A stretch of DNA of 64,000 nt, taken from the NCBI GenBank assembly GCA_027450205.1, contig DAIDJL010000004.1:75932-139931 (forward strand), written 5' to 3'. The position numbers and the translations under genes are program-made. A model generated the notes under the pieces. That model saw only the letters and a list, made by a program, of their open reading frames with translations. It was not told the origin of the DNA and ran no database searches. The stretch is from Candidatus Parcubacteria bacterium (GTDB taxonomy: Bacteria > Patescibacteriota > Minisyncoccia > UBA6257 > 2-01-FULL-56-20). This document shows positions 1 to 64,000 of the stretch, one piece after another (the stretch's first letter is position 1; the number at the start of each line of letters is the position of its first letter).

Positions 1-2
1 TT

Positions 3-629
3 TTGACCGAGGCGCTCACGCACCGGTCGTACCTGAACGAATACCCTCGCTGGCCGCTTCCGCACAACGAGCGGCTGGAATATCTTGGCGACGCGGTCCT
101 CGAACTTCTCGTTTCCGAGGAGCTTTTTAAGAAATTTCCGTCGGAGCCGGAGGGGCAGCTTACCGTCTTCCGCGCGGCGCTCGTGAACTATCAGATATTG
201 GCAAAAGTGGCCGAGCGGATCGGCATGCAGAAATTCATCCTGATGTCGCGCGGCGAAAAGAAGGACACCGGCAAGGCGCGGGAGGTCATTCTGGCGAACG
301 CGATGGAAGCGCTGATCGGCGCGATCTATCTGGATCAGGGAATAGAAAAAATGCGGCCATTCGTCCATCAGTTCGTCATGGCCAATCTGGACGAGGTATT
401 GAAGAACAAGACGTATCGCGATGCCAAGAGTGAGCTGCAGGAAGTGATCCAGGAAAAATTGAAGCTCACGCCGACGTATCGGACGATCGAAGAGACGGGC
501 CCGGCGCACAAGCGCGTCTTTACCATGGGCGTCTATTATGGCGACAAATTGATCGCAAACGGCAGTGGTCCGTCAAAACAGGAAGCGGAGCTCGAGGCAG
601 CGAAGAACGCGCTCAAGAAACATAAGTAG
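3..629 (+). CDS. rnc: Ribonuclease III (5' end truncated by window edge)
   Basis: ERLEYLGDAVLEL RNase III signature, C-terminal dsRBD-like tail (GSGPSKQEAELEAAKNAL); ORF open to window start. Confidence 0.85.
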   Translation: MTEALTHRSYLNEYPRWPLPHNERLEYLGDAVLELLVSEELFKKFPSEPEGQLTVFRAALVNYQILAKVAERIGMQKFILMSRGEKKDTGKAREVILANAMEALIGAIYLDQGIEKMRPFVHQFVMANLDEVLKNKTYRDAKSELQEVIQEKLKLTPTYRTIEETGPAHKRVFTMGVYYGDKLIANGSGPSKQEAELEAAKNALKKHK

Positions 630-631
630 TC

Positions 632-2953
632 ATGTCATCTTCTGAATCCCATTTTCTCAAGCGGCTCGAACTGAACGGGTTCAAATCCTTTGCGGGGAAG
701 ACCGTACTGGAATTTCCGGCGGGAATCGTGGCGGTCGTGGGGCCGAACGGTTCCGGTAAGTCGAACATCGTGGATGCCCTGCGGTGGCTTTTAGGTGAGC
801 GCGACGCGAAGAACCTGCGTGGCGCCAGGGTGGAAGATCTGATCTTTGCCGGCACCCAGAAGCGCGCTCGCGTCGGTATGGCGCAGGCGAGCCTTTATTT
901 CGAGAATAAGAACAAATTTTTTCCGGTGGACTTCGAAGAGGTGGTCGTATCGCGCCAGATCTCGCGCGACGGCGCGAGCAAATATTATCTGAACAAGTCG
1001 GAGATCCTTTTGCGCGACCTCATTGATTTTTTTGCCAAAGCGCGGCTGGGAAGCAAGGGGCTGATCATCATCGGCCAGGGCGACAGCGATCTTTTTATCC
1101 GTTCCACGCCGCTTGAGCGCCGCGAGATGATAGAGGAAATTTTGGGCCTGCGCGAATATCAGATCAAGAAAGCCGATGCCGAGCGGAGATTAAAGAATTC
1201 TAAAATAAATCTTGACAAAGTAACCGCGCTCATTGAAGAGATCGAGCCGCATTTGCGTTCGCTCAAGCGTCAGACCGGCCGTTGGGAACGCCGTGGCGCG
1301 CTGGAAGAAGAGCTGCGTGCGCTTGAAAACGCTTTTTTCGGCTCGCAGCTTCACGAGCTTGGTGACAAGAGCGCGCAGGTGGACGGGCGCATGGCGATGC
1401 ACGCTGCAGAGTACGGGAAGCTGGAAAAGGAAAAGAAAGCGGCGGAAACGCGCCAGGCGGCCATTGAAGAGAGTCAGCCGGAGGAGCGTAAACGTCTCGC
1501 AAAAATAAAAGAGGAGACGGCCGCGCTTATGGACGCGCGCAGCAGGCTGCAAAAGGACGTCGGCCGCATCGAGGCGCAGATAGAGATGGCCAAGCGTTCC
1601 GGCGCCGCGGGGGGAGGCGGTTCGCGCGGCAGCGCCGATCGTTTGGCGGAACACTTCATTGACGTTTTGGAAAAGATCAAAGCCGAGCTTGAGGCGGTGC
1701 TGAACGAGGAACCGCTTGCGGTACAGGCAGCAATAGAGACCGTGCTTGAGGAGATCGGGTTTGCGTTGGAAGAAAAAGACGAAGCGCCGCGCGCCGAAAG
1801 CGTAAAAGAGGGCGCCGTGCCGGATTCACTGCGTCGCGAGTTCGAATCGGCGGCGCATGACCTCGCTGAGATGGAAAAGAACATCTCGTCCTTGCGCGCG
1901 AAAGAGAAAGACCTTGAATCCAGCCAGGAAGATTTTTATTCCACATTCAAAGGCGCGGTTGCCGATGTTCAGCAGGCGCAAGGCAGGCTTGATGCGTGGG
2001 AAAAGACCAATCGCGAATTGTTGCTCGAAAAAGAGCGCATCGATCTCCGCCGTGAGGAAGTGTTGCACCAGATCGACCAGGCCGGCCGCCGTGCGGAGGA
2101 GTTCCGTGCAGATATGAATGAGGGAATGTCGCTTCAGGATGCCATCTCTGCGACCGCCGCCAGTGGTCTATCAGGTTTTGGCGGCAGTCTGCAGGATATG
2201 GAACGCCGCATTTTCCGTCTGCGCGGCGATCTGGCCAGCATCGGCGAAGTGGATCACGCGCTCATGAAGGAAGCAGAGGACACCGCCAAGCGCCATGAAT
2301 TTTTACTAAAAGAATCGGAAGACCTTAATAAGGCGGTGGCGGACCTTGGCGCGCTCATGCATGAGCTGAACGAGAAGATAAAGACCGAGTTCGATAGATC
2401 GCTCCACAAGATCAACGACGAATTCGCAAAATTTTTTGCGCTCATGTTTGACGGCGGTTCGGCAAAGCTAAAAGTGCTGAAACCAAAAGGGGAGCGAACC
2501 GCCGACGAGGACGAAGAAGAGGAGGGTGAAGATGCCGCGGGAGGCGCGGCAGCCGAAGAGGCTGAGCCGACCGAGGATGAGCTTTATCAGGAGAAGAACG
2601 GCGGCGTGGAAATCGAGATAAAATTGCCGCGCAAGAAAACGACGTCGCTTGATATGCTATCCGGCGGCGAACGGTCCCTCGTCGGCATCGCCGCGCTCTT
2701 CGCGATGGTGTCCGTCAGCCCGCCGCCGTTCCTTGTGCTTGACGAGATCGATGCGCCGCTCGACGAGCGCAATGCCCGCCGTTTTGGCACCATGCTCAAG
2801 GACTTTTCCAAGCGCACGCAGTTCATCGTCGTCACGCATAATCGCGCCACCATGGAAGCCGCCAATATTCTCTACGGCGTGACGCTCGCCGAGGACGGCA
2901 GTTCGAAAGTGGTGTCGCTCAAGCTGGAGCCGGAAGAAATTGCTACAAAATAG
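632..2953 (+). CDS. smc: SMC-family chromosome segregation ATPase (short, 773 aa)
   Basis: N-terminal Walker A GPNGSGKSN, long Glu/Lys/Arg-rich coiled coil, C-terminal LSGGERSL signature and LVLDEIDAPLD Walker B/D-loop. Confidence 0.85.
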   Translation: MSSSESHFLKRLELNGFKSFAGKTVLEFPAGIVAVVGPNGSGKSNIVDALRWLLGERDAKNLRGARVEDLIFAGTQKRARVGMAQASLYFENKNKFFPVDFEEVVVSRQISRDGASKYYLNKSEILLRDLIDFFAKARLGSKGLIIIGQGDSDLFIRSTPLERREMIEEILGLREYQIKKADAERRLKNSKINLDKVTALIEEIEPHLRSLKRQTGRWERRGALEEELRALENAFFGSQLHELGDKSAQVDGRMAMHAAEYGKLEKEKKAAETRQAAIEESQPEERKRLAKIKEETAALMDARSRLQKDVGRIEAQIEMAKRSGAAGGGGSRGSADRLAEHFIDVLEKIKAELEAVLNEEPLAVQAAIETVLEEIGFALEEKDEAPRAESVKEGAVPDSLRREFESAAHDLAEMEKNISSLRAKEKDLESSQEDFYSTFKGAVADVQQAQGRLDAWEKTNRELLLEKERIDLRREEVLHQIDQAGRRAEEFRADMNEGMSLQDAISATAASGLSGFGGSLQDMERRIFRLRGDLASIGEVDHALMKEAEDTAKRHEFLLKESEDLNKAVADLGALMHELNEKIKTEFDRSLHKINDEFAKFFALMFDGGSAKLKVLKPKGERTADEDEEEEGEDAAGGAAAEEAEPTEDELYQEKNGGVEIEIKLPRKKTTSLDMLSGGERSLVGIAALFAMVSVSPPPFLVLDEIDAPLDERNARRFGTMLKDFSKRTQFIVVTHNRATMEAANILYGVTLAEDGSSKVVSLKLEPEEIATK

Positions 2954-2962
2954 TTTTATCAG

Positions 2963-3011
2963 TGGTGGACCCGGGGAGAATCGAACTCCCGCCTCAGCAA
3001 TGCGAATGCCG
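2963..3011 (-). other. Displaced 3' half of tRNA-Ala(CGC), anticodon arm through encoded CCA, with canonical TTCGATT T-loop
   Basis: reverse complement reads CGGCATTCGCATTGCTGAGGCGGGAGTTCGATTCTCCCCGGGTCCACCA; identical to the intact copy's 3' half except T-loop U55 and CCA. Confidence 0.6.
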
Positions 3012-3015
3012 ACCA

Positions 3016-3148
3016 ACGGTTTTGTTGCGGCTTACATTGTTGTGGACCCGGGGAGAATCGGACTCCCGCCTCAGCAATGCGAATGCCGCGTTATACCACT
3101 TAACTACGGGCCCAAAATTGGTCTCATAGTAAGCCGCAACAAAACCGT
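3016..3148. repeat. Perfect 20-bp inverted repeat (3016-3035 acggttttgttgcggcttac / 3129-3148 gtaagccgcaacaaaaccgt) bracketing the intact tRNA-Ala copy
   Basis: direct reading; arms are exact reverse complements. Confidence 0.85.
3041..3113 (-). tRNA. tRNA-Ala (anticodon CGC); G3:U70 identity pair, discriminator A, 7-nt D-loop; T-loop reads TCCGATT (C at position 55)
   Basis: manual cloverleaf fold of reverse complement GGGCCCGTAGTTAAGTGGTATAACGCGGCATTCGCATTGCTGAGGCGGGAGTCCGATTCTCCCCGGGTCCACA. Confidence 0.7.
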
Positions 3149-3182
3149 ATTAATCTGTTAATGTGCGCCTCTTGGGCGCAAC

Positions 3183-3200
3183 CCACTTAACTACGGGCCC
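3183..3200 (-). other. Displaced 18-nt 5' fragment of tRNA-Ala (acceptor 5' strand + D-stem/loop), followed on the minus strand by a GCGCC-N5-GGCGC hairpin (3165-3179)
   Basis: exact repeat of positions 1-18 of the intact copy. Confidence 0.6.
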
Positions 3201-3283
3201 TTATTACTGACTGATTATAAAGAAATTAAGAGGAATTTCAAGCTGCCGCATGTAAGCAATAGAGGTTTGCTATCATTAAATGA

Positions 3284-3610
3284 ATGGGAAGCAACCTGAT
3301 TTTGCCGGAGAATCCTACCTTGCGTGATCTGCAATCGTACGTCGCCGCGATGGTCAAAGAGCGGGGATTCGAGAAAGAGACCGTACCGGAGATCTTTATG
3401 CTGCTTATGGAAGAGTGCGGCGAGATGGCGAAGGCGGCGAGGAAGAGCCAGAACATTCACACCGACAAAAATTCGGAAAAATTCCATCTTGATCACGAGG
3501 CGGTGGATGTTCTCGTGTACCTGCTCGATATTTGTAACCATTTTAATATCGATCTCGAAAAAGCGTTCAGAGAAAAGGAGGAGATCAATAAGAAAAGAAG
3601 ATGGGAATAA
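3284..3610 (+). CDS. MazG-like nucleoside triphosphate pyrophosphohydrolase (small all-alpha NTP-PPase)
   Basis: EECGEMAKAARK ... EAVDVLVYLLDICNHFNIDLEKAF pattern typical of MazG/NTP-PPase domain. Confidence 0.55.
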   Translation: MGSNLILPENPTLRDLQSYVAAMVKERGFEKETVPEIFMLLMEECGEMAKAARKSQNIHTDKNSEKFHLDHEAVDVLVYLLDICNHFNIDLEKAFREKEEINKKRRWE

Positions 3611-3712
3611 TTTCCCTCACGGGTCCGATCCCGCACCCTCCATTTGCTATAATTAAATCAATACAAAAGGTCGATTTGTCGGACGGATTTTATAAAGATT
3701 TAATTAATTACC

Positions 3713-4396
3713 ATGGTTGTACAAAATTGGACGGATGTGGTGGTGGGTTCGCTTCAGAACCTCTGGTGGGGAGTTGTCAATTATCTGCCGAACCTGATCG
3801 GGGCACTTGTGGTGCTGATCATCGGCCTGATCGTGGCGGCGGGATTGGCGGCACTCGTGGAGAAGATCCTTGAAGCGTTCCGGCTGGATGTGTTCCTGGA
3901 GAAGATCGGGCTGAAGCCGATCTTTGAGCGCGCCGGGGTCAAGCTGCGCGCGGCGTACTTCTTCGGCAAGCTCGTGTACTGGTTCGTCATCGTTGCGTTC
4001 CTCGTGGCGATCACGGACAGTCTGCAGCTCTATGCGTTGTCGGTGTTCCTCGGGTCGGTGCTTAACTACTTGCCGAACGTGATTGCGGCGGTGCTCATCA
4101 TGCTTGCGGCGTTCATCGTGGCGCACTTCCTGCGCAAGCTCGTGACGGCGTCGGTGATGAGCGCGAAGCTTCACTCGGGACCGTTTCTCGGCATCGTCAC
4201 ATATTGGGCGATCGCCGTGTTCGGCGTTCTGACCGCGCTCGCGCAGTTGAACATCGCGACGGAGATCATTCAGACGATCGTCACCGGATTCATCGCGATG
4301 CTCGCGCTCGCCGGCGGCCTGGCCTTTGGCCTTGGCGGCAAGGACTATGCGAATCATCTGCTGAACAAGCTGAAAGATCGCACCGAGAATCATTAA
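3713..4396 (+). CDS. Membrane protein with repeated 'conserved TM helix' motifs (MscS N-terminal-like)
   Basis: two NYLPN(L/V)I..(V/L)..L repeats, 5-6 predicted TM helices. Confidence 0.5.
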   Translation: MVVQNWTDVVVGSLQNLWWGVVNYLPNLIGALVVLIIGLIVAAGLAALVEKILEAFRLDVFLEKIGLKPIFERAGVKLRAAYFFGKLVYWFVIVAFLVAITDSLQLYALSVFLGSVLNYLPNVIAAVLIMLAAFIVAHFLRKLVTASVMSAKLHSGPFLGIVTYWAIAVFGVLTALAQLNIATEIIQTIVTGFIAMLALAGGLAFGLGGKDYANHLLNKLKDRTENH

Positions 4397-4402
4397 GCAA
4401 AA

Positions 4403-4468
4403 AGTCCCTCTCTTTGAACGTAAATGCCACCGAGGGCGGTGAGCGTTCAAAAAGAGAGGGGCTTTTTG
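4403..4468. terminator. Bidirectional hairpin terminator between convergent genes
   Basis: agtccctctctttgaacg ... cgttcaaaaagagaggggct stem with inner ccaccg/cggtgg hairpin, followed by TTTTTGTTT. Confidence 0.6.
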
Positions 4469-4502
4469 TTTAGCCTTGTCATGTGTAGGATCGCCCGCAA
4501 AA

Positions 4503-5303
4503 TTAAAGGCGGACAAGTCTGAATTTGACGTCAGTTCCAAACCACTTCATCGATAATATTTTCGTCGCGGCCGTAAGGTCGGTGACGAGAAATTCGCGGC
4601 GCTTGTTCTTGCCCAATCTCTTTACTATTTTCGGATGCCGCCCGAGATAATCCGCAAGTTTTGCCGAGATAATTTCATCTTGAGAAATTACTTTGATATC
4701 CGGCCCGCATATTTCCTTTATCTGTTTTTTTAAGATAGGATAGTGCGTGCACCCCAAGATCAATGCATCGATATTTTTTCTCGATAGCGGCTGCAGATAC
4801 GAGTGCAATATCGGATCGGCGAACTCAATAGCGTTGCTTTCGATGAGCGGCACGAGCAGGGGAGCGGCTTGCTGGAAGATCGACACATCCGGGCGAATTT
4901 TTTTGAGTTCTCTTATATATGCGCGCGAGTCGACCGTTCCTTGTGTCGCAAGAACGCCGACTCGCTTTATTTTATGATCTTTTAATGCCGCCTCGGCCGT
5001 CGGAATAATGATTCCCAAAACTCTGCGTTTTGGATAGTGTCTCGGAAGATATTCTTGCTGTACTTTCCGAAGCGCCTCCGCGGATGCGGTATTGCAGGCG
5101 ACGATGATCAATTCGCAATCGTGAGCGAATAAATAATCCACCGCTTCTTTCAAAAATTTGTAGACCGTCTCGTGAGAGCGATTACCGTATGGCACCCGCT
5201 GGGTATCGCCAAGATACACATAATCATACTGCGGCAATTCTTTGACGAGCGCCTTTGTGACGAACAGCCCGCCCAGTCCAGAATCAAAAATCCCTATCTT
5301 CAT
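4503..5303 (-). CDS. murI: Glutamate racemase
   Basis: IGIFDSGLGGLFV ... VACNTASA ... LGCTHYP motifs. Confidence 0.9.
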   Translation of the reverse strand: MKIGIFDSGLGGLFVTKALVKELPQYDYVYLGDTQRVPYGNRSHETVYKFLKEAVDYLFAHDCELIIVACNTASAEALRKVQQEYLPRHYPKRRVLGIIIPTAEAALKDHKIKRVGVLATQGTVDSRAYIRELKKIRPDVSIFQQAAPLLVPLIESNAIEFADPILHSYLQPLSRKNIDALILGCTHYPILKKQIKEICGPDIKVISQDEIISAKLADYLGRHPKIVKRLGKNKRREFLVTDLTAATKILSMKWFGTDVKFRLVRL

Positions 5304-5345
5304 GTTGTTTATACTATAGCGAAGTAATCAATGGTGAGGAAGGCT

Positions 5346-5486
5346 GCCCGCATGAGCTTTGAAGGAGTTCGCGGAGGTGATGCCGGCTTGGTCGCTCATT
5401 CTTATGAGCGCGGCATCGCCGAGCGCACAGGCTGGCGCGCGCCGCAGGAGCGCGCGAACAGCCGGTCATTCAAAGCTCATGCGGGC
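5346..5486. repeat. GC-rich structured element, copy 1 (perfect 18-bp outer stem 5346-5363 / 5469-5486, nested inner helices); 43 nt upstream of murI start on the minus strand
   Basis: direct reading; homologous to 7372-7522 in inverted orientation. Confidence 0.7.
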
Positions 5487-5500
5487 AGAGTCCGTCATCC

Positions 5501-5529
5501 TTGACCTTTCGCGTCCATTTTGTATAATG
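5501..5529 (+). promoter_or_regulatory. Sigma70-type promoter TTGACC-17-TATAAT; the -10 box ends 6 nt before the rpsP ATG (leaderless transcript predicted)
   Basis: consensus hexamers with 17-nt spacer. Confidence 0.6.
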
Positions 5530-5535
5530 GAACCC

Positions 5536-5913
5536 ATGTTGGCCATTAAATTACAACGCATCGGAAAGAAGCATCAGCCGAGCTATCGCGTGGTTGTTGC
5601 GGAAAAACGCTCAAAGATGGCGGCTCCGCCGGTGGAGGATCTTGGTTCGTATGATCCGCGCACCAAGGCGACGACCGTCAATAAGGAGCGCGTTTTGCAC
5701 TGGGTAAAGATGGGGGCGCAGCCGACCGTCACTGCGCATAATCTTTTAATAAAAGGCGGGGCGATCACCGGAGCACCTCGTGCGGTAAAAATGCCGAAGG
5801 CGGTTGCCAAGCCGATAGCGGAGGAAAAAGCAGGGGCGCCTGCAGCGGAAGGGGCGGTTGTCGCGAAGGAAGTGTCCGTGGCAGAAGCAGCTCCGGAAGC
5901 CGCTGCGGGATAG
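5536..5913 (+). CDS. rpsP: 30S ribosomal protein S16 with Ala/Lys-rich C-terminal extension
   Basis: MLAIKLQRIGKKHQPSYRVVVAEKRSK ... GSYDP; start set at second ATG downstream of the -10 box (ORF track begins 5359). Confidence 0.85.
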   Translation: MLAIKLQRIGKKHQPSYRVVVAEKRSKMAAPPVEDLGSYDPRTKATTVNKERVLHWVKMGAQPTVTAHNLLIKGGAITGAPRAVKMPKAVAKPIAEEKAGAPAAEGAVVAKEVSVAEAAPEAAAG

Positions 5914-5935
5914 TTAACCGCGCCGCCGGCATCGT

Positions 5936-5964
5936 TTGACATATAACTTAATATACCGTATAAT
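5936..5964 (+). promoter_or_regulatory. Sigma70-type promoter TTGACA-17-TATAAT upstream of khpA
   Basis: consensus hexamers. Confidence 0.55.
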
Positions 5965-6039
5965 TCTATCATTCAATACTGTTTTCATGGCACGGTCATC
6001 GAAATGTAACGAAAAGGTCGCAAGATACACAGAACTTCA

Positions 6040-6354
6040 ATGACGAATTTATCTTCAGCAGACCAGGAATTTCTCGAGTATTTGGTAAAATCCCTCGTGG
6101 ATCATCCGGATGATGTGAAGGTCGACCGCAAGGTCGACGAGATGGGCGTATTGCTCTCGCTCCACGTGAACGCCCAGGATATGGGGCAGGTCGTCGGCCG
6201 ACAGGGTGCGACGGCAAAGGCTATCCGCTCGCTTTTAAGGATCGTCGGCGTCAAGAACAACGCCCGCGTGAACCTTAAGATCGAAGAGCCGGAAGGCGTT
6301 GCCCGCGCGCCGCGCGCGGATCGGCCGGTAATGCCGGAAGAGGGAACTGCATAA
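6040..6354 (+). CDS. khpA: KH-domain RNA-binding protein (KhpA/YlqC-like)
   Basis: DHPDDVKVD ... VGRQGATAKAIRSLLR (GxxG KH core); positioned after rpsP as in many bacteria. Confidence 0.8.
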   Translation: MTNLSSADQEFLEYLVKSLVDHPDDVKVDRKVDEMGVLLSLHVNAQDMGQVVGRQGATAKAIRSLLRIVGVKNNARVNLKIEEPEGVARAPRADRPVMPEEGTA

Positions 6355-6367
6355 TCTATTTTCCCTG

Positions 6368-6398
6368 AAAGCCGCCCGTCATCGGGCGGCTTTTGGTT
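6368..6398 (+). terminator. Rho-independent terminator
   Basis: gccgcccg-tcat-cgggcggc + TTTTGGTTT. Confidence 0.75.
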
Positions 6399-6463
6399 TG
6401 CTTGCTGATAAAGATAACTTTTGATACGATAGTGGACAGTAACTATCTTACCCAGAAAGGTAT

Positions 6464-6724
6464 TTGGTTCACATGTGCCTTATCAAGCAGAGCTTGGATC
6501 AAATCAATATCCTTGGCGTTCCGCTAATGGGACGTATTATTCTGGAGACACACACTCCGGAAACGAAGAAAGATCCCGCGTTGCGCCAGGAGATCAAGGA
6601 CACGGTATTGGGCGGACGCAATGACATGGCTCTTCACCTCGCTGGCTGCGATAAGTGCCAGGCAGAGATCGCGCGACGGCGTCAGATTCCTCGGGATGCT
6701 ATGCTTTCTCTGACAATTGCCTGA
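6464..6724 (+). CDS. Small hypothetical protein with H-x3-C-x2-C (zf-HC2/anti-sigma-like) motif
   Basis: HLAGCDKCQAEIARRR; no other recognisable domain. Confidence 0.4.
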   Translation: MVHMCLIKQSLDQINILGVPLMGRIILETHTPETKKDPALRQEIKDTVLGGRNDMALHLAGCDKCQAEIARRRQIPRDAMLSLTIA

Positions 6725-6744
6725 CCCCAAACAGGCACACGCAT

Positions 6745-6788
6745 TATGGGCAATCCGCATCCACGGGTTGCCCATAAATTTATTTATG
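6745..6788 (+). terminator. Rho-independent terminator (9-bp stem tatgggcaa/ttgcccata) followed by AATTTATTTATG
   Basis: direct reading. Confidence 0.6.
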
Positions 6789-6805
6789 CTATTATTACAA
6801 CCGTT

Positions 6806-7369
6806 ATGGCACTCGCATATACCGACTTAACCAAAGGAGTTTTGTTCATTATGGACGGCGCGCCGTACGAGGTCATCGAGACCCATTTCTTGCGCATGCA
6901 GCAGCGCAAGGCCGTCGTGCAGACCCGCATCCGCAACCTCATCACGGGCAAGCTTTTGGACCGCAATTTTCAGGCGAGCGATTCGTTCGAAGAGGCGGAG
7001 ATCGAGCGCAAGCACGCGATCTTCATCTATGAGAGCAAAGGACAATACTGGTTCCACGAAGAGAACAACCCGAAGGCGCGTTTCGCGCTCGAGGCAGACG
7101 TTCTCGGAGAACAAGGCCGCTTCCTCAAGCCGAACATCCGCGTGCAGACGATGGTGTTCAATGAAAAAGTGATCCAGGTGGAGATTCCGGTCAAAATGGA
7201 ATTCAAAGTGGTGGAAGCGCCGCCGTCGCTCAAGGGCAACACCGCGCAGGGCGGCAACAAGGTGGTGACGATCGAAGGAGGCGCAAAGATCTCCGCGCCG
7301 CTCTTCATCAACGAGGGCGACATGATCCGCGTGAACACGCAGACGGGGGATTACGTGGAACGGGTGTAG
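6806..7369 (+). CDS. efp: Elongation factor P
   Basis: YTDLTKGVLFIMDGAPYEVIETHF ... KAVVQTRIRNLITGK; start set at MALAYTDL (ORF track 6746 runs through the upstream terminator). Confidence 0.9.
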   Translation: MALAYTDLTKGVLFIMDGAPYEVIETHFLRMQQRKAVVQTRIRNLITGKLLDRNFQASDSFEEAEIERKHAIFIYESKGQYWFHEENNPKARFALEADVLGEQGRFLKPNIRVQTMVFNEKVIQVEIPVKMEFKVVEAPPSLKGNTAQGGNKVVTIEGGAKISAPLFINEGDMIRVNTQTGDYVERV

Positions 7370-7371
7370 GA

Positions 7372-7522
7372 GCTCTTTTCAAATCATTCTCTCGGAACCG
7401 GCGGTCCGCGCGCTCCTGCGGCGCGCGTCCGCCTGTGCGCTCGGCAATCCTGCGCTCATCGGAATGAGCGACCAAGCCAGGATTGCCTCCGCGAACTTCC
7501 TCGAGGATAATTTGAAAAGAGC
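7372..7522. repeat. GC-rich structured element, copy 2 (13-bp outer stem 7372-7384 / 7510-7522); inverted relative to copy 1; begins 3 nt after the efp stop
   Basis: reverse complement aligns to 5346-5486 with compensatory substitutions in three helices. Confidence 0.7.
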
Positions 7523-7789
7523 CGGGATTAAAAAAGGAAAAGGCGCGACATAATGCCGCGCCCCCTCTAACGAGATCCACGCAATAGAGGATTAGCTAAC
7601 GTTTCTCTATCGCAAACTTGATGCTGACCAGGGCCGTTGTCACAGCTAGTCCAGTTGCAAAACTGCAAAGTCTTACATTGTGGGAAATAGCAAAGTGGAT
7701 AGCGCAGGCGCTATTTATTCCCGCCAGCACTGCAAAGAGCGTTGATCGCATAAAACACCTCGCAAGAGTTATAGATTATAAACATAGAA

Positions 7790-8950
7790 ATGTCAAGTTT
7801 TCATAAAACGGTCTTCGTCGGGATGTCGGGCGGGGTGGACAGCTCCGTCGCGGCGCATTTGCTTAAAAAACAGGGCCATAACGTCGTGGGCGTGTTCATG
7901 AAGTGCTACAACATCGACGGGTGTGCCGAAACGGATGCGGAGGACGCGCGCCGCGTGGCGGAGCACATCGGCATCCCGTTTTACGTGTGGGATTTTGAGA
8001 CTGAATATAAGGATCGCGTGGTGCAATACATGATAGAGGGCTATCGCGCCGGGATCACGCCGAACCCGGATGTGATGTGCAACCGTGAGATCAAGTTCGG
8101 ATTGTTCTTGGAGAAGGCCCTCGCGAGCGGCGCGGACTACGTGGCAACGGGACACTACGTGAAGCTGAAGGCAGATACTCAAAAAATTAAGTCGCCGGCT
8201 TCGCATAAATCACAAAATGTGATTTATAAACTATACCAAGCGGACGATTCTAATAAAGACCAGTCATACTTTTTGTGGACGCTCGGGCAGAAGCAGCTTG
8301 CGCGTTGCCTCTTCCCGATCGGCGATTATGAAAAGCCGCGCGTGCGTGAGATCGCGCGGCGCGCTGGATTGCCGACGGCGGAAAAGAAGGACTCGCAGGG
8401 CATCTGCTTTTTGGGAAAATTCTCGCTGGATGATTTTTTGAAGGAATATATTCCGGAGCATCGCGGTGTGCTTATGACGACCGCAGGCGAGAAGATCGGT
8501 GAGCATTCCGGCGCGGAGTTCTATACCATCGGCCAGCGGCACATTGATGCGGACTTTGCGTTTCCAAAGACGGGGCCGACCGGCAACGGCGGTGCGGGCG
8601 CGGCGCGAAAGCCGCTGTACGTCGCACGCAAGGATGTGGCGACGAACACGGTCGTGATGGCGGAAGGGAGCGACGATCCGGCGCTGTATCGGAACGAAGT
8701 TGAACTTACACAAATGAATTTTATTTCCGGCGTGAAAATAGTCGGCGATGGAGCGGTTGGCGCTGGGTCGCTGCCGGTCCGCGCCCGCGTCCGCTACCGC
8801 CAGCCGCTTTCGGATGCGACGCTTTCGCGGCTGGAAAATGGGAATTATAAACTTGCCTTCGCGTCACCGCAGAAATTCGTGGCCGAAGGCCAGTCGGCGG
8901 TGTTTTATGGCGCGGACGGCGAGATGCTCGGTGGCGGAGTCATCCTTTGA
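7790..8950 (+). CDS. mnmA: tRNA-specific 2-thiouridylase
   Basis: VFVGMSGGVDSSVAA PP-loop, ... SQGICFLG ... Confidence 0.9.
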   Translation: MSSFHKTVFVGMSGGVDSSVAAHLLKKQGHNVVGVFMKCYNIDGCAETDAEDARRVAEHIGIPFYVWDFETEYKDRVVQYMIEGYRAGITPNPDVMCNREIKFGLFLEKALASGADYVATGHYVKLKADTQKIKSPASHKSQNVIYKLYQADDSNKDQSYFLWTLGQKQLARCLFPIGDYEKPRVREIARRAGLPTAEKKDSQGICFLGKFSLDDFLKEYIPEHRGVLMTTAGEKIGEHSGAEFYTIGQRHIDADFAFPKTGPTGNGGAGAARKPLYVARKDVATNTVVMAEGSDDPALYRNEVELTQMNFISGVKIVGDGAVGAGSLPVRARVRYRQPLSDATLSRLENGNYKLAFASPQKFVAEGQSAVFYGADGEMLGGGVIL

Positions 8951-8983
8951 TTCCGCGCGCCGTGAGTGCTAAAATATGCCTAT

Positions 8984-10210
8984 ATGCGCCAATCTCAATT
9001 GTTCTCAAAGACCGAGCGGAACGCTCCGAAGGACGAGGCGACCATAAACGCCCAGCTTCTGGCGCGGGCAGGGTTTGTTTCAAAGCTGATGGCCGGAGCA
9101 TATAGTTATCTTCCGCTCGGGCTGCGCGTGCTTAATAACATAGAGAACATCGTCCGCGAGGAAATGAATGCCGTCGGCGGCCAGGAAATTTTAATGCCGA
9201 TCATCCATCCAAAGAGCATCTGGGCGACGACCGGCGGCTGGGATAAGATCGATGTGCTGTTCAAGATAAAAAGCCGTACGGAAAAAGAGTACGCGCTCGG
9301 GCAGAGCGAGGAAGAGGTCGTTACGCCGCTCGTCATGAAGTATGTGAACACGTATAAGGACCTGCCGAGGGCGGTGTATCAGATCAACTGGAAGTTCCGC
9401 GACGAGCTGCGTTCCAAATCGGGATTGCTTCGCGGCGTGGAATTTTTAATGAAGGACATGTACAGCTTCCATGAAACACAGGCAGATTTTGAGCGGTTTT
9501 ACGCGGAGGTAAAGAAGGCATATTTCCGCGTGTATGAACGGATGGGGTTGGTGGCCAAGGCCACGGAGGCGTCCGGCGGTGCGTTCACGCAAAAAGTGTC
9601 ATACGAATTCATGGTGCTCACCGACGCGGGCGAGGATGATATTTTATATTGCGATGTGTGCGATTTTTGCGTGAACGCGGAGATCGCCAAAGAGAAGGAG
9701 GGCGGGCAGTGTACGCGCTGCGGCAAGGGAACGCTGGCGAAAGCACGGGCATCGGAGGTGGGGAATGTGTTCGATCTCGGACAGAAATTCGCAAAGGATT
9801 TTGATGTGACGTATACCGACAAAGAAGGCAAGAAGCAGCATCCGATCATGGGATGTTTCGGCATCGGCATTTCCCGTGCAATGGGCGTCGTCGTGGAAAA
9901 ATTCCATGATGAAAAAGGGATTATCTGGCCGGAGGCAGTCGCGCCGTTCAGGGTGCATTTGCTTGCGCTCGGGGGAGCCGATGGCGCGCATATTTACGAT
10001 TCTTTACAAAAAGCGGGCGTCCAAGTACTCTATGACGATAGGGAAATGTCCGCGGGCGAGAAGTTCGCGGAAGCCGATTTGATCGGTATTCCCTGGAGGA
10101 TCGTGGTCAGCCCGAAGGTCGGGGACGGCAAGGTGGAGGTCAAGCGCCGAACCGAAAAGGAGCCGCGCATCATGGACGTAAAGGAAGCGTTGGAACTCAT
10201 TAAAAAATAA
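8984..10210 (+). CDS. proS: Proline--tRNA ligase (short form without editing domain)
   Basis: class II aaRS motifs, anticodon-binding C-terminus, 'GIPWRIVVSPK'; start set at MRQSQLF. Confidence 0.9.
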   Translation: MRQSQLFSKTERNAPKDEATINAQLLARAGFVSKLMAGAYSYLPLGLRVLNNIENIVREEMNAVGGQEILMPIIHPKSIWATTGGWDKIDVLFKIKSRTEKEYALGQSEEEVVTPLVMKYVNTYKDLPRAVYQINWKFRDELRSKSGLLRGVEFLMKDMYSFHETQADFERFYAEVKKAYFRVYERMGLVAKATEASGGAFTQKVSYEFMVLTDAGEDDILYCDVCDFCVNAEIAKEKEGGQCTRCGKGTLAKARASEVGNVFDLGQKFAKDFDVTYTDKEGKKQHPIMGCFGIGISRAMGVVVEKFHDEKGIIWPEAVAPFRVHLLALGGADGAHIYDSLQKAGVQVLYDDREMSAGEKFAEADLIGIPWRIVVSPKVGDGKVEVKRRTEKEPRIMDVKEALELIKK

Positions 10211-10241
10211 TTAAACTATTACGCGACGGTTATCACACACA

Positions 10242-11285
10242 ATGGCACTTTTCGACAATGTATTCAAAGATATCGGCATCGACCTTGGTACGGCGAACTC
10301 GCTTATCTATTTAAAAAATAAAGGCATCGTGGTGAATGAGCCGTCTGTTGCGGCGATCAACACGAAGACGAACCATGTGCTCGCGGTGGGCGACGAGGCA
10401 AAGAAAATGCTGGGCCGCGTACCGCCGCACATCAACGTGGTGCGCCCGCTTGTGAACGGCGTCATTTCCGATTTTGAAATGACCGAAGAGATGCTGCGGC
10501 ATCTGCTGAGTCGTCCGAAAGCAAGTCCGATCATGTCGTATCGCCGCGCGATCCTTGCGATCCCGAACAATCTTACCGAAGTGGAACGAAAATCCGTGGA
10601 AGATGCGGCGCTGAACGCCGGCTGCTCGAAGGTATACCTCGTGGAGTCGCCGACGGCGGCCGCGCTCGGCGCCGGGCTGCCGATCATGACGCCGTCGGCG
10701 AGCATGATCATCGACATCGGCGGCGGCACCACGGACATTGCAGTGATCTCGCTCGGCGGCACCGTCGTCTCTCGTACGCTCAAGGTGGCAGGGGACAAGT
10801 TCAATGAGGACATCATCCGCTACGTGCGTGATGAGTTTCATCTTGCGATCGGCGAGCCGACGGCGGAGTTCGCCAAGATCGCGGTCGGTTCCGCGGTTCC
10901 GCTCGACGAGCGCATAGAGGTGCCGATCCGCGGACGGGACTATACGAGCGGCCTGCCGCGCGAAGTGGGTATGAAGAACAATCATGTGCGCACGGCGATC
11001 TCAAAATCACTCCGTTCGATCATTGATTCCGTTCATGAGGTCATCGAGGAAACTCCGCCGGAGCTGGCGGGCGACGTCCTGCGCGGCGGCATTGTGCTGT
11101 GCGGCGGCGGCGCACTCCTGCGCGGCCTGGATGAGCTGCTCGAAAAGGAGACCGGCGTCACCGTGACCGTGGCCGACGATCCGCTGACGTGCGTGGTGCG
11201 CGGGCTGGGGCAGATGGTGGATGACTTCGATGCGCACCGCGAGCTGCTCGATAATCCGCTGAAGCCGCTCTATATCAATCTATAA
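10242..11285 (+). CDS. mreB: Rod shape-determining protein MreB
   Basis: IGIDLGTANSLIY ... DIGGGTTDIAV actin-fold motifs. Confidence 0.9.
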   Translation: MALFDNVFKDIGIDLGTANSLIYLKNKGIVVNEPSVAAINTKTNHVLAVGDEAKKMLGRVPPHINVVRPLVNGVISDFEMTEEMLRHLLSRPKASPIMSYRRAILAIPNNLTEVERKSVEDAALNAGCSKVYLVESPTAAALGAGLPIMTPSASMIIDIGGGTTDIAVISLGGTVVSRTLKVAGDKFNEDIIRYVRDEFHLAIGEPTAEFAKIAVGSAVPLDERIEVPIRGRDYTSGLPREVGMKNNHVRTAISKSLRSIIDSVHEVIEETPPELAGDVLRGGIVLCGGGALLRGLDELLEKETGVTVTVADDPLTCVVRGLGQMVDDFDAHRELLDNPLKPLYINL

Positions 11286-11300
11286 CGGGATCTTCTTCTG

Positions 11301-12026
11301 ATGGGGCGACAGCGCATATCAAATAATCATTGGATCTCCGGCGCGCTCATTGTCATACTCGCACTCCTTATTTTTTTTGCCCCATCGTATGGCTGGAAGA
11401 TCCGCGCGTGGCTGAGTCCCTCGCCGGGCTGCCCCTCGGGAAGCAGCGCCGGTACATGTGTCTCGCCGTCGTCTTCGCAGGCCGATGGCCAATCGCTCGC
11501 CGCGGAAAATGATGCGTTGAAGGCGCAGCTCGCGCAGCTACAGGTGGTGGCGTCGCAGCTGCCCACGTCTACCGCCGGCGAGGTCCGCGCGATGGTGTAT
11601 TCGCGTTACCCGATGAACTTCAGGAACGAGCTGTTCGTGAATGCCGGCGCGAACGACGGTATCGGGCCCGGCGCGGCGGTCGTATTCCAGGGCATGCTGA
11701 TCGGCCAGGTGCGCGCGGTATTCCCGGATCAGGCGGTCGTCCAGACCATTTTTGACGATACGCTCAAGATGCCGGTGCGCATCGGGGCGGCCGGCGCGGA
11801 CGGGCTTCTGCAGGGCGGGTCGTATCCGTTCGTCGGTTCCATTGCGAACGCCGCGCCGGTCGCCCCGGGCGCAATCGTCTATTCCGCCGCGCCGGGCATC
11901 CCGTACGCGCTGCCTATCGCGACGGTGGCTGCGACGAGCACCTCGCCCGACAGCTTGTTCCAGCAGGCATCGCTCGATTTTCCGTACGACGTGAACAATA
12001 TACAAACGGTGTTCATCATAAAATAA
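11301..12026 (+). CDS. mreC: Rod shape-determining protein MreC
   Basis: N-terminal TM, coiled coil (ENDALKAQLAQLQ), beta-rich C-terminus; position after mreB. Confidence 0.75.
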   Translation: MGRQRISNNHWISGALIVILALLIFFAPSYGWKIRAWLSPSPGCPSGSSAGTCVSPSSSQADGQSLAAENDALKAQLAQLQVVASQLPTSTAGEVRAMVYSRYPMNFRNELFVNAGANDGIGPGAAVVFQGMLIGQVRAVFPDQAVVQTIFDDTLKMPVRIGAAGADGLLQGGSYPFVGSIANAAPVAPGAIVYSAAPGIPYALPIATVAATSTSPDSLFQQASLDFPYDVNNIQTVFIIK

Positions 12027-12043
12027 TTCTCACCCGGCATACC

Positions 12044-12478
12044 ATGCGACTGCGATTTATTCTCGCCATCCTTATTCTTCTCCTTGCGTGTGCGCTCCAA
12101 TTCTGGTTCGCCTCCGCGAACGTGTTCATCAATTTCATTCTCGCGGCGCTCATCGTGTTCGCACTCTTTTTCGATATCTGGGAGCTCCTCGTATTCATCC
12201 TCTTCGCGGTCTTCGTCGTCAACTGGGCTCCGGTTCCAAGTATTGATATCTTCGTGTTCGGAATCATTCCCATTGCGGCGCTCGTGTTCCATAACGTATC
12301 CGCCTGGACATCGTGGACGGCGGTGCCCGTAGCGATCATCTGCGGATTCCTTTTGCTCTACCTTGCCATCGCCCCCGCGGCATTTCTGGCAAACTGGGAA
12401 TTGTTCCTGGTGGATGTGTTCGGCGGCTTGGTGTTCGGCGGCTTGGTGTTCCTTACCTTGGACCGTCTGAAAGGATGA
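12044..12478 (+). CDS. mreD: MreD-like polytopic membrane protein
   Basis: synteny mreB-mreC-X-PBP2; entirely hydrophobic. Confidence 0.5.
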   Translation: MRLRFILAILILLLACALQFWFASANVFINFILAALIVFALFFDIWELLVFILFAVFVVNWAPVPSIDIFVFGIIPIAALVFHNVSAWTSWTAVPVAIICGFLLLYLAIAPAAFLANWELFLVDVFGGLVFGGLVFLTLDRLKG

Positions 12479-12487
12479 TCATCTTTA

Positions 12488-14416
12488 ATGAAAAAAAAAT
12501 CACAGGAGATACCATTTGAAGATTCACTGAACGACGACTGGGGCCATGATCTTGATATGGTGGAGGTTCCGCTTGGCGCCCGCCCCATGATCGCGCTCGG
12601 TGCGGTCATCACGGTCATCGCACTCGTCGTTTTCGGGCGTGTCGCATATCTCAACTGGAGCGGCGGCGCGTATTATGCCGCGCGCGCGGCGGACAACGCG
12701 GATCAGACGCAGGCGACGCCCGCACCGCGCGGGATCATCTACGACGCCGAGGGAGATCCGCTCGTGGAGAACAAGGCGGTGTTCGATGCCGTCCTTGATG
12801 CGCATCTTTTCATTTCCGATCCGGCGCTCCAGGGCGCTACGATCGCGGCGGCGCAAAGCATCCTTGGCATTCCGTCATCCACGGTATGGTCAATGATCGC
12901 CGCGAGCGAAGCGCAAGATTTTTCCACGCCGATCGTGCTTGCGCAAAATATCAGCCAGCCCGAGCTGGTGGACCTTCAGGCGCTCAGTTCATCGACCATC
13001 AGGATACAAAGCGATTTTCAGCGGTATTACCCGAACGGGCAGGTGTTCTCTTCGGTCATCGGATATGTCGGGCGGGTGAGTCAGGGCGATCTTTTAAAAA
13101 ATCCAACGCTGACCGCCGCCGATTTCGTGGGCAAGATGGGGATTGAAAAGGAATATGACGCGACTCTGCAGGGTACGCCTGGCGTGGACATTAAATTCAC
13201 CGATGCGTACGGAAAGGTGCTGGGAGAGGAGCAGCAGTCGGCTTCCACCATCGGCTCGCCGGTCCATTTGACGATCGATGGCGGTTTGCAGACCGATCTT
13301 TACAACAGTATAAAACAGGAACTCGCGCTGCTTGGCCGGCAGGTGGGCATCGGGCTTGCGATCGATCCGCAGACCGGTGCGGTCCTTTCGCTCGTCAATG
13401 TGCCGGGGTTTGATAATAACGCATTTGAGGCGCCGGCAAGCAGCACTGCCGAAATCAAGAATTATCTGACCTCGCCGGACGAACCGCTTTTCAACCGCAT
13501 CGTTTCCGGGCAGTATCAGCCGGGATCCACGATAAAGCCGCTCGACGCCGTTGCGGCGCTCAAGGAAGGGGTCATCACGCCGGATCGCCAGCTTTTTTCC
13601 CCGGGTTATCTCATGGTGCCCAACCCATACGACTCTTCCACCCCGACCAGATATGCGGACTGGGAACCGCATGGATATATCAATCTTGCGGCCGCGCTCG
13701 CGCAATCGTCCGATGTATACTTTTACATCGTGGGCGGCGGATCGCCGGAATATACCACACCGCCGCTCAACAATCCGGTCGATTATGGCATCAACGGGCT
13801 TGGTGCGGCGAAACTTTTCGATTGGTGGACCATGTTCGGCCTGGGAAAAAAGACCGGCATCGACCTGCCGAATGAGGCCGTAGGGTTTTTGCCGACACCC
13901 GCATGGTGGAGCACTGTCTCCGCGCGGCCATGGTCGCTGGGCGATACCTACAACGTTTCCATCGGGCAGGGATCGCTGGCCGTCACGCCGATCCAGCTGC
14001 TCAGTTATATCGATGCTATTGCGAACGGCGGGAAGATATATCGTCCGTTCCTGAACGCCAGCTCGACGCCATTTGTCAATGAAGACCTGACAAATCTTTT
14101 GCCGCAGATACAGCAGGTGCAGCAGGGAATGCTGGAAGCGGTGGCGGATCCGCGCGGCACCGCGTATACGATGAACGGGCTGCCCGCTCAGGCGTGCGCA
14201 AAAACGGGGAGCGCGCAGGTGCAGAACAACCAGGAAGAGAACGCGCTTTTTGTGGGATATTTCCCGTGCACCGATCCCCGGGTCGCATTGCTCATCCTCA
14301 TCGAAAACTCCAAACAGGGGAGCCTTAATGCGGTTCCTATCGCTAAGAACGTTTTTGATTGGTATTATTACAATAGGATGGTCGGCGGCGGGAATGCCAC
14401 GAGTACCACACACTAA
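12488..14416 (+). CDS. mrdA: Penicillin-binding protein 2 (transpeptidase)
   Basis: N-terminal TM, PBP dimerisation domain, STIKP active-site serine motif, KTGSAQV (KTG) motif. Confidence 0.85.
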   Translation: MKKKSQEIPFEDSLNDDWGHDLDMVEVPLGARPMIALGAVITVIALVVFGRVAYLNWSGGAYYAARAADNADQTQATPAPRGIIYDAEGDPLVENKAVFDAVLDAHLFISDPALQGATIAAAQSILGIPSSTVWSMIAASEAQDFSTPIVLAQNISQPELVDLQALSSSTIRIQSDFQRYYPNGQVFSSVIGYVGRVSQGDLLKNPTLTAADFVGKMGIEKEYDATLQGTPGVDIKFTDAYGKVLGEEQQSASTIGSPVHLTIDGGLQTDLYNSIKQELALLGRQVGIGLAIDPQTGAVLSLVNVPGFDNNAFEAPASSTAEIKNYLTSPDEPLFNRIVSGQYQPGSTIKPLDAVAALKEGVITPDRQLFSPGYLMVPNPYDSSTPTRYADWEPHGYINLAAALAQSSDVYFYIVGGGSPEYTTPPLNNPVDYGINGLGAAKLFDWWTMFGLGKKTGIDLPNEAVGFLPTPAWWSTVSARPWSLGDTYNVSIGQGSLAVTPIQLLSYIDAIANGGKIYRPFLNASSTPFVNEDLTNLLPQIQQVQQGMLEAVADPRGTAYTMNGLPAQACAKTGSAQVQNNQEENALFVGYFPCTDPRVALLILIENSKQGSLNAVPIAKNVFDWYYYNRMVGGGNATSTTH

Positions 14417-14417
14417 C

Positions 14418-15407
14418 ATGAGCGAGCTACGGCAAGATCTAACATCGGGGGATTGGGTGCTCATTGCGCCCGGACGCGCGACGCGTCCGAAATTTTTGGA
14501 TAAAAAAAGGCCGGCGCGCAAGCCCACGCCGAAAAGCACGTGCCCGTTTGAAGATCTCAAAAAGAACGGCAACTGGCCGCCGAGCTTCGTTTCTCCGGAC
14601 GAGAAAAATTGGAAGATCGCGGTGATCCCCAATAAGTATCCCGCCCTCGAGCGCGGCGCGGTCTGTTCTGTTCCGTTCCGGCATGGCATTTACCACGTAC
14701 GTACGGCGGTCGGGACGCATAATTTGCTTATCACCCGCGACCACAACAGGCATTTTACCGATCTTAGCAGGTCCGAGGCTGCGAACGTATTCGGGGTATT
14801 CCAGGCATTTCATGACATGGCGGCCAAGGATAAGTGCGCCGCGTATATTTCTACGTTCTACAATTATGGTCCGGATGCGGGCGCGTCCGTATGGCATCCG
14901 CATTATCAGATGCTTACACTTCCGATCATCCCGCCGCATAACGTCCGCTCGCTGCGCGGCGCGAACGAGTATTTCAAAAAATATGGGCGTTGTGTGCGGT
15001 GCGACATCATAAAAGTGGAGCGGAAAAAGAAAGCGCGCGTGGTTTTCGAGAACGAACATGCGATCGCCATCGCGCCGTACGCGTCCAAGCGGCCATTCGA
15101 AGTGAGCGTGCTTCCGAAAAAACACTGGGATTCGTTCCGCGATACCCCCCCTGCCGCCGTCCGCGATATCGCGCTCGCGCTCCAGGCCGTATTGCAAAAA
15201 ATGAAAAAATACCTGAGCGACCCCGATCTGAATTTTTTCGTGCATGATACGCCGCTCGACCACAGGGATTACCGCCATCATCATTGGCATATCGAAGTGG
15301 TCCCGAAAACCTCGTTGGAGGCCGGGTTCGAGTTTTCCACCAGGATCGATATCAATGTCGTGGATCCGGACATCGCCGCGGCGACCCTTCGCGGAAAGAA
15401 ATTATAA
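14418..15407 (+). CDS. Galactose-1-phosphate uridylyltransferase-like HIT-family nucleotidyltransferase
   Basis: HPHYQ (HxHxQ) motif, Cys pair CVRC, HHWHIEVVPK second half-site; start set at MSELRQ directly after mrdA stop. Confidence 0.65.
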   Translation: MSELRQDLTSGDWVLIAPGRATRPKFLDKKRPARKPTPKSTCPFEDLKKNGNWPPSFVSPDEKNWKIAVIPNKYPALERGAVCSVPFRHGIYHVRTAVGTHNLLITRDHNRHFTDLSRSEAANVFGVFQAFHDMAAKDKCAAYISTFYNYGPDAGASVWHPHYQMLTLPIIPPHNVRSLRGANEYFKKYGRCVRCDIIKVERKKKARVVFENEHAIAIAPYASKRPFEVSVLPKKHWDSFRDTPPAAVRDIALALQAVLQKMKKYLSDPDLNFFVHDTPLDHRDYRHHHWHIEVVPKTSLEAGFEFSTRIDINVVDPDIAAATLRGKKL

Positions 15408-15422
15408 CCTCGCCATTTTGAC

Positions 15423-15770
15423 ATGATAAAAAAGATAAAAAAATATCGCCTGGTCAGTTTGTTTTCTCTTGCGTCATTCGCGTTCGCCGCGGGAGGATTC
15501 TTCTGGGCGCTCGGCGAGCTCTCTGGCGCAGCCGGCGGGCCGCTTATCCTGCACTTCAACGACATGCAGGGGATCACGAGCATCGGCGATACCGGCACTC
15601 TGTGGTTCATGGGCGTGCTTGGTATCGCCATCACGGTCGTCAATTTTTTTCTCGCTATCGGGCTGGAAGAGCGGGATCGGGTTTTGGGCAAGGTTGTCGC
15701 CGCGATGACGCTCATCATGGCCATCTTGCTTTTTCTATCGTTCGCGGCTATAATCAAAGTCAATTATTAA
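15423..15770 (+). CDS. Hypothetical small membrane protein (3 predicted TM)
   Basis: hydrophobicity only. Confidence 0.45.
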   Translation: MIKKIKKYRLVSLFSLASFAFAAGGFFWALGELSGAAGGPLILHFNDMQGITSIGDTGTLWFMGVLGIAITVVNFFLAIGLEERDRVLGKVVAAMTLIMAILLFLSFAAIIKVNY

Positions 15771-15774
15771 ACCT

Positions 15775-16089
15775 ATGGCAAATGATTTTGCGGTGATCCA
15801 GACGGGCGGCAAACAGTACCGCGTCTCGCCTGGCCAGAAGCTAAAAGTGGAAAAGTTGGACGCCAAATCCGGCGATAAGGTGGTTTTTGACACCGTCCTC
15901 TTGACGTCCGTCGGAGACACGGTCAAGGTTGGCGCGCCGTATATTGCGGGAGCAAAGCTTGAGGCAAAAGTGCTCGGCGAGGGTAAGGGCAAGAAAGCGA
16001 TCGTCTTCAAGTATCATCCCAAGACCCGTTCACGCAAAAAGAAGGGGCACAGGCAGGAATATACGGAGTTGGAGATCGTTAAAATTTAA
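15775..16089 (+). CDS. rplU: 50S ribosomal protein L21
   Basis: FAVIQTGGKQYRV ... IVFKYHPKTRSRKKKGHRQ. Confidence 0.9.
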   Translation: MANDFAVIQTGGKQYRVSPGQKLKVEKLDAKSGDKVVFDTVLLTSVGDTVKVGAPYIAGAKLEAKVLGEGKGKKAIVFKYHPKTRSRKKKGHRQEYTELEIVKI

Positions 16090-16107
16090 TAAAAACGCAG
16101 AGATACG

Positions 16108-16138
16108 AAACCGCTCCTATGCACAGGGGCGGTTTTCT
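16108..16138 (+). terminator. Rho-independent terminator
   Basis: ccgctcct-atgcac-aggggcgg + TTTTCTTG. Confidence 0.6.
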
Positions 16139-16158
16139 TGGTGTGATACACTAAAGGC

Positions 16159-16389
16159 ATGAATATATTAAACACTGGTGGTGCGGGGTTGGCGGCCTTT
16201 GGGCCGTGGGTGCTGCTCCTTATTGTATGGAGCCTGTTCTGGAAAGGCCTTGCGTTGTGGCATGCCGGTCGCCGTGGCGAGCCGTGGTGGTTCGTGATCA
16301 TGCTTGTCATAAACACCGTCGGCATCCTGGAGATCATTTATCTGTTTGCTGTGTGCAAGCTGGGGTTTGGAGAACTATTCAAGAAATAG
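16159..16389 (+). CDS. Hypothetical small membrane protein (2 TM)
   Basis: hydrophobicity only. Confidence 0.4.
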   Translation: MNILNTGGAGLAAFGPWVLLLIVWSLFWKGLALWHAGRRGEPWWFVIMLVINTVGILEIIYLFAVCKLGFGELFKK

Positions 16390-16402
16390 CGATCGGGTCA
16401 AA

Positions 16403-17896
16403 TTAATTTATATAAAACACATCCGCACTTGGCGTTCCGGCCGGGATCGTGCTCGCTTGGTCGGGCAATAGATAATGGATGTTTGCCGCGGTCGCATCGG
16501 CGGCGGTGAACGAGTGCGTGATGAACATCGTCGTTTCGGCCGGGGTCGGGATGCCGCGCACGGGGACGCCCCCGGCGTTTACGATAACGTACTTCGGCGT
16601 GCTTGCGGGGAGCGCATTGATCGCGCGGCCGATGTCTACATAGTTTGCACTGAACGCGCCGGGGACATTTGGATTTTGAGCCCATATGACGAAGTAATCG
16701 TAGTAGCCCCATCCGGCGACGGTCACAATGAAGATGATCATGAGCGATTTCGCGAGCGCGACATTCCAATGTTTTTTAATTGCGCGATAGAGCCATACGC
16801 CGCCGAGCGTCGCAAAGATGAGCGCCGGCGCAAGCGCAAGGATGGAGCGCAACGCGTGGGGAATGCCCTCGTCCGATGCGGCGGCGGGCAGGATCCCGAA
16901 GATGAACCATGCGAACGTAAGCCAGATGCCGAACGGAGGGAATAGAGCCTCGTTTTCCGCGGTGACGTATTTCTTTCGCATGCGGCGGATGGCGTAATAG
17001 ATCGAAAGTGCGATGCCGAGCAGGAAGAGCAGGCCGACCGGCCAGAACAATTCCGGTGCGCCGCTCACGTTCTGCCGCCAGTTATAGTCGCCGTGCCAGT
17101 TGAACATCAGAAGTTCCTTTGTGATATTGACGACAAAGTCGCGCGCGGGATTGGATGCGGCGGTCACCGCGATCTGCGCGGTGCGGCCGAAGAAGCTGCC
17201 TGGCGTCGTGGCAAAGTACCATCCGATCGGCGCAGCCACGATGAATGTGGTGGCGATAAAGGTTGCGGTGCGCTTCCAGAATCCGGGATTTTTTCGGAAG
17301 AATGGGATGAACAATAGGAACAGTATTGGCGTGACGCGGTAAGCAATATAGGTATAAAAACCAAGGCTGTAGACGGTGCCGGCGGCAACCGCATAGAAGA
17401 TCGCCGTGCGTCTGTTGTCGTTGCGGAACGATCTCATGAGCAGCCAAAGCGCCCACACAAGCAGCAGCGGGGCCAGGATTGCGCGAAATCCGATCCGCGA
17501 GAAGATGATCCCCCAGAAACTGGTTGCCAGCAGGAATGCCGCAAGCAGCCCGGCGCCGGAGCCGAATAGTTCAGCGACCAGCAGATAGAAGCCCCATACA
17601 GTGAGGACTCCGGCGATGGCCGCGGGCAGGCGGACGACCCATGGCTCGGCGGCGTGGGTCGCATCGATGGCCAGTGCGACGAGGTTCACATAAAGCCCTT
17701 CGCGGCCGTTATCTTCCGGATAGAAAACCTTGAACTGTCCGGTTTCCGCGACCTCGGTGGCGTTGTTGCCGTTCATCGCCTCGTCCGGATAGAGGCCGGG
17801 AGGGACCGTTGTGAAATGGTAGAAGCGGAAGAAGGTTGCTATAATTAAAATGCCGATCAGAAGAACGTTCCGTTTGGTTCTCGTCATTCTATTCAT
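16403..17896 (-). CDS. GT39/GT83-family membrane glycosyltransferase (ArnT/PMT-like)
   Basis: N-terminal YPDEAMNG-like DE motif in first loop, ~12 TM helices. Confidence 0.75.
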   Translation of the reverse strand: MNRMTRTKRNVLLIGILIIATFFRFYHFTTVPPGLYPDEAMNGNNATEVAETGQFKVFYPEDNGREGLYVNLVALAIDATHAAEPWVVRLPAAIAGVLTVWGFYLLVAELFGSGAGLLAAFLLATSFWGIIFSRIGFRAILAPLLLVWALWLLMRSFRNDNRRTAIFYAVAAGTVYSLGFYTYIAYRVTPILFLLFIPFFRKNPGFWKRTATFIATTFIVAAPIGWYFATTPGSFFGRTAQIAVTAASNPARDFVVNITKELLMFNWHGDYNWRQNVSGAPELFWPVGLLFLLGIALSIYYAIRRMRKKYVTAENEALFPPFGIWLTFAWFIFGILPAAASDEGIPHALRSILALAPALIFATLGGVWLYRAIKKHWNVALAKSLMIIFIVTVAGWGYYDYFVIWAQNPNVPGAFSANYVDIGRAINALPASTPKYVIVNAGGVPVRGIPTPAETTMFITHSFTAADATAANIHYLLPDQASTIPAGTPSADVFYIN

Positions 17897-17905
17897 TATA
17901 TCAAA

Positions 17906-18325
17906 ATGGACCCATCACCATCATTTGAAAGCGCGTTGGAGGCGGACATGAAAACGCTTGCGGCGGAGATCCACCGCACGCAGGAAATGAAGGATAAAAA
18001 GAATGCGGAGGGGTTGGATGTGTTAAAGGAAGCGATCCGCGCGTTTCCGCAGCTCGATCACGAAGGCTCCGGTGGAAACGGCGTTCCGGTTGCGCCGGCC
18101 GTAGCTGCAGCGCAGTCGGGCAGCCCGCTTCCTGCGTACGCACAGAACGCGCCTGCGGAGATAAAACTGGAGATAGAGTATCTGCTTGATGTTGCGTTTC
18201 GCAAGGGCATCGGCGCGGCGCTTTCCGAATCCGCGAAGTCACCGTACTTCGTGCAGGACGCGTTCCATGACGCGCTCGCGGGGCGGTTGTATCCGGAGCT
18301 GCAGAAGCGCGGTGTGCTGAAATAA
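17906..18325 (+). CDS. Hypothetical protein
   Basis: ORF with no recognisable motif; immediately upstream of the coupling-protein-like ATPase. Confidence 0.4.
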   Translation: MDPSPSFESALEADMKTLAAEIHRTQEMKDKKNAEGLDVLKEAIRAFPQLDHEGSGGNGVPVAPAVAAAQSGSPLPAYAQNAPAEIKLEIEYLLDVAFRKGIGAALSESAKSPYFVQDAFHDALAGRLYPELQKRGVLK

Positions 18326-18326
18326 C

Positions 18327-20732
18327 ATGGCGACCTTTTATTTATTTCTAGGGATCGTACTCGGCGCGGTCATCGTGGCCGTGGCGTTCTTCATCATTCG
18401 TGCATTTGCCCGCCGCCGCATTTTCGACTCCCTGCAGACATCTCTTTTTTTGATAAGGATCCCGAAGGCGGCGCCGGCGGACCGGTCGCCCGCCGGCGGC
18501 GAGGGCAGCGACTTCAAGACGGAGCTTGCGCACTTCGAGCAGCTGCTTGGCGGCCTGTCTGCCATCAAAAAACCGATCGTGTTCGAGGTGGCGGTGCCGC
18601 ATATCGGCGAAGAGATCCATTTTTATATCGGTGTCCCGAAGCTTTCCGCCGAAGTGGCGATGAAGCAGGTCCAGGGATTATGGAACGGTGCGAGCGTTGA
18701 GCTCGTACAGGACGATTTCAATATCTTCAACGCGAACGGCGCGACCGTTGCGGCGTATGTGGCGCAGAAAGAGCATTACGCGCTGCCGGTGCGGACGTAC
18801 GCGGAGCTTGGCGTGGATTCATTCGAGTCTATCGTGGGTGCGTTCGCGAAGATCAGCGAGATCGGCGAGGGCGCATCGCTCCAGCTCGTGGTGCGCGCGG
18901 CATCGGGCGGCTACAAGAAGGAGATCTATCACTATATTGAGGCATTAAAGAAGGGCGAGCCGATCAAGAAAGTTCTGGGTAAGAGCATTGTCTCCGGCGT
19001 CAGCGCGTCCGACGTTGCGGACGTCTTCAATCCAAAAACAAAAGAGGAGCAAGCGGAGGAAAAAGCAAAGCGCGTGGTGGATGACGAGGCGGTGAAAGCG
19101 CTGCAACTCAAAGTGGCGAAACCGCTCTTTGAGGTGAACTTGCGGCTGGTGGCGTCCGCCGGGTCGCCATTCCAGGCAAACGATATCCTGGACGGGCTTA
19201 CGGCGGGGTTCAGCCAGTTCGGCAGCCCGATGCGCAACGATTTTCGGATCGTAAAGCCGCGCAATCCGAAAAATATCGTGAATGACTTCATCTATCGCAT
19301 GTTCGATGACGGAGAAAAAATGCTGCTGTCGAGCGAAGAGATCGCGAGCATCTGGCATCTGCCGATTTCGTCCACCGAGACGCCGCGTGTGAAGTGGCTT
19401 AAAGCAAAGGAAGCCCCGCCGCCGGACAACCTTCCGAACAAGGGCCTTCTTATCGGCGATGCGACGTTTCGCGGGGCGGCAAAGCCGGTGTACATCACGG
19501 ATGACGACCGGCGCCGGCATATATATGTGATCGGACAGACCGGCACCGGAAAATCCACTTTGCTCGGCAATATGATCATTGAGGATATCCAGTCCGGCAA
19601 GGGCGTGGCGATCATCGATCCGCACGGCGATTTGGTGGAGAACGCGCTCGGCTTCGTGCCGAAGGAGCGGCTGGACGACGTCATCTACTTCAATCCCGGC
19701 GACCTCGAGCGCCCGCTCGGGCTCAATATGATCGATTTCAATCCGGCGCGGCCGGAAGAGAAGACGTTCATCGTAAACGAGATGCAGAGCATCTTCAACA
19801 AGCTGTTTTCACAGGAAACGATGGGTCCGATGTTCGAGCAGTACATGCGTAATGCGCTGTTGCTCATGATGGAGGACGCCGCGAATGAACCCGCCACACT
19901 CGTGGAGGTGCCGCGCATCTTTACCGACGTGGAGTATCGCAAGCGCAAGCTCGCGCGTATCCATAATCCCGTCGTCATAGACTTCTGGGAGAAGGAGGCG
20001 GTGAAGGCCGGCGGCGAAGCATCGCTCGCGAACATGACGCCGTACATCACGTCAAAATTCAACAATTTCATCTCCAACGATTATATGCGGCCGATCATCG
20101 GCCAGCCCAGGTCCGCGTTCAACTTCCGCGACGTGATGGATAATAAAAAAATATTGCTTATCAACTTGTCGAAGGGAAAGATAGGGGACATCAATGCCGG
20201 TTTGCTCGGTATGGTCTTCACGGGGAAGATCCTCATGGCGGCACTTTCGCGCGTGGACATTGCGGACGCGGACAAGCGCACCGACTTCAATTTATATATA
20301 GATGAGTTCCAAAACTTCACCACCGATTCCATCGCGACGATCCTTTCTGAAGCGCGCAAGTACCGCCTGAATCTCACGATGGCGCACCAGTTTATCGCCC
20401 AGCTGGAGGAAAAGATCAAAGACGCCGTTTTCGGCAACGTGGGTTCCGAGCTTGTGTTCCGCGTCGGCGTGACCGATGCCGAATTTCTCGTGAAGCAGTT
20501 CGAGCCCGCATTCAACCAGAACGACCTCGTGAACATCGACAACCTCAACGCATACGCGAAGATCCTGATCAACGGGCAGACATCGAAGCCGTTCAACCTC
20601 AAGATCGGCACCACATCATGGGGCGGCGGCAATAAAGAGCTTGCGGAGAAATTAAAGCAATATTCGCGGATGAAGTATGGCCAGGACCGCCAGGCGATCG
20701 AGGATGATATTTTCAGGAGGCTGCGTTCGTAG
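18327..20732 (+). CDS. Fused membrane-anchored N-domain + TrwB/TraD/VirD4-type (FtsK-HerA superfamily) P-loop ATPase
   Basis: N-terminal TM helix; GQTGTGKST Walker A, IIDPHGD, VIYFNPGDLERPLGLNMI, LYIDEFQNF Walker B, LTMAHQFIAQL; N-terminal half homologous to 55031-56353, C-terminal half to 56381-58111. Confidence 0.7.
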   Translation: MATFYLFLGIVLGAVIVAVAFFIIRAFARRRIFDSLQTSLFLIRIPKAAPADRSPAGGEGSDFKTELAHFEQLLGGLSAIKKPIVFEVAVPHIGEEIHFYIGVPKLSAEVAMKQVQGLWNGASVELVQDDFNIFNANGATVAAYVAQKEHYALPVRTYAELGVDSFESIVGAFAKISEIGEGASLQLVVRAASGGYKKEIYHYIEALKKGEPIKKVLGKSIVSGVSASDVADVFNPKTKEEQAEEKAKRVVDDEAVKALQLKVAKPLFEVNLRLVASAGSPFQANDILDGLTAGFSQFGSPMRNDFRIVKPRNPKNIVNDFIYRMFDDGEKMLLSSEEIASIWHLPISSTETPRVKWLKAKEAPPPDNLPNKGLLIGDATFRGAAKPVYITDDDRRRHIYVIGQTGTGKSTLLGNMIIEDIQSGKGVAIIDPHGDLVENALGFVPKERLDDVIYFNPGDLERPLGLNMIDFNPARPEEKTFIVNEMQSIFNKLFSQETMGPMFEQYMRNALLLMMEDAANEPATLVEVPRIFTDVEYRKRKLARIHNPVVIDFWEKEAVKAGGEASLANMTPYITSKFNNFISNDYMRPIIGQPRSAFNFRDVMDNKKILLINLSKGKIGDINAGLLGMVFTGKILMAALSRVDIADADKRTDFNLYIDEFQNFTTDSIATILSEARKYRLNLTMAHQFIAQLEEKIKDAVFGNVGSELVFRVGVTDAEFLVKQFEPAFNQNDLVNIDNLNAYAKILINGQTSKPFNLKIGTTSWGGGNKELAEKLKQYSRMKYGQDRQAIEDDIFRRLRS

Positions 20733-20738
20733 GGTGTA

Positions 20739-20766
20739 TTGACAGAATAATGATATATGCTATACT
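20739..20766 (+). promoter_or_regulatory. Sigma70-type promoter TTGACA-16-TATACT
   Basis: consensus hexamers directly after the upstream stop codon. Confidence 0.6.
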
Positions 20767-20772
20767 GATAGC

Positions 20773-21038
20773 AGTATTATTTTTTTGGCTGGGCATTTTA
20801 GGGCTGTGTGTTCGCCGAATGATATTCTGGAATATCATTATCCGATGTCCATGCAAGCGTGCGCCTTGCCAATATGCGCACTGGTGAGGGAGGCGGGGCT
20901 CTCACTAACTTTGCCAACCGGCTGGACAATGGGTCAAGACCGGACCCTATCACCGATTTCCAGGATCGGGGATCCGTCCAAACTTCGCAGCATGCCGCAA
21001 GGGCAGCCACATTGGTGGCTGCCCTTTCTTATTTTCAG
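20773..21038 (+). ncRNA. Candidate structured small RNA (promoter-to-terminator transcript without credible ORF)
   Basis: bounded by consensus promoter and strong terminator; multiple internal hairpins; 10-bp perfect palindrome aatgatattc-tg-gaatatcatt at 20818-20839. Confidence 0.4.
21001..21038 (+). terminator. Rho-independent terminator (10-bp perfect stem gggcagccac/gtggctgccc + TTTCTTATTTT)
   Basis: direct reading. Confidence 0.8.
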
Positions 21039-21057
21039 CTCTTTCAATTCGCTATGT

Positions 21058-21087
21058 TTGACATTTCTTGTGTTCGTGTTATATAAT
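21058..21087 (+). promoter_or_regulatory. Sigma70-type promoter TTGACA-16-TATATAAT
   Basis: consensus hexamers; followed by AGGAGG SD and ATG 21123. Confidence 0.5.
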
Positions 21088-21122
21088 ATTCATCGGAACC
21101 TAATATATGCAGGAGGGGTGAG

Positions 21123-21584
21123 ATGGTCCAAAAGGCAATCCCTATTTGCGGAATTCCGGCGCGTGTTCGTCGCTGGGAATATTTACAGCAGCGGGCGTCT
21201 TTTGGGAATCTGCGCATCCCCGAAAGACTACTGAAACAAAAAGCGAGCGCCGATGCCCTCTTGAAGCTTTTTCAAGAGAAAAAACGCCGGCAAAAATTTT
21301 TGGATCAAGCACTGCATCGGTATAGCATCGTTTGTAACCAACTCGAGCAAATCTTGATCCTCTCCGATAGGATGAAGATCCTGGAGAGGGAGTTTCTCGC
21401 AATACCGTTCCGCGATGACATTTTCGAGAAGCAAAGGAGGCTTCGTTCGTTATTTTCCACGTGCAGGGGCCAGATTCGGGAAGGGAACGTGGCGGGTATC
21501 CAGTCTGCGATCGGTGAAATAGAAGCGGAACTCGCGGGCGTCAAAGTAAGCTATTTCCCCAGACGCATCGCTTCGGCAAAATAG
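21123..21584 (+). CDS. Hypothetical protein (153 aa)
   Basis: own promoter, SD and terminator; no recognisable domain. Confidence 0.5.
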   Translation: MVQKAIPICGIPARVRRWEYLQQRASFGNLRIPERLLKQKASADALLKLFQEKKRRQKFLDQALHRYSIVCNQLEQILILSDRMKILEREFLAIPFRDDIFEKQRRLRSLFSTCRGQIREGNVAGIQSAIGEIEAELAGVKVSYFPRRIASAK

Positions 21585-21600
21585 TTTCGTGGTCAAAACC

Positions 21601-21646
21601 GACGACGGGTTGCATGCAGTAATTGCATACCCGTCGTCTTTTTTTT
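21601..21646 (+). terminator. Rho-independent terminator (gacgacgggt ... acccgtcgtc + T8)
   Basis: direct reading. Confidence 0.8.
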
Positions 21647-21687
21647 GCGTGCGTGAATAGTTCCGGATATTTTGATAAACTAGGAGC

Positions 21688-22782
21688 ATGATCAAATATC
21701 TCAGTGCGGCCGGTCCGAAGGCGCTTGCGGGAACGGCATTGCTCCGTCTCGATTTTAATACCAAAGACGACTGGCGGATGCGTGCGGTACTTCCGACCAT
21801 TGCGCTATTATTGAAGCATTCGGGGAGGATCGTGGTCGTGAGCCATCGGGGCCGGCCGCAGGGGTTCGATGGGGCATTGAGCCTTCGCGGCGACGCGGTA
21901 AAGCTTTCAAGACTGCTTGGCGGAAAAAGAGTGACGTTCATCGACCATTTCCGTTTTGCGGAAATAAAGGCGCAGGTGGCCGCCGCGCCGCGTGGTTCGA
22001 TCTTCCTGCTCGACAATCTGCGATTCCTGCCCGGCGAGGAGAAGAACGATCCGGCGTTGGCGAGGCGGCTTGCCTCACTTGCGGATTTCTATGTGAATGA
22101 CGCTTTTGCCGTTTCTCATCGGGCGAATGCCTCGGTTGTCGCCGTTACGAAATGCTTGCCGAGCTATGCGGGCATTGAAATGGAAAATGAGATCGTGTCG
22201 CTCGGGAAGGCGACCATGCGGCCAAAGCATCCGGTGGTGCTCGTGCTCGGCGGCGCAAAGGCGGCTGATAAGCTCGGGGTCATTTCATATTTCAAGAATA
22301 AGGCGGACTGGTTCTTGCTCGGCGGCGGGAGCGCGAACACGATCCTGTGGCTGAAGGGGGTTGATGTCAAGAGATCCGTTAAGGACAGCGATCCGGATGA
22401 GCTCCCGGCGTTAAAGAAGGTCGCAGCGTATAAGAGCGTGATCTCGCCGTCGGATTTCGTGTGGAACAAGGAAATGATCCTGGATGTCGGCCCGAAAACC
22501 GTGCGCGCTTTCAGTAAAAAGATCGCAACGGCGCGGACGGTGATCTGGAGCGGTCCGCTCGGTTTTATTGAAAAAAAGCAGTATGCCAAGGCGAGCATCG
22601 CCATTGCGCGGGCGATCGGCAGGAATCGCCGCGCGTTTTCCATTTCCGGCGGCGGAGAGACCGTGATGTTCCTCAAGCAGTACAAGCTTGATAAAAAGTT
22701 CAGTTTTATTTCCACCGGCGGCGGCGCCATGATAGATTATTTGGCGGGCAAAAAATTACCCGGCATTGAGGCGCTGAAATAA
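21688..22782 (+). CDS. pgk: Phosphoglycerate kinase
   Basis: RLDFN ... SHRGRP, FYVNDAF.VSHRANAS, LGGAKAADK, GPLGFIE motifs. Confidence 0.9.
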   Translation: MIKYLSAAGPKALAGTALLRLDFNTKDDWRMRAVLPTIALLLKHSGRIVVVSHRGRPQGFDGALSLRGDAVKLSRLLGGKRVTFIDHFRFAEIKAQVAAAPRGSIFLLDNLRFLPGEEKNDPALARRLASLADFYVNDAFAVSHRANASVVAVTKCLPSYAGIEMENEIVSLGKATMRPKHPVVLVLGGAKAADKLGVISYFKNKADWFLLGGGSANTILWLKGVDVKRSVKDSDPDELPALKKVAAYKSVISPSDFVWNKEMILDVGPKTVRAFSKKIATARTVIWSGPLGFIEKKQYAKASIAIARAIGRNRRAFSISGGGETVMFLKQYKLDKKFSFISTGGGAMIDYLAGKKLPGIEALK

Positions 22783-22796
22783 GCCATTATAATAAT

Positions 22797-23705
22797 ATGA
22801 AAAGATCCCTCATAAAAAAATCATCGTCCACGGCAGGTGTCCCCAGACAGAAAATCATAGTTATCTATCACGGCAAGTGTCCCGACGGGTTTGGCGGCGC
22901 ATGGGCGGCGTGGAAGAAATTCGGCGCCGCAGCGGCATATGTTGCGGCGCGCGACCGCAGCGGCCCGCCGTTCCCGATCAAAAACAAGATCGTCTATATC
23001 ATCGACTATACCTATGATGCGCCGATCATCAAAAAGCTTATCAAAGATAATATCCGCGTGACGGCGATAGACCATCATATCAGCCAGGCGGAGTCCGTAA
23101 AACTCACCGAAAAATATCTGTATGATGTAAAACATTCCGGCGCGACGCTTGCGTGGCAGTATTTTCATCCCGGCAAAAAAATGCCCCAGCTCCTGCGCTA
23201 TGTGGAAGACCGCGATATTTGGAAGTGGAATGTGCCGCATGCGCGTGAAATGCTTATGCTCATCGATCTTGCGCCGTTCGAGTTCAAGGCGTGGAGCCGG
23301 CTTGCGAAAGATATTGACGACCCGCACACGCATGCAACGTATATAAAGAAAGGCGCGCTGCTCGCATTGCATTACCGCTCGCTCTATGAAAAGCTTTTGC
23401 CGAATGCCGAGCCGGTGCGGTTCGCGGGGCACAAGATCTATGCGCTCAACTGCCCGTATTATTTTGCGGATGACCTCGGGCATGAGCTTGCCGCCAAAAC
23501 GAAGACCTTCTCGCTCTTATGGAACGAGTCCGGCGGAAGGATCCGCGTCTCGCTCCGCTCCGCGGGCAGGATAGACGTCGCAAAGATCGCAAAAAAATAT
23601 GGCGGGGGAGGTCACAAGCAGTCGTCCGGATTCTCGTTCCGGGTCGGCGCGAAAACACCATGGAAGCTGTTGCCGGCGGCTTTTAGCAAGGAGCGCGCTT
23701 CGTAA
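22797..23705 (+). CDS. nrnA: DHH/DHHA1 phosphoesterase (NrnA-like oligoribonuclease/pAp phosphatase)
   Basis: DHH motif (AIDHHIS), C-terminal GGGH motif. Confidence 0.8.
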   Translation: MKRSLIKKSSSTAGVPRQKIIVIYHGKCPDGFGGAWAAWKKFGAAAAYVAARDRSGPPFPIKNKIVYIIDYTYDAPIIKKLIKDNIRVTAIDHHISQAESVKLTEKYLYDVKHSGATLAWQYFHPGKKMPQLLRYVEDRDIWKWNVPHAREMLMLIDLAPFEFKAWSRLAKDIDDPHTHATYIKKGALLALHYRSLYEKLLPNAEPVRFAGHKIYALNCPYYFADDLGHELAAKTKTFSLLWNESGGRIRVSLRSAGRIDVAKIAKKYGGGGHKQSSGFSFRVGAKTPWKLLPAAFSKERAS

Positions 23706-23727
23706 CCTCGCCATTGTGCCGCATATC

Positions 23728-24378
23728 ATGCCTGCAAAAAAGAAAAAATTTTATGCTTATTTCGTCCCGTCCTCCGGCGCAAAGGCGGCCGGTGCGGCGG
23801 GAAAACAAGGCATCACCGATGATTGGGCGGTGTGCGAGGAATTCGTTTCGGGCAAAGCCGGCGCGCGGTTCAAATCGTTCGACAGTAGGAATGATGCGGA
23901 GGCATGGCTTAAGCACGGCGCGCAGTATGAGGTAAAGGCCGCGGAGCCCGCGCCGCGGCTTGAGCGCGGCATTTATTTCGACGCGGGTACCGGCCGCGGC
24001 GCGGGAGTGGAGATCAGCGTGACCGACGAGCGCGGAAAAAACCTTTTACATAAAGTGATCGCGGCGAAGGGGTTGAACAGGTTTGGCAAGCATTTGCTTA
24101 ACAACGACGATGCGACCAATAACTATGGCGAACTGCTTGCGCTCAGTTACGCTCTTGTGATCGCTCGTGAGACGCACATCAAAAAGATCTTCGGTGACAG
24201 CAGGCTGGTCATAGAATTCTGGTCGCGGTGGCGCATGAAACGGAAAGCGCTGCCGGAGGAAACGGTTGCGCTCGCGGATGAGGTATCGCGCGCGCGAGAG
24301 GCGTTCGAGAAGGCTGGCGGGAGCGTTGAAAGGATCTCCGGCGATTTTAATCCCGCCGATCTTGGATTCCATAGGTAG
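23728..24378 (+). CDS. rnhA: Ribonuclease HI with N-terminal hybrid-binding (Cauli_VI-like) domain
   Basis: KKFYAYF ... DWAVCEEFV HBD; DEDD RNase H core (GIYFDAGT ... NNYGEL ... DS ... DFNPADL); start set at MPAKKKK. Confidence 0.8.
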   Translation: MPAKKKKFYAYFVPSSGAKAAGAAGKQGITDDWAVCEEFVSGKAGARFKSFDSRNDAEAWLKHGAQYEVKAAEPAPRLERGIYFDAGTGRGAGVEISVTDERGKNLLHKVIAAKGLNRFGKHLLNNDDATNNYGELLALSYALVIARETHIKKIFGDSRLVIEFWSRWRMKRKALPEETVALADEVSRAREAFEKAGGSVERISGDFNPADLGFHR

Positions 24379-24443
24379 TTGTGGTAGTGGATAAAAAAAT
24401 CGGCGGACGCATCATGATAGATGCGACCGCCGGGCCTTTCCTG

Positions 24444-24773
24444 CTATGTATGCCGTCTTTTGACCGCCTTTGGCATAAAGAGGGTGTGGAGATCGACGTC
24501 GAGCGCCACCGCGATGCGGATAAGTTCGCCAAGATCGGGATTTCCGTTTCCATCTTCGATGTCCCGAAGCGCATTGAGGGTAATGCCTATCCGGCGCGCG
24601 AACTCTTTTTGCGTAGGGGATGATCTCTCATCGCCGCCAAGGTGCCTTCGTCCATACCAGACGTTTTGTGCGAGTATATCGCTTGGTCCGGGGAGTGATC
24701 GCGGGCGGATGCGCGGAAGAGGTTCCGGTTCTGGTGCGTGGATCTCGGGTTTTTCGGGCGGGTGGTGTGGCAA
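24444..24773 (-). CDS. XRE-family helix-turn-helix transcriptional regulator
   Basis: SPTQKEFARRIGITLNALRDIEDGNGNPDLGELIRIAVALDVDL. Confidence 0.65.
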   Translation of the reverse strand: MPHHPPEKPEIHAPEPEPLPRIRPRSLPGPSDILAQNVWYGRRHLGGDERSSPTQKEFARRIGITLNALRDIEDGNGNPDLGELIRIAVALDVDLHTLFMPKAVKRRHT

Positions 24774-24841
24774 GATTTTTGACTCCGATCAGTGAGATAA
24801 AAAGCAGACCTTATGATATATCATTGATCCGGTATGTCAAT

Positions 24842-24875
24842 AAAAAAAGCCGGCGCTGGGGGATGGCGCCGGACT
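24842..24875 (-). terminator. Hairpin terminator (gccggcgc/gcgccggc) followed by T7 on the minus strand
   Basis: direct reading. Confidence 0.5.
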
Positions 24876-24897
24876 TTGGTGGGTGAGAGATCGGCGA

Positions 24898-25266
24898 TCA
24901 TTCGCCTTCGACAAATACAATGTGGATCCCCGCGCGAAGGAGATCCTCCAAAATGACCGCGGCGCCGCATGTCATCTCTTTTCCGTTCAGTCGGAACGAC
25001 AGATCGTAGCCGAATGTCCTGGCGAGCCGATAGAGCGTCTGGACGGTGACATGCTTTTTTGTGTGCATGCCTCGTTCGATGTGAACGAGGGTTTTCAAAG
25101 AGACCCTTGACCATCGCGACAGCCAAAGATTGCCAAACCCCCTGTTGCGCAGCACGTTGTTGAGTGTACCCGCCAATTCATGGCGCAGATAGCACTGTTT
25201 GTCGACACTGACATCCTTTGTTCTTTCGGGAAAGGTTCCTGCAATTTCGATCGCTACATCGGACAT
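24898..25266 (-). CDS. XRE-family helix-turn-helix transcriptional regulator
   Basis: LSRWSRVSLKTLVHIERGMHTKKHVTVQTLYRLARTFGYDLSF; start set at MSDVAIE (ORF track extends to 25344 into the rnpB promoter). Confidence 0.65.
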   Translation of the reverse strand: MSDVAIEIAGTFPERTKDVSVDKQCYLRHELAGTLNNVLRNRGFGNLWLSRWSRVSLKTLVHIERGMHTKKHVTVQTLYRLARTFGYDLSFRLNGKEMTCGAAVILEDLLRAGIHIVFVEGE

Positions 25267-25337
25267 TTTTTCTCCCTTCAGAATACGCCACCGTGGCGTT
25301 ACTATGCCGCTTTTTATCGTACAAATAAGCCCCACGA

Positions 25338-25366
25338 TTGTCAATAAATTTGTGATGTGCTACAAT
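25338..25366 (+). promoter_or_regulatory. Sigma70-type promoter TTGTCA-17-TACAAT for rnpB
   Basis: consensus hexamers ~7 nt upstream of predicted P1 5' strand. Confidence 0.6.
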
Positions 25367-25372
25367 ATTTCT

Positions 25373-25835
25373 GCTGGTCATTCAGACGGTCGCTGCGCCA
25401 TGCGATGCCCTTAAAAGCAGAGTTCGCGCAGAGGAAAGTCCGGACACCCTCCGGTGTCGCCATAACCGGCGCCGGATAAAAAGGTAGCGGCTAACGGCCG
25501 CCGTTTGCAAGAATAGAGGTGCGAGCAGTGACGCCCGCGGACGCATGTCCGCTTGATAGGCCGGAAACGGCCTGGGGGACCCCATCCCGAGCTAGAAGGT
25601 CCAATTCCGCCATAGGGACAAAAAAGCGGAAGTGAAACGGCAAAATCCTTACTGGGTGCAAGGCCGTGCTCTCGTGCGATCCGCAAGGAAAATACGGGAG
25701 AGTGCCGCAGCGGTTCCGCGCGCAAGCGCGGCACCCGAGCCCGCGAGCGATCAAGGGCACAGATAAATGACCGTCCATCGGTGAGCGCTTTTACCGGCGC
25801 CGCCGGTCGACAGAATCCGGCTTATGGATTGCCAG
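25373..25835 (+). ncRNA. rnpB: RNase P RNA (bacterial type)
   Basis: GAGGAAAGTCCGG (P4 5' strand), GGAAGTGAAACGG, AGATAAATGACCGTCCA and ACAGAATCCGGCTTA (P4 3' strand) universal elements; P1/P2 pairing between 25373-25399 and 25821-25835. Confidence 0.8.
25818..25835 (+). repeat. DR0: native 3' end of rnpB (GCTTATGGATTGCCAGCC), prototype of the islet direct repeat
   Basis: exact/near-exact copies at 26224, 28204, 29629, 31421. Confidence 0.85.
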
Positions 25836-25870
25836 CCTTAGACGTCCCAGCAATGGGGCGTTTTTGATTT

Positions 25871-25898
25871 ATTTGACAGTTCTTATAGATATGCTATA
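25871..25898 (+). promoter_or_regulatory. Sigma70-type promoter TTGACA-16-TATAAT (islet A)
   Basis: consensus hexamers just after the rnpB terminator. Confidence 0.6.
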
Positions 25899-26223
25899 AT
25901 TCTCAACAGTTCCTAAGACGGCTACGGTCTAAAGAACTGCTTTACGAGCGCTTCAGTGGCCGTTCCAAAAGACGTTTCTCGGTCTGCGGGATGTAATACA
26001 GGGATACTTCGGAAGCATGACGACTTCTTGGTGCCCGAGGGAATCTGTCGAAGTCAATCTGCGAGTGGTAGGAAAACCATCTCGCAGATGGCATCATATA
26101 TCTCATACATAAAAGGGCGCACCAGCACTATCTGGAGCGCCCTTTATCTTTTGTATATATTTCGAGCGGGGACACTGAAATCATTAAACCTGATTAAATA
26201 GCCGTTCCCCTTAAGTGAATCCG

Positions 26224-26241
26224 GCTTACGGATTGCCAGCC
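26224..26241 (+). repeat. DR1: GCTTACGGATTGCCAGCC (1 mismatch) with upstream ATCCG extension; followed by terminator hairpin
   Basis: direct reading. Confidence 0.85.
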
Positions 26242-26271
26242 TGAAACGTCCCAGTAATGGGGCGTTTTTGT

Positions 26272-26300
26272 TTGACTAGCCTCCAATATTTTTCTATAGT
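26272..26300 (+). promoter_or_regulatory. Sigma70-type promoter TTGACT-17-TATAGT (islet B)
   Basis: consensus hexamers; SD AAGAGGTGAGG + ATG 26326 follow. Confidence 0.55.
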
Positions 26301-26325
26301 CTACGCAGCAGAAAAGAGGTGAGGT

Positions 26326-26799
26326 ATGATTGGAGTTCAACCGAAAATTGATAAACCATACGCGGAAATTGACCGACGGGGCGGTCGTGCTGCTATTGTC
26401 GAGCCAAGCGGCAAGCTCTGGATTGTGGACATTGCTGACGGGAACCCGCTTCAGGACGGCGAAGGTGTCCATATGGGAATGTTCCTACAACCGGGGATGA
26501 CGCGCCTTGAGTTCAAGGAAGCTGGCGAATTCCCATTTGTAGCACTCATCAATTACATACGGCAGGCCTATTTTCAGGAGAGCTGCCTTATGATGGTCCT
26601 GTTGGCCATTGACCCTCATCTTGGTAGCGGGCTTCGTACGGAGGCGCTCACTATGGCAACAGCGTTTATGAAAACACCCGGTACCAAGGACTGGATTGTC
26701 CAGCGATTGGCCGAGATGCTCCCGAATCTGGACGCCGATGTCGCAGGGTTGCCCCATTGCCAATTGAAGACGCTCCTTCGGGGAGTGCAGCAAAACTGA
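26326..26799 (+). CDS. Hypothetical protein (157 aa), islet B cargo
   Basis: strong SD, own promoter, ends before conserved terminator module. Confidence 0.55.
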   Translation: MIGVQPKIDKPYAEIDRRGGRAAIVEPSGKLWIVDIADGNPLQDGEGVHMGMFLQPGMTRLEFKEAGEFPFVALINYIRQAYFQESCLMMVLLAIDPHLGSGLRTEALTMATAFMKTPGTKDWIVQRLAEMLPNLDADVAGLPHCQLKTLLRGVQQN

Positions 26800-26804
26800 C
26801 GCTA

Positions 26805-26886
26805 GGGGCGCGCCAGCAATAACCGGTGCGCCCTTTCTCTTTGCCCAACACTCAATAACCCCGTCTAAAAAGCGGGGTTTTTAGTT
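26805..26886 (+). terminator. Conserved double-terminator module M1 (GGGGCGCGCC-AGCAATAA-CCGGTGCGCCC TTTCTCTTTGCCCA ... CCCCG-N-CGGGG TTTTTAG)
   Basis: near-identical modules at 28844 and 30778; variants at 26118 and 29584. Confidence 0.7.
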
Positions 26887-26923
26887 GGGGATGTGCGGGA
26901 AAGCTGCAGGTGGGGGCTACCTT

Positions 26924-27565
26924 TTACACGCCGCTTACTTTTGGTTTTAGCTTTTTATATAAGCTAATAGTGTTCACAAAAAGGTTGATTTTCTTATTTC
27001 TGTTTAAAACATAGACGTAGGCATTGCCCTCAACGAAGCCGCAAAAGGCGGGAGCAATTGGGGTTTCAATAATCTCAAGCTTTGCGGTTCCATGCTCTAA
27101 GGCCGTTGCAATGATTTCCAGGCTATTAGCGCATGCGATTACACTAGAAAGAATATCGGCATTTTCCCCATAGAAGGATTCCCACGCCTTGATTCCTTGA
27201 CTGAACTCTGGCGACTTGGAGGCTTCCTCTGCGTTAAAATTCCGCATCTCTAGGTTTGGCAATGAACCATGCTGTCTGCTATTGATTATAAGGCGAAAAC
27301 CATCGCTATCGGCTAAAAATTTTTCGAAGTGTCTTAGCTCTTCTATGGCTACAGTTTCTCTCGTAAGGGCTGTCTGTTTTCTCTGTTCGGATATTTGAGC
27401 GAGGGCGTAGATTGCGATAGGAATCAATGAAATCTGGGCGGCGGCTGACAGCCCGGCAATCCACAGAGTTACGCTACTGTTAAGCGCCACAAAGGTTACG
27501 ATGCCACATATTATCCCTACGCAGATTCCTACGGCAACCGCTCTAATCGTACTCGTCACATTCAT
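26924..27565 (-). CDS. Hypothetical membrane-anchored protein (213 aa)
   Basis: two N-terminal TM helices then soluble domain. Confidence 0.5.
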   Translation of the reverse strand: MNVTSTIRAVAVGICVGIICGIVTFVALNSSVTLWIAGLSAAAQISLIPIAIYALAQISEQRKQTALTRETVAIEELRHFEKFLADSDGFRLIINSRQHGSLPNLEMRNFNAEEASKSPEFSQGIKAWESFYGENADILSSVIACANSLEIIATALEHGTAKLEIIETPIAPAFCGFVEGNAYVYVLNRNKKINLFVNTISLYKKLKPKVSGV

Positions 27566-27635
27566 GCTTCAATCCTACGCCCATGTTAGAGTTCGTCAAA
27601 CTTGCGGATTTTTGCCTAAGGCGTAAGCTTTTGGC

Positions 27636-28013
27636 ATGAACGACAAGAAGGAGGAAGAGCAATACCTACAAGAAGATAAGGACCTTTTGGAGGAGCTGGA
27701 AGCAATCGGACCAGCCAGCACGGGTACTGCAGCAACAATGCAGGCATACAAATTCGCACGACTACAAATCAAAGCATCACTGCGTAGCCGTAAGACCTCT
27801 AATGACCTCATCCGGTCAAACGAAAAGTTCTCTATCGCGCTCATTGCATTCGCATTTGCTCAGCTCATACTTGGCCTTTTTCAATTCCTTTTTGATGCAA
27901 GCACGTCCACCCATCAAATACTGGGATTTTTCTACGCGATTATAGCGGCAGGTATGGTGGTTTATGTATTTATATTGGGGGATTTTGATTTAGAAGCTGC
28001 TTTGTTATACTGA
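27636..28013 (+). CDS. Hypothetical protein with acidic N-terminus and two C-terminal TM helices (125 aa)
   Basis: ORF + hydrophobicity. Confidence 0.45.
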   Translation: MNDKKEEEQYLQEDKDLLEELEAIGPASTGTAATMQAYKFARLQIKASLRSRKTSNDLIRSNEKFSIALIAFAFAQLILGLFQFLFDASTSTHQILGFFYAIIAAGMVVYVFILGDFDLEAALLY

Positions 28014-28203
28014 ACCTAGTTGTTGTAACGGATTTCCAGTGGGCGGAGTTTGCCCATAAGCTCTACGGAGGAAATCGGAACATCGATACTGGAATGAAGG
28101 CAAGCAGCCCGGAGCTAGCTGGTAGGGTAACGGCCTACCTGGGCGATGATGGGTAAAAATGGGGCGATACCGCGTGCACACGGTCGCCCCCTTTAATTTT
28201 TTA

Positions 28204-28221
28204 GCTTATGGATTGCCAGCC
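28204..28221 (+). repeat. DR2: GCTTATGGATTGCCAGCC exact
   Basis: direct reading; followed by terminator hairpin acagcttc/gagctgt + T5. Confidence 0.85.
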
Positions 28222-28323
28222 GAGAACAGCTTCAGCAATGGAGCTGTTTTTGTTATAAAAACGTGCTAAATTAAATCCAGCAGATTCTCTGCTAGAGCCA
28301 CAATCTGTGGTAGGAGAATATCC

Positions 28324-28830
28324 ATGGAAAGAACGGAACCAGTTATGGTCGTGCCCCCCGTGTATTTACTTCCATCAATCGGACTTTGGCGTTGGTGCAA
28401 ACTTGGGGATGTCTGTGACCTAGTGCCAAACGTCGCAATGCTGGCTGGGAATACCTACGCACCTTCACTTGAGGAACTAGTGAGAGATTTCGCCGCACTG
28501 GTCCGACACAACGTAGCTCCCGAAGGTAGCCCTGCTGAAAAACCACCCGGCAAAAAAATGTTTCGTTATTCGTTTGGAGGAGATTTGCGTGCAACTGAGG
28601 TGTTGAGTCTTGGGCAAACCAACACCGACCCGCCGTACGTTCAGTTCAAACTTGATGACCCATTGAGTCGAGATATGTTTATTCCAGAGGGCTGGGCGCG
28701 AGATGTACTCCGCGCAATTCATGGTGGAGCAGTTGCGGCAGTTCAATGGGACAATCGACTTGTTGGATTTCCCGAGGATAAACAAAAAAGACTCATACCC
28801 CTCGGAAGGGCGAGAACGACGAAGGAGTAA
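28324..28830 (+). CDS. Hypothetical protein (168 aa), islet C cargo
   Basis: AGGAG SD; ends before module M2. Confidence 0.5.
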   Translation: MERTEPVMVVPPVYLLPSIGLWRWCKLGDVCDLVPNVAMLAGNTYAPSLEELVRDFAALVRHNVAPEGSPAEKPPGKKMFRYSFGGDLRATEVLSLGQTNTDPPYVQFKLDDPLSRDMFIPEGWARDVLRAIHGGAVAAVQWDNRLVGFPEDKQKRLIPLGRARTTKE

Positions 28831-28843
28831 TATGAGAACGCAA

Positions 28844-28917
28844 GGGGCGCACCAGCAACACCGGTGCGCCCTTTCTCTTTGCCCAGTCCTCAATCCTCCG
28901 GTGATGGGGGATTTTTG
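28844..28917 (+). terminator. Conserved double-terminator module M2
   Basis: GGGGCGCACCAGCAACACCGGTGCGCCCTTTCTCTTTGCCCAGTCCTCAATCC ... GGGGGATTTTTG. Confidence 0.7.
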
Positions 28918-28918
28918 A

Positions 28919-28947
28919 TTGACTGAGCTGCTCAATAATGATATATT
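28919..28947 (+). promoter_or_regulatory. Sigma70-type promoter TTGACT-17-TATATT
   Basis: immediately after M2. Confidence 0.5.
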
Positions 28948-28976
28948 ACCGATAGTTCCAAAACGCAGGAGGCGTT

Positions 28977-29249
28977 ATGGCTATTGGACCGCACGATGTT
29001 CGTAAATTGACTTCGGATGAGATAATTCACGTCGAGCGTCTGGAGAAGGAAATTGACGCATGTCTTCGGGCGCAGAACGGCAGAAGGGGAAAGGAAGCGT
29101 CCTTCTCATCTAAAGAAATTGTAAATCAGACAGTTTTGGATGAGCTCGCGTCCCGTTACAGGGCCGCAGGATGGAAAGAAGTGAATCCTACGCTGGGCAC
29201 TGTGGGTTTTGCAATTCGATTTGCGAACCCCGCGGACTATCTCGACTAA
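28977..29249 (+). CDS. Hypothetical protein (90 aa)
   Basis: AGGAGG SD. Confidence 0.5.
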   Translation: MAIGPHDVRKLTSDEIIHVERLEKEIDACLRAQNGRRGKEASFSSKEIVNQTVLDELASRYRAAGWKEVNPTLGTVGFAIRFANPADYLD

Positions 29250-29261
29250 AAAAGGAGGCGC

Positions 29262-29555
29262 ATGGAAGAAAAGGGATGCATGTATCGTCGCGTAGAAATA
29301 TCGTCAGAGCGCGGGGCGATATTCAAAAAAGTAGATTTCCACGGCACCCTCGCCGAATACAAGACGAACTTTGCATTACCGCACCTTGCACTAGCGGCGT
29401 GGAGTATTCGAAAAGCGGGGTACATATTGGTCTATCGTGCCGTGGAAGAATTTCCGTTTCTGCATGGCATCTTCGTACCGGATAGAGTTTCCCGCGAAGT
29501 AGTACTAAATCGGGTACGAGCAAGCTGGGGTGCGACGAGCCAATTACAGGACTGA
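29262..29555 (+). CDS. Hypothetical protein (97 aa)
   Basis: AAGGAGG SD. Confidence 0.5.
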   Translation: MEEKGCMYRRVEISSERGAIFKKVDFHGTLAEYKTNFALPHLALAAWSIRKAGYILVYRAVEEFPFLHGIFVPDRVSREVVLNRVRASWGATSQLQD

Positions 29556-29628
29556 TTCAGAATTGAGATGGGCACATAACAAGGGCGCACCAAGCAACAT
29601 GGCGCGCTCTTTTTTTGCCCCAGCTCCG

Positions 29629-29646
29629 GCTTATGGATTGCCAGCC
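29629..29646 (+). repeat. DR3: GCTTATGGATTGCCAGCC exact, with upstream CTCCG extension
   Basis: direct reading. Confidence 0.85.
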
Positions 29647-29745
29647 GAGAACAGCTTCAGAAATGAGGCTGTTTTTGTTTATCACTGTTTGATTTCTTAT
29701 AACTATCATTCTAGAATCCAGACAGTAATCCCACGAAAGGAATTT

Positions 29746-30072
29746 ATGGAAAACACGCTCAAAAAAGGCATTGATTACGTCGGCGTTACGGTGGTTTATT
29801 TTTGCCATGACGGGAATGGCAGGTTTGTGATGGCAAAGCGTAAGAACACCACCCGTGATGAATTTGGGCGGTGGGATATCGGTGGCGGAGGATTGGAATT
29901 CAACGACACAGTGGAAGGAACCCTTCGCAAGGAAATCAAAGAGGAATATTGTGCGGACGTCTTGGATTATGAATTCTTGGGCTACCGCGATGTTCACCGC
30001 GAACATGAAGGGAAGCCGACTCACTGGGTAGCGCTCGACTTCAAGGTCCGTATTGGAGCTGTTTTTGTTTGA
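29746..30072 (+). CDS. Small Nudix hydrolase (109 aa)
   Basis: Nudix box GGGLEFNDTVEGTLRKEIKEEYCA; start set at MENTLKK (track ORF 29530 runs through DR3); stop lies inside a terminator-like sequence. Confidence 0.6.
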   Translation: MENTLKKGIDYVGVTVVYFCHDGNGRFVMAKRKNTTRDEFGRWDIGGGGLEFNDTVEGTLRKEIKEEYCADVLDYEFLGYRDVHREHEGKPTHWVALDFKVRIGAVFV

Positions 30073-30098
30073 CATATCACATATTATAAATGTATAAT
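30069..30098 (+). promoter_or_regulatory. Sigma70-type promoter TTGACA-18-TATAAT
   Basis: consensus hexamers. Confidence 0.5.
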
Positions 30099-30151
30099 AT
30101 AACCAGCTTTTAACGTCGAGCGAATATTCTGACTCCTGGAGGGTCGACACC

Positions 30152-30763
30152 ATGGTTCATCTTTTTCAGAACGAAATCTTTATGGGATGGCTGGCAGTAG
30201 CTATTATGCTTGCTGCCTATGCATCCCAACTGTGGAAAACGTGGCTCGGCCGTTCAGAGCCACATCCAATCGCATGGTTCGGATTCGGTCTCCTTACGGG
30301 GGTCGGTTACCTTGTCCAAATACAAGAAGGCGCGGCCAGTGGAAGCTGGGTTATGGGATTTACTTCCATTTTCTGTTTTCTCGTAGGCGGCCTGAGTATG
30401 TATAAGAAGCGGTGGCGAATGGCCGACTTTAGCAAATGGGACTGGGGAGCGCTTGTCGCAGGACTCCTACTTTTTGTGTTCTATCTGAGTTCAAAAACGT
30501 TGTCATGGGGACCATTCTTGTCGGCTATCCTCGCAACATCTGCTGATGTGGTTCTATATATCCCCATCTTCAGAAGGACGTGGTCACATCCCGTCAAAGA
30601 AACCGCGACTGCCTATGGATTGAACAGTCTTAAATTCATTCCGTCGCTCTTTGCTATGGGAGCATATTCCATAGCGACATGCCTCTATCCTGCAACACTG
30701 ATAGTTGTGAATGCATCTGTGGTGGTATGGCTTGTGTGGCGTCGCCGTATGGTTGCCGCATAG
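30152..30763 (+). CDS. Hypothetical polytopic membrane protein (203 aa, ~6 TM)
   Basis: GGAGGG SD; hydrophobicity. Confidence 0.5.
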   Translation: MVHLFQNEIFMGWLAVAIMLAAYASQLWKTWLGRSEPHPIAWFGFGLLTGVGYLVQIQEGAASGSWVMGFTSIFCFLVGGLSMYKKRWRMADFSKWDWGALVAGLLLFVFYLSSKTLSWGPFLSAILATSADVVLYIPIFRRTWSHPVKETATAYGLNSLKFIPSLFAMGAYSIATCLYPATLIVVNASVVVWLVWRRRMVAA

Positions 30764-30777
30764 CATTCTTTCATACA

Positions 30778-30851
30778 GGGCGCACCAGCAACAACGGTGC
30801 GCCCTTTTTCTTTGCCAAGCCTGAGAACCCGCGCGAAAGCGCGGGTTTTTG
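30778..30851 (+). terminator. Conserved double-terminator module M4
   Basis: GGGCGCACCAGCAACAACGGTGCGCCCTTTTTCTTTGCCAAGCCTGAGAACCCGCGCGAAAGCGCGGGTTTTTG. Confidence 0.7.
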
Positions 30852-30939
30852 ATTGGCGCGCGCAGGAAAGCTTCAATGGCAACATTATTGACGATGACAC
30901 GTTCTTCCTTATAGACTCTTAGTAGTCGAGGAGGCCGTC

Positions 30940-31371
30940 ATGACGCGACCACTGCAAAAAGAAAACCTTCTTTGGAAGATAACCGCATGGCTCTCGCGCA
31001 ATGAGCCGCACGGGCACGAATTTTCGATCTGGGTCTCTCCATTGTTTCTTAAAACAGCAAAGCACCTTTCGTATGACGAGGAGCGGCTCCAGGCCTCCGT
31101 ACGGGCGCTTGCCGAAAAGGCCGGCATGAAGGTCTCGCAGGGATGCCGATATCTCTCCTTCGGAACATGGGGGCTTCAGGCGATAGATCTGCTTGATGGC
31201 GGACGATGCTTCCATTTGGAGATGTCATCCGAAGGAGGATTTATGTATACGGGCGGAAAGTGGGCGACGCATAACATCGATCACGCCGGGGACCAGTCTC
31301 TCTTGATGGCCATATGGCTCTTGTGGGCGCAGTTCGTCGAGGCGGAGATCGGTGCGCGTGGCAGTTCATGA
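30940..31371 (+). CDS. Hypothetical protein (143 aa)
   Basis: GAGGAGG SD. Confidence 0.5.
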   Translation: MTRPLQKENLLWKITAWLSRNEPHGHEFSIWVSPLFLKTAKHLSYDEERLQASVRALAEKAGMKVSQGCRYLSFGTWGLQAIDLLDGGRCFHLEMSSEGGFMYTGGKWATHNIDHAGDQSLLMAIWLLWAQFVEAEIGARGSS

Positions 31372-31420
31372 ATGCAGCACGGGCAGCTTCGAACACACGA
31401 GGCTGCCTGTTTTCTTTCTT

Positions 31421-31437
31421 GCTTATGGATTGCCAGC
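31421..31437 (+). repeat. DR4: GCTTATGGATTGCCAGC (17/18), distal boundary of the array
   Basis: direct reading; flanking sequence differs from other copies. Confidence 0.8.
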
Positions 31438-31690
31438 AACGGGCATGTGCGGGAGCGGCAGGCGGGGATTCATGAAGAAAATGGGTAGCGGGCTCGTGAG
31501 CCCGCTACCCATGGTACAGCAACCGGTGGAACAATGAGCAACCGCACGAAGCATCCAATGCCGTGTATGCATATTGTCCTCCTTTTCCGTAAAGTAGTTA
31601 CTGTTAATTCCATTATAGCAGAGCTGTCAATAGGTAAAATACGTTCTCCGGTCAACTCCGGGATCAAAAGAAACGAGAAGTTACTAAGAG

Positions 31691-32632
31691 TTAGAACAGC
31701 CGCCAGCTAAAGAGTCCCCATTGCTTTTGCTCTTGCACTGCAAGTTCCTGGAGGCGATTCTGTTCATTCGTCATCGTTTGGATCTGGGCCTGAAGCGTCG
31801 CTTTTACATCCGTCGTTGAGCTTGCCTGATTGAGCAACTGCGTTATTTGCGTGATACGCGCCTGGTTCTGGGCAACTTCCTGTTGTATCGCAGCAGCGTG
31901 AACCGCATCGCCGCCGAAGAAGAAGTGTGACAATGCACCGCGCGCGTTGATGGCCTGCTCCGCATTCGCTATCGCGCCCGAGGAATCATCTATTTGTCCC
32001 GCGATCGCCGCTATTTGCGAACCATTATTTCCGAGCAGGTTTTGCGCGGCGATGAGCGCATAGGCCGCCAGTCGTATCTGGTTCTGATTTTGTATGACGT
32101 TTTGTGCGGCGGCGGTGCTTGTGCTACCGGTACTGGTGGCTGCCTGTTCCATCTCGCGTTCCCGCTCCTGTATCATTTGATGCAGTTGGGATCCGTTCTG
32201 TGCGGTAGTGGAAGGAAGCTGCAGGTTGATGCGCACCTGTTCCTGTTCGCGGAAACGCTCTTGCCCACCGGGGCTCGTTGTTGAGATCGTTGAGGTTGTC
32301 GCGCCCATGATCACGCTTGAGGTGGTGCTTTGCTGAATGCGATCACGATCCCTCGTTTGCAATTGGTCAGGTTCCGTACCGGTGTGCGTGCTTGGATCCC
32401 GGATCTGGTCTTGGGTGCGAAGCTGATCTTGGGTTCCCAAACCTGCGCCGGTATTGACCGCAGCTCCCGTCGTGGCGGCGGCACTTCCACCACCACCGGC
32501 CCCTCCGCCTCCACCGCTACTTCCTCCACCACCGCCCCCTCCTCCTCCGGCCGCCAGCACGATGCTAAAACCAGCGAGCGTTGTCGCCAAGAAAAGGATG
32601 TACCCGGTGATTCTTGTATTTTTTATGTTCAT
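31691..32632 (-). CDS. Secreted/anchored low-complexity protein (Gly-run, Gln-rich coiled coil)
   Basis: N-terminal signal/TM, G9SSG5AG4 run, QN-rich repeats. Confidence 0.5.
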   Translation of the reverse strand: MNIKNTRITGYILFLATTLAGFSIVLAAGGGGGGGGGSSGGGGGAGGGGSAAATTGAAVNTGAGLGTQDQLRTQDQIRDPSTHTGTEPDQLQTRDRDRIQQSTTSSVIMGATTSTISTTSPGGQERFREQEQVRINLQLPSTTAQNGSQLHQMIQEREREMEQAATSTGSTSTAAAQNVIQNQNQIRLAAYALIAAQNLLGNNGSQIAAIAGQIDDSSGAIANAEQAINARGALSHFFFGGDAVHAAAIQQEVAQNQARITQITQLLNQASSTTDVKATLQAQIQTMTNEQNRLQELAVQEQKQWGLFSWRLF

Positions 32633-32823
32633 TGTTTTGTTTTATAAGGAGGCTGTTGCCTGCCCGTTGATTGTTACAGATAAATATGGTGAAATATTAC
32701 ATTTTTCAGGATGGCTCCGGGCGTAACATTTCGTTTTGTATTGCGTATCATGTACAATATGGATATGTAGGGTTGTGTATAAAAGGTCGAAACGAGAATG
32801 AATAAATCAGTAAAAAAATAAAA

Positions 32824-34176
32824 ATGCGTAAATTATTTTCTTTAGGTTCGGCATTGATGTTCGTCGCCGTCGCGGGGACGGCAGTGCTTCCTGTTGCCGC
32901 GTCCGCACAAACAACGACGGCGAGTTCCAGTATTCAGGCGCAATTGGATCTGATCGCCAGTTTGACCGCCCAGATCCAGGCGCTTCAGCAACAGATCCAG
33001 GCGCTTCAGCAACAGCAGCAGACGGCGACCGCGTCGCTCGTAAGTTCGCTTTCTCTCGGTTCGCAGGGCGATCAGGTAAAGGTCCTGCAGGCATTGCTTG
33101 CGGCAAATCCTAATATCTATCCGCAAGGATTGATCACGGGCTATTACGGCCCTCTTACCGAACAGGCGGTGAGGCGCTTCCAGCAGCAGAACGGCATCGA
33201 TCCGATCGGCATCGTCGGACCGCAAACGCGTGCGAAATTGAATGCGGAGATGGAAAACAATCCGATTTCTTTTGAGGATGCGTCCGGAACGTCCTCTGGC
33301 TCCATTTCCACAAGTACGCCGACCTTCAGCGTCAATGGGGGCGAAGGGGAAAATCAGAATCAGAATCAGAACCAGAACCAGAATCAGAACAATGATCAGA
33401 ATGGAAATGGCGAAGGAGATCATCGCCAGATATGCGCCATAGTTCCTCCGGGACATTTGATCGCGCCGGGATGGTTGCGGAAAGGCGAGGGAGAGAATGA
33501 GACCCCGATCATCCCTCCGTGCCAGACGCTGCCGCCGGGCATTGTGAATCAGCTTCCGACATCGACGCCCGTCACTCCGACGTCAACTCCGACGACCACG
33601 GTCGCACTCGCGATCTCCGGCGTGGCTGCGTCCGTGACGACGAGCACCGCGACGGTAAGCTGGACCACGAACGCGCAGGCGAATTCGCAGGTCATGTACG
33701 GGACGTCCTCCGCGTACGGTTCGAGCACCGAGCTTGATTCCGCGCTTGAGACTTCGCATACGGAAACGATCACGGGGCTCGCAGCGAGCACGACGTATCA
33801 TTTCCAGGTGGTTTCCGTGAACGCGTCGGGTACGGCTACGTCCTCCGATATGACGTTCACGACGAATGCGCTTCCCGTAGTTGTGACGTTGCCGGTGGTC
33901 TCGGCAGTCACTTCTTCTGCAGCGAGCACGACCGCCAGCGTCTCGTGGACGACTAACGTTCCTGCGACGAGCGAGGTTTATTATGGAACGGCGAATCCGC
34001 TTGATATCACAAGCACGAGCACCGCGTCCGTAAGCACCTCCACCCTCGTGACGAGCCATACGCTCGCGTTGTCGGGTTTGGCCGCCAGCACGACCTATTA
34101 CTTCGTTGTTCAGTCAGCCGATGCCTCGGCGAACATGGCGACCTCTTCCCAGATGTCGTTTGTGACGACGCAGTAG
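32824..34176 (+). CDS. Secreted protein with peptidoglycan-binding domain and two fibronectin-III-like repeats
   Basis: signal peptide; GDQVKVLQALL ... YGPLTEQAVRRFQQQNGI PG_binding_1-like; two ~90-aa repeats (ATVSWTTN ... TYHFQVVS / ASVSWTTN ... TYYFVVQS). Confidence 0.6.
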   Translation: MRKLFSLGSALMFVAVAGTAVLPVAASAQTTTASSSIQAQLDLIASLTAQIQALQQQIQALQQQQQTATASLVSSLSLGSQGDQVKVLQALLAANPNIYPQGLITGYYGPLTEQAVRRFQQQNGIDPIGIVGPQTRAKLNAEMENNPISFEDASGTSSGSISTSTPTFSVNGGEGENQNQNQNQNQNQNNDQNGNGEGDHRQICAIVPPGHLIAPGWLRKGEGENETPIIPPCQTLPPGIVNQLPTSTPVTPTSTPTTTVALAISGVAASVTTSTATVSWTTNAQANSQVMYGTSSAYGSSTELDSALETSHTETITGLAASTTYHFQVVSVNASGTATSSDMTFTTNALPVVVTLPVVSAVTSSAASTTASVSWTTNVPATSEVYYGTANPLDITSTSTASVSTSTLVTSHTLALSGLAASTTYYFVVQSADASANMATSSQMSFVTTQ

Positions 34177-34206
34177 AAAAGATCGGTTGTGCGCAAGTGG
34201 CGCCAT

Positions 34207-34249
34207 CAGACAGCAAAAACGCCCCTTCTTGGGGCGTTTTTGCTGTCTG
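34207..34249. terminator. Strong hairpin terminator (19-bp perfect stem cagacagcaaaaacgcccc/ggggcgtttttgctgtctg)
   Basis: direct reading. Confidence 0.8.
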
Positions 34250-34322
34250 ATTCGTTGACAATAAAAACAATAAAGGCTAGTCTTTTTTTGTATTTTGTAC
34301 CTTGATAAGGAGGAGTTCGGCC

Positions 34323-34853
34323 ATGAACGACTATTTCCGCTGGTCTTTGTCTCAGGTCTTTCGTTTTGGCGATACGAGATCCATGTTCGAACTTGCGTTT
34401 TGGATCTTGCTGATTCGCTGGGCCGCGTTCTTTCGTTTTTTTCACCGCCGGGTGAGGAAGGGTCCTATCCGCATGTCGGCGGGGTATATCGTGTGTGCGC
34501 TCACGTTCGCGCCCATTCTGGAGGAAGTGGAATTTCGTCTCCCGATCCTTTGGTTTGCGGACCATGGAAAAATGATGGCGGCGATCGGAACCATATTCGG
34601 GTCGGCGTTCGTTTTTGGGATCGTCCATTTTTTTGAAGAAGTGCGATATGTGGATGGGACGAGGCCCCGCGAATGGGCTTCTATCCTCAATACGGCCTTT
34701 GGAGGTTTTGTGTACGGTTCACTCACGCTGCTTTCCCGATCTATCTGGCCGGGCATATATCTCCATTATCTATGGAACGGTTCCGCGGTCATCTATCAGT
34801 TCCTGCCATTGGAGAGGCAGCGGACCGTGGCACGATTGTTCGGCGAAACGTAA
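34323..34853 (+). CDS. CPBP-family (CAAX protease/Abi) intramembrane metalloprotease
   Basis: EEVEFR, FGIVHF, HYLWNG motifs; start set at ATG after AAGGAGG (track begins at TTG 34302). Confidence 0.7.
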   Translation: MNDYFRWSLSQVFRFGDTRSMFELAFWILLIRWAAFFRFFHRRVRKGPIRMSAGYIVCALTFAPILEEVEFRLPILWFADHGKMMAAIGTIFGSAFVFGIVHFFEEVRYVDGTRPREWASILNTAFGGFVYGSLTLLSRSIWPGIYLHYLWNGSAVIYQFLPLERQRTVARLFGET

Positions 34854-34869
34854 ACTTGTTCCTGTGGAC

Positions 34870-34899
34870 GGGCCCCTGATGTAGGGGCCCGCTTTTTTT
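34870..34899 (+). terminator. Rho-independent terminator gggcccc-tgatgta-ggggccc + GCTTTTTTT, immediately followed by TATAAT (34902-34907) 10 nt before pyk ATG
   Basis: direct reading. Confidence 0.7.
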
Positions 34900-34916
34900 G
34901 CTATAATGGTCCTATT

Positions 34917-35963
34917 ATGCGCACTAAAATAATAGCCACCATCGGTCCGGTCTCAGATTCTGCGGAAATGATACGGCGGTTCGTCGACGAGGGCATGGAT
35001 ATTGCCCGCGTCAATTTTTCCCATTGCACCGAAAAGAACTTTCTTCTCTATAAGAAGCGCATCGCTGCCGCGTCGCGCGCCGCGGGGCGGAAGATCCCCA
35101 TCATGCAAGACCTCCAGGGTCCGCGAATACGCGTCGGCGAGCTTCCCGCGGAAGGATATCGGCTGGTCGAAGGGGATACGGTCGTTTTTTCGACAAAGAA
35201 GAACGACATTGAAAAGAACGGCGTGCGCGTGATCTTTGTGGACAGCCCAAAACTTCACGCCGATATGCGGACCGGCGAATTGATCTATCTTGCGAACGGC
35301 GATATGGAACTCGTCGTTACGCGCATTTCCGGAAACCGCATCTTTGCGCGTGTCGCGCGCGGCGGAACACTGTATTCGCGCAAAGGCGTGAATCTTCCGA
35401 ATACGAAGCTTTCCAACTCGGGCCTGACCGCAAAGGACGTCCACGACGTGGCGTTCGGCCTCGCGCACGGCGTGAAGATCTTTGCGATCTCTTTCGTGCA
35501 GTCGGCCGGGGATGTTGAAGCGCTTCGCAGGATCGTCGGGGTGTCCAATAAAGGAGTGAAGATCGTTGCAAAAATCGAGACGGCGCTCGGCGTCAGGAAT
35601 ATCGACAGCATCATTCATGCGTCTGATGCGATCATGATCGCCCGCGGCGACCTGGGCATCGAGATCGCGCCGGAAAAGATCCCGTTCATCCAAAAGAACT
35701 TGATCCGTCACGCAAGTTGGTATGGCAAAGGGAGCATCACCGCCACGCAGATGCTCACGTCGATGGTCGATCACCAGCGGCCCACGCGCGCCGAGGTGTC
35801 GGATATCGCAAACGCCGTCTGGGACGGAACCGACGCCGTGATGCTCTCCGACGAGACCGCGAGCGGCAGCTATCCGCTTGAATCGCTGAAGATGATGGTC
35901 CGCGTGGTCGCCCAGGCGGAATCCTCGCGTTTTGAACGGACGAATCCGCTGGGGGAGTGGTAG
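34917..35963 (+). CDS. pyk: Pyruvate kinase (short form, 348 aa)
   Basis: TKIIATIGP, ARVNFSH, MQDLQGP, MIARGDLG motifs. Confidence 0.85.
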   Translation: MRTKIIATIGPVSDSAEMIRRFVDEGMDIARVNFSHCTEKNFLLYKKRIAAASRAAGRKIPIMQDLQGPRIRVGELPAEGYRLVEGDTVVFSTKKNDIEKNGVRVIFVDSPKLHADMRTGELIYLANGDMELVVTRISGNRIFARVARGGTLYSRKGVNLPNTKLSNSGLTAKDVHDVAFGLAHGVKIFAISFVQSAGDVEALRRIVGVSNKGVKIVAKIETALGVRNIDSIIHASDAIMIARGDLGIEIAPEKIPFIQKNLIRHASWYGKGSITATQMLTSMVDHQRPTRAEVSDIANAVWDGTDAVMLSDETASGSYPLESLKMMVRVVAQAESSRFERTNPLGEW

Positions 35964-35980
35964 TGCGCGGTTTGGTCAGT

Positions 35981-37099
35981 TCATCGCACCGATCGGTATC
36001 CTCCCGGCACTCCTTCTTTCGATAAGACAACCTGCCATAGTTCGACGTTGCGCGCGCGGAAGGATCCGGCGCATGCGAGGAGATAATATTTCCACATGCG
36101 GTAGAATGTTTTTCCGTACTTGGCGGCGATTTCGGGCCAGTGCCCGTCGAAATTTTTGAACCACGCCATGAGCGTCTTGTCGTAATCGGCGCCGAAGTTA
36201 TGCCAGTCTTCCATTACGAACCGCATTTCTATCGCGCCGCCGATCTGCGCGATCGTGGGGAGCGCGCCATTCGGGAAAATGTATTTGTCTATCCACGCAT
36301 CAGTGGGCCCGTGGTCGGCGTTCGTGCCGATCGTATGGAGGAGAAAAAGCCCACCGTCCTTTAGATGATTGCGTACGACGTCCATATATTCTTCGTAATG
36401 CTTCGTTCCCACATGCTCGAACATGCCAAGGGAAACGATATGGTCGAACATGCCGGCAAGGTCGCGATAATCCTGCAGGCGGAATTCCACGGGCAGGCCT
36501 TTGCAGAGCTCGGCGCCAAGCGCCGCCTGCTCTTTGGAGACCGTGAGTCCCGTCACGCGGGCTCCATATTTTTCCGCGGCGAACTTTGCAAAACTTCCCC
36601 ATCCGCAGCCGATGTCCAGCACGTGTTGACCTGGCTTGAGGCCGATCTTGCGGCAGACAAGGTCAAGTTTCGCCTCCTGCGCTTCATCGAGCGTTTTCGC
36701 ATCCTTCCAATATCCGCAGGTGTAGGTCATGCGTTTATCGAGCATCCGCACAAAAAGATCGTTGCCGATATCATAATGATGTTTACCAATGTCGAATGCG
36801 CGGCGTTTCGCGCCGCGCCGGCCAGCGGTGAAGGCCGAAAGGTATGCCGTAACGTTCTTGAATGAAGCGCGCGCTTTGTCCGCGACGCGCGCGCGGAAAA
36901 GATGCGCAATGAGTTCGTCAACCGCATCGCTGTCCCAGTCTCCCGCCATATACGCTTCGCCGAACGCCAGGCTGCCGCCGCGCACGACCGACGCATAGAG
37001 GCCGTTGTTGTTCACGCGGACATCCCATGGCCGCCCACCGCCTATCGCTATGTCCGCCTCCTTGAGCAGCTCTTCGATCACTGCCTTTGCCCGGTCCAT
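35981..37099 (-). CDS. cfa: Cyclopropane-fatty-acyl-phospholipid synthase-family SAM methyltransferase
   Basis: VLDIGCGWG SAM motif, CMAS family N- and C-terminal conservation. Confidence 0.85.
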   Translation of the reverse strand: MDRAKAVIEELLKEADIAIGGGRPWDVRVNNNGLYASVVRGGSLAFGEAYMAGDWDSDAVDELIAHLFRARVADKARASFKNVTAYLSAFTAGRRGAKRRAFDIGKHHYDIGNDLFVRMLDKRMTYTCGYWKDAKTLDEAQEAKLDLVCRKIGLKPGQHVLDIGCGWGSFAKFAAEKYGARVTGLTVSKEQAALGAELCKGLPVEFRLQDYRDLAGMFDHIVSLGMFEHVGTKHYEEYMDVVRNHLKDGGLFLLHTIGTNADHGPTDAWIDKYIFPNGALPTIAQIGGAIEMRFVMEDWHNFGADYDKTLMAWFKNFDGHWPEIAAKYGKTFYRMWKYYLLACAGSFRARNVELWQVVLSKEGVPGGYRSVR

Positions 37100-37143
37100 T
37101 TTTTAATAATATCAAATTTGCCGAATCTGCTAAACTAATAGCA

Positions 37144-39690
37144 ATGGCCGATGAACTTTCGTTGGACGGGCTTGCAAAGAAAACTTCCGCCGATGTTTTT
37201 GCGGCGCTCGCGACCTCTGAAAAAGGGCTTTCCCCGCAGGAGGCCGCTGCGCGATTAAAGACCTATGGCTTGAACGAGTTTGCGGGGAAGAAAAAACTCC
37301 AGCCGCTTTTTATATTCCTTTCTAAATTCCGGAACCCGCTGCAGATCCTGCTGATCGTCGCGGCGATCATCTCGGGCATTTTGGGATCCCATATCGAGGC
37401 GGTCATCATTTTGGCGATCGTGTTCGGCAGCGCGTTCATCGATTTTCTCAATACATACAAATCGGCGCAGGCGGCAGAGGCATTGCGGGAAAAGGTGACC
37501 ATCACCGCTGCGGTGATCCGCGGCGGTGAATTGAAAGAGCGCAATATGCGCGAGGTGGTACCCGGCGATGTTTTTATCCTCGGGGCGGGGGACCTGGTGC
37601 CCGCCGACGCGATCGTCATAGAAGCAAAAGACCTGTTCCTGAACGAGGGCGTGCTGACGGGGGAGTCGTTACCGGTGGAGAAAACGGCGGATGCGGCCGG
37701 CGGGCGGACGGTGTTCCTTGGTACAAGCGTGGTTTCCGGGAAGGCCACGGCGGTGGCGGTGGCTACTGGTGCGCGCACGAGCGTGGGCACTATAGCGGAT
37801 AAATTGAAGCGTCCGGACGCGCCGACGGAGTTTGAAAAGAATCTCAAGGACTTCAGTATGTTCATTTTCCGGACGACACTATTTTTGGTGCTTGCCGTCA
37901 TTTTATTGAATATTTTCGTGATCCGGCGCGACCCGCTGGAGATATTCATTTTTGCCGTTGCGATCGCGGTCGGGCTCACGCCGGAGCTCCTTCCGCTTAT
38001 TGTCACGAGCAATCTCGCGAAAGGCGCCATTGAGATGTCCAAGAACGGCGTCATCGTCAAAAAATTGGCGGCCATCCATAACTTCGGCGGCGTGGATGTT
38101 CTGTGCACGGACAAGACCGGCACGCTCACCGAGGACCGCATCACGCTCATCAAGTGCGTGGACGCGACGGGCGCGGAGAGCGAGGAGACGAACCTCTGGG
38201 GGTATTTGAGCAGCAAAAATCTGACCGGCGTGCGCGGCGTGCTGGATGATGCGATCGAGAATTTTAAAAAAATGGACGTGAGCGGTTGGGAAAAAGTGGA
38301 CGAAGTGCCGTTCGACGCGGAACGCAAGCTGGAATCGGTGATCGTAAAAAAGGGGAAAGACACGGTGCTGATCGCGAAAGGAGCGCCGGAGGAAATTTTA
38401 AAAATATCGGATCATTACGACGGACATATTAGCGTTACCGGCAAGGCGATCAAGCCTAAAAAAATCACATCCGCATTGCGCGCGAAGATAACCAAAGAGT
38501 ATGAGGCGTTGAGCGCCGACGGTTTTCGCGTGCTTGCGCTCGGCATAAAAGAGGTCGCGCACAAAACAACGCCGTACGATAAAAAAGACGAGGCGGGCAT
38601 CTCGTTCGTCGGATTCCTCGCATTCCTTGATCCGCCTAAAAAAAGTGCAAAGGATACGCTCGCCAAGATGGCGGCGCACAACGTGGCGGTCAAGATCATC
38701 ACAGGGGACAACTATCTGGTGACAAAAAAGATCATGGACGAGATCGGTCTGCCGATCGTCGGGTGGTACAACGGCGATGCCATCGCCGCGATGCACGAGC
38801 ACGAGTTCAAGAAAAAGGTGGAGACGGCGAATGTTTTCACGCGCGTCAATCCGGAGCAGAAGGAGATGATCATCCGGCTCCTGCGCGAGAACGGCCATGT
38901 CGTGGCGTATATGGGCGACGGCGTGAATGACGTGCTCTCCATTAAAGAGGCGGACGTCGGCATCTCGGTTAACAACGCGGTGGATATTGCAAAGGAAACG
39001 GCGGACATCATTCTGCTGCGCAAGGGACTTGGCGAGATCATTGACGGCATTGTGGAGGGCCGCAAAACATTCGCCAACACGTTCAAATACCTGATGATGG
39101 CGCTCTCGTCCAACTTCGGCAACATGTTCAGCATGCCGATCGCGTCCATCTTTTTGCCCTTCTTGCCGATGACCGCACCGCAGATCTTGCTTAACAATTT
39201 TCTTTACGACTCGTCACAGCTCGCGATCCCGTTCGACCGCGTGGATACGGAGTTCCTCGCGCGCCCCAAGAAATTTAATATTGTTTTCATGAAAAAGTTC
39301 ATGTATATCTTCGGGCCGCTGTCGTCGCTTTTCGACTTCGCCACCTTTGGCGTTTTGCTCTATGTATTGCACGTGAACGGCATGGCGTTCCAGACCGGCT
39401 GGTTTCTGGAATCCATCGCCACGCAGACGCTCGTGGTGAACATTATCCGGAGCAAGTTCAACTTCTGGCAGAACGGGGGACCGAGCCGCGCGCTCGTTCT
39501 CGCCACGTTCGGCGCGGTCATGGTCGGCTGGGGTATCACGTACTCGTTCCTCGCGCCGGCGTTCGGCTTTGCGCGGTTCGGGATATATCCGGTGCTGCTC
39601 ATTTTGGCGATCGTCGCCGCGTATCTGTTGCTCGTGGAAGTGGCGAAAAAATATTTTTATAAGAGGTACGAGTATTTAATAGAAAAATAA
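37144..39690 (+). CDS. P-type cation-transporting ATPase (MgtA/PMCA-like)
   Basis: CTDKTGTLT phosphorylation motif, MGDGVNDVLSIKEADVGI hinge, 10 TM; start set at MADELSL (track 37087 overlaps cfa). Confidence 0.85.
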   Translation: MADELSLDGLAKKTSADVFAALATSEKGLSPQEAAARLKTYGLNEFAGKKKLQPLFIFLSKFRNPLQILLIVAAIISGILGSHIEAVIILAIVFGSAFIDFLNTYKSAQAAEALREKVTITAAVIRGGELKERNMREVVPGDVFILGAGDLVPADAIVIEAKDLFLNEGVLTGESLPVEKTADAAGGRTVFLGTSVVSGKATAVAVATGARTSVGTIADKLKRPDAPTEFEKNLKDFSMFIFRTTLFLVLAVILLNIFVIRRDPLEIFIFAVAIAVGLTPELLPLIVTSNLAKGAIEMSKNGVIVKKLAAIHNFGGVDVLCTDKTGTLTEDRITLIKCVDATGAESEETNLWGYLSSKNLTGVRGVLDDAIENFKKMDVSGWEKVDEVPFDAERKLESVIVKKGKDTVLIAKGAPEEILKISDHYDGHISVTGKAIKPKKITSALRAKITKEYEALSADGFRVLALGIKEVAHKTTPYDKKDEAGISFVGFLAFLDPPKKSAKDTLAKMAAHNVAVKIITGDNYLVTKKIMDEIGLPIVGWYNGDAIAAMHEHEFKKKVETANVFTRVNPEQKEMIIRLLRENGHVVAYMGDGVNDVLSIKEADVGISVNNAVDIAKETADIILLRKGLGEIIDGIVEGRKTFANTFKYLMMALSSNFGNMFSMPIASIFLPFLPMTAPQILLNNFLYDSSQLAIPFDRVDTEFLARPKKFNIVFMKKFMYIFGPLSSLFDFATFGVLLYVLHVNGMAFQTGWFLESIATQTLVVNIIRSKFNFWQNGGPSRALVLATFGAVMVGWGITYSFLAPAFGFARFGIYPVLLILAIVAAYLLLVEVAKKYFYKRYEYLIEK

Positions 39691-39773
39691 AAAGTGTAGC
39701 AATCTGCCACTTATAACAATTTATATAGGCAAGCTTGTGTCCCGTCCACGTGGAATAGAAAGACGTGTGCCGA

Positions 39774-39808
39774 CGGAGCTCTTGTAATGAGGGCTCCGTT
39801 TGTTTTTA
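39774..39808 (+). terminator. Rho-independent terminator ggagctc-ttgtaatga-gggctcc + GTTTGTTTTT
   Basis: direct reading. Confidence 0.7.
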
Positions 39809-39812
39809 TCCT

Positions 39813-40289
39813 TTATTTTCCGATATTCTTCTCCAGCGTCTCGCCCACGTTCAGCCGCCGCAGTAAGTATAAAAGTATTGCGATCATCACTGCCGCTGCG
39901 AACGCGAACTGCGTGAGCCCGACGCCGACGAGCGTGCCGATCGCGGCCGCGGTCCAGATGAGCGCCGCCGTCGTGACGCCGTGCGGATGACTGTCCGTTT
40001 TTATGATGAGCCCCGCGCCAAGGAAACCGATGCCGACCACGATGTTCGCGATCATCGTAAGGAAGCCGCTGTTGCGCGCGATGACGTCGGAAAGATTCCC
40101 GGTCTGCGCTGAAACGATGTAGGGGAGCGCGAGCGCGATCATGGAAAAGATCGCCGCGCCGCTCGTGACGAGCATCGTCGTGCGTACGCCGGCCGCCTCC
40201 TTGCCTACCAGTTCGCGCTCCAGCCCGAGCAGCGCACCCAGCACGAGCGCGATCGCGAACCGGGCGAACATTTGTTCAAACGTCAACAT
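39813..40289 (-). CDS. mgtC: MgtC/SapB-family membrane protein
   Basis: FARFAIALVLGALLGLERE MgtC signature; start set at MLTFEQMF. Confidence 0.75.
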   Translation of the reverse strand: MLTFEQMFARFAIALVLGALLGLERELVGKEAAGVRTTMLVTSGAAIFSMIALALPYIVSAQTGNLSDVIARNSGFLTMIANIVVGIGFLGAGLIIKTDSHPHGVTTAALIWTAAAIGTLVGVGLTQFAFAAAVMIAILLYLLRRLNVGETLEKNIGK

Positions 40290-40312
40290 TGTATTAATAT
40301 TAGCATAATCAT

Positions 40313-41716
40313 ATGAAAGAACGGACATACATTGGGGATTTGGCAGGCCACGTCGGTGAGGAGGTCACGATAAAAGGCTGGGTGGATGTCCGGCGGGATC
40401 AGGGCAAGCTCATTTTTTTTGATTTTCGCGATATGACGGGATATGTGCAGGGAGTTATTCTCCCCGCCGCTGCGGAGGCGCATGCGGTCGGTTCGAAACT
40501 TCGCCCGGAGTGGGTGGTGGAGGTGCGCGGAAAAGTGAACAAGCGTCCCGATAAAAATATCCAGGCAGAAAAGCAGAATGGCGACGTCGAGCTTGAAATT
40601 CTTTCCATTACCGTTTTGAACGAGGCCGAGACGCCGCCATTCGATGTTTCCGGCGACGGCCGCGACATCAGCGAGGACATCCGGCTGAAGTATCGTTATC
40701 TCGACCTGCGCCGGCCGCGGCTCCAGCGGAACATTCGCATGCGCGACAAGATCATTTCGTTCTTCCGCGACTACATGCATAAAAACAATTTCGTGGAGAT
40801 CGAAACGCCGATCCTCATGAAGGGTACGCCGGAAGGTTCGCGCGAGTATATCGTCCCGTCGCGCCTGGAGCAGGGAAAGTTCTACGCGCTTCCGCAGTCG
40901 CCGCAGCAATTCAAACAGCTTTCGATGGTGGCGGGATTTGAGCGCTACTTCCAGATTGCGCGGTGCATGCGCGACGAAGACACGCGCGGCGATCGCCAGC
41001 CGGAGTTCACTCAGCTCGATTTTGAGATGTCGTTCGTCGAGCAGGAAGATATTTTGCAATTTACCGAAGCGATGTTCGTGGAGATGGTGAAGGCGCTTTT
41101 CCCGGAAAAACATATTTCTACGATGCCGTTCCCGAGGGTCACCTTTAAGGAATCAATGGAGAAGTACGGCAACGATAAGCCCGATATGCGCAAAGACAAG
41201 AACGATCCGAACGAGCTGGCGTTCGCGTGGGTCATTGATTTCCCGATGTTTGAGAAGGCCGATGACGGCACTATCCAGGCCGCGCATCATCCGTTCTGCT
41301 CCATAAAAGAGGAAGATGTGGATAAGTTCATGAAAGGCGAGGATCTGTTCAGTATCCGCGCAAATTCATACGATCTCGTTTTGAACGGTTACGAGCTGAG
41401 CTCCGGTAGTATCCGTATCCACAAGGCCGACATGCAGCAAAAAGTTTTTGAACTGTTGAACATCAACCCCGAGATGCAGCAGAGAAAGTTTGGGCATATG
41501 CTTCAAGCGTTCAAATACGGTGCGCCGCCGCACGGCGGATTCGCTCCGGGCATCGACCGTACCGTGATGCTTTTAATGAACGAGCCGAACATCCGCGAGG
41601 TCATTCCGTTTCCGAAGACCGGCGAGGGAAAAGATCTTATGATGGGTTCGCCGTCGGAAGTGGACAAGAAGCAGTTGGATGAGCTAGGATTGGAAATAAA
41701 AATTAATAAAAAATAA
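40313..41716 (+). CDS. aspS: Aspartate--tRNA ligase (compact form lacking GAD insertion)
   Basis: OB anticodon-binding N-domain, class II motifs FRNE-like, CMRDEDTRGDRQPEFTQLD, GAPPHGGFAPGIDR. Confidence 0.85.
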   Translation: MKERTYIGDLAGHVGEEVTIKGWVDVRRDQGKLIFFDFRDMTGYVQGVILPAAAEAHAVGSKLRPEWVVEVRGKVNKRPDKNIQAEKQNGDVELEILSITVLNEAETPPFDVSGDGRDISEDIRLKYRYLDLRRPRLQRNIRMRDKIISFFRDYMHKNNFVEIETPILMKGTPEGSREYIVPSRLEQGKFYALPQSPQQFKQLSMVAGFERYFQIARCMRDEDTRGDRQPEFTQLDFEMSFVEQEDILQFTEAMFVEMVKALFPEKHISTMPFPRVTFKESMEKYGNDKPDMRKDKNDPNELAFAWVIDFPMFEKADDGTIQAAHHPFCSIKEEDVDKFMKGEDLFSIRANSYDLVLNGYELSSGSIRIHKADMQQKVFELLNINPEMQQRKFGHMLQAFKYGAPPHGGFAPGIDRTVMLLMNEPNIREVIPFPKTGEGKDLMMGSPSEVDKKQLDELGLEIKINKK

Positions 41717-41718
41717 CC

Positions 41719-42213
41719 ATGGAAAGATCATTGGTGTTGCTTAAGCCGGATGCGCTGGATCGCGGGATCGTGGGAGAGATCATCCAGCGTTTCGAGCGCG
41801 CGGGAATAAAGATCGTCGGGCTTAAGATGGTGGTGGCCAATGAGGAGACCGCGAAGAAACACTATACGGAAGATCTTGCCGTCCGGCGCGGGGAGGCCGT
41901 CCGGAACCTTATGATCAGTATGATCTCGTCGGGTCCGATCATCGCGCTTGCGCTTGAAGGTGTGGAGGTGGTGGAGGTGGTGCGCAAGATGGTGGGCGCG
42001 ACCGAGCCGAAATCGGCGGCGCCGGGAACGATCCGCGGCGATTTTGCGCACGTCTCATTCAAACATGCGGACGAGCACAAAATGGGCGTTTTCAATCTCA
42101 TTCATGCATCGGGCTCAAAAGAAGAAGGCGAGACGGAGGTTGCGGTGTGGTTCAAGCCGGAAGAGCTGGTTTCGCACAATCCTTCCTACACGAGCATCAC
42201 GTTGAAACAATGA
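41719..42213 (+). CDS. ndk: Nucleoside diphosphate kinase
   Basis: ERSLVLLKPDA ... NLIHASGS active-site His motif. Confidence 0.85.
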   Translation: MERSLVLLKPDALDRGIVGEIIQRFERAGIKIVGLKMVVANEETAKKHYTEDLAVRRGEAVRNLMISMISSGPIIALALEGVEVVEVVRKMVGATEPKSAAPGTIRGDFAHVSFKHADEHKMGVFNLIHASGSKEEGETEVAVWFKPEELVSHNPSYTSITLKQ

Positions 42214-42223
42214 TCGGTCCGCG

Positions 42224-42694
42224 ATGAAGCAAACCAATATTTGCTTCCTGCTGAAAGACGGGTGGGTTCTTCTTGGAATGAAGAAACGGGGTTTTGGCAT
42301 GGGAAAGTGGAATGGGTTTGGCGGGAAGGTAAAGGATGATGAAGATGTAAAGATCGCCGTTATACGGGAAATAAAAGAAGAGGTCGGCGTGGATGTCGCT
42401 ATTGATGACCTAAAGGAGATGGGAACACTCGATTTCCGCTTTCAGGCAGCTCCCGATTGGGACAATTTCTGTCATATTTTTATCGCCACCGCGTGGTCGG
42501 GCGAACCTTCCGAATCCGAAGAAATGCGTCCGCAATGGTACGGGATGGATAAATTACCGTTCGATTCGATGTGGGTCGACGATCCGTATTGGGTACCGCT
42601 CGTGCTTTCGGGAAAAAAAATAAAAGGCAGATTCCTTTTTGATGACAGCGGAAAGGAGATCCTTAATTTTGCGGTCTCCGAGGTTCACCCATAA
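42224..42694 (+). CDS. Nudix hydrolase (MutT-like)
   Basis: Nudix box GGKVKDDEDVKIAVIREIKEEVGV. Confidence 0.75.
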   Translation: MKQTNICFLLKDGWVLLGMKKRGFGMGKWNGFGGKVKDDEDVKIAVIREIKEEVGVDVAIDDLKEMGTLDFRFQAAPDWDNFCHIFIATAWSGEPSESEEMRPQWYGMDKLPFDSMWVDDPYWVPLVLSGKKIKGRFLFDDSGKEILNFAVSEVHP

Positions 42695-42729
42695 GGATCC
42701 GCCTTCTTGGATGCTCCTTGCCCTCCATA

Positions 42730-43458
42730 TTATTTTTGTTGTTGATCAAATGCCTTTACGATCGGATCGAACTCGCCCTCCAAAATTTTCTCAATATTGT
42801 GCCATTTCTTGCCGATGCGGTGATCGGTGATGCGGTCATCGGGGAAGTTGTAGGTGCGGATCTTTTCGGAGCGGTCGGCGGAGCCGATCTGGTCGCGGCG
42901 GGTTTCGGCGATGTTGCCGCTCGCGCGGACCTGCTCAATCTCGTAGAGCTTGGCGCGCAAAACATCCATTGCCTTTTCGCGGTTCGCGTATTGTGAGCGC
43001 TCCTCGCGCGAGGCGACGACGATGCCGGTGGGCTTGTGCAATATCCGCACCGCGGTCTCCACTTTGTTGACGTTCTGGCCGCCCGGCCCGCCGGCGCGCG
43101 AGAATGTCACCTCAAGGTCGTTTGGCGAGATATTCACCTCGCGCGCTTCCACGATCGGAAGAATTGCCACGGAAGCCGTAGACGTGTGTACACGCCCCGC
43201 TTTCTCTGTTTTTGGGATCCGTTGCACGCGATGGACGCCGGACTCGTGCTTAAGCGCCTCGTAGCACCCTTCACCCCTTACTTCGGCGGTGAGGCTCTTG
43301 TATCCCTGATTGTTCTCGCTGGAATCGAGGATTGAAAAGTTCCAGCCGCGCTTTGCCGCATAGCGTTGGTACATGCGCGCCAGGTCGCCGGCGAAAATAG
43401 AGGCTTCATCACCGCCGGCTCCGGCCCGTATCTCTATAATGATCTTATTGGTGGTCAT
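42730..43458 (-). CDS. Class I peptide chain release factor, RF1-like (PKT tripeptide), lacking N-terminal domain 1 (242 aa)
   Basis: [19 protein letters not shown] (PxT), [22 protein letters not shown] (GGQ); in-frame stop 10 codons upstream of ATG. Confidence 0.75.
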
Positions 43459-43512
43459 GGTGTTGTGGATTTCTATTTTTTCTCTGAATTATGGTATCAT
43501 AATAATACAGCA

Positions 43513-43902
43513 ATGGAACAAAAGCCACTCATTTTAGTAGTTGATGACGAGGAATCGTTTCGGGAGATCTTCAGTATGAAGCTCGTTGCGGATGGTTTTC
43601 GCGTGGAAACCGCAGAGAACGGGGAGACGGCGCTAATGAAAGCAAAAGAGATCAAGCCCGATTTGATCCTTATGGATGTTCGTATGCCGGTGATGGACGG
43701 ACCGACCGCGGTGCTTAAGCTTCGCGACGATCCGGAGATAAAAGATATCAGGGTGGCGTTCCTTACGAGCCTTGGTGATCCGCGCCAGGAGATGCAGGAG
43801 ATGAATGGCAAGTTTGCCCAAGATTTCGGCGTGCAGGGATATTTACGAAAGACCGACGACCTTGATCTTTTAAAGGAGCGCGTCAAGGCATTTCTTCAAT
43901 GA
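43513..43902 (+). CDS. Single-domain response regulator (REC only)
   Basis: LVVDDE ... D(54-equivalent) LILMDVRMP ... K; start set at MEQKPLI. Confidence 0.75.
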   Translation: MEQKPLILVVDDEESFREIFSMKLVADGFRVETAENGETALMKAKEIKPDLILMDVRMPVMDGPTAVLKLRDDPEIKDIRVAFLTSLGDPRQEMQEMNGKFAQDFGVQGYLRKTDDLDLLKERVKAFLQ

Positions 43903-44294
43903 GGGAGAAGCCGCTGATCCTTGTCGTCGATGACGAGAATGATCTCCGGGAGATCATATCAACAAAGCTTACCGCATCTGGTTTCGATGCGGTGGTTGCG
44001 TATAATGCGGCGGAGGCGGTTGATGCGGCGAAAAAGATCCACCCGGACCTTATTTTGATGGATATCCACATGCCTGGCCCTTCGGGAACCGATGCCGCTC
44101 TTCAGATCAAACAGGATCCGCAGACGGAAGATATCAAAATCGCATTCTTCAGCAACCTTAAGGATCCGTGGCCGCAGACGATGGCGCCACGCGATAATCT
44201 TACGAAGGCTTTGGGGATGGAAGACTTTATTGATAAGACCGAAGATCTTGATATCACCGTTTCAAAAGTAAAAGAGATCCTCGCGCGAAAATAA
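43899..44294 (+). CDS. Single-domain response regulator (REC only), overlaps previous by 4 nt
   Basis: LVVDDEND ... LILMDIHMP. Confidence 0.75.
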   Translation: MREKPLILVVDDENDLREIISTKLTASGFDAVVAYNAAEAVDAAKKIHPDLILMDIHMPGPSGTDAALQIKQDPQTEDIKIAFFSNLKDPWPQTMAPRDNLTKALGMEDFIDKTEDLDITVSKVKEILARK

Positions 44295-44298
44295 AAAA

Positions 44299-44330
44299 AT
44301 ACCCCGCCGGCAATGGCGGGGTATTTTTTT
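44299..44330. terminator. Bidirectional terminator accccgccgg-caat-ggcggggt flanked by A7/T7
   Basis: direct reading. Confidence 0.8.
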
Positions 44331-44335
44331 ATCCC

Positions 44336-44578
44336 TTATTGTTTTTTTACGCGAACCTTCTTCGGCTTCGGCTCAACCTTGGCGGCGCGGCGTGACTTGA
44401 ACTTCTCCACGCGTCCCGCGATGTCCATCAGTTTCTCTTCGCCGGTATAGAACGGATGGCATTGCGCGCAAATTTCGACGCGGATCTCCTCCTGGGTGGC
44501 GCCCGTCACGAACGTGTTGCCGCAGGCGCAGATGACCGTTGCCTTGGGGAAATATTTCGGATGAATATCTGTTTTCAT
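44336..44578 (-). CDS. rpmE: 50S ribosomal protein L31 (zinc-ribbon form)
   Basis: MKTDIHPKY ... CACGNTF ... [10 protein letters not shown]; start set at MKTDIHP. Confidence 0.85.
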
Positions 44579-44673
44579 GATGGTGTTCATTATATGCGAT
44601 AAAAATCGGTTAGTCAAATAAAGTGAATGGCCTCTCGGGGAGAGGCCATTGCGGGAGTCTGCGCGGCTCCTGC

Positions 44674-44841
44674 CTAAAAAAACTTGCCGGTCACCAGACC
44701 GTATGCCGTCAGGATAGCCACAATGATAAACCCGATGACGATGATTTTTTTTCCGACACGGAGGAACCGAGCATTTTGGAGCTCCTCCTCCGACATTTCT
44801 GCAGGCGCCTGCGGCGGGTCTACTTTTCCCTGATAGATCAT
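44674..44841 (-). CDS. Small membrane protein (55 aa, one TM)
   Basis: AGGAGG SD, single C-terminal TM; start set at MIYQGK. Confidence 0.4.
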
Positions 44842-44896
44842 GTGATCGCCCTCCTTAGGCGATAGCTGAAGCAATAGTAACATATATTATATAGTT

Positions 44897-44992
44897 TTGT
44901 CAATAGCACCAGTGCTGGCGCGGCGGGCAGGGTTCCCCGGCTCCAGGCAGATGACCGTTCGCCGGGGAACCCCGCCCGCCGCGCTATTGACA
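44897..44992. repeat. Long GC-rich inverted repeat (arms ~44897-44941 / 44961-44992) whose right arm contains the 16S promoter -35 TTGACA
   Basis: gcgcggcgggcagggttccccggc vs gccggggaaccccgcccgccgcgc (1 mismatch), plus mirrored gctattgaca/tgtcaatagc. Confidence 0.7.
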
Positions 44993-45014
44993 CCGTCCCA
45001 GCGTTTGCTACAAT
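44987..45014 (+). promoter_or_regulatory. rRNA promoter TTGACA-16-TACAAT
   Basis: consensus hexamers ~175 nt upstream of 16S. Confidence 0.6.
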
Positions 45015-45189
45015 GGACCTCGTTGTATCGAGCTGCCCCTTCACAATTGAAATGGTAAGATAACCAAAAGAGAGAGTTTTTTAGTTGTCCCAATTTATTC
45101 TTTTTGGCAACGTTAAGAAGTAATCAAATGTTGCAACAATAAAATTAGGATCAACGTCCAAAGTTTTTGAGACTTTGGACGATATCTTT

Positions 45190-46740
<1,551 letters not shown>

Positions 46741-46835
46741 ATTAAACTACTATTTGGATAAATAGTAACAGTCGAACTTTCTTCTCTTTGGCCGGCGATC
46801 GATCGCAGGCGAAAGCGAGGGAGGTAATTGGGACA

Positions 46836-46850
46836 ACTAAAAAGCTCTTT
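46836..46850 (+). other. 3' arm (aattgggacaactaa) of 16S precursor processing stem pairing with 45081-45095 (ttagttgtcccaatt)
   Basis: exact 15-bp complementarity across the 16S gene. Confidence 0.7.
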
Positions 46851-46869
46851 GTATGCTAGAATGAATACT

Positions 46870-47247
46870 ATGGCAGATTCGTTAAAAAAGATCATGATCA
46901 TCGAGGACGACCATTTTTTGTCGTCGCTTATGAAAGCCCGTCTTGAGAAGGAGGGATTCATGGTTGTGCAGGCCTTCGATGGCGAAGAGGCATTGCAAAT
47001 GCTCAAGGCTGAAATACCGGCGCTGGTCATCCTGGATCTCATCATGCCGAAGGTCACGGGATTCGAAGTGCTGCAGATGATCTCGATCACTCCGCAGCTG
47101 GATAAAGTGCCTGTCGTGATCGTGAGCAATCTTGCCCAGGATTCCGATATCGAGAAGGCTCGTCAGCTCGGCGCACGGGAATATTTCATAAAGGTGAAAA
47201 TATCCATAGACGACCTTGTTGGCAAAATTAAAAGTTTGGTGGTATAG
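46870..47247 (+). CDS. Single-domain response regulator (REC only)
   Basis: [10 protein letters not shown] ... LVILDLIMP; start set at MADSLKK. Confidence 0.7.
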
Positions 47248-47275
47248 TCTTCGAACAAAACATTCATACAAGAAA

Positions 47276-47578
47276 ATGATCTCAGAAGAAATCCTCAAAA
47301 AAATAAAACCTGGGGCGAAAGTGAAGGTATACGAGGGCAAGACCCCGTTTGCCGGTTTGGTGATCGCCCGCAAGCATGGTTCCGAGCCGGGTGCAACGTT
47401 CACGGTGCGTACCGTTCTTGCCGGTGTCGGCGTGGAGAAGGTCTATCCCATCCATTCGCCGTCCATCATCAAGATCGAGGTTTCCTCGAGCCCAAAGAAA
47501 GTGCATCGCGCAAAACTGTACTTTGTTCGCAAGGCATCCGCTTCGCGGATCCGGCAGAAGCTGGATGTGTCGATGTAA
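47276..47578 (+). CDS. rplS: 50S ribosomal protein L19
   Basis: [41 protein letters not shown] ... RAKLYFVRK; start set at MISEEIL. Confidence 0.85.
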
Positions 47579-47657
47579 AAAATAAATCGCGTAGCCTTTT
47601 CGCTCGTGCGAAGATGAATTCGTTCAAGGGCCAACCGGTTTATTTTTTTTACCTCAT

Positions 47658-48782
47658 TCAATCAATGGTGTCCGTGATAAGCGGCGGCGTGGAGCTGACG
47701 ATCACGACATTAAAGCGCAGTTGTCCCACGAGCTGGCCGGTCGGCAGTTTGACATTCACGCGCCACGCACCTGCGGTGATGTTTCCCACAAGGGAAAACG
47801 TGCGCCAGCCCTGACTGCCGCCGCCGGTCGTAGGAAGCACGATGCGCCCACGCGTGACCCATGCTTTTTGCGCGGGATCATAGGTTTGCCATTCATGGAT
47901 GACGCTGGTATTGAATGCAGTAGGGGAGAAGATGGCAGTATATGCATAGAGCGTCGCACCGGGTTGGACGTGAATGGTCGGGCTCCATTCAAAGAACGAG
48001 AGCCATCCCTGATTTTCCGCTTGCGCGGTATAGTTGCCGGGGCTGTTCACAGTAAACGATTGATAGATGCCGGCGTCCTTGAGCGAGATCGGCAATGGCG
48101 GGATAAGGTTCGCAAAATAGAGCGCATTTACGGTGACGAGGACGCCAGCGATGGAAAGTCCTGCTACCCACTTCGTCTTTTTGGGAAATGGTTCGCGCGA
48201 AAATATTTTAAGCACGCCGGCGAACGCGCCGATCGCGGCCAGTGCCACTGCGCCGCTCAAAAGGAATATCCCATGGTTGATCGCGTGGAAAAAGATCGGC
48301 AGGAGATAGATTGCGAACGCGTAATATGAAAGAAAGATGAGCGAGAGCTGGAACGCGAGCCGTGCGTAGTGCCGTTTGAACCGCTCGTTTGCAATGAACG
48401 CGGCGGCGAGGAGCGCAAGGAACGGCCAGCTGGAAACGATCGTGCCGCTTCGGAAGTAGAAGACGAGGAACGTGCTGAAGATGCCGCCGAAGAAGAACTG
48501 CATCACGTTCACCAGCCAGAAGTGCAGTTTCTCCGGATTCTCTTCGCCGCCGGGCTCGTTCTCTATAAGGTGGATGAGCAGTGCGCAAACCGTCACGATT
48601 GCAAGGTGTCCGACCACCCAGAAGTTTTCCCAGAACTCGTCCACGCGGGTGAGCGTTACCGCGTCGAATACGAATCCGGCGATAAGCGAGAGAGAAGAGA
48701 ACGGACCTTCGATACGCGCGTAGAAATGGCGTGCGTGGGTGAGGAGGTTTTTCTTTTTCGGTGTATCGGATGTGTCGGGCAT
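47658..48782 (-). CDS. Hypothetical polytopic membrane protein with C-terminal extracytoplasmic domain (374 aa)
   Basis: ~8 TM then beta-rich Thr/Gly/Trp-containing domain. Confidence 0.5.
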   Translation of the reverse strand: MPDTSDTPKKKNLLTHARHFYARIEGPFSSLSLIAGFVFDAVTLTRVDEFWENFWVVGHLAIVTVCALLIHLIENEPGGEENPEKLHFWLVNVMQFFFGGIFSTFLVFYFRSGTIVSSWPFLALLAAAFIANERFKRHYARLAFQLSLIFLSYYAFAIYLLPIFFHAINHGIFLLSGAVALAAIGAFAGVLKIFSREPFPKKTKWVAGLSIAGVLVTVNALYFANLIPPLPISLKDAGIYQSFTVNSPGNYTAQAENQGWLSFFEWSPTIHVQPGATLYAYTAIFSPTAFNTSVIHEWQTYDPAQKAWVTRGRIVLPTTGGGSQGWRTFSLVGNITAGAWRVNVKLPTGQLVGQLRFNVVIVSSTPPLITDTID

Positions 48783-48979
48783 GTATAGATATAGGATACC
48801 GCGTTTTAATGATTTTTTAATTGGCGATCTAATCTGCGAAACAAAATATGCGAAAGCCGAGACATTGAAATTATTGCTAAAGATGTATTATAATCCCGAA
48901 GTGGTTTGTCTATCTCGAAAGCGCGATAAGATAGAAAAAGCGTTGGCGGTGGAAGGGTATCACTTGTTTTCTTAAAAAT

Positions 48980-49060
48980 GCGCGGGTGGCGAAATGGCAG
49001 ACGCACTACCTTGAGGTGGTAGCGCCGAAAGGCGTGGAGGTTCGACTCCTCTCCCGCGCA
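48980..49060 (+). tRNA. tRNA-Leu (anticodon GAG), class II with long variable arm; no encoded CCA
   Basis: manual fold GCGCGGG-TG-GCGAAATGGCAGACGC-A-CTACC-TTGAGGT-GGTAG-CGCCGAAAGGCGT-GGAGG-TTCGACT-CCTCT-CCCGCGC-A. Confidence 0.75.
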
Positions 49061-49301
49061 CAAAATAAAAAGCTACAGCGGTTTCTCAAAAATCATCCAG
49101 GCATGCCTCCCAGATAATTTTGCGCTGTAGCTATCTCCTCCCCAGGGCTTCGAGGTACTGAATTGATAGGCAATCAACGGCGATGGATCGCCAGAGGGCG
49201 GAAAAGGAGGTTGGCCACCCCGATTCTCATCGTTCTTTATCATCACGAAGTCCTAAATGTTTTATACTCCAGAGTTCGAACATCGTCCAATCTGGCGTAC
49301 T

Positions 49302-49342
49302 GGAAAAAAAGAAAGCCCCGCACAGATGATGCTCGTGCGGAG
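49302..49342 (-). terminator. Rho-independent terminator on minus strand (ccgcac/gtgcgg stem + CTTTCTTTTTTTCC)
   Basis: direct reading. Confidence 0.6.
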
Positions 49343-49370
49343 CTTTTCTGTTGCGGGGTCGAGAAAATAT

Positions 49371-49616
49371 CTACAATGTTGCTTTGCAGGCGTCGAGCTT
49401 GACCAGTCTAAAATAAAGGATCGAGCCGACGATGACGATGTGCGATGCGTAGTTGGCCCATACAGGCACCCATAGGAGAGAGGGGGTTGATCGTGGAAAT
49501 TGATGGAGGAACTGCCAGTATATCAGCGTATCCAACACCATGATTCCAAGACCGAACAGACCCCCACCCCAGGCAGAGAGCAAGATTCTCAAAGCGAGAG
49601 GGCGATAGTCAGGCAT
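49371..49616 (-). CDS. Hypothetical small membrane protein (81 aa)
   Basis: ORF + 2 TM. Confidence 0.4.
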   Translation of the reverse strand: MPDYRPLALRILLSAWGGGLFGLGIMVLDTLIYWQFLHQFPRSTPSLLWVPVWANYASHIVIVGSILYFRLVKLDACKATL

Positions 49617-49792
49617 TTCAAACCTCCGGCTCTTTTATACATCAAAATTATAAACTAGTCAATTTTTTTATTAAAGCAGTTCTAAACGCGTCCAGGGTGG
49701 TGTACAAATTGCGGTAAACGCATTAAATAAAAAGTCTCAATAAAAGAACGGCCCGCAAGGATTTCTCCTAAACGGGTCGTGTTTGTTTGAAA

Positions 49793-50275
49793 TTAAATTC
49801 GTTGAGAAAGATTGCTCAATACTTGGGCGGCGTTCTCGTTTCCGCGTTTTCTCATGTGATCGGCGAGAAATCCCGCGAGGAGGCCAAATGCAACGAGCCC
49901 ACCTTTCTTCACTCGTTCCTTTCCCTCAGGTGTAAGTTTCTGATATGCCCGGTAGGCTTTCTTAGCTGGATAGTGGGAGGATTGCTTTGAGTTAAAACCG
50001 AAGAGCAAGGCCAAGATCGGCCCAATGGCAATCGAGAGCACTATCACTAAAAACATACCCCAGACCCCAAGGTCAATAAGGGGATTGTCCGTGCCGGTAG
50101 AGCGTACCACTTGCTGGGCAAGAAAGAGGGAAGCGCACATGGCAACACAGAAGATCGTCCAGAGAGTAAGGCCGATCATCGCCCGCCGTGCAGACCAAAA
50201 TCCCCAGATCCATGCCGCTAAGCAGAGGATTGCCATTACAATTTCGAGATCTTCCATATTTTCCTCCTGAAACAA
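49793..50275 (-). CDS. Hypothetical membrane protein (160 aa, 4 TM)
   Basis: ORF + hydrophobicity. Confidence 0.45.
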   Translation of the reverse strand: MFQEENMEDLEIVMAILCLAAWIWGFWSARRAMIGLTLWTIFCVAMCASLFLAQQVVRSTGTDNPLIDLGVWGMFLVIVLSIAIGPILALLFGFNSKQSSHYPAKKAYRAYQKLTPEGKERVKKGGLVAFGLLAGFLADHMRKRGNENAAQVLSNLSQRI

Positions 50276-50306
50276 CTTATAATATTATATAAGTTTTAAC
50301 CCAAAA

Positions 50307-50612
50307 ATGTCAAGTCCTTATTTGGTGCTGAAAATGTTACAATTTACCTATATGGATGAGCTTGGCCTTATAAAAGAAAAATTGAAGAAAGCACAGCTTT
50401 CCTCGGAGGAATTTGCCATGTGGTCGGCAATACTAGAGGTTATGGACGAAGATGACCTTCGGGCCTTATCAGCATTGGTTAATCTGGACGCAACCGCTAT
50501 TCGTGTCGCTACCAATAACCTCACCGCCAAGCAGAAATCTATTGATACAGAAAATATCGATGAGTGGAAATCCATACTAGAAAATGAAAGAAAAATAGTT
50601 GAGACTGTATAA
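50307..50612 (+). CDS. Hypothetical protein (101 aa)
   Basis: ORF only. Confidence 0.4.
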   Translation: MSSPYLVLKMLQFTYMDELGLIKEKLKKAQLSSEEFAMWSAILEVMDEDDLRALSALVNLDATAIRVATNNLTAKQKSIDTENIDEWKSILENERKIVETV

Positions 50613-50617
50613 TCTAC

Positions 50618-50941
50618 ATGAAATTCGAGATTCCGATCCAGGAAACCGCGGCGGAGAATTCAGAAGCGAAACGTCGAAAGCAAGGCACATATCTCAAGGG
50701 ATTGATTGCTCTCACGCATGGAGCCGTGCGAGCAAAAAGCAGCACCGACAAGGATTCAAGTTTTCTTCAAACGGCGATCAAAGAGGCAAAAGAAACATAT
50801 GCTGCGTTAGATGATTTAGAAAAGAAAATTGATCCAACTGGAAACTTGAGCGCTGATGTTGCGGAAATGACTAAGAATGGGCTGGGGCGCCTTTCTGGAT
50901 GGGCGAGAGAGCGTATAGGACATCAAAAACAGGAGGAGTAG
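50618..50941 (+). CDS. Hypothetical protein (107 aa)
   Basis: ORF only. Confidence 0.4.
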   Translation: MKFEIPIQETAAENSEAKRRKQGTYLKGLIALTHGAVRAKSSTDKDSSFLQTAIKEAKETYAALDDLEKKIDPTGNLSADVAEMTKNGLGRLSGWARERIGHQKQEE

Positions 50942-50995
50942 TTTATGGCTTATCCTCTAAAATAGGTTCGAACTGAGTCCAGCACCCCGCACAAC

Positions 50996-51577
50996 ATGGA
51001 AACCGAGATTGAAGCAAAGTTTTTGGACGTCGATCCCGAAGAGATACGGAGGCAACTTCGCGATCTTGACGCGGTGTTGGTCCACCCGGAAGTATTGATG
51101 AAGCGAAAGGTTTTTGACCATCCGACGAACAAACAGAGTGATTGGCTTCGGGTGAGGGATGAGGGGGACAGGGTTACGATGAGTTACAAGAAGGTCATTG
51201 ATCGGACGGTTCATGGGACAAAAGAGATAACGATCGAGGTTTCCGATTTTGATAACGCGTGCGCCATCCTGGCAGCTGCACAGCTTCGATCAGCGGCATA
51301 TCAGGAAACGCGAAGGGAGACGTGGAGATTGGATGATGTGGAGATTATGATAGACACATGGCCATGGATTCCCACATTCGTCGAGATCGAAGCGCCTTCT
51401 GAGGAAACATTGAAATCCGCGGCAAAAAAGTTAGGCTTGGAGTGGGGCGGTGCGTTGTTCGGCAGTGTGGAGCCGGCATACCAAAGATATTATGATGTGA
51501 CCGAAAAGGAGATTGATTCCTGGCCGGAAATAGTTTTTAGCCCCGTTCCGGACTGGCTCCTCGTGAGGAAAAAATAA
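50996..51577 (+). CDS. CYTH-domain protein (triphosphate tunnel metalloenzyme / class IV adenylate cyclase-like)
   Basis: N-terminal EIEAKF (ExExK) motif, acidic residues on alternating strands. Confidence 0.65.
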   Translation: METEIEAKFLDVDPEEIRRQLRDLDAVLVHPEVLMKRKVFDHPTNKQSDWLRVRDEGDRVTMSYKKVIDRTVHGTKEITIEVSDFDNACAILAAAQLRSAAYQETRRETWRLDDVEIMIDTWPWIPTFVEIEAPSEETLKSAAKKLGLEWGGALFGSVEPAYQRYYDVTEKEIDSWPEIVFSPVPDWLLVRKK

Positions 51578-51620
51578 ACCGGGCTTGTTCTTTTTTGACA
51601 ATCTGCTATAATCATTTTCA

Positions 51621-52874
51621 ATGAGGCGCCATCCAGGCCTATTTTTATCGCTTATCGTCATTCTCGCCATTATTGCGGGGGTGTTCGTTTACCCGAAGGG
51701 TATTGGAGAAAAAGTGGAGCCGTGGAAGCTCGGGCTTGATCTTGTGGGCGGCAGCCATCTTGTCTATCAGATCGATCTTTCCAATGTTTCCTCGACGAAC
51801 CAGGCATCCGTAGTGAATGGCTTGCGCAACGTCATTGAGAGGCGCGTGAATCTTTTTGGTGTCAGCGAACCGAATGTTTACACATCGCAGAGCGGCAATC
51901 AGGCCCAGCTTTTCGTGGATCTTGCCGGCGTAAAGAACATTAGCGACGCCATCAACCAGATCGGACAGACGCCGCTTCTGCAGTTCGAAGAAGTGCAAAC
52001 GGTGGGCTCCAGCACGCAATATATCCAGACGAACCTGACGGGTCAATATATCACCGGTGCGCAATTGACCTTTGATCCGACGACGAACGCGCCGCAGGTT
52101 TCCATTTCATTTAACAAGGACGGTACGCAGATATTTTCCGAAATGACGGCGGCGAATGTGGGTAAGCCGCTCGCGATATTTTTGGACGGACAATTGATCG
52201 AGGCGCCGACGGTTACTGAAGCGATCACGGGCGGACAGGCGGTCATCAGCGGAGGGTTCACGGTGGCATCGGCACAGCAGCTCGTGCAGCGGTTCAATGC
52301 CGGTGCCTTGCCTGCGCCGATCACGCTCGTGAGTCAGCAGACGATCAGCCCGTCGCTCGGCGCCGATTCAATGAAAGAGGTGATGATCGCCGGTCTTATC
52401 GGCACACTGCTCGTCATGCTCTTTATGATCTTTTATTATCGTCTGCTTGGCGTTTTTGCCGCACTTGCACTCCTTATTTATATCGCGCTTACACTCGGTC
52501 TTTTCAAGGCGATCCCGATCACGCTGAGCCTTGCGGGTCTCGCCGGTTTCGTCCTTACGATCGGCACTGCCGTGGACGCGAACGTGCTCATCTTTGAGCG
52601 CATCAAAGAGGAATTGAAGCGGGGATTGCCGAAATCGTCGGCGATCGAGGAAGGGTTCCGCCGCGCGTGGCCGTCCATCCGCGATTCGAATACTTCCACG
52701 ATCATCACGTCCATCATTCTCTATTTCTTTACCTCCAGTTTTGTGCAGGGATTCGCGCTCACCCTTCTTATCGGCACGCTTGTCAGCCTTTTCAGCGCTA
52801 TTACGACCACGCGGCTCTTCCTCCGGTTTTTCTTAAAAGACGCGAAACCGGCGACGGCATCCGTAAAAGCGTAA
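51621..52874 (+). CDS. secD: Protein translocase subunit SecD
   Basis: LGLDLVGG periplasmic head, six C-terminal TM (RND-like), synteny with secF; TATAAT 51607-51612 only 8 nt before ATG. Confidence 0.85.
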   Translation: MRRHPGLFLSLIVILAIIAGVFVYPKGIGEKVEPWKLGLDLVGGSHLVYQIDLSNVSSTNQASVVNGLRNVIERRVNLFGVSEPNVYTSQSGNQAQLFVDLAGVKNISDAINQIGQTPLLQFEEVQTVGSSTQYIQTNLTGQYITGAQLTFDPTTNAPQVSISFNKDGTQIFSEMTAANVGKPLAIFLDGQLIEAPTVTEAITGGQAVISGGFTVASAQQLVQRFNAGALPAPITLVSQQTISPSLGADSMKEVMIAGLIGTLLVMLFMIFYYRLLGVFAALALLIYIALTLGLFKAIPITLSLAGLAGFVLTIGTAVDANVLIFERIKEELKRGLPKSSAIEEGFRRAWPSIRDSNTSTIITSIILYFFTSSFVQGFALTLLIGTLVSLFSAITTTRLFLRFFLKDAKPATASVKA

Positions 52875-52887
52875 TTCATCTATCATC

Positions 52888-53787
52888 ATGCTTAACATCG
52901 TAGGACATAAAAAAATCTGGTTCACGATATCCATCGTTCTGGTAGGTATCGCTGTCGTCGCCATCGCCACGTTCGGGTTTAAGGAGAGTGCCGAACTCAA
53001 GGGAGGAACATTGTGGGAGTTCACCGTTTCCGGACAGAACCTTTCTGTTTCCGATGTTCAAAACGAGCTTGCCAACAATCTGCACATCGCCGATGCGCAG
53101 GTGAACTTTGATTCCGCCAACCAATCCTTCCTTGTGCGTTTTGGGAATGTGAACGAGGCGGCGCACCAGCAGTATGTGAACGAGCTTACGACCGCGTGGC
53201 CTTCGTTCCGCGAGTTAAGTTTCCAGTCCATCAGCGCGTCCGTGGGCGCGGATCTTCGCAATAAGGCGATCATCGCGATCATCCTCGTGCTCGTCGGCAT
53301 CTCGCTTTATATTGCGTTCGCGTTCCGCAAGGCGCAGCGGCCGATCAGTTCATGGAAATACGGATGGATCACGCTGCTCACCCTGTTTCACGACGTCGCC
53401 ATCCCGGCCGGCATGCTTGCCATCCTCGGTCACTTCGTAAACGTACAGATCGATTCCAACTTCATCGTGGCGCTGCTTGTCGTCATGGGATTCTCCGTGC
53501 ACGACACCATTGTTGTCTTTGACCGCATTCGCGAGAACCTCCTCAATCATCGCGGCAAAGTTCCGTTTTCCACGATCATCAACGACAGCGTCAACCAGAC
53601 GCTCGCACGCTCCATCAACACTTCCCTGACGCTTATTCTGGTGTTGCTTGCGCTCTATTTCGTCGGTCCCGCTGACCTTAAATATTTCGTGCTTACCCTG
53701 CTTGTAGGGGTCACAACGGGCATTTACTCGTCCATCTTCATCGCCAGCCCTGCATTGGTAATGGTGAGCTCGGATGAGAGCGTATAG
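52888..53787 (+). CDS. secF: Protein translocase subunit SecF
   Basis: SecF TM core (HDVAIPAG ... VHDTIVVFDRIREN). Confidence 0.85.
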   Translation: MLNIVGHKKIWFTISIVLVGIAVVAIATFGFKESAELKGGTLWEFTVSGQNLSVSDVQNELANNLHIADAQVNFDSANQSFLVRFGNVNEAAHQQYVNELTTAWPSFRELSFQSISASVGADLRNKAIIAIILVLVGISLYIAFAFRKAQRPISSWKYGWITLLTLFHDVAIPAGMLAILGHFVNVQIDSNFIVALLVVMGFSVHDTIVVFDRIRENLLNHRGKVPFSTIINDSVNQTLARSINTSLTLILVLLALYFVGPADLKYFVLTLLVGVTTGIYSSIFIASPALVMVSSDESV

Positions 53788-53935
53788 CCGGGTGCCGTGA
53801 GGGTTGACTGCGGTTGCGATATAGTTTAATATGAAATGCAATAGAACAGGATAAATTGTGCTGAAAGTCCAGTCTGGCGCAGGGGAATATTGACATTTAT
53901 ATATAAATAATATATTATATCAACGTTGTAAAAAC

Positions 53936-54967
53936 ATGGCATCGATCATCAAACTTATCACGACATCGCTCGCCGGTCTTAATCCTCGCCAAAAAGAGGT
54001 TATTACGGCTCGTTTTGGCCTGGATGGTAAGACCGACGGCGAGACCCTCGCTGCGATCGGCGACCGGTTGAATGTTACCCGCGAGCGCGTCCGCCAGATA
54101 GAGAATGGCGCGATTGTGCTCGTAAAGGCCAATATTGCAAAGAATCCGGAAGCGGGCGTTGTTTTGGAGAAGGTGAAGAAATTTATCGCAGCCCGCGGGG
54201 GCGTGTCCGGTAAGCCGGAAGTTGTCCGCTTTGCGGCAACGCTTGCGCACGGCGCGCGCGAGAACCATCTCGATTTCCTCGCCGAGGCGTCTGGCGTGTT
54301 CAATCTTCACCGCGAAGACGACGCCTTCCATCCTTTTTATTATGTTTCCGACAAGGATCTCAAGACGGCCAGCGCGTTCGTGAATGGCTGGGTAGGATTT
54401 TTGAAATCGCACAAAGAGAGGGTGTTCGCCGATTCGTATCAGGTCCAGCTTGCGAGCTTTCTTAAAACGAAGTCCGTTGCGCAGGAAGTCGCCGATAATT
54501 ATTTGAGCATTTCAAAGCAGATCGGCAGGAACCCGTACGGCGATGTGGGACTTTATGAGTGGCCCGAGATCAACCCTGCGACCGTCCGTGACAAGATCTA
54601 TCTCGTGCTCAAAAAGAAGGCGGAGCCGCTCCACTTTGAGGACATCGCGACGCATATCAATAAGGTTGGATTTGACGACCAGAAAGCGCTTGCGCCTACC
54701 GTACATAACGAGCTCATCAAAGACGGCCGTTTCGTGCTCGTCGGCCGCGGCATGTACGGTCTTAGGGAACATGGATACGAACCGGGTACCGCGCGGGAGG
54801 TGATCGCCAAGGTCCTTAAGACCAAGGGCCCGCTTAAACCGACCGACGTCGTGACGCACGTGAACGCGCAGCGTTTCTTTAAGCAGAACACGATCCTTAT
54901 CAATCTCCAGAATCGGAACTTTTTCGAACGCATGAACGACGGCAGATATCGCGTCCGCGAGTCCTAA
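53936..54967 (+). CDS. Sigma-70 region-4-like HTH protein with large uncharacterised C-terminal domain
   Basis: LNPRQKEVITARFGL ... ETLAAIGDRLNVTRERVRQIENGA (sigma70_r4 pattern) in first 60 aa only. Confidence 0.55.
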   Translation: MASIIKLITTSLAGLNPRQKEVITARFGLDGKTDGETLAAIGDRLNVTRERVRQIENGAIVLVKANIAKNPEAGVVLEKVKKFIAARGGVSGKPEVVRFAATLAHGARENHLDFLAEASGVFNLHREDDAFHPFYYVSDKDLKTASAFVNGWVGFLKSHKERVFADSYQVQLASFLKTKSVAQEVADNYLSISKQIGRNPYGDVGLYEWPEINPATVRDKIYLVLKKKAEPLHFEDIATHINKVGFDDQKALAPTVHNELIKDGRFVLVGRGMYGLREHGYEPGTAREVIAKVLKTKGPLKPTDVVTHVNAQRFFKQNTILINLQNRNFFERMNDGRYRVRES

Positions 54968-55030
54968 CCCGATCGGTACGCACGCCGTGCGCCGCAGATG
55001 CTTTGCAGTTTTCTCGCTCTCGGTTGATAA

Positions 55031-56353
55031 TTGATGTATATGGGTAATCTTTTTCCAGCCATCCAGGTCCCTTCCGTGCTCGCGGGCGTCATTCAGAGCA
55101 TTCTCGTGGTATGGGGAGCGGTCTGGTGGTTCGTACTGCCGCTCATCGCCGCCATGATCTTATGGGAGGCGTGGCTTTTGCACCTCCATTATCAGTTCGT
55201 TCACAGTATTAAATGGAAGCTGCTTGAGATCAAAGTGCCGAAGAATGTGCTCAAAACCCCGAAGGCGATGGAACAGATATTCGCCGCGGCGCATGCGCCG
55301 TATTCGTACGGGATCCCGTGGTATAAGAAGTACGTGGATGGACAGGAAGAATATTGGATGGTCTTTGAGCTCGTCGGCCGGGCCGGCGAGACGCATTTCT
55401 ATCTTCGTGTGCCGACGCAATACCGGAACATGATGGAGTCGGCGATCTATGCCGCATATCCGGAAGCGGAGATCACCGAAGCCGACGATTATTTGGAAGA
55501 ACTGCCGCAGGCGCTCCCGAACGAGACATTCGATCTTTCCGGGCTTGAAGAAGTGTTGCGGCATGAAAATTATCTGCCGATACGCACCTATCCGATGTTC
55601 GAGGAATCAGTGGAAGAACGGCGCATTGATACGATCGCACCGCTTATGGAGGCAATGTCCAAGCTGAAGAACAGCGAACAACTTTGGTTCCAGGTGCTCA
55701 TCAAGCCGACGGGCGAAGATTTTCGGAAGGAAGGGGAGGAGGCGATAAAAAAACTGTTGGGGATAGAAGAGGAAAAGAAAAAGAAACCGAGCCTGTTCCC
55801 GAAGTTTGATCTCGGCATTTCGATGGGCGAGGCGCTTCGCGCCCCGTTCGAGCATCCGGGTGAGGCAAAGTCGCACAAAGAAGAAAAGCAGGAAAAATTT
55901 CCCCGTTTTCTCATGACGCCGGTGGATAAGGAGCGTGCGGACGCTATCCATCTCAAGATATCCAAGATCGCGTTCGAGGCGACCCTGCGCTTTGTTTACA
56001 TTGAAAAGCGCGATGAGGCTGCGGAATCCGGCCACACCAATTCCATCCATGGGTTCATCCGCCAGTTCAATACGCAGAATCTCAATTCGCTCAAGCCGGA
56101 CAGCCCTACGAATACGGCGTCGTATTCGGTGAAGGGCCCGATCTTCAAGAAGATGCGCGTCCGGGCGCGCAAACATAATATGTATGAGCACTATCGACAT
56201 TTCATCCCGTCTCACCACGAATCGATCCTCAACATAGAGGAGCTCGCGACCGTGTTTCATTTCCCATTGGCGGTCGTTTCAACGACCGAGCTAGAAAAAG
56301 TGGAGTCGCGCAAGGGGAGTCCGCCGGCATCGCTTCCTATTATCGAGGAATAG
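55031..56353 (+). CDS. Membrane-anchored partner protein (homolog of N-terminal half of 18327-20732)
   Basis: N-terminal TM; HFYLRVP, WFQVLIKP, EELATVFHFPL match HFYIGVP, LQLVVRA, EEIASIWHLPI of the fused paralog. Confidence 0.6.
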   Translation: MMYMGNLFPAIQVPSVLAGVIQSILVVWGAVWWFVLPLIAAMILWEAWLLHLHYQFVHSIKWKLLEIKVPKNVLKTPKAMEQIFAAAHAPYSYGIPWYKKYVDGQEEYWMVFELVGRAGETHFYLRVPTQYRNMMESAIYAAYPEAEITEADDYLEELPQALPNETFDLSGLEEVLRHENYLPIRTYPMFEESVEERRIDTIAPLMEAMSKLKNSEQLWFQVLIKPTGEDFRKEGEEAIKKLLGIEEEKKKKPSLFPKFDLGISMGEALRAPFEHPGEAKSHKEEKQEKFPRFLMTPVDKERADAIHLKISKIAFEATLRFVYIEKRDEAAESGHTNSIHGFIRQFNTQNLNSLKPDSPTNTASYSVKGPIFKKMRVRARKHNMYEHYRHFIPSHHESILNIEELATVFHFPLAVVSTTELEKVESRKGSPPASLPIIEE

Positions 56354-56380
56354 CGGGATACTGTAATATATCTTTGACAT

Positions 56381-58111
56381 ATGGCAAACGGAAAATCACC
56401 AACAGACATCACGCCGATCGGATACCATAATTTTCGCGGCAACAGCGACCAGAAATTCGGCATCAAAGCGGATGATCGTCGGCGCCACATTTATGTCGTC
56501 GGAAAGACCGGCGTCGGAAAATCCACGTTGCTTGAGAATATGGCGATCGCCGACATTGAGGCCGGACGCGGCATTGCATTCCTTGATCCGCACGGCGAAT
56601 CCGCGGAGAAGCTCCTTGATTTCGTCCCGGAGGAGCGCCTGGATGACGTCATCTACTTCGATCCGTCGGACATGGAATATCCGATCGCATTCAATCCGAT
56701 GGAGCAGGTGGGCACGGAGTTCCGCCACCTGGTTGCCTCCGGTATCATGGGCGTGTTCAAGAAGATCTGGGTGGACGCCTGGTCCGCGCGCATGGAGTAT
56801 ATTTTGAACAATACGCTGCTTGCGCTCCTCGAGCTGCCGAACTCGACCTTATTGGGCGTTTTAAGGATGTTTGCCGAGCCGCCGTATCGCAAAAAAATAG
56901 TGGATAACCTGCAGGATCCCGTTATCAAGGCCTTCTGGCAGAACGAATTCGCACGATATTCGCAGAAGCTTGAGACCGAGGCGCTGGCCGCCATTCAGAA
57001 CAAGGTCGGGCAGTTCGTTTCAAATCCGCTGATCCGAAATATTCTCGGCCAGTCGCGCTCCACGATCAATATGCGCGATATCATGGATACGGGAAAGATA
57101 TTCATCGTCAATCTTTCAAAGGGAAAGATGGGGGAAGACAATTCGGCTTTGCTTGGCGCCATGATCATCTCGCGACTGCAGCTTGCCGCGATGTCGCGCG
57201 TGGATATTCCGGAGGACAAGCGCCGCGACTTTTTCATGTACGTGGATGAATTCCAGAACTTTGCGACGGATTCGTTCGCGAGCATTTTGTCCGAAGCGCG
57301 CAAATACCACCTTTCGCTTACCCTGGCCCATCAGTACATCGGCCAGTTGGTAACGAACGACGGCAACACGAAGGTGCGCGACGCGGTGTTCGGCAATGTT
57401 GGCACGATCATCACATTTCGCGTGGGCGCCGCCGACGGCGAATTTCTGGAAAAGGAATTTATGCCGGAATTCTTACAGAACGATCTTGTGAATCTGGCAA
57501 AGGCAAATATTTATATAAAACTGATGATCGACGGCGTGTCATCCAAGCCGTTTTCGGCAACGACGCTGCCGCCGCATATCCAGCCGCTCCAGTCGTACCG
57601 GGATATCATAATCAAAAATACCCGCGAACATTATGCGGTTCCGCGCAGGATCGTGGACGAGCGGATTGCGAGCGAGTGGAATGCCAGCAGTGAAGCGGCC
57701 ATCAATGAAAAGATCGGACGCCGGGATGAGAAGCCGCTTTCGCAGGTCTTGCGCCCGGGCGGCGGCACGGCGCCGCACACTTCCGACGTGCGTCCACGTG
57801 AACGCTATATGCCGCCGCGGCAATCCGTGACCTCATCGCCGACTCCGCCCGTTTCTTCTCCGCGGACGGCTTCCAACACTCCTCCTCCGTCCGTGCCGGT
57901 GATCGCTCCCGCTGCGCCGGCGGTTCGCGTGATGCGGCAGGAGCCGGCGGCGTCCGAGCCCGCTCCTGCTCCTGCGCCAAAACAGTTCGTCAGACCCAAG
58001 GTGGACATAGAAGCGCTCCGCCGTTCCATTAATGAATCGTTAAAAAAACAGGCGGAAGACGGTGTCGCGCCGATCGATCCCGTTAAGCCGCCTGACGAAT
58101 CCCCGAAGTGA
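56381..58111 (+). CDS. TrwB/TraD/VirD4-type (FtsK-HerA superfamily) P-loop ATPase with Pro/Ser-rich disordered C-terminus
   Basis: GKTGVGKST, FLDPHGE, VIYFDPSDMEYPIAFNPM, MYVDEFQNF, LTLAHQYIGQL; paralog of C-terminal half of 18327-20732. Confidence 0.7.
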   Translation: MANGKSPTDITPIGYHNFRGNSDQKFGIKADDRRRHIYVVGKTGVGKSTLLENMAIADIEAGRGIAFLDPHGESAEKLLDFVPEERLDDVIYFDPSDMEYPIAFNPMEQVGTEFRHLVASGIMGVFKKIWVDAWSARMEYILNNTLLALLELPNSTLLGVLRMFAEPPYRKKIVDNLQDPVIKAFWQNEFARYSQKLETEALAAIQNKVGQFVSNPLIRNILGQSRSTINMRDIMDTGKIFIVNLSKGKMGEDNSALLGAMIISRLQLAAMSRVDIPEDKRRDFFMYVDEFQNFATDSFASILSEARKYHLSLTLAHQYIGQLVTNDGNTKVRDAVFGNVGTIITFRVGAADGEFLEKEFMPEFLQNDLVNLAKANIYIKLMIDGVSSKPFSATTLPPHIQPLQSYRDIIIKNTREHYAVPRRIVDERIASEWNASSEAAINEKIGRRDEKPLSQVLRPGGGTAPHTSDVRPRERYMPPRQSVTSSPTPPVSSPRTASNTPPPSVPVIAPAAPAVRVMRQEPAASEPAPAPAPKQFVRPKVDIEALRRSINESLKKQAEDGVAPIDPVKPPDESPK

Positions 58112-58785
58112 TGCGTTTTCACATCCTTACTATCTTCCCCGGCATGTTCGATTCCTATATGGGGGAATCGCTTTTTAAGCGTGCCCAAAAAAAGAAGATC
58201 GTCTCCGTGCGCGCATTTGACCTTCGCTCATTTACCAAAGACAGGCACAAAAAAGTGGATGACCGTCCGTTCGGCGGCGGCCCGGGAATGGTGGTGAAGG
58301 TCCAGCCCGTCTGGGATGCGGTCAAAAAACTCAAAGCCCCCGGCTCAAAGACGTTAAAAAAACATAAAACGCGGATAGTCTTATTCTCGACGCGCGGAAA
58401 GCGTTTGGATGCGGCAATGGCACGGCGTCTTGCCGGGTATGACGATCTTATTCTGATTTGCGGGCGTTACGAAGGCGTTGATGAACGGGTGGCGGAACAT
58501 ATCGCCGACGAGGAGGTTTCGATCGGGGACTATGTTTTGTCCGGCGGGGAGATCCCGGCGCTCGTCCTCATAGAGGCGGTAAGCCGGCATGTCCCGGGAT
58601 TTTTAGGCAAGGAGGAGTCGTTGGAAGAGATCAATGGATCGTTCCCGACATATACGCGTCCGGAAGTTTTCTCTCCGGCAAAAGGAAAAAAATGGGGTGT
58701 CCCGCCGGTATTGCTCTCTGGCAATCATAAAAAAATCGACGCGTGGCGCAAAAAATTTGACGAAACTAAAAAAAATAGGATATAA
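58108..58785 (+). CDS. trmD: tRNA (guanine37-N1)-methyltransferase
   Basis: ILTIFPGMF, DDRPFGGGPGMV, SPOUT knot motifs. Confidence 0.9.
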   Translation: MMRFHILTIFPGMFDSYMGESLFKRAQKKKIVSVRAFDLRSFTKDRHKKVDDRPFGGGPGMVVKVQPVWDAVKKLKAPGSKTLKKHKTRIVLFSTRGKRLDAAMARRLAGYDDLILICGRYEGVDERVAEHIADEEVSIGDYVLSGGEIPALVLIEAVSRHVPGFLGKEESLEEINGSFPTYTRPEVFSPAKGKKWGVPPVLLSGNHKKIDAWRKKFDETKKNRI

Positions 58786-58826
58786 TCTTCCTGGAAGCTT
58801 GAAAATCCGATCCCGGAGAGGTTGTA

Positions 58827-59270
58827 ATGGCAGATTTCATCGTTCTTTCGTTGGCACGACTCCTTTCGCAAGTATATCGAAATTTACGAAAGAAGTTGGC
58901 GCTTTTTAATACGGCAAAACGCGTTGACGGGTACAAACCCAGCGTGCGGCGCCTTAATCTTCGTCGGGCACTTCTGCCCGAGTTGAGGACCCACGCACGG
59001 ACGATCAAGCGGTATCAAGAAAAGCTTGATTATTGGCGCCTTCAAAAGCGTAAAGAAAAATCCCGCATCAAGAGAAAGCATTGCGAAGACAATATCAATG
59101 CCATTAAAATTCTGATCTATAACCAAAGGCTCAAGTGTGAGAAAATTTGGAAACACCTCAAAGCGTACGACGCATTGCCGGTGGACTCTTCGACCAAGCG
59201 GCCATGGCAAAGCATAGATGCTTATATTGAGCATCTGAGCGTCGCCAAGAAAGAGGCATTGTATGCATGA
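58827..59270 (+). CDS. Hypothetical basic protein (147 aa)
   Basis: Lys/Arg-rich ORF; overlaps comEC start by 4 nt. Confidence 0.4.
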   Translation: MADFIVLSLARLLSQVYRNLRKKLALFNTAKRVDGYKPSVRRLNLRRALLPELRTHARTIKRYQEKLDYWRLQKRKEKSRIKRKHCEDNINAIKILIYNQRLKCEKIWKHLKAYDALPVDSSTKRPWQSIDAYIEHLSVAKKEALYA

Positions 59271-60769
59271 TGGTGCCTCACCGGCGCGACTCTTCAATGA
59301 GCCGCGCCATTTTTTATATTCTTTTAATCCCGCATGCGTATGATGGATGCATGTATATGCCCATAAGAGCGGGGGATATTTCTTTTTATGCCGCGGCGGC
59401 ATTCATGTCCGGTGTGTTTGCGGCGAATATGGGTTGGAATTTATGGATGCTCGGCACGGCGAGTTTTACTGCCGGCGCAATGCTCGTTCTATATACCCGG
59501 ATATCTTGGAAGTATGCCGTGTTTATTCTTTTCGCAGCATTTGCCGGCGCACTCTATTATTCTGCGTATGTCCACTGGAATGCGGCGCACATCAGGCTGC
59601 CGGGCGGGAAACATGCTGCATTCTTTGGAGTGATAAAAGAAGAGCCGAAGCAGGCGGGGAATTTTATCATGCTTGCCGTTTCGCTTTCGCGCCCGTATGC
59701 CGGCGCGGTAGATATTTTTACTATGCCGGGCATCACCTCATTTCATTACGGCGACGAGCTATGGGTGAACGGATCGGTGGATGCCTCAAAAGATCCTGGC
59801 GCGTCGCCGGCGGTATTCCTGCCGCGATTGCGCGTGGTCGCGCAACACGAAGGGTTTTGGCTCAGGGAGTGGCTTATCGATCTCAAGGAGGCCATCATAA
59901 GGAAGATCGTAAAGATGCTGCCGCCGGATCAGGCCGCGCTCCTCGCCGGGATCATGGTCGGTACGACGGGTACGATAAGCGCCGCGCTCAGAGCCCAGAT
60001 GGAGATATCGGGTACGACATATATCGTGAATATGTTCGGATACAAGATCGCGCTTATCACCGCCGCGCTCGCTGCGGTGCTCAAGGATCGCCTGCCGCGC
60101 CGGTGGCTTCTCGCGGTCACGCTTGGCGTGGTCGCACTTTTTGTGCTCGCGTCTGGCGCCGGCGTTTCCGCGGTACGCGCGGCGGTGATGGGGTCGTTCG
60201 CCGTCATCGCACGCGGGACGGGAAAGGTGTTCAGTCCGCGGCACGCAGTGGCGTTCGCCGCACTCGGTATGGTGCTTGCGGACGCGACACTCCTCACCGA
60301 TGCCGGATTCCAGCTCTCATTTCTAAGCTTCATCGGCATCTATTACCTTGCCGATCCGGTCAATAATCTGTTCCGTTGGACCGACGGGGGAGTGTTGCAA
60401 TGGAAAGAACACGCGATGCTTTCACTGACCACCAATCTTGCGATCCTGCCGGTCGTGATAAATACGTTCGGCGAGTTTTCGCTGACGTCGTTCATCTCCA
60501 ATGTTCTTATCATGATCCCGTGGCTCGCGGTGTTCGCATTCGGCGGGCTTACCACCGTGCTTGGCAGCATCTTCCCGCCGCTCGCGTTCTGTGCGGTACA
60601 GGTTGTGGGCGTGCTCATGCAATATGAACTTTTTGTCATCCATTTGTTCAGCATCGCCGCCGTGCCGATGCCGGCGGTATTCGGTTCGCCGTTCGCGATC
60701 GCATTCTATTACGGCGCACTCATTGTTTTTACCTATTACTATGGCGCGCCAGCGCAAAATAATAATTGA
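59267..60769 (+). CDS. comEC: ComEC/Rec2 competence channel, membrane portion
   Basis: DUF4131-like N-terminus + Competence domain TM core (LLAGIMVG ... YIVNMFGYKIAL ... LSFLSF); true start possibly internal. Confidence 0.7.
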   Translation: MMVPHRRDSSMSRAIFYILLIPHAYDGCMYMPIRAGDISFYAAAAFMSGVFAANMGWNLWMLGTASFTAGAMLVLYTRISWKYAVFILFAAFAGALYYSAYVHWNAAHIRLPGGKHAAFFGVIKEEPKQAGNFIMLAVSLSRPYAGAVDIFTMPGITSFHYGDELWVNGSVDASKDPGASPAVFLPRLRVVAQHEGFWLREWLIDLKEAIIRKIVKMLPPDQAALLAGIMVGTTGTISAALRAQMEISGTTYIVNMFGYKIALITAALAAVLKDRLPRRWLLAVTLGVVALFVLASGAGVSAVRAAVMGSFAVIARGTGKVFSPRHAVAFAALGMVLADATLLTDAGFQLSFLSFIGIYYLADPVNNLFRWTDGGVLQWKEHAMLSLTTNLAILPVVINTFGEFSLTSFISNVLIMIPWLAVFAFGGLTTVLGSIFPPLAFCAVQVVGVLMQYELFVIHLFSIAAVPMPAVFGSPFAIAFYYGALIVFTYYYGAPAQNNN

Positions 60770-61658
60770 CATCGGGAGCGCACTCGTCATTTTGGCGCTC
60801 ATTGTGCTTTCCGCGGCGGTAGGGGAAAGGATCTTTTTGGATGTTCGCACGCGGGCGAGCGGGAGCGGAGGAAATGGTGGCGGCAGTGGCAGCGCGGGCG
60901 CGTCGCACATCTATTTTTTCTCCGTGACACAGGGCGCGTCGTCGTTGCTTGTGTTGCCGGGCGGCATCACCGTGCTTACTGACGCGGGTTCCGATAATGC
61001 CATCGTGAACGAATTGCAAACAGTGATGCCGCCCAACGTCGGACAATACATTGACCTTGCGATCATTTCCTCCCCGCAATCTGCGGATTACGGGGGATAT
61101 CAATACCTTCTCGCGCACTATACCATTGGCGCGTTTTTATATAACGGCCGGAGCGATGCCGTGCATAAGACCGAGTGGCAGCAATTGATGACTGCGATCG
61201 TCACAAAACATATTCCACTCATCACTATAGCTGCGGGAGATCGTATTCGGTATGGCACCGATGCCGCTATAGACATTCTTTCGCCGGACGGCGATTTTGC
61301 GCATAGCGCGGACCCGAGCGATACCGGGATCGTCCAGCGGGTTGCAACGCCTGCATTCACCGTGTTGCTTGCTGCCGATATGGGTGCAAATGTTGAGAAT
61401 GCCTTGATTGCGCGAGGCAATGGCACGAACGCGACGGATTTGCGCGCAAACATCCTCAAGGCGCCGTTTCCCGGAGTGGGTACCGCCGCCGGAGACGTGT
61501 TCCTGCGCGCTGTTGCCCCCAAAACGGTGGTCGTTATGCCGGGAGTGAAGGGCACCGCGAGCGTGCCGACGAAGGCGATGCTCGCGCATCTGGCATCATC
61601 CACGAACGCGGCGATAGTGTCGCCCAAAGGCGGCTCTTTTTTGTTGTATAATAAGTAG
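60741..61658 (+). CDS. ComEC-associated metallo-beta-lactamase-fold domain protein (separate ORF, own TM anchor)
   Basis: TM helix then YFFSVTQGASSLLVLPGG ... DAGSD pattern of ComEC C-terminal MBL domain; start set at MARQRK. Confidence 0.55.
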   Translation: MARQRKIIIDIGSALVILALIVLSAAVGERIFLDVRTRASGSGGNGGGSGSAGASHIYFFSVTQGASSLLVLPGGITVLTDAGSDNAIVNELQTVMPPNVGQYIDLAIISSPQSADYGGYQYLLAHYTIGAFLYNGRSDAVHKTEWQQLMTAIVTKHIPLITIAAGDRIRYGTDAAIDILSPDGDFAHSADPSDTGIVQRVATPAFTVLLAADMGANVENALIARGNGTNATDLRANILKAPFPGVGTAAGDVFLRAVAPKTVVVMPGVKGTASVPTKAMLAHLASSTNAAIVSPKGGSFLLYNK

Positions 61659-61660
61659 AC

Positions 61661-63178
61661 ATGACACTCTTGATAAAGAACGTCCAGATCGTCGGCAAAG
61701 CGGGCGGCGTATCCGATCTCTTTGTGAGCGATAATAAGATATCCGCGATCGGGAATTTTCCCAATAAAAATGCCGCCGTGGTACTGGATGGGCAGGGAGC
61801 ATTTCTCAGTTCCGGTTTTATAGATTGCGACACCGCATCCGACCATTATCTTACCCTTTTTGACAGTCCAGGCCAGGAAGATTTCATACGCCAGGGGGTG
61901 ACGACAATCATGGGCGGGATGTGCGGCGCTTCGCTCGCGCCGCTTCTGTATGGTTCGCTCGAATCCATCCAAAAATGGGGCGACACGGATCGCATCAACG
62001 TCAACTGGCATACGATGGCGGAATTTTTTGCGGTGATGGACAGGCGTCCGGCGGCGGTGAACTTCGGGACGCTCGTCGGCCATTCGACCGTGCGTCGCGC
62101 GATCGTGGGCGAGTCGCTTCGTGACCTTACCAAAAACGAGCTTAGCGTTTTCGCGCGTACGCTCGAGGCTGCGCTACAGGAGGGTGCATTCGGATTGTCG
62201 ACGGGGCTTGGCTATGTGCATGCGCGCAAGACGCCGTATGCGGAACTGCGTCTGCTCGCGGAGATCGTAAAGAAATACCGGGGCGTGTATGCGACGCATC
62301 TTCGCCAGGACGGCGCCGGGGTCAGGGCGGCGGTGGAGGAAGCGATCAAGCTCGCAAAAGAGACCGGCGTGTCCACCCTTATCAGCCACTTCGGCCCGGT
62401 GCTCGGTGCGGAAAAGGAATATGAGTCAGCGCTTGCGCTCATCGAGGAGCTTCCTGCGGATGTCGACCTGCATTTTGATATTTCCCCGTCAACGAGCTCT
62501 CTCATGCCGATCTATACCTTCCTGCCTGAGTGGGCGCAGACAGGCGGGCTCAAGGTGATGGCCGCCAATATCCAGGATGAGTGGCTTCTGCCGCGCATCA
62601 TCAAAGACATTCCACCGCTCGACGAACGGAATTTTATCATCGCACAGGCGCCGGGAAACGATATTCTCGTAGGGCGGTCATTGAAGGAAGTCAGGGAAAT
62701 GTATGAGGTGAAGGACAGCCGCGACGCGCTCATACGCCTCATGCAGGCGTTGCAGCTGAAGGGGAGCGTGCTCTATAAGAATCTCGATGCGAACCTGATC
62801 GCGCGCGCGATCGAGAGCAAGCGGAGCCTCATCGCTTCCGCCGCGCCGAGCATCACCGCGGAGATGCCGGGAAAAAAGCATTTCAAGTCCGCGCGGACCA
62901 CCGCTACGTTCTCCTCGTTCCTTTCGCTCGCCGAGGAGCGGTCGCTTATGTCGTTCGAAGACGCCGTGCGGAAGATCACGCTGGATCCGGCAAAAAAATT
63001 CGGCATCGCGGGCAGGGGAGCCGTCGCGGAAGGGAATTTTGCGGATCTGGTGTGTTTCCGCCCCGGTGAAATAAAGTTCGCCGTCGTGAACGGTCGCGTG
63101 GTCGAAAAACAGGGCGAGTTCCAATCCGTGCTTTCCGGGAAAACACTTCGCCGTCCGGTGGGAAAAAAAATATCATAG
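61661..63178 (+). CDS. Amidohydrolase-family enzyme (D-aminoacylase/N-acyl-D-amino-acid deacylase-like)
   Basis: N-terminal LIKNVQIV ... GFIDCDTASDH metal-binding start, C-terminal FADLVCF ... NGRVV. Confidence 0.7.
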   Translation: MTLLIKNVQIVGKAGGVSDLFVSDNKISAIGNFPNKNAAVVLDGQGAFLSSGFIDCDTASDHYLTLFDSPGQEDFIRQGVTTIMGGMCGASLAPLLYGSLESIQKWGDTDRINVNWHTMAEFFAVMDRRPAAVNFGTLVGHSTVRRAIVGESLRDLTKNELSVFARTLEAALQEGAFGLSTGLGYVHARKTPYAELRLLAEIVKKYRGVYATHLRQDGAGVRAAVEEAIKLAKETGVSTLISHFGPVLGAEKEYESALALIEELPADVDLHFDISPSTSSLMPIYTFLPEWAQTGGLKVMAANIQDEWLLPRIIKDIPPLDERNFIIAQAPGNDILVGRSLKEVREMYEVKDSRDALIRLMQALQLKGSVLYKNLDANLIARAIESKRSLIASAAPSITAEMPGKKHFKSARTTATFSSFLSLAEERSLMSFEDAVRKITLDPAKKFGIAGRGAVAEGNFADLVCFRPGEIKFAVVNGRVVEKQGEFQSVLSGKTLRRPVGKKIS

Positions 63179-63181
63179 CGC

Positions 63182-64000
63182 ATGGCACGGACCAGACGAA
63201 CGAATGCAGGCACGCCGGATTATTTTTTGATGGCGGCGTTATGCATACTTCTTGTTTTTGGCCTTGCGATGCTGGCGTCCGCTTCGTCGGACCTTGGCAA
63301 GCAGCTTTTCAACAATAGTTATTATTATCTGGAGCACCAGCTTGAGTTCGGCCTTACGGTCGGCCTGGCGGGATTCCTTGTTGCCTATTTCGTTCCGTAT
63401 TATAAGTTCAAAAATATCGCATTCGTACTTTTGCTGGTCAGTATGGCAGCACTTGTGCTCGTGTTTACGCCGCTTGGTACGGCGGCCAGCGGTTCCACCC
63501 GATGGCTTCGGCTCGGCCCGCTCAGCTTCCAGCCCGCAGAGCTGATGAAGTTCACCTATATTATGTATCTTGCCGCGTGGCTTTCCAACTCGAAGAAGCG
63601 CGCCACCGATTTCCAGTCGGGACTCCTGCCCTTCGCGGTCATCTCCGGGCTTATCGCGGTCCTGCTCGTGTTCCAGCCGGCAACGAGCACTGTTGCGATC
63701 CTTCTGTGTTCCGGCCTCGTCGTGTACTTCGTAAGCGGCGCGCCGTTGAAATATATTTTGGGCATCATCGCGATCGCCGTTGCCGGAGTGGCAATTCTCG
63801 TTGTCGCGACGCCATATCGCCTCGCGCGCGTCACCGGGTTTCTTAACCAGAGCAAAAATACGCAGGGGCAGAACTATCAGCTGAACCAGGCGCTGATCGC
63901 GATCGGTTCGGGCGGGCTCACCGGACAAGGATACGGCCAATCGGCCACGAAAGACAGCTATCTTCCCGCGCCGATCGATGATTCTATTTTTGCGGTCGTG
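63182..64000 (+). CDS. SEDS-family peptidoglycan glycosyltransferase FtsW/RodA (3' end beyond window)
   Basis: hand translation: ... QPAELMKFTYIMYLAAWL ... ALIAIGSGGLTGQGYGQSATKDSYLPAPIDDSIFAVV; not in ORF track because no stop before window end. Confidence 0.75.
   Translation, partial: MARTRRTNAGTPDYFLMAALCILLVFGLAMLASASSDLGKQLFNNSYYYLEHQLEFGLTVGLAGFLVAYFVPYYKFKNIAFVLLLVSMAALVLVFTPLGTAASGSTRWLRLGPLSFQPAELMKFTYIMYLAAWLSNSKKRATDFQSGLLPFAVISGLIAVLLVFQPATSTVAILLCSGLVVYFVSGAPLKYILGIIAIAVAGVAILVVATPYRLARVTGFLNQSKNTQGQNYQLNQALIAIGSGGLTGQGYGQSATKDSYLPAPIDDSIFAVV

Follow-up and report, generated by a model that had tools for sequence, protein, structure and literature searches.

The window is the whole 64,000-nt stretch of DNA analysed here, and comes from a tiny-genome bacterium, placed in the Patescibacteria (Paceibacterota/Minisyncoccia) by proteins homologous to those encoded beside the locus. 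It holds a tRNA-Ala(CGC) locus that is read on the minus strand and lies in a 330-bp gap between smc and a MazG-like gene. The smc gene (632..2953, plus strand) is convergent with the tRNA locus and served to find orthologous loci; the MazG-like gene (3284-3610, plus strand) forms the other border of the gap. The RNase III gene (rnc; 3..629, plus strand; Pfam), cut by the window start, lies outside the locus and provides context, and rnc-smc synteny is seen in relatives. Pfam searches of ten neighbouring ORFs gave housekeeping genes throughout (rnc, smc, mazG-like, an MscS-like channel, a racemase, rpsP, efp, mnmA, an aminoacyl-tRNA synthetase and mreBC). None of them encodes an integrase, transposase or invertase, and no element body was found within about 12 kb.

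The locus opens with a promoter-like site, TTGAAA-16 nt-TATAAT (3214..3241, minus strand; 11/12 consensus matches), 13 nt upstream of the first tRNA piece. It is the sole such site returned by a promoter scan of 2850-3350, and it aligns as the orthologue of the promoter of relatives' simple tRNA-Ala genes. The scan gave no support to a candidate internal promoter at the spacer TATGAG/TATAAT.

Next comes the 5′ piece of an outer tRNA-Ala(CGC) (GGGCCCGTAGTTAAGTGG; 3183..3200, minus strand; tRNA positions 1-19). It spans the acceptor 5′ strand, the D-stem 5′ strand and the D-loop to G18 G19, and it occupies the same post-promoter place as the whole gene in the relatives L052, L066, L068 and L071. 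Insert 1, 19 nt in the outer D-loop (3164..3182, minus strand), was delimited by sequence, fold and comparison and consists of GU followed by a 6-bp hairpin, UGCGCC-CAAGA-GGCGCA, at 3180-3164 on the minus strand. After the hairpin lies CATTAAC A (3156..3163, minus strand), the remnant of the outer D-loop and D-stem 3′ strand together with position 26. CATTAAC (3163-3157), the surviving outer D-stem 3′ strand and a detail absent from the initial annotation of this DNA, corresponds to CATAAC, the D-loop/D-stem 3′ strand of the plain gene in L066 (CATAAC G with position 26).

Insert 2 is a 144-nt cassette between outer positions 26 and 27 (3012..3155, minus strand), delimited by sequence, fold and comparison with a second complex locus, L064. 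On the minus strand it runs through GATTAAT (3155-3149), the left arm of an inverted repeat (IR-L, ACGGTTTTGTTGCGGCTTAC; 3129..3148), a 15-nt spacer (3128-3114), a complete inner tRNA-Ala(CGC) of 71 nt (3043..3113), a second spacer CAACAAT (3042-3036), the right arm (IR-R, GTAAGCCGCAACAAAACCGT; 3016..3035) and TGGT (3015-3012). IR-L and IR-R are the 5′ and 3′ strands of a 20-bp stem; the inverted repeat bounds 133 bp, and the segment between its arms is 93 bp. The outer tRNA then resumes with its 3′ piece (2963..3011, minus strand; positions 27-76), which comprises the anticodon arm, the variable loop, a T-arm with TTCGATT, the acceptor 3′ strand and an encoded CCA, and which ends 9 nt from the smc stop codon.

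The elements given in the initial annotation were all confirmed base for base at their minus-strand coordinates, including the 20/20 complementarity of the arms and the tRNA origin of the fragments. The 5′ piece is an exact 18-nt repeat of the start of the inner tRNA (3113-3096), and the 3′ piece is 96% identical to the inner copy over 50 nt. This 3′ direct repeat, about 47-50 nt long and with 2 differing bases between copies, runs from position 27 to the tRNA 3′ end, as is typical of attachment-site scars. The inner tRNA is separated from its partial copies by 31 bp and 69 bp. It carries G3:U70 and is the sole tRNA called at the locus by ARAGORN (tRNA-Ala(cgc)) and Rfam (RF00005, 61.7 bits vs a gathering score of 29). 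The initial annotation had named a lone conventional gene call, combined with a lack of support for a tRNA origin of the fragments, as grounds for refutation; one gene is indeed called, but the fragments are still exact repeats and the locus has a homologue in L064. The T-loop of the inner copy is TCCGATT, with C55 instead of the canonical U54-U55-C56, and its 3′ flank, CAA, is aligned with CCA in L064, a single base change.

Both the direct repeats and the inverted repeat are unique in the 64-kb window and are not found in shuffled controls (two inverted-repeat matches occurred in 0/100 shuffles). Neither arm nor hairpin has a further copy in the window at up to 3 mismatches, nor was one found in 75 additional sequences that we retrieved, and the earlier concern that the arm might be a ubiquitous repeat can be set aside for this window. 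Comparable arms were absent around the window's tRNA-Leu and around 50 tRNAs in the retrieved loci, so that arms of this kind are not a general processing device of these bacteria. At a permissive threshold Rfam assigned neither the hairpin nor the arms to a family, and the same was true of the inserts in the loci L001 and L011.

When the 5′ piece, CATTAACA and the 3′ piece are joined in silico, the product is a flawless 75-nt tRNA-Ala(CGC) cloverleaf with G3:U70, a canonical T-loop and CCA. At both positions where the outer and inner copies differ, C20 and T55, the rebuilt gene equals the single gene of L066. Because removal of the inserts rebuilds a perfect tRNA, we infer that insertions split a single resident gene into the outer pieces, and that these are neither a deletion scar nor two unrelated scars. 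At minimum energy the region as a whole is predicted to fold into two nested cloverleaves (-104.7 kcal/mol, z = -5.5), with the 20-bp stem branching off the outer tRNA and enclosing the inner one.

Orthologous loci were found via SMC, many of the relatives having 65-88% SMC identity. The initial annotation expected single clean tRNA-Ala genes beside smc in relatives, and plain tRNA-Ala(CGC) genes are present there in five SMC lineages (L052/L053/L058/L060, L066/L067, L068, L069 and L071/L073; eight contigs). They lie on the opposite strand to smc, directly after it or one gene off. Some relatives (L055, L056, L061, L065) have no tRNA at the smc-adjacent place. The full sample comprises two complete complex loci, one doubtful partial locus (L054) and the plain-gene contigs, and the complex loci are scattered among plain ones on the SMC tree. 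As a synteny anchor the MazG-like neighbour gave nothing: none of 51 loci was syntenic, and the closest, at 85% identity, lacks a tRNA and is preceded by gyrB.

The second complete complex locus, L064, was located by its hairpin pattern in a metagenome search; the pattern was narrow and returned 3 matches, 2 of which were chance matches in coding DNA. L064 is a 26-kb JGI metagenome contig from an independent project, with SMC 85.8% identical to that of the window. Its order is that of the window: promoter, 5′ piece (GGGCCGATAGTAAAGTGG), hairpin (CGCGCC-CAAGG-GGCGCG), IR-L (GCAGTTTCGTTCCGGCTTAC), tRNA, IR-R (GTAAGCCGGAACGAAACTGC) and 3′ piece. Between and beyond the arms come a spacer, a complete tRNA with CCA, CAAT, IR-R, TGGG, and then tRNA positions 27 to about 58. 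The outer exons, which join into a complete tRNA in the window, include a truncated 3′ exon in L064: it ends after the T-loop, 14 nt short of the stop of a 159-aa VOC-family gene that sits between it and smc. Also in L064, the outer D-stem remnant is unrecognisable, C6 is changed and the acceptor strand is mutated; the stem and the inner tRNA have stayed intact. Beside this locus, too, neither an integrase nor an element body was found.

The doubtful locus L054 has a 5′ piece, a hairpin and a diverged IR-L homologue ahead of a complete gene, with neither IR-R nor 3′ piece. Its 4888 bp as far as the tRNA 5′ end match L052 at 100%, and the contig breaks off 155 nt beyond that point. Very recent recombination or a chimeric assembly may account for this, and the parts that the contig lacks were given no weight. 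We had considered it as proof of within-species polymorphism and dropped it, since the contig is possibly chimeric and ends soon past the part identical to L052. Its apparently compensatory D-stem changes were likewise rejected as a sign of a functional outer tRNA because L064 lacks that pairing, and the stretch is better read as a decayed TATTACGC. Neither the 3′ half nor the arm had a match in viral contigs, and BLAST of the locus found only T-arm similarity to Achromobacter phage tRNAs among phages and nothing among plasmids.

In both species all of the arm positions (20/20) form Watson-Crick pairs. Between window and L064, 4 of the 20 positions changed on both arms and none on one arm alone, which has a probability of about 2.5e-6 under independent change in this single pairwise comparison. 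The closing pair of the hairpin covaries too, being U-A in the window and C-G in L064 and L054. Since a related species shares the layout and its two arms have changed in step, the structure is, on sequence comparison, real and maintained rather than a random scar. All 40 stem pairs are Watson-Crick with zero G-U, so that homogenisation of the arms at the DNA level (by template switching or recombination) fits equally with selection on an RNA. The cassette outside the tRNA is identical between window and L064 at 80/101 positions (~79%) vs 57% at 297 four-fold smc sites, an excess with P = 3e-6 (3e-5 counting one arm). All cassette parts share this level of ~79%, arms and rest alike.

The relatives also bear on which copy works. 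The initial annotation held this to be unclear, as the displaced half looks more canonical, and the comparison largely removes that doubt. TCCGATT is the T-loop of the sole tRNA-Ala(CGC) at the locus in L052, L068, L069 and L071, and it occurs also in the inner copy of L064; because single-copy genes of relatives carry it, C55 is a lineage trait and not a defect. An encoded CCA is missing in the plain genes of L066, L068, L069 and L071 and in the window's tRNA-Leu(GAG). Since C55 and the lack of CCA are normal in the clade and the outer copy is truncated in L064, it appears largely settled that the inner copy is the conserved working gene and that the outer 3′ piece with CCA is a relic.

The bases that distinguish the two copies carry some history. 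In L064 the outer 5′ piece carries A7, as in the sister lineage L071, against G7:C66 in the inner copy; the window's outer copy has C20 and T55, as in L066, and its inner copy differs there. In both genomes, then, the outer copy looks resident and the inner one foreign, a contrast for which each genome offers 1-2 diagnostic bases. In the window the outer gene shows no damage, yet the cassettes are ~21% diverged, which suggests an old cassette family that arrived recently in the window genome. These data, two full examples and a few diagnostic bases, favour a cassette that passed between related species, or that is under selection, rather than neutral vertical junk. Mobility is read from the distribution alone, with no transposase, integrase, target-site duplication or second copy seen in the window.

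The explanation that we consider best, with a probability of roughly one half, is that a non-coding cassette with a replacement tRNA in a maintained stem was inserted into the resident gene. Its observed basis is the anatomy, the homology in a second species, the covariation of the arms, the excess of conservation and the outer copy's resident-like bases. The resident tRNA-Ala(CGC) by smc would have been interrupted by the 19-nt hairpin in its D-loop and by the 144-nt cassette between positions 26 and 27. The cassette would have brought its own complete tRNA-Ala(CGC), bracketed by the 20-bp inverted repeat, and the outer pieces would be leftovers of the resident gene, intact here and decaying in L064. 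Counting against this explanation, the two insertion points (after G19 and after position 26) recur together, and one simple insertion is insufficient to account for them.

The insertion history, the role of the stem in RNA, its cleavage by RNase III and the mode of spread make up the inferred part of this explanation. Transcription would start at the resident promoter and give a precursor that takes in the inner tRNA with its two arms as well as the 5′ piece and the hairpin. The arms would pair in this precursor to form a long stem around the inner tRNA, keeping its two ends next to each other and away from the duplicate strands, which might otherwise compete in acceptor-stem pairing. The stem is probably an RNase III or folding helix: the two-turn duplex is a putative substrate of RNase III, whose gene lies two genes away, and RNase P, 3′ trimming and CCA addition would complete the inner tRNA. 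Several features agree with an RNase III processing stem, namely an uninterrupted duplex of ~20 bp in both the minimum-energy and the consensus folds, an encoded rnc and a single upstream promoter. In silico, the inner acceptor stem and cloverleaf form with probability 0.99 in the wild type; scrambling one arm lowers this to 0.20 and scrambling both arms to 0.85, which amounts to a modest effect. We rejected the stem as a thermodynamic need for correct folding on the last of these values. The cassette family would be older than its presence here, and would move between related species or be lost repeatedly; candidate agents of its spread are recombination via the conserved tRNA flanks and an enzyme acting in trans.

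Two families of known structures resemble such a cassette with a stem. Correia elements of Neisseria are bacterial MITEs that form RNase III-cleaved hairpins in transcripts. They share with the present locus a non-coding insert of ~130-170 bp, long perfect inverted repeats and, if transcribed, a plausible RNase III stem. Here, in contrast, there is no target-site duplication and no other copy in 64 kb, the arms are subterminal, and a functional tRNA is carried inside the same tRNA gene. The flanks of the cassette are GATTAAT/TGGT in the window and GATCAAAC/TGGG in L064, with no direct repeat in either. The MITE-like element mentioned in the initial annotation thus finds agreement in the inverted repeats, the small size and the non-coding content, but not in target-site duplication or in further copies within the window. 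The RNase III stems and intervening sequences of rRNA are the other family: a long leader-trailer helix round a stable RNA, or an inserted stem-loop, with patchy distribution, compensatory stem changes and an encoded RNase III. They differ in that the present stem lies around and in a tRNA, and its cleavage is a prediction by analogy.

The alternative that survives best, though we think it improbable, is a local ancestral rearrangement. Partial duplications and a template switch would have built the locus, which would be functionless, vertically inherited and repeatedly lost, with its arms corrected at the DNA level. The direct repeats of 18 and about 47 nt would permit clean deletion to a simple gene, and an all-Watson-Crick stem is expected from such correction. 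Junk would also be tolerable in this gene, as tRNA-Ala(CGC) is dispensable in many bacteria and E. coli has none. However, at least five independent losses would be needed on the SMC tree, and neutral junk should be near saturation, like the four-fold sites at 57%, whereas the cassette is at ~79%. Nor does local origin account for the lineage-discordant bases of outer and inner copies, or for an outer gene fully intact while the cassette lineages are 21% diverged.

Somewhat less credible is a pair of independent att-type scars, one from an element that attached at the stretch between the anticodon stem and the 3′ end (the 49-nt repeat) and one from an element at the 5′ end (the 18-nt repeat), whose element bodies were deleted to leave CIME-like remnants of 31 and 69 bp. 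Fragments of tRNA genes left by integrative elements are widespread in prokaryotes (10.1101/2022.07.05.498093), and that work includes comparable 44-bp repeats. The 3′ repeat covers exactly the stretch from position 27 to the 3′ end, a size and place typical of integrase-made fragments, and other Patescibacteria loci show a tRNA, a ~145-nt insert and then a 3′-end repeat. A 5′ fragment beside a recombinase element has been described in an archaeon (PMC3293823): in that population study, a 5′ tRNA fragment lies upstream of an intact gene, population heterogeneity was attributed to a mobile element, and a mobile-element route to fragmented tRNA genes was proposed (Caldiarchaeum tRNA-Thr). The present locus shares with integrative-element scars a complete tRNA beside a direct repeat of its 3′ part from the anticodon stem, and incoming DNA that supplies the sequence keeping a working tRNA. 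It differs in having no integrase or body within about 12 kb, 31 and 69 bp between copies, a 5′ fragment as well, a whole tRNA carried, and a covarying 20-bp inverted repeat at the junctions. Unrelated scars do not predict mutually complementary, covarying arms, and the retained D-stem remnant makes the outer pieces a continuous gene with inserts, not overlapping att repeats. Of the two readings in the initial annotation, an att-like scar or a small inverted-repeat element, the second therefore comes closer on the covarying arms of L064, and the remnant and the in silico rebuild speak against attL and attR as independent scars.

It is very unlikely that both copies function, with one transcript yielding two alanine tRNAs, the inner being cut out and the outer serving as a working two-piece tRNA. 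The inserts of the interrupted outer tRNA would be tolerated or removed. Release of the inner copy by the tRNA-end enzymes (RNase P/Z), by RNase III cutting the stem, or by both would leave the outer tRNA as two pieces that the 20-bp helix and its acceptor stem hold together. The outer pieces in the window show no disabling change over 75 nt and have both an encoded CCA and a canonical T-loop, the region is predicted to fold into two nested cloverleaves, and the hairpin falls in a naturally length-variable part of the D-loop. AlaRS also needs little beyond the G3:U70 acceptor helix. Against a functional outer tRNA stands its state in L064, truncated and with D-stem remnant and acceptor strand mutated. 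No bulge-helix-bulge (3-nt bulge, 4-bp helix, 3-nt bulge) was found at the junctions ..TAACA|GATTAAT-stem and stem-TGGT|CGGCA, and we know of no precedent for a working two-piece tRNA in bacteria. The disrupted tRNAs of archaea (Nanoarchaeum split, multi-intron and Caldiarchaeum genes) are alike in having exons separated by an insert and complementary stretches, one following the 5′ piece and one preceding the 3′ piece, that would bring the pieces together. They differ from the present case, in which the host is bacterial, a bulge-helix-bulge is lacking, the insert holds a second tRNA that is complete, conservation of the outer exons does not extend to the second species and there is no recombinase gene. 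If true, the production of two tRNAs would be a bacterial counterpart of archaeal split tRNAs and fragmented rRNAs, and the cassette would be a selfish, homing-like insert that survives through its spare copy of the interrupted gene.

We give slightly less credence still to an inverton, in which the arms would be invertase sites that flip the 93-bp segment and switch tRNA-Ala(CGC) on and off, recombination homogenising the arms. Perfect 20-bp inverted repeats do surround a short segment that depends on an outside promoter, and the arms change together between species. Known invertons likewise have short perfect inverted repeats flanking a segment of ~100 bp whose expression depends on its orientation relative to an outside promoter. 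Here, however, no invertase or other recombinase lies nearby, no flipped copy was seen (the tRNA is in the same 'on' orientation in window and L064), the cargo is a tRNA and not a promoter, and the split outer gene is left unexplained. An assembly artefact, whether strain variants joined one after another or a fold-back of k-mer size, is scarcely credible: the window is from a metagenome-assembled genome, its two 3′ copies differ by 2 bases as alleles might, and L054 breaks off soon after its identity with L052, but allele stitching cannot make arms and a hairpin unrelated to tRNA sequence, and the locus is not an artefact because the same architecture, ~20% diverged, lies internal to the independent 26-kb contig L064.

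Partial tRNA genes tend to be written off as footprints left by integrating phages or islands, and the present footprint is unlike those. A complete spare tRNA lies in a maintained 20-bp helix inside the gene that it replaces, no mobility gene lies nearby, and the arrangement recurs in a second species. We found no description in the literature of a tRNA nested in a tRNA or of inverted-repeat-bracketed bacterial tRNAs. As far as sequence can tell, disruption of a tRNA gene by insertion is an already known type of event, and this arrangement of it is new. Should the helix act in RNA, it would be a rare example of a processing or insulating stem of the RNase III type round one bacterial tRNA, and this in a lineage whose RNA-processing machinery is reduced. 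Should it act in DNA, it would point to an unrecognised route for moving or switching tRNA genes in Patescibacteria. The locus also offers a bacterial example for the debate on the origin of split and intron-bearing tRNA genes. For annotation, it is the copy with the 'non-canonical' C55 that appears to be the real gene, and the canonical-looking piece with CCA the relic.

The T-loop of tRNA-Ala(CGC) carries C at position 55 (TCCGATT) in the single-copy genes of four related lineages, on contigs L052 (4815-4888), L068 (4673-4744), L069 (4582-4653) and L071 (5553-5624). The same C55 loop is found in the inner copies of the two nested loci, that of the window (3043-3113) and that of the related contig L064 (5355-5428). 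The usual T55 is present in the single tRNA-Ala(CGC) gene of L066, another related contig, and in the outer piece of the window. Since U55, the site of pseudouridine 55, is to our knowledge nearly universal in tRNA, the occurrence of C55 across a lineage is unusual in itself.

In several relatives with a plain tRNA-Ala(CGC) gene, the leader that separates the promoter from the tRNA 5′ end contains a short hairpin rich in G+C. Hairpin regions lie on the minus strand at 4538-4570 in L066, 4745-4780 in L068 (for example, GGGGCCGCACUGCGGCUCC), 5625-5660 in L071 and 4977-5000 in L054, a partial example of the nested layout. The hairpin sequence varies from lineage to lineage, and neither L052 nor the window has such a hairpin ahead of its tRNA-Ala(CGC).

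L054 (1-5043) and L052, contigs of different samples, are 100% identical over 4888 bp, as far as the tRNA gene's 5′ end, beyond which the two are wholly different; L054 stops 155 nt further on. This break reflects either recombination that took place very recently and precisely at the tRNA gene, or contig chimerism, with the assembly joined through the shared tRNA.

In L064 a VOC/glyoxalase-like gene (5502-5981; 159 aa) lies between the tRNA locus and smc, the only contig in which this gene was found in that interval. L064 has lost the final third of its outer 3′ tRNA piece, either through the arrival of the VOC gene or through a linked deletion.

Small inserts accompanied by partial tRNA repeats were also seen at two Patescibacteria loci unrelated to that of the window. 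At L001 (2726-2976), ~145 nt of inserted sequence separate tRNA-Leu(TAG) from a downstream direct repeat of its last 19-21 nt, and tRNA-Arg(TCT) at L011 (3340-3580) is arranged likewise. Both inserts contain an inverted partial copy of the T-arm (ggagactcgaac and tttgaacctacg), and they show no sequence similarity to each other or to the window cassette, nor does either match an Rfam family. Partial tRNA repeats with small inserts may be frequent across the phylum. At L024, a tRNA-Ser(ACT) gene (543-630) with an odd anticodon call, part of a five-gene tRNA-Ser cluster, has a 17-nt repeat of its own 3′ end 121 nt downstream.

The rRNA genes of the window organism appear to be unlinked. No match to 23S rRNA was found across the whole 64-kb window, which holds a full-length bacterial 16S rRNA gene at 45189-46748. 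The next RNA gene, 2.2 kb downstream of the 16S rRNA gene, is tRNA-Leu(GAG) (48980-49061), which has a leader of 85 nt and a promoter-like TTGAAA...TATAAT of its own.

Follow-up and report, generated by a model that had tools for sequence, protein, structure and literature searches.

Introduction

MITEs and the ERIC, Correia/NEMIS, RUP and BOX families (PMC3184786, PMC10969869) are the bacterial repeats that most resemble the element described here. Like it, they are 100-170 bp long, intergenic, non-coding and strongly folded, they vary in presence between close relatives, and they often lie just past stop codons or between promoters. When transcribed, they are also potential RNase III or mRNA-stability elements, as the present element would be. 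The MITE-type families, however, carry conserved terminal inverted repeats and produce target-site duplications, whereas here the interior is conserved, the flanking repeats are unrelated and no duplication is seen. A second group, the PATEs and REP/REPIN sequences of Y1 HUH systems (PMC3119063, PMC3597680, PMC3333891), also lacks terminal inverted repeats and target duplications and bears hairpins near both ends. These sequences are recognised by their structure, through a single-strand chemistry that prefers hairpin or lagging-strand DNA (PMC3119063, PMC3597680, PMC3333891). The element differs from them in having no fixed target tetranucleotide, no GTAG/CGTC head and no nearby TnpA or RAYT, and long locus-specific palindromes do not surround the known PATEs and REPs.

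Three further systems share part of the architecture. The insertion sequences IS1397, ISKpn1, IS621 and ISPpu9 (PMC1525189) insert inside a pre-existing REP palindrome, and the halves of the target then flank them as inverted repeats. These are full insertion sequences with a transposase and one conserved REP target, whereas the insert here is 99 nt and the flanking palindromes are all different. Template-switch (quasipalindrome) mutagenesis (PMC8794818, PMC13100816, PMC8604942) accounts for perfect arms, for mirrored multi-base changes and for arms derived from adjacent DNA, as with the end of efp copied in locus L010. It is, however, a mutational process rather than an element, and it leaves the spread of a precisely bounded 99-nt core unexplained. 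The mobile GC clusters, or double-hairpin elements, of fungal and yeast mitochondrial DNA (PMC4478555) are likewise short, GC-rich, hairpin-forming, gene-less and dispersed intergenically, and they too spread by a mechanism that is not known. They are organellar and far shorter, and each cluster is its own palindrome, with no locus-specific arms.

This report addresses two copies of a structured element within a 64-kb stretch of DNA, referred to below as the window. Both are probably members of a new Patescibacteria family of structured elements that are small, non-coding and dispersed (mobile-type), and whose core would be inserted at hairpin apexes.

Two Copies and a Conserved Three-Way Junction

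The two copies lie where the original prediction placed them, copy 1 at 5346-5486 with its sense strand on the forward strand and copy 2 at 7372-7522 with its sense strand on the reverse. The neighbouring genes are likewise those named before, encoding glutamate racemase, S16, a KH protein, EF-P and MnmA. The end of copy 1 is 42 nt away from the start codon of murI, and copy 2 does begin at the third base past the stop codon of efp. In a repeat search of the window the copies appear as an inverted repeat of 115 nt (5352-5466 and 7397-7511) that is 83% complementary, and a 36-nt core pattern has exactly 2 matches in the 64 kb, where shuffles predict 0. Copy 1 folds with a minimum free energy of -92.1 kcal/mol and copy 2 with one of -83.1 kcal/mol (z = -8.5 and -7.5 relative to dinucleotide shuffles), and their opposite strands fold nearly as strongly (z = -7.7 and -7.3). 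A covariance model run on the window returned the 2 copies, copy 1 with 146.9 bits (E = 1e-30) and copy 2 with 137.5 bits. The core of copy 2 is 87% identical to that of copy 1 and 90% identical to its orthologue in L031.

The element had been proposed as novel, with a comparison against Rfam suggested, and no family there matches either copy. At the gathering thresholds of Rfam 15, the whole window gave only 16S rRNA and two tRNAs; at E <= 10, positions 5200-7700 gave nothing meaningful on the element. Known RNAs were considered individually. 5S rRNA, SRP RNA, 6S RNA and tRNA-like RNA are rejected, with no Rfam or ARAGORN match and an element that is not universal among relatives. A hammerhead ribozyme is also rejected: some copies contain the motif CUGAUGAG, but there it forms part of the P2b helix, in copy 1 it is mutated, and none of the ribozyme models of Rfam matches.

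What is conserved is a core of 99 nt, or 101 nt with its invariant closing A-T pair. The core starts GTTCGCGG, and its two ends read GTTCGCG ... CCGCCGG. It folds as a three-way junction composed of a long bulged hairpin (PJ-P2-P2b) and a second hairpin (P3-P3b), and this holds for DNA and RNA alike and for both strands. The P2 arm begins 9 nt from the 5' end of the core, and the P3 arm stops 2 nt from its 3' end. In copy 1 the core occupies 5367-5465 (+), closed by A5366-T5466, as placed by the fold, the covariance model and the pair counts. Its helices, all on the forward strand, are PJ (5367-5368/5427-5428 and 5370-5372/5423-5425), P2 (5376-5385/5411-5420), P2b (5393-5399/5404-5410), P3 (5430-5434/5459-5463) and P3b (5436-5442/5450-5456), with the invariant 7-nt bulge GCTTGGT at 5386-5392 (+). 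The 99-nt core of copy 2 lies at 7398-7496 in reverse-strand sense, as given by the covariance model and the identity matrix.

All four helices of the original prediction are found in both copies. With the additional copies described below, 97% of the proposed pairs form across 10 sequences. More exactly, the proposed pairs form in 97.3% of cells in these 10 sequences, against 25-48% when the partners are slid, and both-sided changes affect 29 of the 49 pairs, 15 of them in core helices; this set of about 10 sequences includes several orthologues and is therefore not made up of independent cases. The observed pairing and covariation values were reached by none of 500 shuffles. Pair counts were also made on an ungapped MAFFT alignment. 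Individual comparisons illustrate the pattern: P3b changes from CGCGCGC to AAAAUGC in L030 with full compensation, and copy 2 differs from its L031 orthologue almost only at five compensated P2 pairs. The unpaired nucleotides of the bulge, loops and junction, meanwhile, are invariant while the stems covary. Because the pairs form, change on both sides and enclose invariant unpaired nucleotides, the core structure is under selection, in agreement with the selected structure first proposed from compensatory changes. The invariant unpaired nucleotides suggest that the core is recognised by a trans-acting factor, and a small RNA acting in trans would account for them as well.

Arms That Differ at Every Locus

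Each locus has the core precisely in the middle of a palindrome that is long and near-perfect, and whose arms of 13-38 bp abut the core; the perfect lengths are 18, 13, 27, 25, 35, 25 and ~38 bp. The left arm of copy 1 spans 5328-5366 (+), with 18 perfect bp at 5346-5363, then a 3-nt mismatch beside the core; its distal 18 nt are imperfect. The right arm spans 5466-5504 (+), is perfect over 18 bp at 5469-5486 and enters the -35 box of the rpsP promoter at its distal end. In copy 2, the efp-side arm (7372-7397, +) is perfect over its distal 13 bp (7372-7384) and imperfect proximally, with a tandem G.A/A.G mismatch, and the mnmA-side arm (7497-7522, +) is again perfect over the distal 13 bp (7510-7522).

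The arms do not travel with the core. Loci L017 and L022 have cores that are 100% identical, while the first 15 arm positions are 33% identical and the perfect arms, of 25-27 bp, are unrelated to each other. Between independent loci, identity over these first 15 positions is 13-67%. The outer stem had been counted as one of three cases of compensatory covariation; this part of the prediction does not hold, as the arms are unrelated at each locus even where the cores are identical. The same comparison of L017 and L022 argues against the element carrying a common "proximal P1" consensus. No motif or consensus shared among the arms, of a kind that an invertase could use, was found, and no second copy of the arms occurs anywhere in the sequence collected here. 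Spacer-like origin of the arms from viruses was also tested, and the arms of three loci gave no viral match except one chance 18-mer. Within one locus, by comparison, about 7 of 26 arm positions distinguish the orthologues L018 and L023, and almost all of these changes are mirrored in the opposite arm; one mismatch is retained in the L023 arms. Insertion at hairpin apexes, fold-back template switching, or both, best explain the arms.

Distribution across Patescibacteria

Further copies were anticipated if the element is real, and database mining found the same core at about 7 independent loci in metagenome contigs of Patescibacteria (Paceibacteria-like). These loci are copy 1; copy 2 with its counterparts L031-33; L017; L018/L022/L023; L021; L030; and L034. 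The sources of the neighbouring EF-P and RpoD sequences are named Paceibacterota, Patescibacteria or Parcubacteria. Beyond these contigs, a 20-base GC-rich core pattern gave only 9 chance matches in a genome collection, in high-GC genomes, and no copy of the core was found in viral contigs, phage records or plasmid records.

Presence is variable over short distances. The element is missing from orthologous sites in relatives whose EF-P is 89-95% identical, and from ~200 kb of DNA of those close relatives. L031 has copy 2, while its rpsP site carries neither copy 1 nor murI. Orientation is constant in L018 and L022, which are one locus in two samples, and likewise in copy 2 and L031-33. No true empty allele is present among the sequences recovered. 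In L010, efp is followed by a 173-nt rod that may be a diverged orthologue of the element; the rod shares only short motifs with it, could not be aligned by MAFFT and was undetected by the covariance model.

Gene Context, Transcription and Coding Potential

The element was originally read as a candidate cis-regulatory leader or processing signal for murI and mnmA. Copy 1 does lie 42 nt upstream of murI on the strand chosen for that reading, and the structure is conserved. The context of the loci makes the proposal highly improbable. The genes adjoining the core are unrelated (rpsP, rpoD, divIC, a MarR-like gene, an unknown gene, or convergent efp), and the orientation of the element toward them is inconsistent; a riboswitch would hold a constant 5' UTR position and orientation before functionally related genes. 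At the three loci that lie between co-directional genes, the sense strand follows the gene direction in 3/3, and the downstream gene is faced by the strand opposite to that of the original reading. Close relatives carry the same genes and not the element, with efp and mnmA only 2-3 nt apart in L026 and L028. In relatives, murI is not at this position, and copy 1 marks the junction of a murI relocation.

Transcription signals at both copies are also at odds with a leader. The rpsP promoter, TTGACC-16-TATAAT at 5501-5528 (+), is kept in relatives. It stands past copy 1 and ahead of the rpsP ATG at 5536, which leaves copy 1 outside the rpsP transcript and makes that transcript effectively leaderless. 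Promoters between element and gene were found by scan at copy 1, and as promoter-like hexamers, by eye only, at L017 and L018. Copy 2 is separated from mnmA by a convergent small ORF (7596-7751, -) and its intrinsic terminator (7537-7567, -), which ends 14 nt before the copy. The absence from orthologous sites, the variety of adjoining genes, the separate promoter of rpsP and the non-coding character thus point to a dispersed mobile-type repeat rather than a leader or riboswitch. The original prediction had named a structured intergenic mobile repeat as its alternative, and it is this reading that the evidence favours.

The element could instead be a gene, present in several copies, for a small and stable RNA that acts in trans, with RNase III freeing the 99-nt core from a double-stranded precursor stem as in rRNA. 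Invariant unpaired nucleotides among covarying stems would suit such a gene, as would the sense strand being co-directional with the flanking genes at 3/3 informative loci and the encoding of RNase III in the window. A genuine RNA gene of the window, tRNA-Ala, has the same architecture, an arrangement kept in L012. We nevertheless regard the small-RNA gene as rather unlikely. No promoter is associated with the element itself, copy 2 sits just downstream of a terminator on its own sense strand, and the absence from close relatives shows that this is not a housekeeping RNA. In the core helices of the sense strand, 3 G.U pairs stand against 3 A.C mismatches, so neither strand is preferred, and both strands fold almost equally.

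Open reading frames run through the core in several frames, and those at 5331-5504 (+) and 7308-7580 (-) share the same frame; such ORFs have been called by gene callers in public data. That the element encodes a small protein is scarcely credible even so. All four copies examined keep at least 3 frames open, and both window copies keep a fourth, as expected for GC-rich DNA. The differences between copies are all non-synonymous and fall at compensated stem positions, and the called ORFs vary in frame and strand between loci. Gene callers have given spurious ORFs across the element, for example P0121-P0128, which matters for annotation.

Comparison with Known Mobility Systems

Among the ~60 window ORFs scanned (E <= 1e-5), there is no transposase, integrase, HUH enzyme or reverse transcriptase. 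Conserved terminal inverted repeats, the mark of a MITE, are not present, as the arms differ between loci. No direct repeat that could be a target-site duplication is seen at any locus; outside the arms, the sequence continues as an inverted repeat. With neither feature, no known transposition chemistry is indicated. A REP/REPIN would be a palindrome of 20-40 nt with a GTAG/CGTC head, a high copy number and a RAYT, and the element does not match it: there are 2 copies in 64 kb, and no Y1 transposase domain or RAYT among the ~60 window ORFs scanned. A retron msr-msd would share the flanking inverted repeats, but no copy has a reverse-transcriptase gene beside it. An integron attC site is likewise not indicated, the R''/R' core sites (RYYYAAC ... 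GTTRRRY) being absent along with an integrase.

PATEs come closer: like them, the element has a subterminal hairpin at each end and lacks both terminal inverted repeats and target duplications. The fixed 5' target tetra- or pentanucleotide of a PATE is absent: the left flanks read AAGGA, AGGAA, TGGAA, AAGTA, AAACA, AAACA and AGAA, with only a final A and a purine bias in common. The 64 kb of the window, part of a contig of about 320 kb, include no full-length partner insertion sequence with TnpA and matching ends. These features bear on the possibility that the element is a cruciform or hairpin site acting at the DNA level, either as the target of an HUH/Y1 transposase (an IS200/IS605-derived PATE) or as the site of a recombinase or invertase with the arms as inversion repeats. 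The hairpins, the lack of strand asymmetry and the purine-rich left flank that always ends in A agree with this, as does an orientation that runs with the genes, and hence probably with replication, at 3/3 informative loci. Such a site is unlikely all the same. The left flanks contain no fixed tetranucleotide, and genes for TnpA, a recombinase or an invertase were not found in the window. Against inversion in particular, L018 and L022 are in the same orientation and the arms hold no consensus for an invertase. The agreement between sense strand and gene direction itself hints at either a function on one RNA strand or a replication-oriented insertion.

Fold-Back Copying and the Proposed Origin of the Palindromes

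Fold-back (template-switch) copying has precedent (PMC8794818, PMC13100816), and neighbouring loci carry its traces. In the L010 rod, one arm repeats, in inverted form, the end of efp with its last codons and stop codon, and the arms at 9785-9918 of L010 copy a tRNA-like anticodon arm. In the terminator of the MS-channel gene, the outer arms are kept and new palindromic sequence appears at the apex in four genomes. The element of L030 lies inside a bidirectional-terminator hairpin. A core-less hairpin in L031 resembles the arms of copy 2, with a local alignment score of 28 against 12.6 +/- 2.2 for shuffles. In the window, the tRNA-Ala gene is flanked by perfect 20-bp arms with 93 nt between them, and this arm-flanked tRNA-Ala sits inside a split tRNA-Ala; the arm arrangement is kept in L012, where the arms have diverged with compensation.

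The dispersed-repeat reading would therefore involve two steps. The core would be inserted at the apex of a hairpin, and fold-back (intrastrand) template switching during replication would create the arms, lengthen them and keep them perfect. The predicted outcome is a very stable hairpin or cruciform of -83 to -92 kcal/mol. If the element were transcribed through, the arms would become an RNase III substrate and an mRNA-end structure. The host RNase III gene (3-629, +; Pfam Ribonuclease_3 and dsrm), given here as context only, encodes an enzyme that would cut perfect duplex arms of 13-38 bp in such a transcript.

A bolder version can be offered tentatively, as a possibility less probable than the family itself. 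The element may represent a new class of mobile element, a MITE turned inside out, in which a 99-nt module is copied into hairpin apexes and fold-back builds a locus-specific palindrome around it, a process that would also nest RNA genes and drive rearrangements. Copying might proceed by an enzyme, or via an RNA or single-strand-DNA intermediate. If true, this would explain the arm-flanked tRNA-Ala within a split tRNA-Ala, and it would drive rearrangements such as the murI relocation with copy 1 at its junction.

Significance for the Candidate Phyla Radiation

Bacteria of the Candidate Phyla Radiation have tiny genomes, and to our knowledge almost no families of mobile DNA or non-coding RNA have been described in them. 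The element stands out for its unusually clean covariation and for the combination of a conserved interior with locus-specific perfect arms, an architecture that is undescribed for bacterial repeats. Its long perfect palindromes could hinder assembly. With copy 1 at the junction of the murI relocation, the element can serve as a marker of rearrangement. Finally, it offers a handle on palindrome formation, on template switching and possibly on a new mobility mechanism in these bacteria.

Two copies of a structured element

The element occurs twice in the window, as copy 1 (5346-5486, plus sense) in the gap between murI and rpsP, and as copy 2 (7372-7522, minus sense) after efp, with murI, rpsP, a KH-protein gene, efp and mnmA as the genes around them. 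The sequence at both places is as the original prediction described it. A repeat search of the window gave a 115-nt inverted repeat (5352-5466 / 7397-7511) that is 83% complementary, and a 36-nt core pattern has two matches there where none is expected. Both copies fold into an outer stem and two hairpins, with folding energies of -92.1 (copy 1) and -83.1 kcal/mol (copy 2) and z scores of -8.5 and -7.5, and their opposite strands fold almost equally well. With filters off, a covariance model matched these two copies only in the 64 kb, and the element has no Rfam match at gathering thresholds or at E <= 10.

The rpsP ATG (5536) starts 8 nt past the TATAAT box of a conserved promoter (5501-5538), a spacing that makes the S16 mRNA probably leaderless.

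Selection on the structure

Compensatory changes had been taken as the sign of a selected structure, and the wider family bears this out. In an ungapped alignment of seq­uences from seven copies, 98% of cells pair, with changes on both sides at 22 pairs. In alignment A10, which holds 10 sequences, was fitted to the model and includes several orthologous rows, 97.3% of cells pair versus 25-48% with slid partners, and both sides change at 29 of the 49 pairs, 15 of them within core helices; the observed pairing and covariation values were reached by none of 500 shuffles. Helix P3b passes from CGCGCGC/GCGCGCG to AAAAUGC/GCAUUUU in the most diverged locus, L030, P2b from CGCUCAU to CAUUCAU, and the junction helix from CGC/GCG to CAC/GUG in L023. 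Copy 2 and its orthologue L031 differ by five compensated pairs, all confined to P2, and are otherwise near-identical.

Among the unpaired nucleotides, L030 included, there is little or no change in GGA, in the bulge GCUUGGU, in the loops or at the junction A, which points to recognition of the element by a factor. On the sense strand the core holds three G.U pairs and three A.C mismatches, counts that give no indication of the selected strand, or of RNA versus DNA.

Members of the family and their distribution

A pattern scan of metagenomes yielded two true copies, L017 and L018. The translated core was also used as a protein query, aimed at spurious ORF calls over the element; a word-index protein search retrieved P0121-P0123, an exhaustive representative protein search retrieved P0124-P0126 and P0128, and the contigs of those ORFs carry the loci L021-L023 and L030-L034. 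The family comprises about seven independent loci: copy 1; copy 2 with its orthologue L031-33, in the order efp, element, small ORF, mnmA; L017; L018, which is the same as L022, with orthologous L023, in the order dnaG, SET-domain gene, element, rpoD; L021, upstream of divIC; L034, between a GH130 gene and a MarR-like gene; and L030. The RpoD adjoining L022 is Patescibacteria/Parcubacteria-like, and the sources of the EF-P homologues label them Candidatus Paceibacterota. Viral, phage and plasmid collections yielded no copy. The copy 1 core is 94% identical to those of L017/L022 and 87% identical to that of copy 2, so the two window copies are not recent duplicates of each other.

The gene order MS-channel, rpsP, KH, efp, mnmA is maintained in relatives whose EF-P is 89-95% identical, and blastn and the covariance model did not find the element in their loci. 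The efp-mnmA spacing is 2-3 nt in L026 and L028, and L031 has copy 2 and lacks copy 1. In the window, copy 1 sits at the exact junction of a relocated murI segment with the conserved rpsP promoter, and so marks one junction of the murI rearrangement.

Placement of murI (4503-5303) between the MS-channel gene and rpsP is particular to this genome; an rpsP-adjacent murI was not seen in relatives, with none at the site in L031, L015, L026 and L028, and in L010 a glutamate racemase gene lies about 10 kb from the site. Between efp and mnmA, and convergent to efp, a small hydrophobic 51-aa ORF (7596-7751, minus strand) has its own terminator (7537-7567) and no family match. A similar ORF is called at the equivalent place in L031-L033 and L015; L026 and L028, in which efp abuts mnmA, have none. 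In L024 this position has only a minus-strand terminator-like hairpin, the small convergent ORF's terminator lying directly 3' of the efp stop codon.

A conserved core within local arms

The core measures exactly 99 nt, or 98 nt for L030, and is enclosed by an invariant A...T pair. The arms are inverted repeats that directly abut the core on either side. Both window copies (cores 5367-5465 and 7398-7496) have such local arms, spaced exactly 99 nt apart. The arms are perfect over 18 bp in copy 1, 13 bp in copy 2, 27 bp in L017, 25 bp in both L018 and L034, 35 bp in L021 and about 38 bp in L030, and their sequences are unrelated between these loci. The cores of L017 and L022 are 100% identical, while the neighbouring 15 arm positions are 33% identical. 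What is copied, then, is the core, and each site either makes its arms or already has them; the outer-stem covariation originally proposed does not hold, as it compared unrelated sequences. Orthologous loci inherit their arms, which diverge at about the rate of intergenic DNA with complementarity kept: about 7 of 26 positions differ between L018 and L023, nearly all mirrored, with one mismatch remaining in L023.

Possible origin of the arms

Related loci show that local sequence is commonly duplicated in perfect inverted form in these genomes, and that hairpins commonly grow at the apex. Upstream of efp in L010, a tRNA 3' fragment and a promoter lie between perfect 16-bp arms (9785-9918) spaced by 102 nt, and one arm is an inverted copy of a tRNA-like anticodon arm. 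Directly 3' of efp in the same locus (EF-P 95% identical) lies a 173-nt rod-like hairpin (10569-10756, -90 kcal/mol) whose 34-nt arms are 88% complementary, the far arm repeating the stop codon and final codons of efp in inverted form; this rod and copy 2 may be diverged relatives. The outer arms of the bidirectional terminator after the MS-channel gene, AAAAAG..CCCC / GGGG..CTTTTT, are conserved in four genomes (window 4394-4472; L031 8215-8290; L015 8726-8799; L028 2490-2532). At the apex each genome has an additional palindromic insert of its own, which gives perfect arms of 21-30 bp, and the hairpin appears to grow from inside.

By one proposed route, the core would have been inserted into existing hairpins, for which palindrome-targeting insertion sequences offer a precedent (PMC1525189). 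The distal arms of L030 are a bidirectional terminator. A core-less hairpin in L031 resembles the copy 2 arms (score 28 versus 12.6 +/- 2.2 for shuffles), and the copy 2 insertion point falls in its loop; the likeness is no more than suggestive. Alternatively, the arms would be made by fold-back synthesis at insertion; template switching has been documented to give rise to stems, to lengthen them and to homogenise them (PMC8794818, PMC13100816, PMC8604942). Both routes may apply.

Other features of the window

A complete tRNA-Ala(CGC) (3042-3113, minus strand) has a perfect 20-bp inverted repeat either side (3016-3035 / 3129-3148), and the whole is nested in a second, split tRNA-Ala copy (region 2964-3200, minus strand; 5' part 3200-3183, 3' part 3011-2964 with encoded CCA). 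L012 has the orthologous nested arrangement (6700-6965), its arms identical to the window's at 9 of 20 positions and still pairing at 19 of 20; four other relatives have a plain tRNA-Ala, without flanking arms, at the equivalent site. The coding sequence of prolyl-tRNA synthetase contains a perfect 15-bp inverted repeat whose spacer is 68 nt (9581-9678), possibly one more footprint of template switching.

The 16S rRNA gene (45189-46748), with which 48980-49061 is listed, has a 37-nt insertion near its 5' end and an upstream inverted repeat (44918-44984; 24 bp, 96% complementary). Neither 23S nor 5S rRNA was detected within 17 kb downstream, so the rRNA genes appear to be unlinked. About 11 consecutive ORFs without a Pfam match form a block, and other parts of the window carry two VirD4/TraG/HerA-like ATPase genes (24400-32650, 18327-20732 and 56381-58111 for block and genes together); these could be mobile or surface-related DNA.

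Identity of the element

The original prediction offered a cis-regulatory leader for murI or mnmA, or a structured intergenic mobile repeat. A leader or riboswitch is rejected, since neighbour genes and element orientation vary across loci. At copy 1 a promoter scan places a promoter between the element and the downstream gene, and at copy 2 a terminator and the convergent ORF intervene before mnmA. Promoter-like hexamers also lie between element and downstream gene in L017 and L018, as judged by eye only. Coding sequence is ruled out and, judged by their defining features, so are a MITE, a REP, an attC site and a retron. A scan of roughly 60 ORFs of the window turned up no transposase, integrase, HUH enzyme or reverse transcriptase; an RNase III gene lies at 3-629.

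The mobile repeat is the favoured alternative, given some seven loci, varying neighbours and absence from close relatives. The element is real and under selection, and represents a structured repeat family of Patescibacteria that had not been described before. Its best reading is a mobile-type element in which the core is conserved and the palindromic arms are specific to each locus.

Follow-up and report, generated by a model that had tools for sequence, protein, structure and literature searches.

[quoted passage not shown] The proteins described here bear on how macromolecules move across the patescibacterial envelope. According to a survey by Quinonero-Coronel et al. (2025, PMC12102498), which counts orphan homologues of VirD4-type coupling proteins (T4CPs) by CONJScan profiles, 2,918 of 3,035 Patescibacteria genomes hold 5,713 such homologues, about two per genome, of which only 148 lie close to virB4. 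VirB4 itself was recorded in 2,417 genomes; it forms a clade of its own, with VirB3/6/8 neighbours, that is nested within the monoderm MPF-FATA class. Hardly any relaxases occur, and 80% of the genomes carry a chromosomal T4SS. The two modules analysed below, copy A (one fused gene) and copy B (the genes B1 and B2), are a variant of these already published orphan T4CP homologues and almost certainly the same genes, the count of about two per genome fitting A plus B2. Earlier reports of such orphans did not resolve which domains they contain, which genes accompany them or what they do in the cell, and the passages of the survey drawn on here mention neither the DUF8128/VirB4-like N-domain nor the fused and split pair, the dedicated partners or the level of conservation.

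The canonical VirD4-family T4CPs, namely TrwB of R388, VirD4, TraD, DotL and Cagbeta, share with both modules a membrane anchor, an ATPase of the FtsK/HerA superfamily, the Walker A context, DPxGD, Walker B and an all-alpha insertion, but they lack the DUF8128/VirB4-like domain that A and B have between anchor and motor, and structural identity is just ~14-16%. Two plasmid proteins, from Embleya sp. (WP_331738717.1) and Shouchella clausii (WP_248290882.1), are collinear with A over its full length and have in common with it a DUF8128-like N-domain, the junction motif LSxEExAxxxH[LF]P and the T4CP ATPase; they are annotated as 'T4SS conjugative DNA transfer family' or 'DUF87 domain-containing', and the ATPases of A and B2 are 25-32% identical to those of such long plasmid T4CPs. 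While the plasmid forms stand beside a relaxase and VirB3/VirB4/VirB1-like genes, A and B lie in the chromosomal core with none of these nearby, are duplicated, include a split copy and have a different dedicated partner for each copy. TrwK, the VirB4 of R388, resembles A in its two-domain layout, in the predicted fold of the N-domain and in an end-to-end collinear alignment, but there is no sequence similarity in either domain, the ATPase motifs of A and B2 are T4CP-like, and VirB3/6/8 are not adjacent. For the separation of B1 from B2 a precedent is given by TrsD and TrsE of pGO1-type plasmids (PMC12102498), where a protein resembling the VirB4 N-terminus is separate from the ATPase, although TrsD accompanies a true VirB4 and B1 a T4CP-type ATPase. 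Phage homologues are collected in phrog_5156 (SPO1-like Bacillus phages, G, D6E), a profile that covers the N-domain too, with identities of 20-27%; the D6E homologue lies between a partition protein and an integrase and falls outside the CPR clades.

Two paralogous modules, one fused and one split

The window (the whole 64-kb stretch of DNA that was analysed) contains the module twice, once fused and once split, as the earlier note had described. The three ORFs on which that description rested exist as called (Table 1), and the motifs listed for A are all there: Walker A GQTGTGKS at aa 403-410, DPHGD at 431, Walker B LYIDEF at 656-661 and AHQ at 686. In B2 the corresponding set reads GKTGVGKS, DPHGE, MYVDEF and AHQ.

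Table 1 Positions of the two modules and their neighbours in the window.
Feature	Position	Strand	Basis
Small partner gene of A, 139 aa, without TM segment	17906..18325	+	Conserved adjacency
Copy A, long coupling-protein paralogue in fused form, 801 aa	18327..20732	+	ORF call
A: N-terminal membrane helix, aa 1-36	18327..18434	+	Hydrophobicity and model
A: DUF8128 domain, aa 37-345, ending in the conserved motif EEIASIWHLP	18435..19361	+	
A: interdomain linker, disordered, aa 346-373	19362..19445	+	Model pLDDT
A: T4CP-type P-loop ATPase, aa 374-765	19446..20621	+	Motifs, secondary structure, structural matches
Terminator-like hairpin 3' of A, 12 pairs, 8 of them G-C, then a T-run	20999..21026	+	Consensus scan
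secD-secF, upstream neighbour of B (context)	51621..53787	+	Pfam labels in relatives
Partner gene of B, 343 aa: Sigma70 region 4 HTH (aa 12-60) and HARE-HTH (aa 216-278)	53936..54967	+	Pfam, NCBIfam
B1, membrane anchor and standalone DUF8128	55031..56353	+	ORF, similarity to A
B2, soluble T4CP-type ATPase (aa 1-440) with Pro/Ala/Ser-rich tail (aa 441-576)	56381..58111	+	
comEC as two genes: N-terminal DUF4131/Competence part and C-terminal part	59267..61658	+	NCBIfam ComEC

In copy A a hydrophobic segment (aa 1-33) is modelled as a single long helix of residues 2-36 with a pLDDT of 88-98, the linker falls below a pLDDT of 50 at residues 349-363 of the AF2 model, and between the strands of Walker A and Walker B a helix-only insertion is predicted (about aa 476-605). 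B1 is 440 aa long from a TTG start or 439 aa from the ATG at 55034, and its hydrophobic anchor of one or two helices is predicted at about aa 7-52. No such anchor was found in B2, A and B1 being the only ones of the three proteins to have one, so that B2 would depend on B1 for membrane attachment.

The homology runs through both halves, as had been claimed: A and B2 are 47% identical over 388 aa (BLASTP, E=1e-113), and residues 96-370 of A match residues 120-436 of B1 with 24% identity (E=4e-11). When the window was searched with A by tblastn, exactly one further copy was obtained, collinear through B1 and B2 with 35% identity over 739 aa (E=7e-117). The C-terminus of B1 and the N-terminus of B2 are collinear with the disordered linker of A, which is thus the split point, and since two in-frame stops, TAG and then TGA, lie between B1 and B2, these are genuinely separate genes. 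Our comparison set comprised ~160 related loci from many Parcubacteria lineages. A is a single ORF in all 75 orthologous loci, B1 is never fused to B2 (68/68), and B2 directly follows B1 wherever there is enough flank (70/70). The relatives of B1 form 2,494 clusters at 50% identity, the best 150 of which are all unfused; A has more than 4,900 homologues, with the best 120 of these at 70-100% identity. A and B2 are reciprocally monophyletic, and the plasmid and phage homologues fall outside their joint clade; both copies stem from one old duplication in an ancestor of these Parcubacteria/Paceibacteria.

Each copy has its own partner. A single nucleotide separates the stop of the small upstream ORF from the start of A. 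Of the 70 loci whose flank is long enough, 67 have this ORF directly before the A orthologue, and its C-terminal half is conserved in the relative L003; it has no family match in Pfam, NCBIfam, PHROG or PADLOC, and no relationship to the partner of B was found. The hairpin downstream of A probably marks the end of a transcription unit formed by this ORF and A. The partner of B, in which neither sigma region 2 nor a TM segment was found, is preceded by a promoter-like site at 53890-53918 (11/12 match) and is encoded directly upstream of B1 in 79 of 80 loci, or 73 of 74 with adequate flank. The partner genes are tied to the modules by conserved adjacency only, and synteny is generally well kept in this lineage, a point against the scheme proposed below for coupling to a T4SS.

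The modules keep the same chromosomal position and housekeeping context in ~160 loci. B2 is the most conserved gene of its neighbourhood in 45 of 45 loci, with a median identity of 72% in comparison to 61% for SecD and 52% for SecF. We consider it highly probable that A and B are two ancient long-T4CP paralogues built of anchor, DUF8128 and motor, which arose by one duplication, stayed fused in A and split in B, and became fixed core genes with partners of their own. The orphan T4CPs of Parcubacteria would then be two ancient, separately partnered modules, conserved above SecDF and equipped with a predicted VirB4-like docking domain, which turns a survey count into concrete, testable objects, namely partners, channel and cargo.

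Family of the motor and fold of the N-domain

The assignment of the ATPase to the coupling-protein type, as opposed to a plain HerA, is supported. Three Pfam families exceed their cut-offs, with modest margins: T4SS-DNA_transf (A 35.9 bits, B2 35.5; cut-off 20.1), TrwB_AAD_bind (26.8 and 30.4; cut-off 20.5), aligned in B2 over profile positions 11-311 of 387, and TraG-D_C (24.1 and 24.9; cut-off 22). TrwB is the best PDB sequence match, via RH[LI]xVxGxTGxGKS...DPxGD and the Walker B region, and the structural matches of the ATPase half are DotL, TrwB (TMt 0.51, 16% identity), Cagbeta and HerA. In hhalign the full-length profile aligns end to end with the 812-aa Embleya T4CP (probability 100%, E=3e-47), including the N-domain and the HLP motif, and with the 883-aa Shouchella plasmid protein (E=1.5e-34). 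The Embleya gene stands in a cluster of the order PrgI/VirB3, VirB4-like, T4CP, relaxase, NlpC/P60; the Shouchella gene lies directly upstream of a relaxase on a 31-kb Tcp-type plasmid that has no other T4CP candidate. The nearest non-CPR relatives are accordingly T4CPs of 800-900 aa beside relaxases in monoderm conjugation clusters. The NCBIfam T4CP models (the SXT_TraD subfamily and the TraD, CD1115 and TrbC equivalogs) were missed, the best score being 50 bits against a cut-off of 366. Judged by these sequence comparisons, the ATPase belongs to the VirD4/TrwB coupling-protein lineage, A and B2 being a distant T4CP subfamily that is none of the named NCBIfam equivalogs.

Could the modules instead be a remnant of a conjugative element or prophage, or an accessory HerA-type helicase or defence ATPase (HerA plus nuclease, MADS mad8)? 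The top Pfam match of A is nominally DUF87/HerA (38 bits), PADLOC mad8 scores 55 bits, phrog_5156 matches A over its full length (E=6e-81), and homologues occur in SPO1-like phages and phages G and D6E. The DUF87 match, however, is limited to the P-loop stretch at aa 387-482, the NCBIfam HerA model NF040819 gives 16 bits against 970, and the N-domain resembles VirB4 and is not a HAS-barrel. Next to the copies there is neither an integrase nor a relaxase, nuclease or methylase, the chromosomal position recurs in ~160 loci from many lineages, and conservation exceeds that of core genes. By these synteny and conservation data this reading is effectively refuted, and we regard it as extremely improbable.

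The earlier note had described a membrane-anchored N-domain; the anchor is predicted here too, but the domain is more than an anchored extension, being assigned to DUF8128 and having a predicted VirB4 N-terminal fold. The label comes via database entries, PF26449 being precomputed on the closest ones (P0001 and P0121, 100% identity) and on all close orthologues; the Pfam copy used here gave no PF26449 match by which the window proteins could be scored directly. In a Foldseek search with the AF2 model of the N-domain of A (pLDDT 86, pTM 0.81) TrwK/VirB4 took each of the top 14 places among PDB entries (E=4e-7 to 2e-5), the match after them being noise, and the full-length model of A is collinear with TrwK over 835-912 columns (E=1e-11). 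The likeness is one of predicted fold, no sequence similarity to the VirB4 N-domain having been found. As modelled, the protein is a hybrid that combines a VirB4-type N-domain with a T4CP-type motor. For the long T4CPs of monoderm conjugative elements the DUF8128-type N-domain is ancestral.

Because of this fold, one might take A and B for divergent VirB4-type assembly ATPases that power pilus or channel assembly and are not substrate receptors, with B1/B2 split like TrsD plus TrsE. The two-domain architecture and the modelled N-domain fold match only VirB4/TrwK, and according to the survey (PMC12102498) no T4SS-related protein is more abundant in Patescibacteria than TrsD, a separately encoded remote homologue of the VirB4 N-terminus. 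The sequence signal of the ATPase is nevertheless T4CP-like: TrwB ranks first, PDB sequence searches give no TrwK or VirB4 match even at an E cut-off of 10, there is no CagE_TrbE_VirB match in Pfam, and TIGR00929 gives 20 bits against a cut-off of 643. In addition, the orthologous plasmid long forms coexist with a genuine separate VirB4 and adjoin a relaxase, and Patescibacteria already possess the VirB4 clade of their own mentioned above. We hold an assembly role of this kind to be decidedly unlikely.

Neighbouring genes and alternative functions

It had been noted that copy B stands two genes upstream of a comEC that is itself in two ORFs. This is so: trmD, whose start overlaps the stop of B2, and one small ORF (58827-59270) lie in between. 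The relatives L006 and L007 also have a two-gene comEC, and among distant loci comEC sometimes follows B2 directly, without trmD (L065, L067). The suggested co-occurrence with comEC stands for close relatives, where it lies within ~8 kb of B1 in 21 of 25 loci at 45% or more B1 identity, but not as an invariant neighbourhood, the figure being 9 of 26 at 25-45% identity. The linkage is real but erodes with divergence, and the steady neighbours are the partner genes; of 62 loci with sufficient flank, 51 have secD-secF upstream of B.

A T4SS-independent translocase of DNA (or RNA), exapted for uptake, in which a membrane-anchored T4CP-like ring pulls nucleic acid through or hands it to ComEC, would fit several of these observations; a role in DNA uptake had been raised in the earlier note. 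The motor family pumps DNA, the partner of B has two DNA-binding HTH domains and would in such a system be the nucleic-acid-binding partner, and both comEC frequencies are far above the ~1% that chance alone would give for a single-copy gene in a ~1-Mb genome. Conservation of the genes is extreme, and the lineage is one unable to make nucleotides. Host nucleic acid has been proposed as a food source (bioRxiv 10.64898/2026.06.21.733656), and the survey leaves exaptation of the orphan T4CPs open (PMC12102498). Against this, secDF and the partner gene persist at distances where the comEC linkage fades, a pattern that resembles inherited gene order. Unrelated genes, trmD among them, separate B2 from comEC, the fused copy A has no competence neighbour, and there is no physical link of the A/B proteins to ComEC. 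To our knowledge, no ComEC system uses a T4CP, and comEC loss did not affect viability in Ca. S. epibionticum (PMC12857230). We consider uptake unlikely.

An exaptation for housekeeping, either as an FtsK-like translocase for segregation or division or as an envelope-biogenesis ATPase, would account for the cell-envelope neighbourhoods and for the extreme conservation above SecD and SecF: A orthologues are set in a conserved mreBCD-PBP2...PMT_2 neighbourhood, and B follows secDF, with ftsW and murG nearby in L006. T4CPs and FtsK are, moreover, sister families (PMC12857230). The neighbours are, however, generic housekeeping genes in conserved order, so that adjacency says little. An FtsK/SpoIIIE or TcpA translocase was rejected: PF01580 matches only A, with 16 bits against a cut-off of 24, no FtsK gamma domain was found in A or B2, and neither FtsK nor TcpA appears in PDB sequence or fold searches. 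Such a role seems quite improbable to us.

Proposed coupling to the chromosomal T4SS

As the earlier note stated, no VirB4, VirB6 or relaxase is present among the other large ORFs of the window, and no linkage of A or B to relaxase or mating-pair-formation genes was found within these 64 kb. VirB3/VirB6/VirB8-type genes are lacking in the window and the surveyed flanks, and no T4SS genes were detected in 2.37 Mb flanking 165 related loci, a search that is a weak test since the probes were proteins of Actinomycetota and Bacillota. The possibility raised at the time, a minimal motor in place of a full T4SS, does not follow from this, because in Patescibacteria a T4SS is usual elsewhere in the genome, with the T4CP almost never beside it; the survey puts such systems in 80% of genomes (PMC12102498), and one elsewhere in this genome is likely.

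The best explanation overall, to which we give a probability of about 0.5, is that A and B are T4CP-derived modules that serve the relaxase-less chromosomal T4SS as substrate-coupling motors. We propose, with slightly less than even confidence in the scheme as a whole, the following mechanism. Each module would be a membrane-docked ring ATPase of the FtsK/HerA superfamily, as in other T4CPs, that recognises a substrate and passes it into a translocation channel. DUF8128 would take the role of the VirB4 N-domain and tether the motor to a membrane platform; in copy B, where B1 would be the tether and B2 the motor, the two would be held together non-covalently. The channel would most probably be the relaxase-less T4SS derived from monoderm conjugation systems and encoded elsewhere on the chromosome. 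The upstream partner proteins may act as module-specific adaptors or regulators, and the two HTH domains in the partner of B suggest that the B module handles nucleic acid or nucleoprotein.

Two observations from the survey speak against a link to the T4SS (PMC12102498). Genomes with T4CP homologues (96%) outnumber those with VirB4 (80%), a gap for which two targets in incomplete MAGs could account. In Ca. Southlakia epibionticum, which belongs to a different class, the t4cp homologue is cited as non-essential and the T4SS genes as essential, but redundancy of the paralogues could mask a function.

A wider proposal, which we regard as rather unlikely, is that A and B represent a lineage-defining and all but universal pair of T4CP-derived motors for host DNA or RNA, which in these nucleotide-auxotrophic episymbionts no longer serve conjugation but import or otherwise process such cargo. 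They might work with ComEC or with the T4SS tube, the HARE-HTH protein being a cargo adaptor. The model also suggests that DUF8128 links the VirB4 and VirD4 families structurally, and this would bear on the evolution of conjugation ATPases. That T4CPs and VirB4s share a full-length two-domain ancestor, to which DUF8128 would point, the proteobacterial T4CPs having lost the N-domain secondarily, is a separate proposal that we likewise find doubtful.

Two paralogous copies of the module

The three open reading frames lie where the earlier note had placed them (see table), and its claim that the module is present twice is borne out: once as the fused gene A, and once as two adjacent genes, B1 for the N-domain and B2 for the ATPase. 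A is 47% identical to B2 over 388 aa (E=1e-113), and its N-terminal half is 24% identical to B1 over ~325 aa (E=4e-11); tblastn with A finds a single second copy in the window, collinear through B1 and then B2 (35% over 739 aa, E=7e-117). Paralogy and split are confirmed far beyond chance. The catalytic motifs that had been read in A are all present there, and B2 carries the same set intact. Hydrophobic N-terminal anchors are present in A and B1 but not in B2. The interruption that separates B1 from B2 is the exact counterpart of the interdomain linker of A, a segment that the structure model shows as disordered. Two in-frame stop codons between the genes and the constancy of the arrangement rule out stop-codon read-through or a sequencing frameshift as the origin of the split: B is in two genes in 68/68 loci, and A is one ORF in 75/75.

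Positions in the window of A, B1, B2 and nearby features
Feature	Position	Length	Description
A	18327-20732	801 aa	ORF, fused
A-pgk gap	20733-21687	~950 nt	
Hairpin in gap	20999-21026		predicted, strong, terminator-like
Promoter in gap	21058-21087		predicted, perfect 12/12 sigma70-like match
ORF in gap	21123-21584	153 aa	
16S rRNA gene	45189-46748		complete, isolated, 1371 bits
B1	55031-56353	440 aa	ORF
B2	56381-58111	576 aa	ORF
B2 tail	57701-58108	136 aa	aa 441-576, Pro/Ala/Arg/Ser-rich
B2 stop/trmD start	58108-58111		overlap GTGA, GTG start
comEC, first gene	59267-60769		N-terminal DUF4131/Competence part
comEC, second gene (overlapping the first)	60561 (probable start near 60741)-61658		C-terminal part

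The tail of B2 is probably disordered and finishes in a short charged helix-like segment, while A ends instead in two short helices (aa 770-800); these differing tails could be docking sites for the respective partner proteins. The overlap of the B2 stop with the trmD start suggests that this tRNA methyltransferase gene may be translationally coupled to the B operon.

With 53.7% G+C, the window is ordinary chromosomal DNA of Patescibacteria (Parcubacteria/Paceibacteria) and carries rnc, smc, mreBCD, PBP2, rplU, pgk, secDF, trmD, comEC, a 16S rRNA gene standing alone and two tRNAs, and the nearest database proteins come from “Candidatus Paceibacterota/Minisyncoccia” MAGs. As had been claimed, parts of a type IV secretion system (T4SS) are absent: VirB4, VirB6, a relaxase and a pilin were not found among the other large or unassigned ORFs of the window, and plasmid VirB4, VirB3, TcpC and relaxase probes had no match by tblastn, a search of low sensitivity, in 2.37 Mb of related DNA. 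Since no 23S rRNA gene was detected in the window, including 17 kb downstream of the 16S gene, the rRNA genes appear unlinked, as often in this phylum. In the gap between A and pgk, a hairpin is predicted after A, followed by a predicted promoter, and the ORF found there has no match across 80 related loci; in L003, the closest relative surveyed, pgk abuts A.

Family of the ATPase and fold of the N-domain

The assignment of the ATPase to the VirD4-type coupling proteins (T4CPs) holds, and we put the probability of this identity and architecture for both modules at about 0.9. The Pfam models T4SS-DNA_transf, TrwB_AAD_bind, TraG-D_C and DUF87 all match over threshold with modest scores, and scores for the NCBIfam T4CP models are far under the cut-offs. 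Searched against PDB sequences, the single protein and the family profile both match the coupling protein TrwB best, the match spanning RH[LI]xVxGxTGxGKS...DPxGD and the Walker B region, with HerA and DotL next; VirB4, FtsK and TcpA gave no match in these searches. Relatives beyond the phylum provide the decisive evidence. An Embleya linear plasmid encodes an 812-aa homologue (31% identity, E=5e-57) that is the T4CP of a monoderm conjugation cluster in textbook form, in the order PrgI/VirB3-like, VirB4-like ATPase, T4CP, replication-relaxation relaxase and NlpC/P60. Another, of 883 aa, on a 31-kb Shouchella plasmid lies immediately upstream of the relaxase and is the sole T4CP candidate of a plasmid that also encodes a separate VirB4-like ATPase. 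The profile of the phylum (CPR) aligns with both from the N-domain through the end of the ATPase (Embleya, probability 100%, E=3e-47; Shouchella, E=1.5e-34). The protein is not a plain HerA with a nuclease partner, which the earlier note had named as counting against a coupling protein, and the assignment therefore stands. The plasmid pLS20 was rejected as a prototype, because its T4CP (gene 48) is of the canonical type and has two TM segments (PMC8557374).

Outside the phylum, the relative of highest identity (35%, E=1e-64) is a 395-aa ATPase-only protein on an alphaproteobacterial plasmid of Sulfitobacter mediterraneus (L170, 6989-8176), which lies beside transposases with no N-domain gene annotated alongside. 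Full-length homologues including the N-domain occur in the Bacillus/Geobacillus phages SPO1-like, G, SP-10 and D6E (phrog_5156); that of D6E (ORF23, L169, 5758-8016) is located between a partition protein and an integrase, a lysogeny/maintenance region.

The N-domain carries the precomputed Pfam annotation PF26449 (DUF8128) on orthologues. Our literature search found no mention of DUF8128 and nothing relevant for “DUF87” with “coupling protein”. A confident AlphaFold2 model of residues 1-383 of A (pLDDT 86, pTM 0.81) has a single long membrane helix, an alpha/beta domain to ~345 and a disordered linker. Its best 14 Foldseek matches in the PDB are without exception to TrwK, the VirB4 protein encoded by plasmid R388 (E=4e-7 to 2e-5, probability 1.0), followed by noise, and the full-length model (pLDDT 80) superposes on TrwK end to end and collinearly over 835-912 columns (E=1e-11). 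Taken by itself, the ATPase half has its best superpositions on DotL, TrwB and Cagbeta, then HerA. Sequence comparisons gave no support to the link with VirB4: hhalign of the B1 family with plasmid VirB4 gives a probability of 0.1%; CagE_TrbE_VirB has no match among 65 B1 members in a permissive Pfam scan; and a DUF8128-containing profile (alignment A1) has none among PDB sequences. The TrwK matches would fit divergent VirB4-type assembly ATPases, a reading that we consider improbable.

Conservation, origin and partner genes

We collected 80 species-level B loci with a B1 profile (29-85% identity) and, using an A profile, 80 metagenome A loci (57-92%). A neighbour-joining tree built on 420 ATPase columns places A and B2 in two reciprocally monophyletic clades, which jointly exclude the plasmid and phage homologues. 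Members of one clade share 70-75% ATPase identity, compared with 43% for A against B and 21-30% against the outgroups. Together with the constant split and fused states, this indicates one old duplication within the lineage, after which one copy underwent fission at the linker. An exhaustive profile search yielded 2,494 clusters of B1-type proteins at 50% identity, of which the best 150 are all unfused, and large contigs carry A and B copies together. Among loci picked on B1, B2 ranks as the most conserved gene in 45/45, with median identities of 72% for B2, 61% for SecD, 52% for SecF, 45% for the sigma/HARE protein encoded upstream of B1 and 44% for B1 itself; only this B2 comparison is unbiased, and the corresponding ranking for A is biased because its loci were both chosen and ranked on A. 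A and B are core genes under strong purifying selection and not mobile-element debris. Synteny and conservation rule out an origin from a prophage, an ICE remnant or a defence system (HerA, MADS), so that a mobile-element or defence remnant is effectively refuted.

Each module has its own dedicated upstream gene. In 67/70 loci whose flank is long enough, the gene for a small soluble protein of 119-139 aa precedes A and has its stop 1 nt from the A start. B1 is preceded by a 343-aa protein with a sigma-70 region-4 HTH and a HARE-HTH (73/74 loci with adequate flank, 79/80 overall) and followed by B2 (70/70); secDF lies upstream in 51/62. A three-gene-wide duplication is ruled out, as the small ORF has no similarity to the sigma/HARE gene.

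The proximity of comEC had led the earlier note to propose a minimal DNA-uptake or export motor. Its family and duplication claims stand, and the linkage does exceed chance, but the cue is weaker than was thought: among loci at ≥45% B1 identity, comEC lies at most ~8 kb downstream in 21/25, and at 25-45% in only 9/26, where trmD too is almost always missing. The pattern is that of an inherited gene order in the course of erosion, and the link falls far short of those to the partner genes. The two-gene form of comEC, also correctly noticed before, recurs in the relatives L006 and L007 and is thus a conserved arrangement, not a pseudogene. A motor for nucleic-acid uptake that is linked to ComEC and independent of the T4SS is unlikely, although it gains appeal from the proposal that host RNA, taken in through T4SS-like tubes, serves these bacteria as food (bioRxiv 10.64898/2026.06.21.733656).

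Published counts and possible function

According to passages of the survey by Quinonero-Coronel et al. 2025, 5,713 VirD4-type T4CP homologues occur in 2,918/3,035 Patescibacteria genomes, ~two per genome, and just 148 of these homologues are near virB4; VirB4 itself is found in 2,417 genomes and forms a clade nested within the monoderm class MPF-FATA, and relaxases are almost lacking (PMC12102498). On these passages, the two T4CPs per genome are almost certainly A and B2, whose existence is already published as counts. The same passages are without the DUF8128/VirB4-like N-domain, the fused-plus-split pair, the two partner genes and the level of conservation. Long DUF8128-type coupling proteins are a duplicated, partly split and partnered core module fixed in Parcubacteria.

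We propose that each unit forms a membrane-docked ring ATPase like other T4CPs. DUF8128 would tether the motor to a membrane platform, as the VirB4 N-domain does, B1 would hold B2 non-covalently, and the upstream proteins may be module-specific adaptors or regulators. The most parsimonious channel would be the chromosomal relaxase-less T4SS, since it derives from the same monoderm conjugation stock and is otherwise without a T4CP; we hold this coupling tentatively, its chances falling a little short of even. The HTH-rich partner suggests nucleic acid or nucleoprotein as a possible cargo of module B. In Ca. Southlakia epibionticum, the survey passages report T4SS genes as essential and t4cp as not essential, and state that T4CP exaptation “cannot be ruled out” (PMC12102498). 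An unrelated housekeeping exaptation, for example in an FtsK-like role, is in our view improbable. Architecture, conservation and an essential-looking role make the modules a good experimental target.

Many MAG contigs tagged “uncultured Candidatus Saccharibacteria” (binchicken; L015, L022-L024, L027 and others) carry a Parcubacteria-type sigma/HARE-B1-B2 locus, as does L030, tagged “Nanoarchaeota archaeon”, with B1 identities, L030 included, of 56-77%; these taxon tags look unreliable. In L005 (11321-12766; 913,682-nt contig_7304, shared with L017), the gene after B1 encodes a 481-aa chimera of the B2 N-terminus (weak DUF87 match) and transketolase domains; B2 was destroyed there by a genuine rearrangement, or else the chimera is an artefact of assembly.
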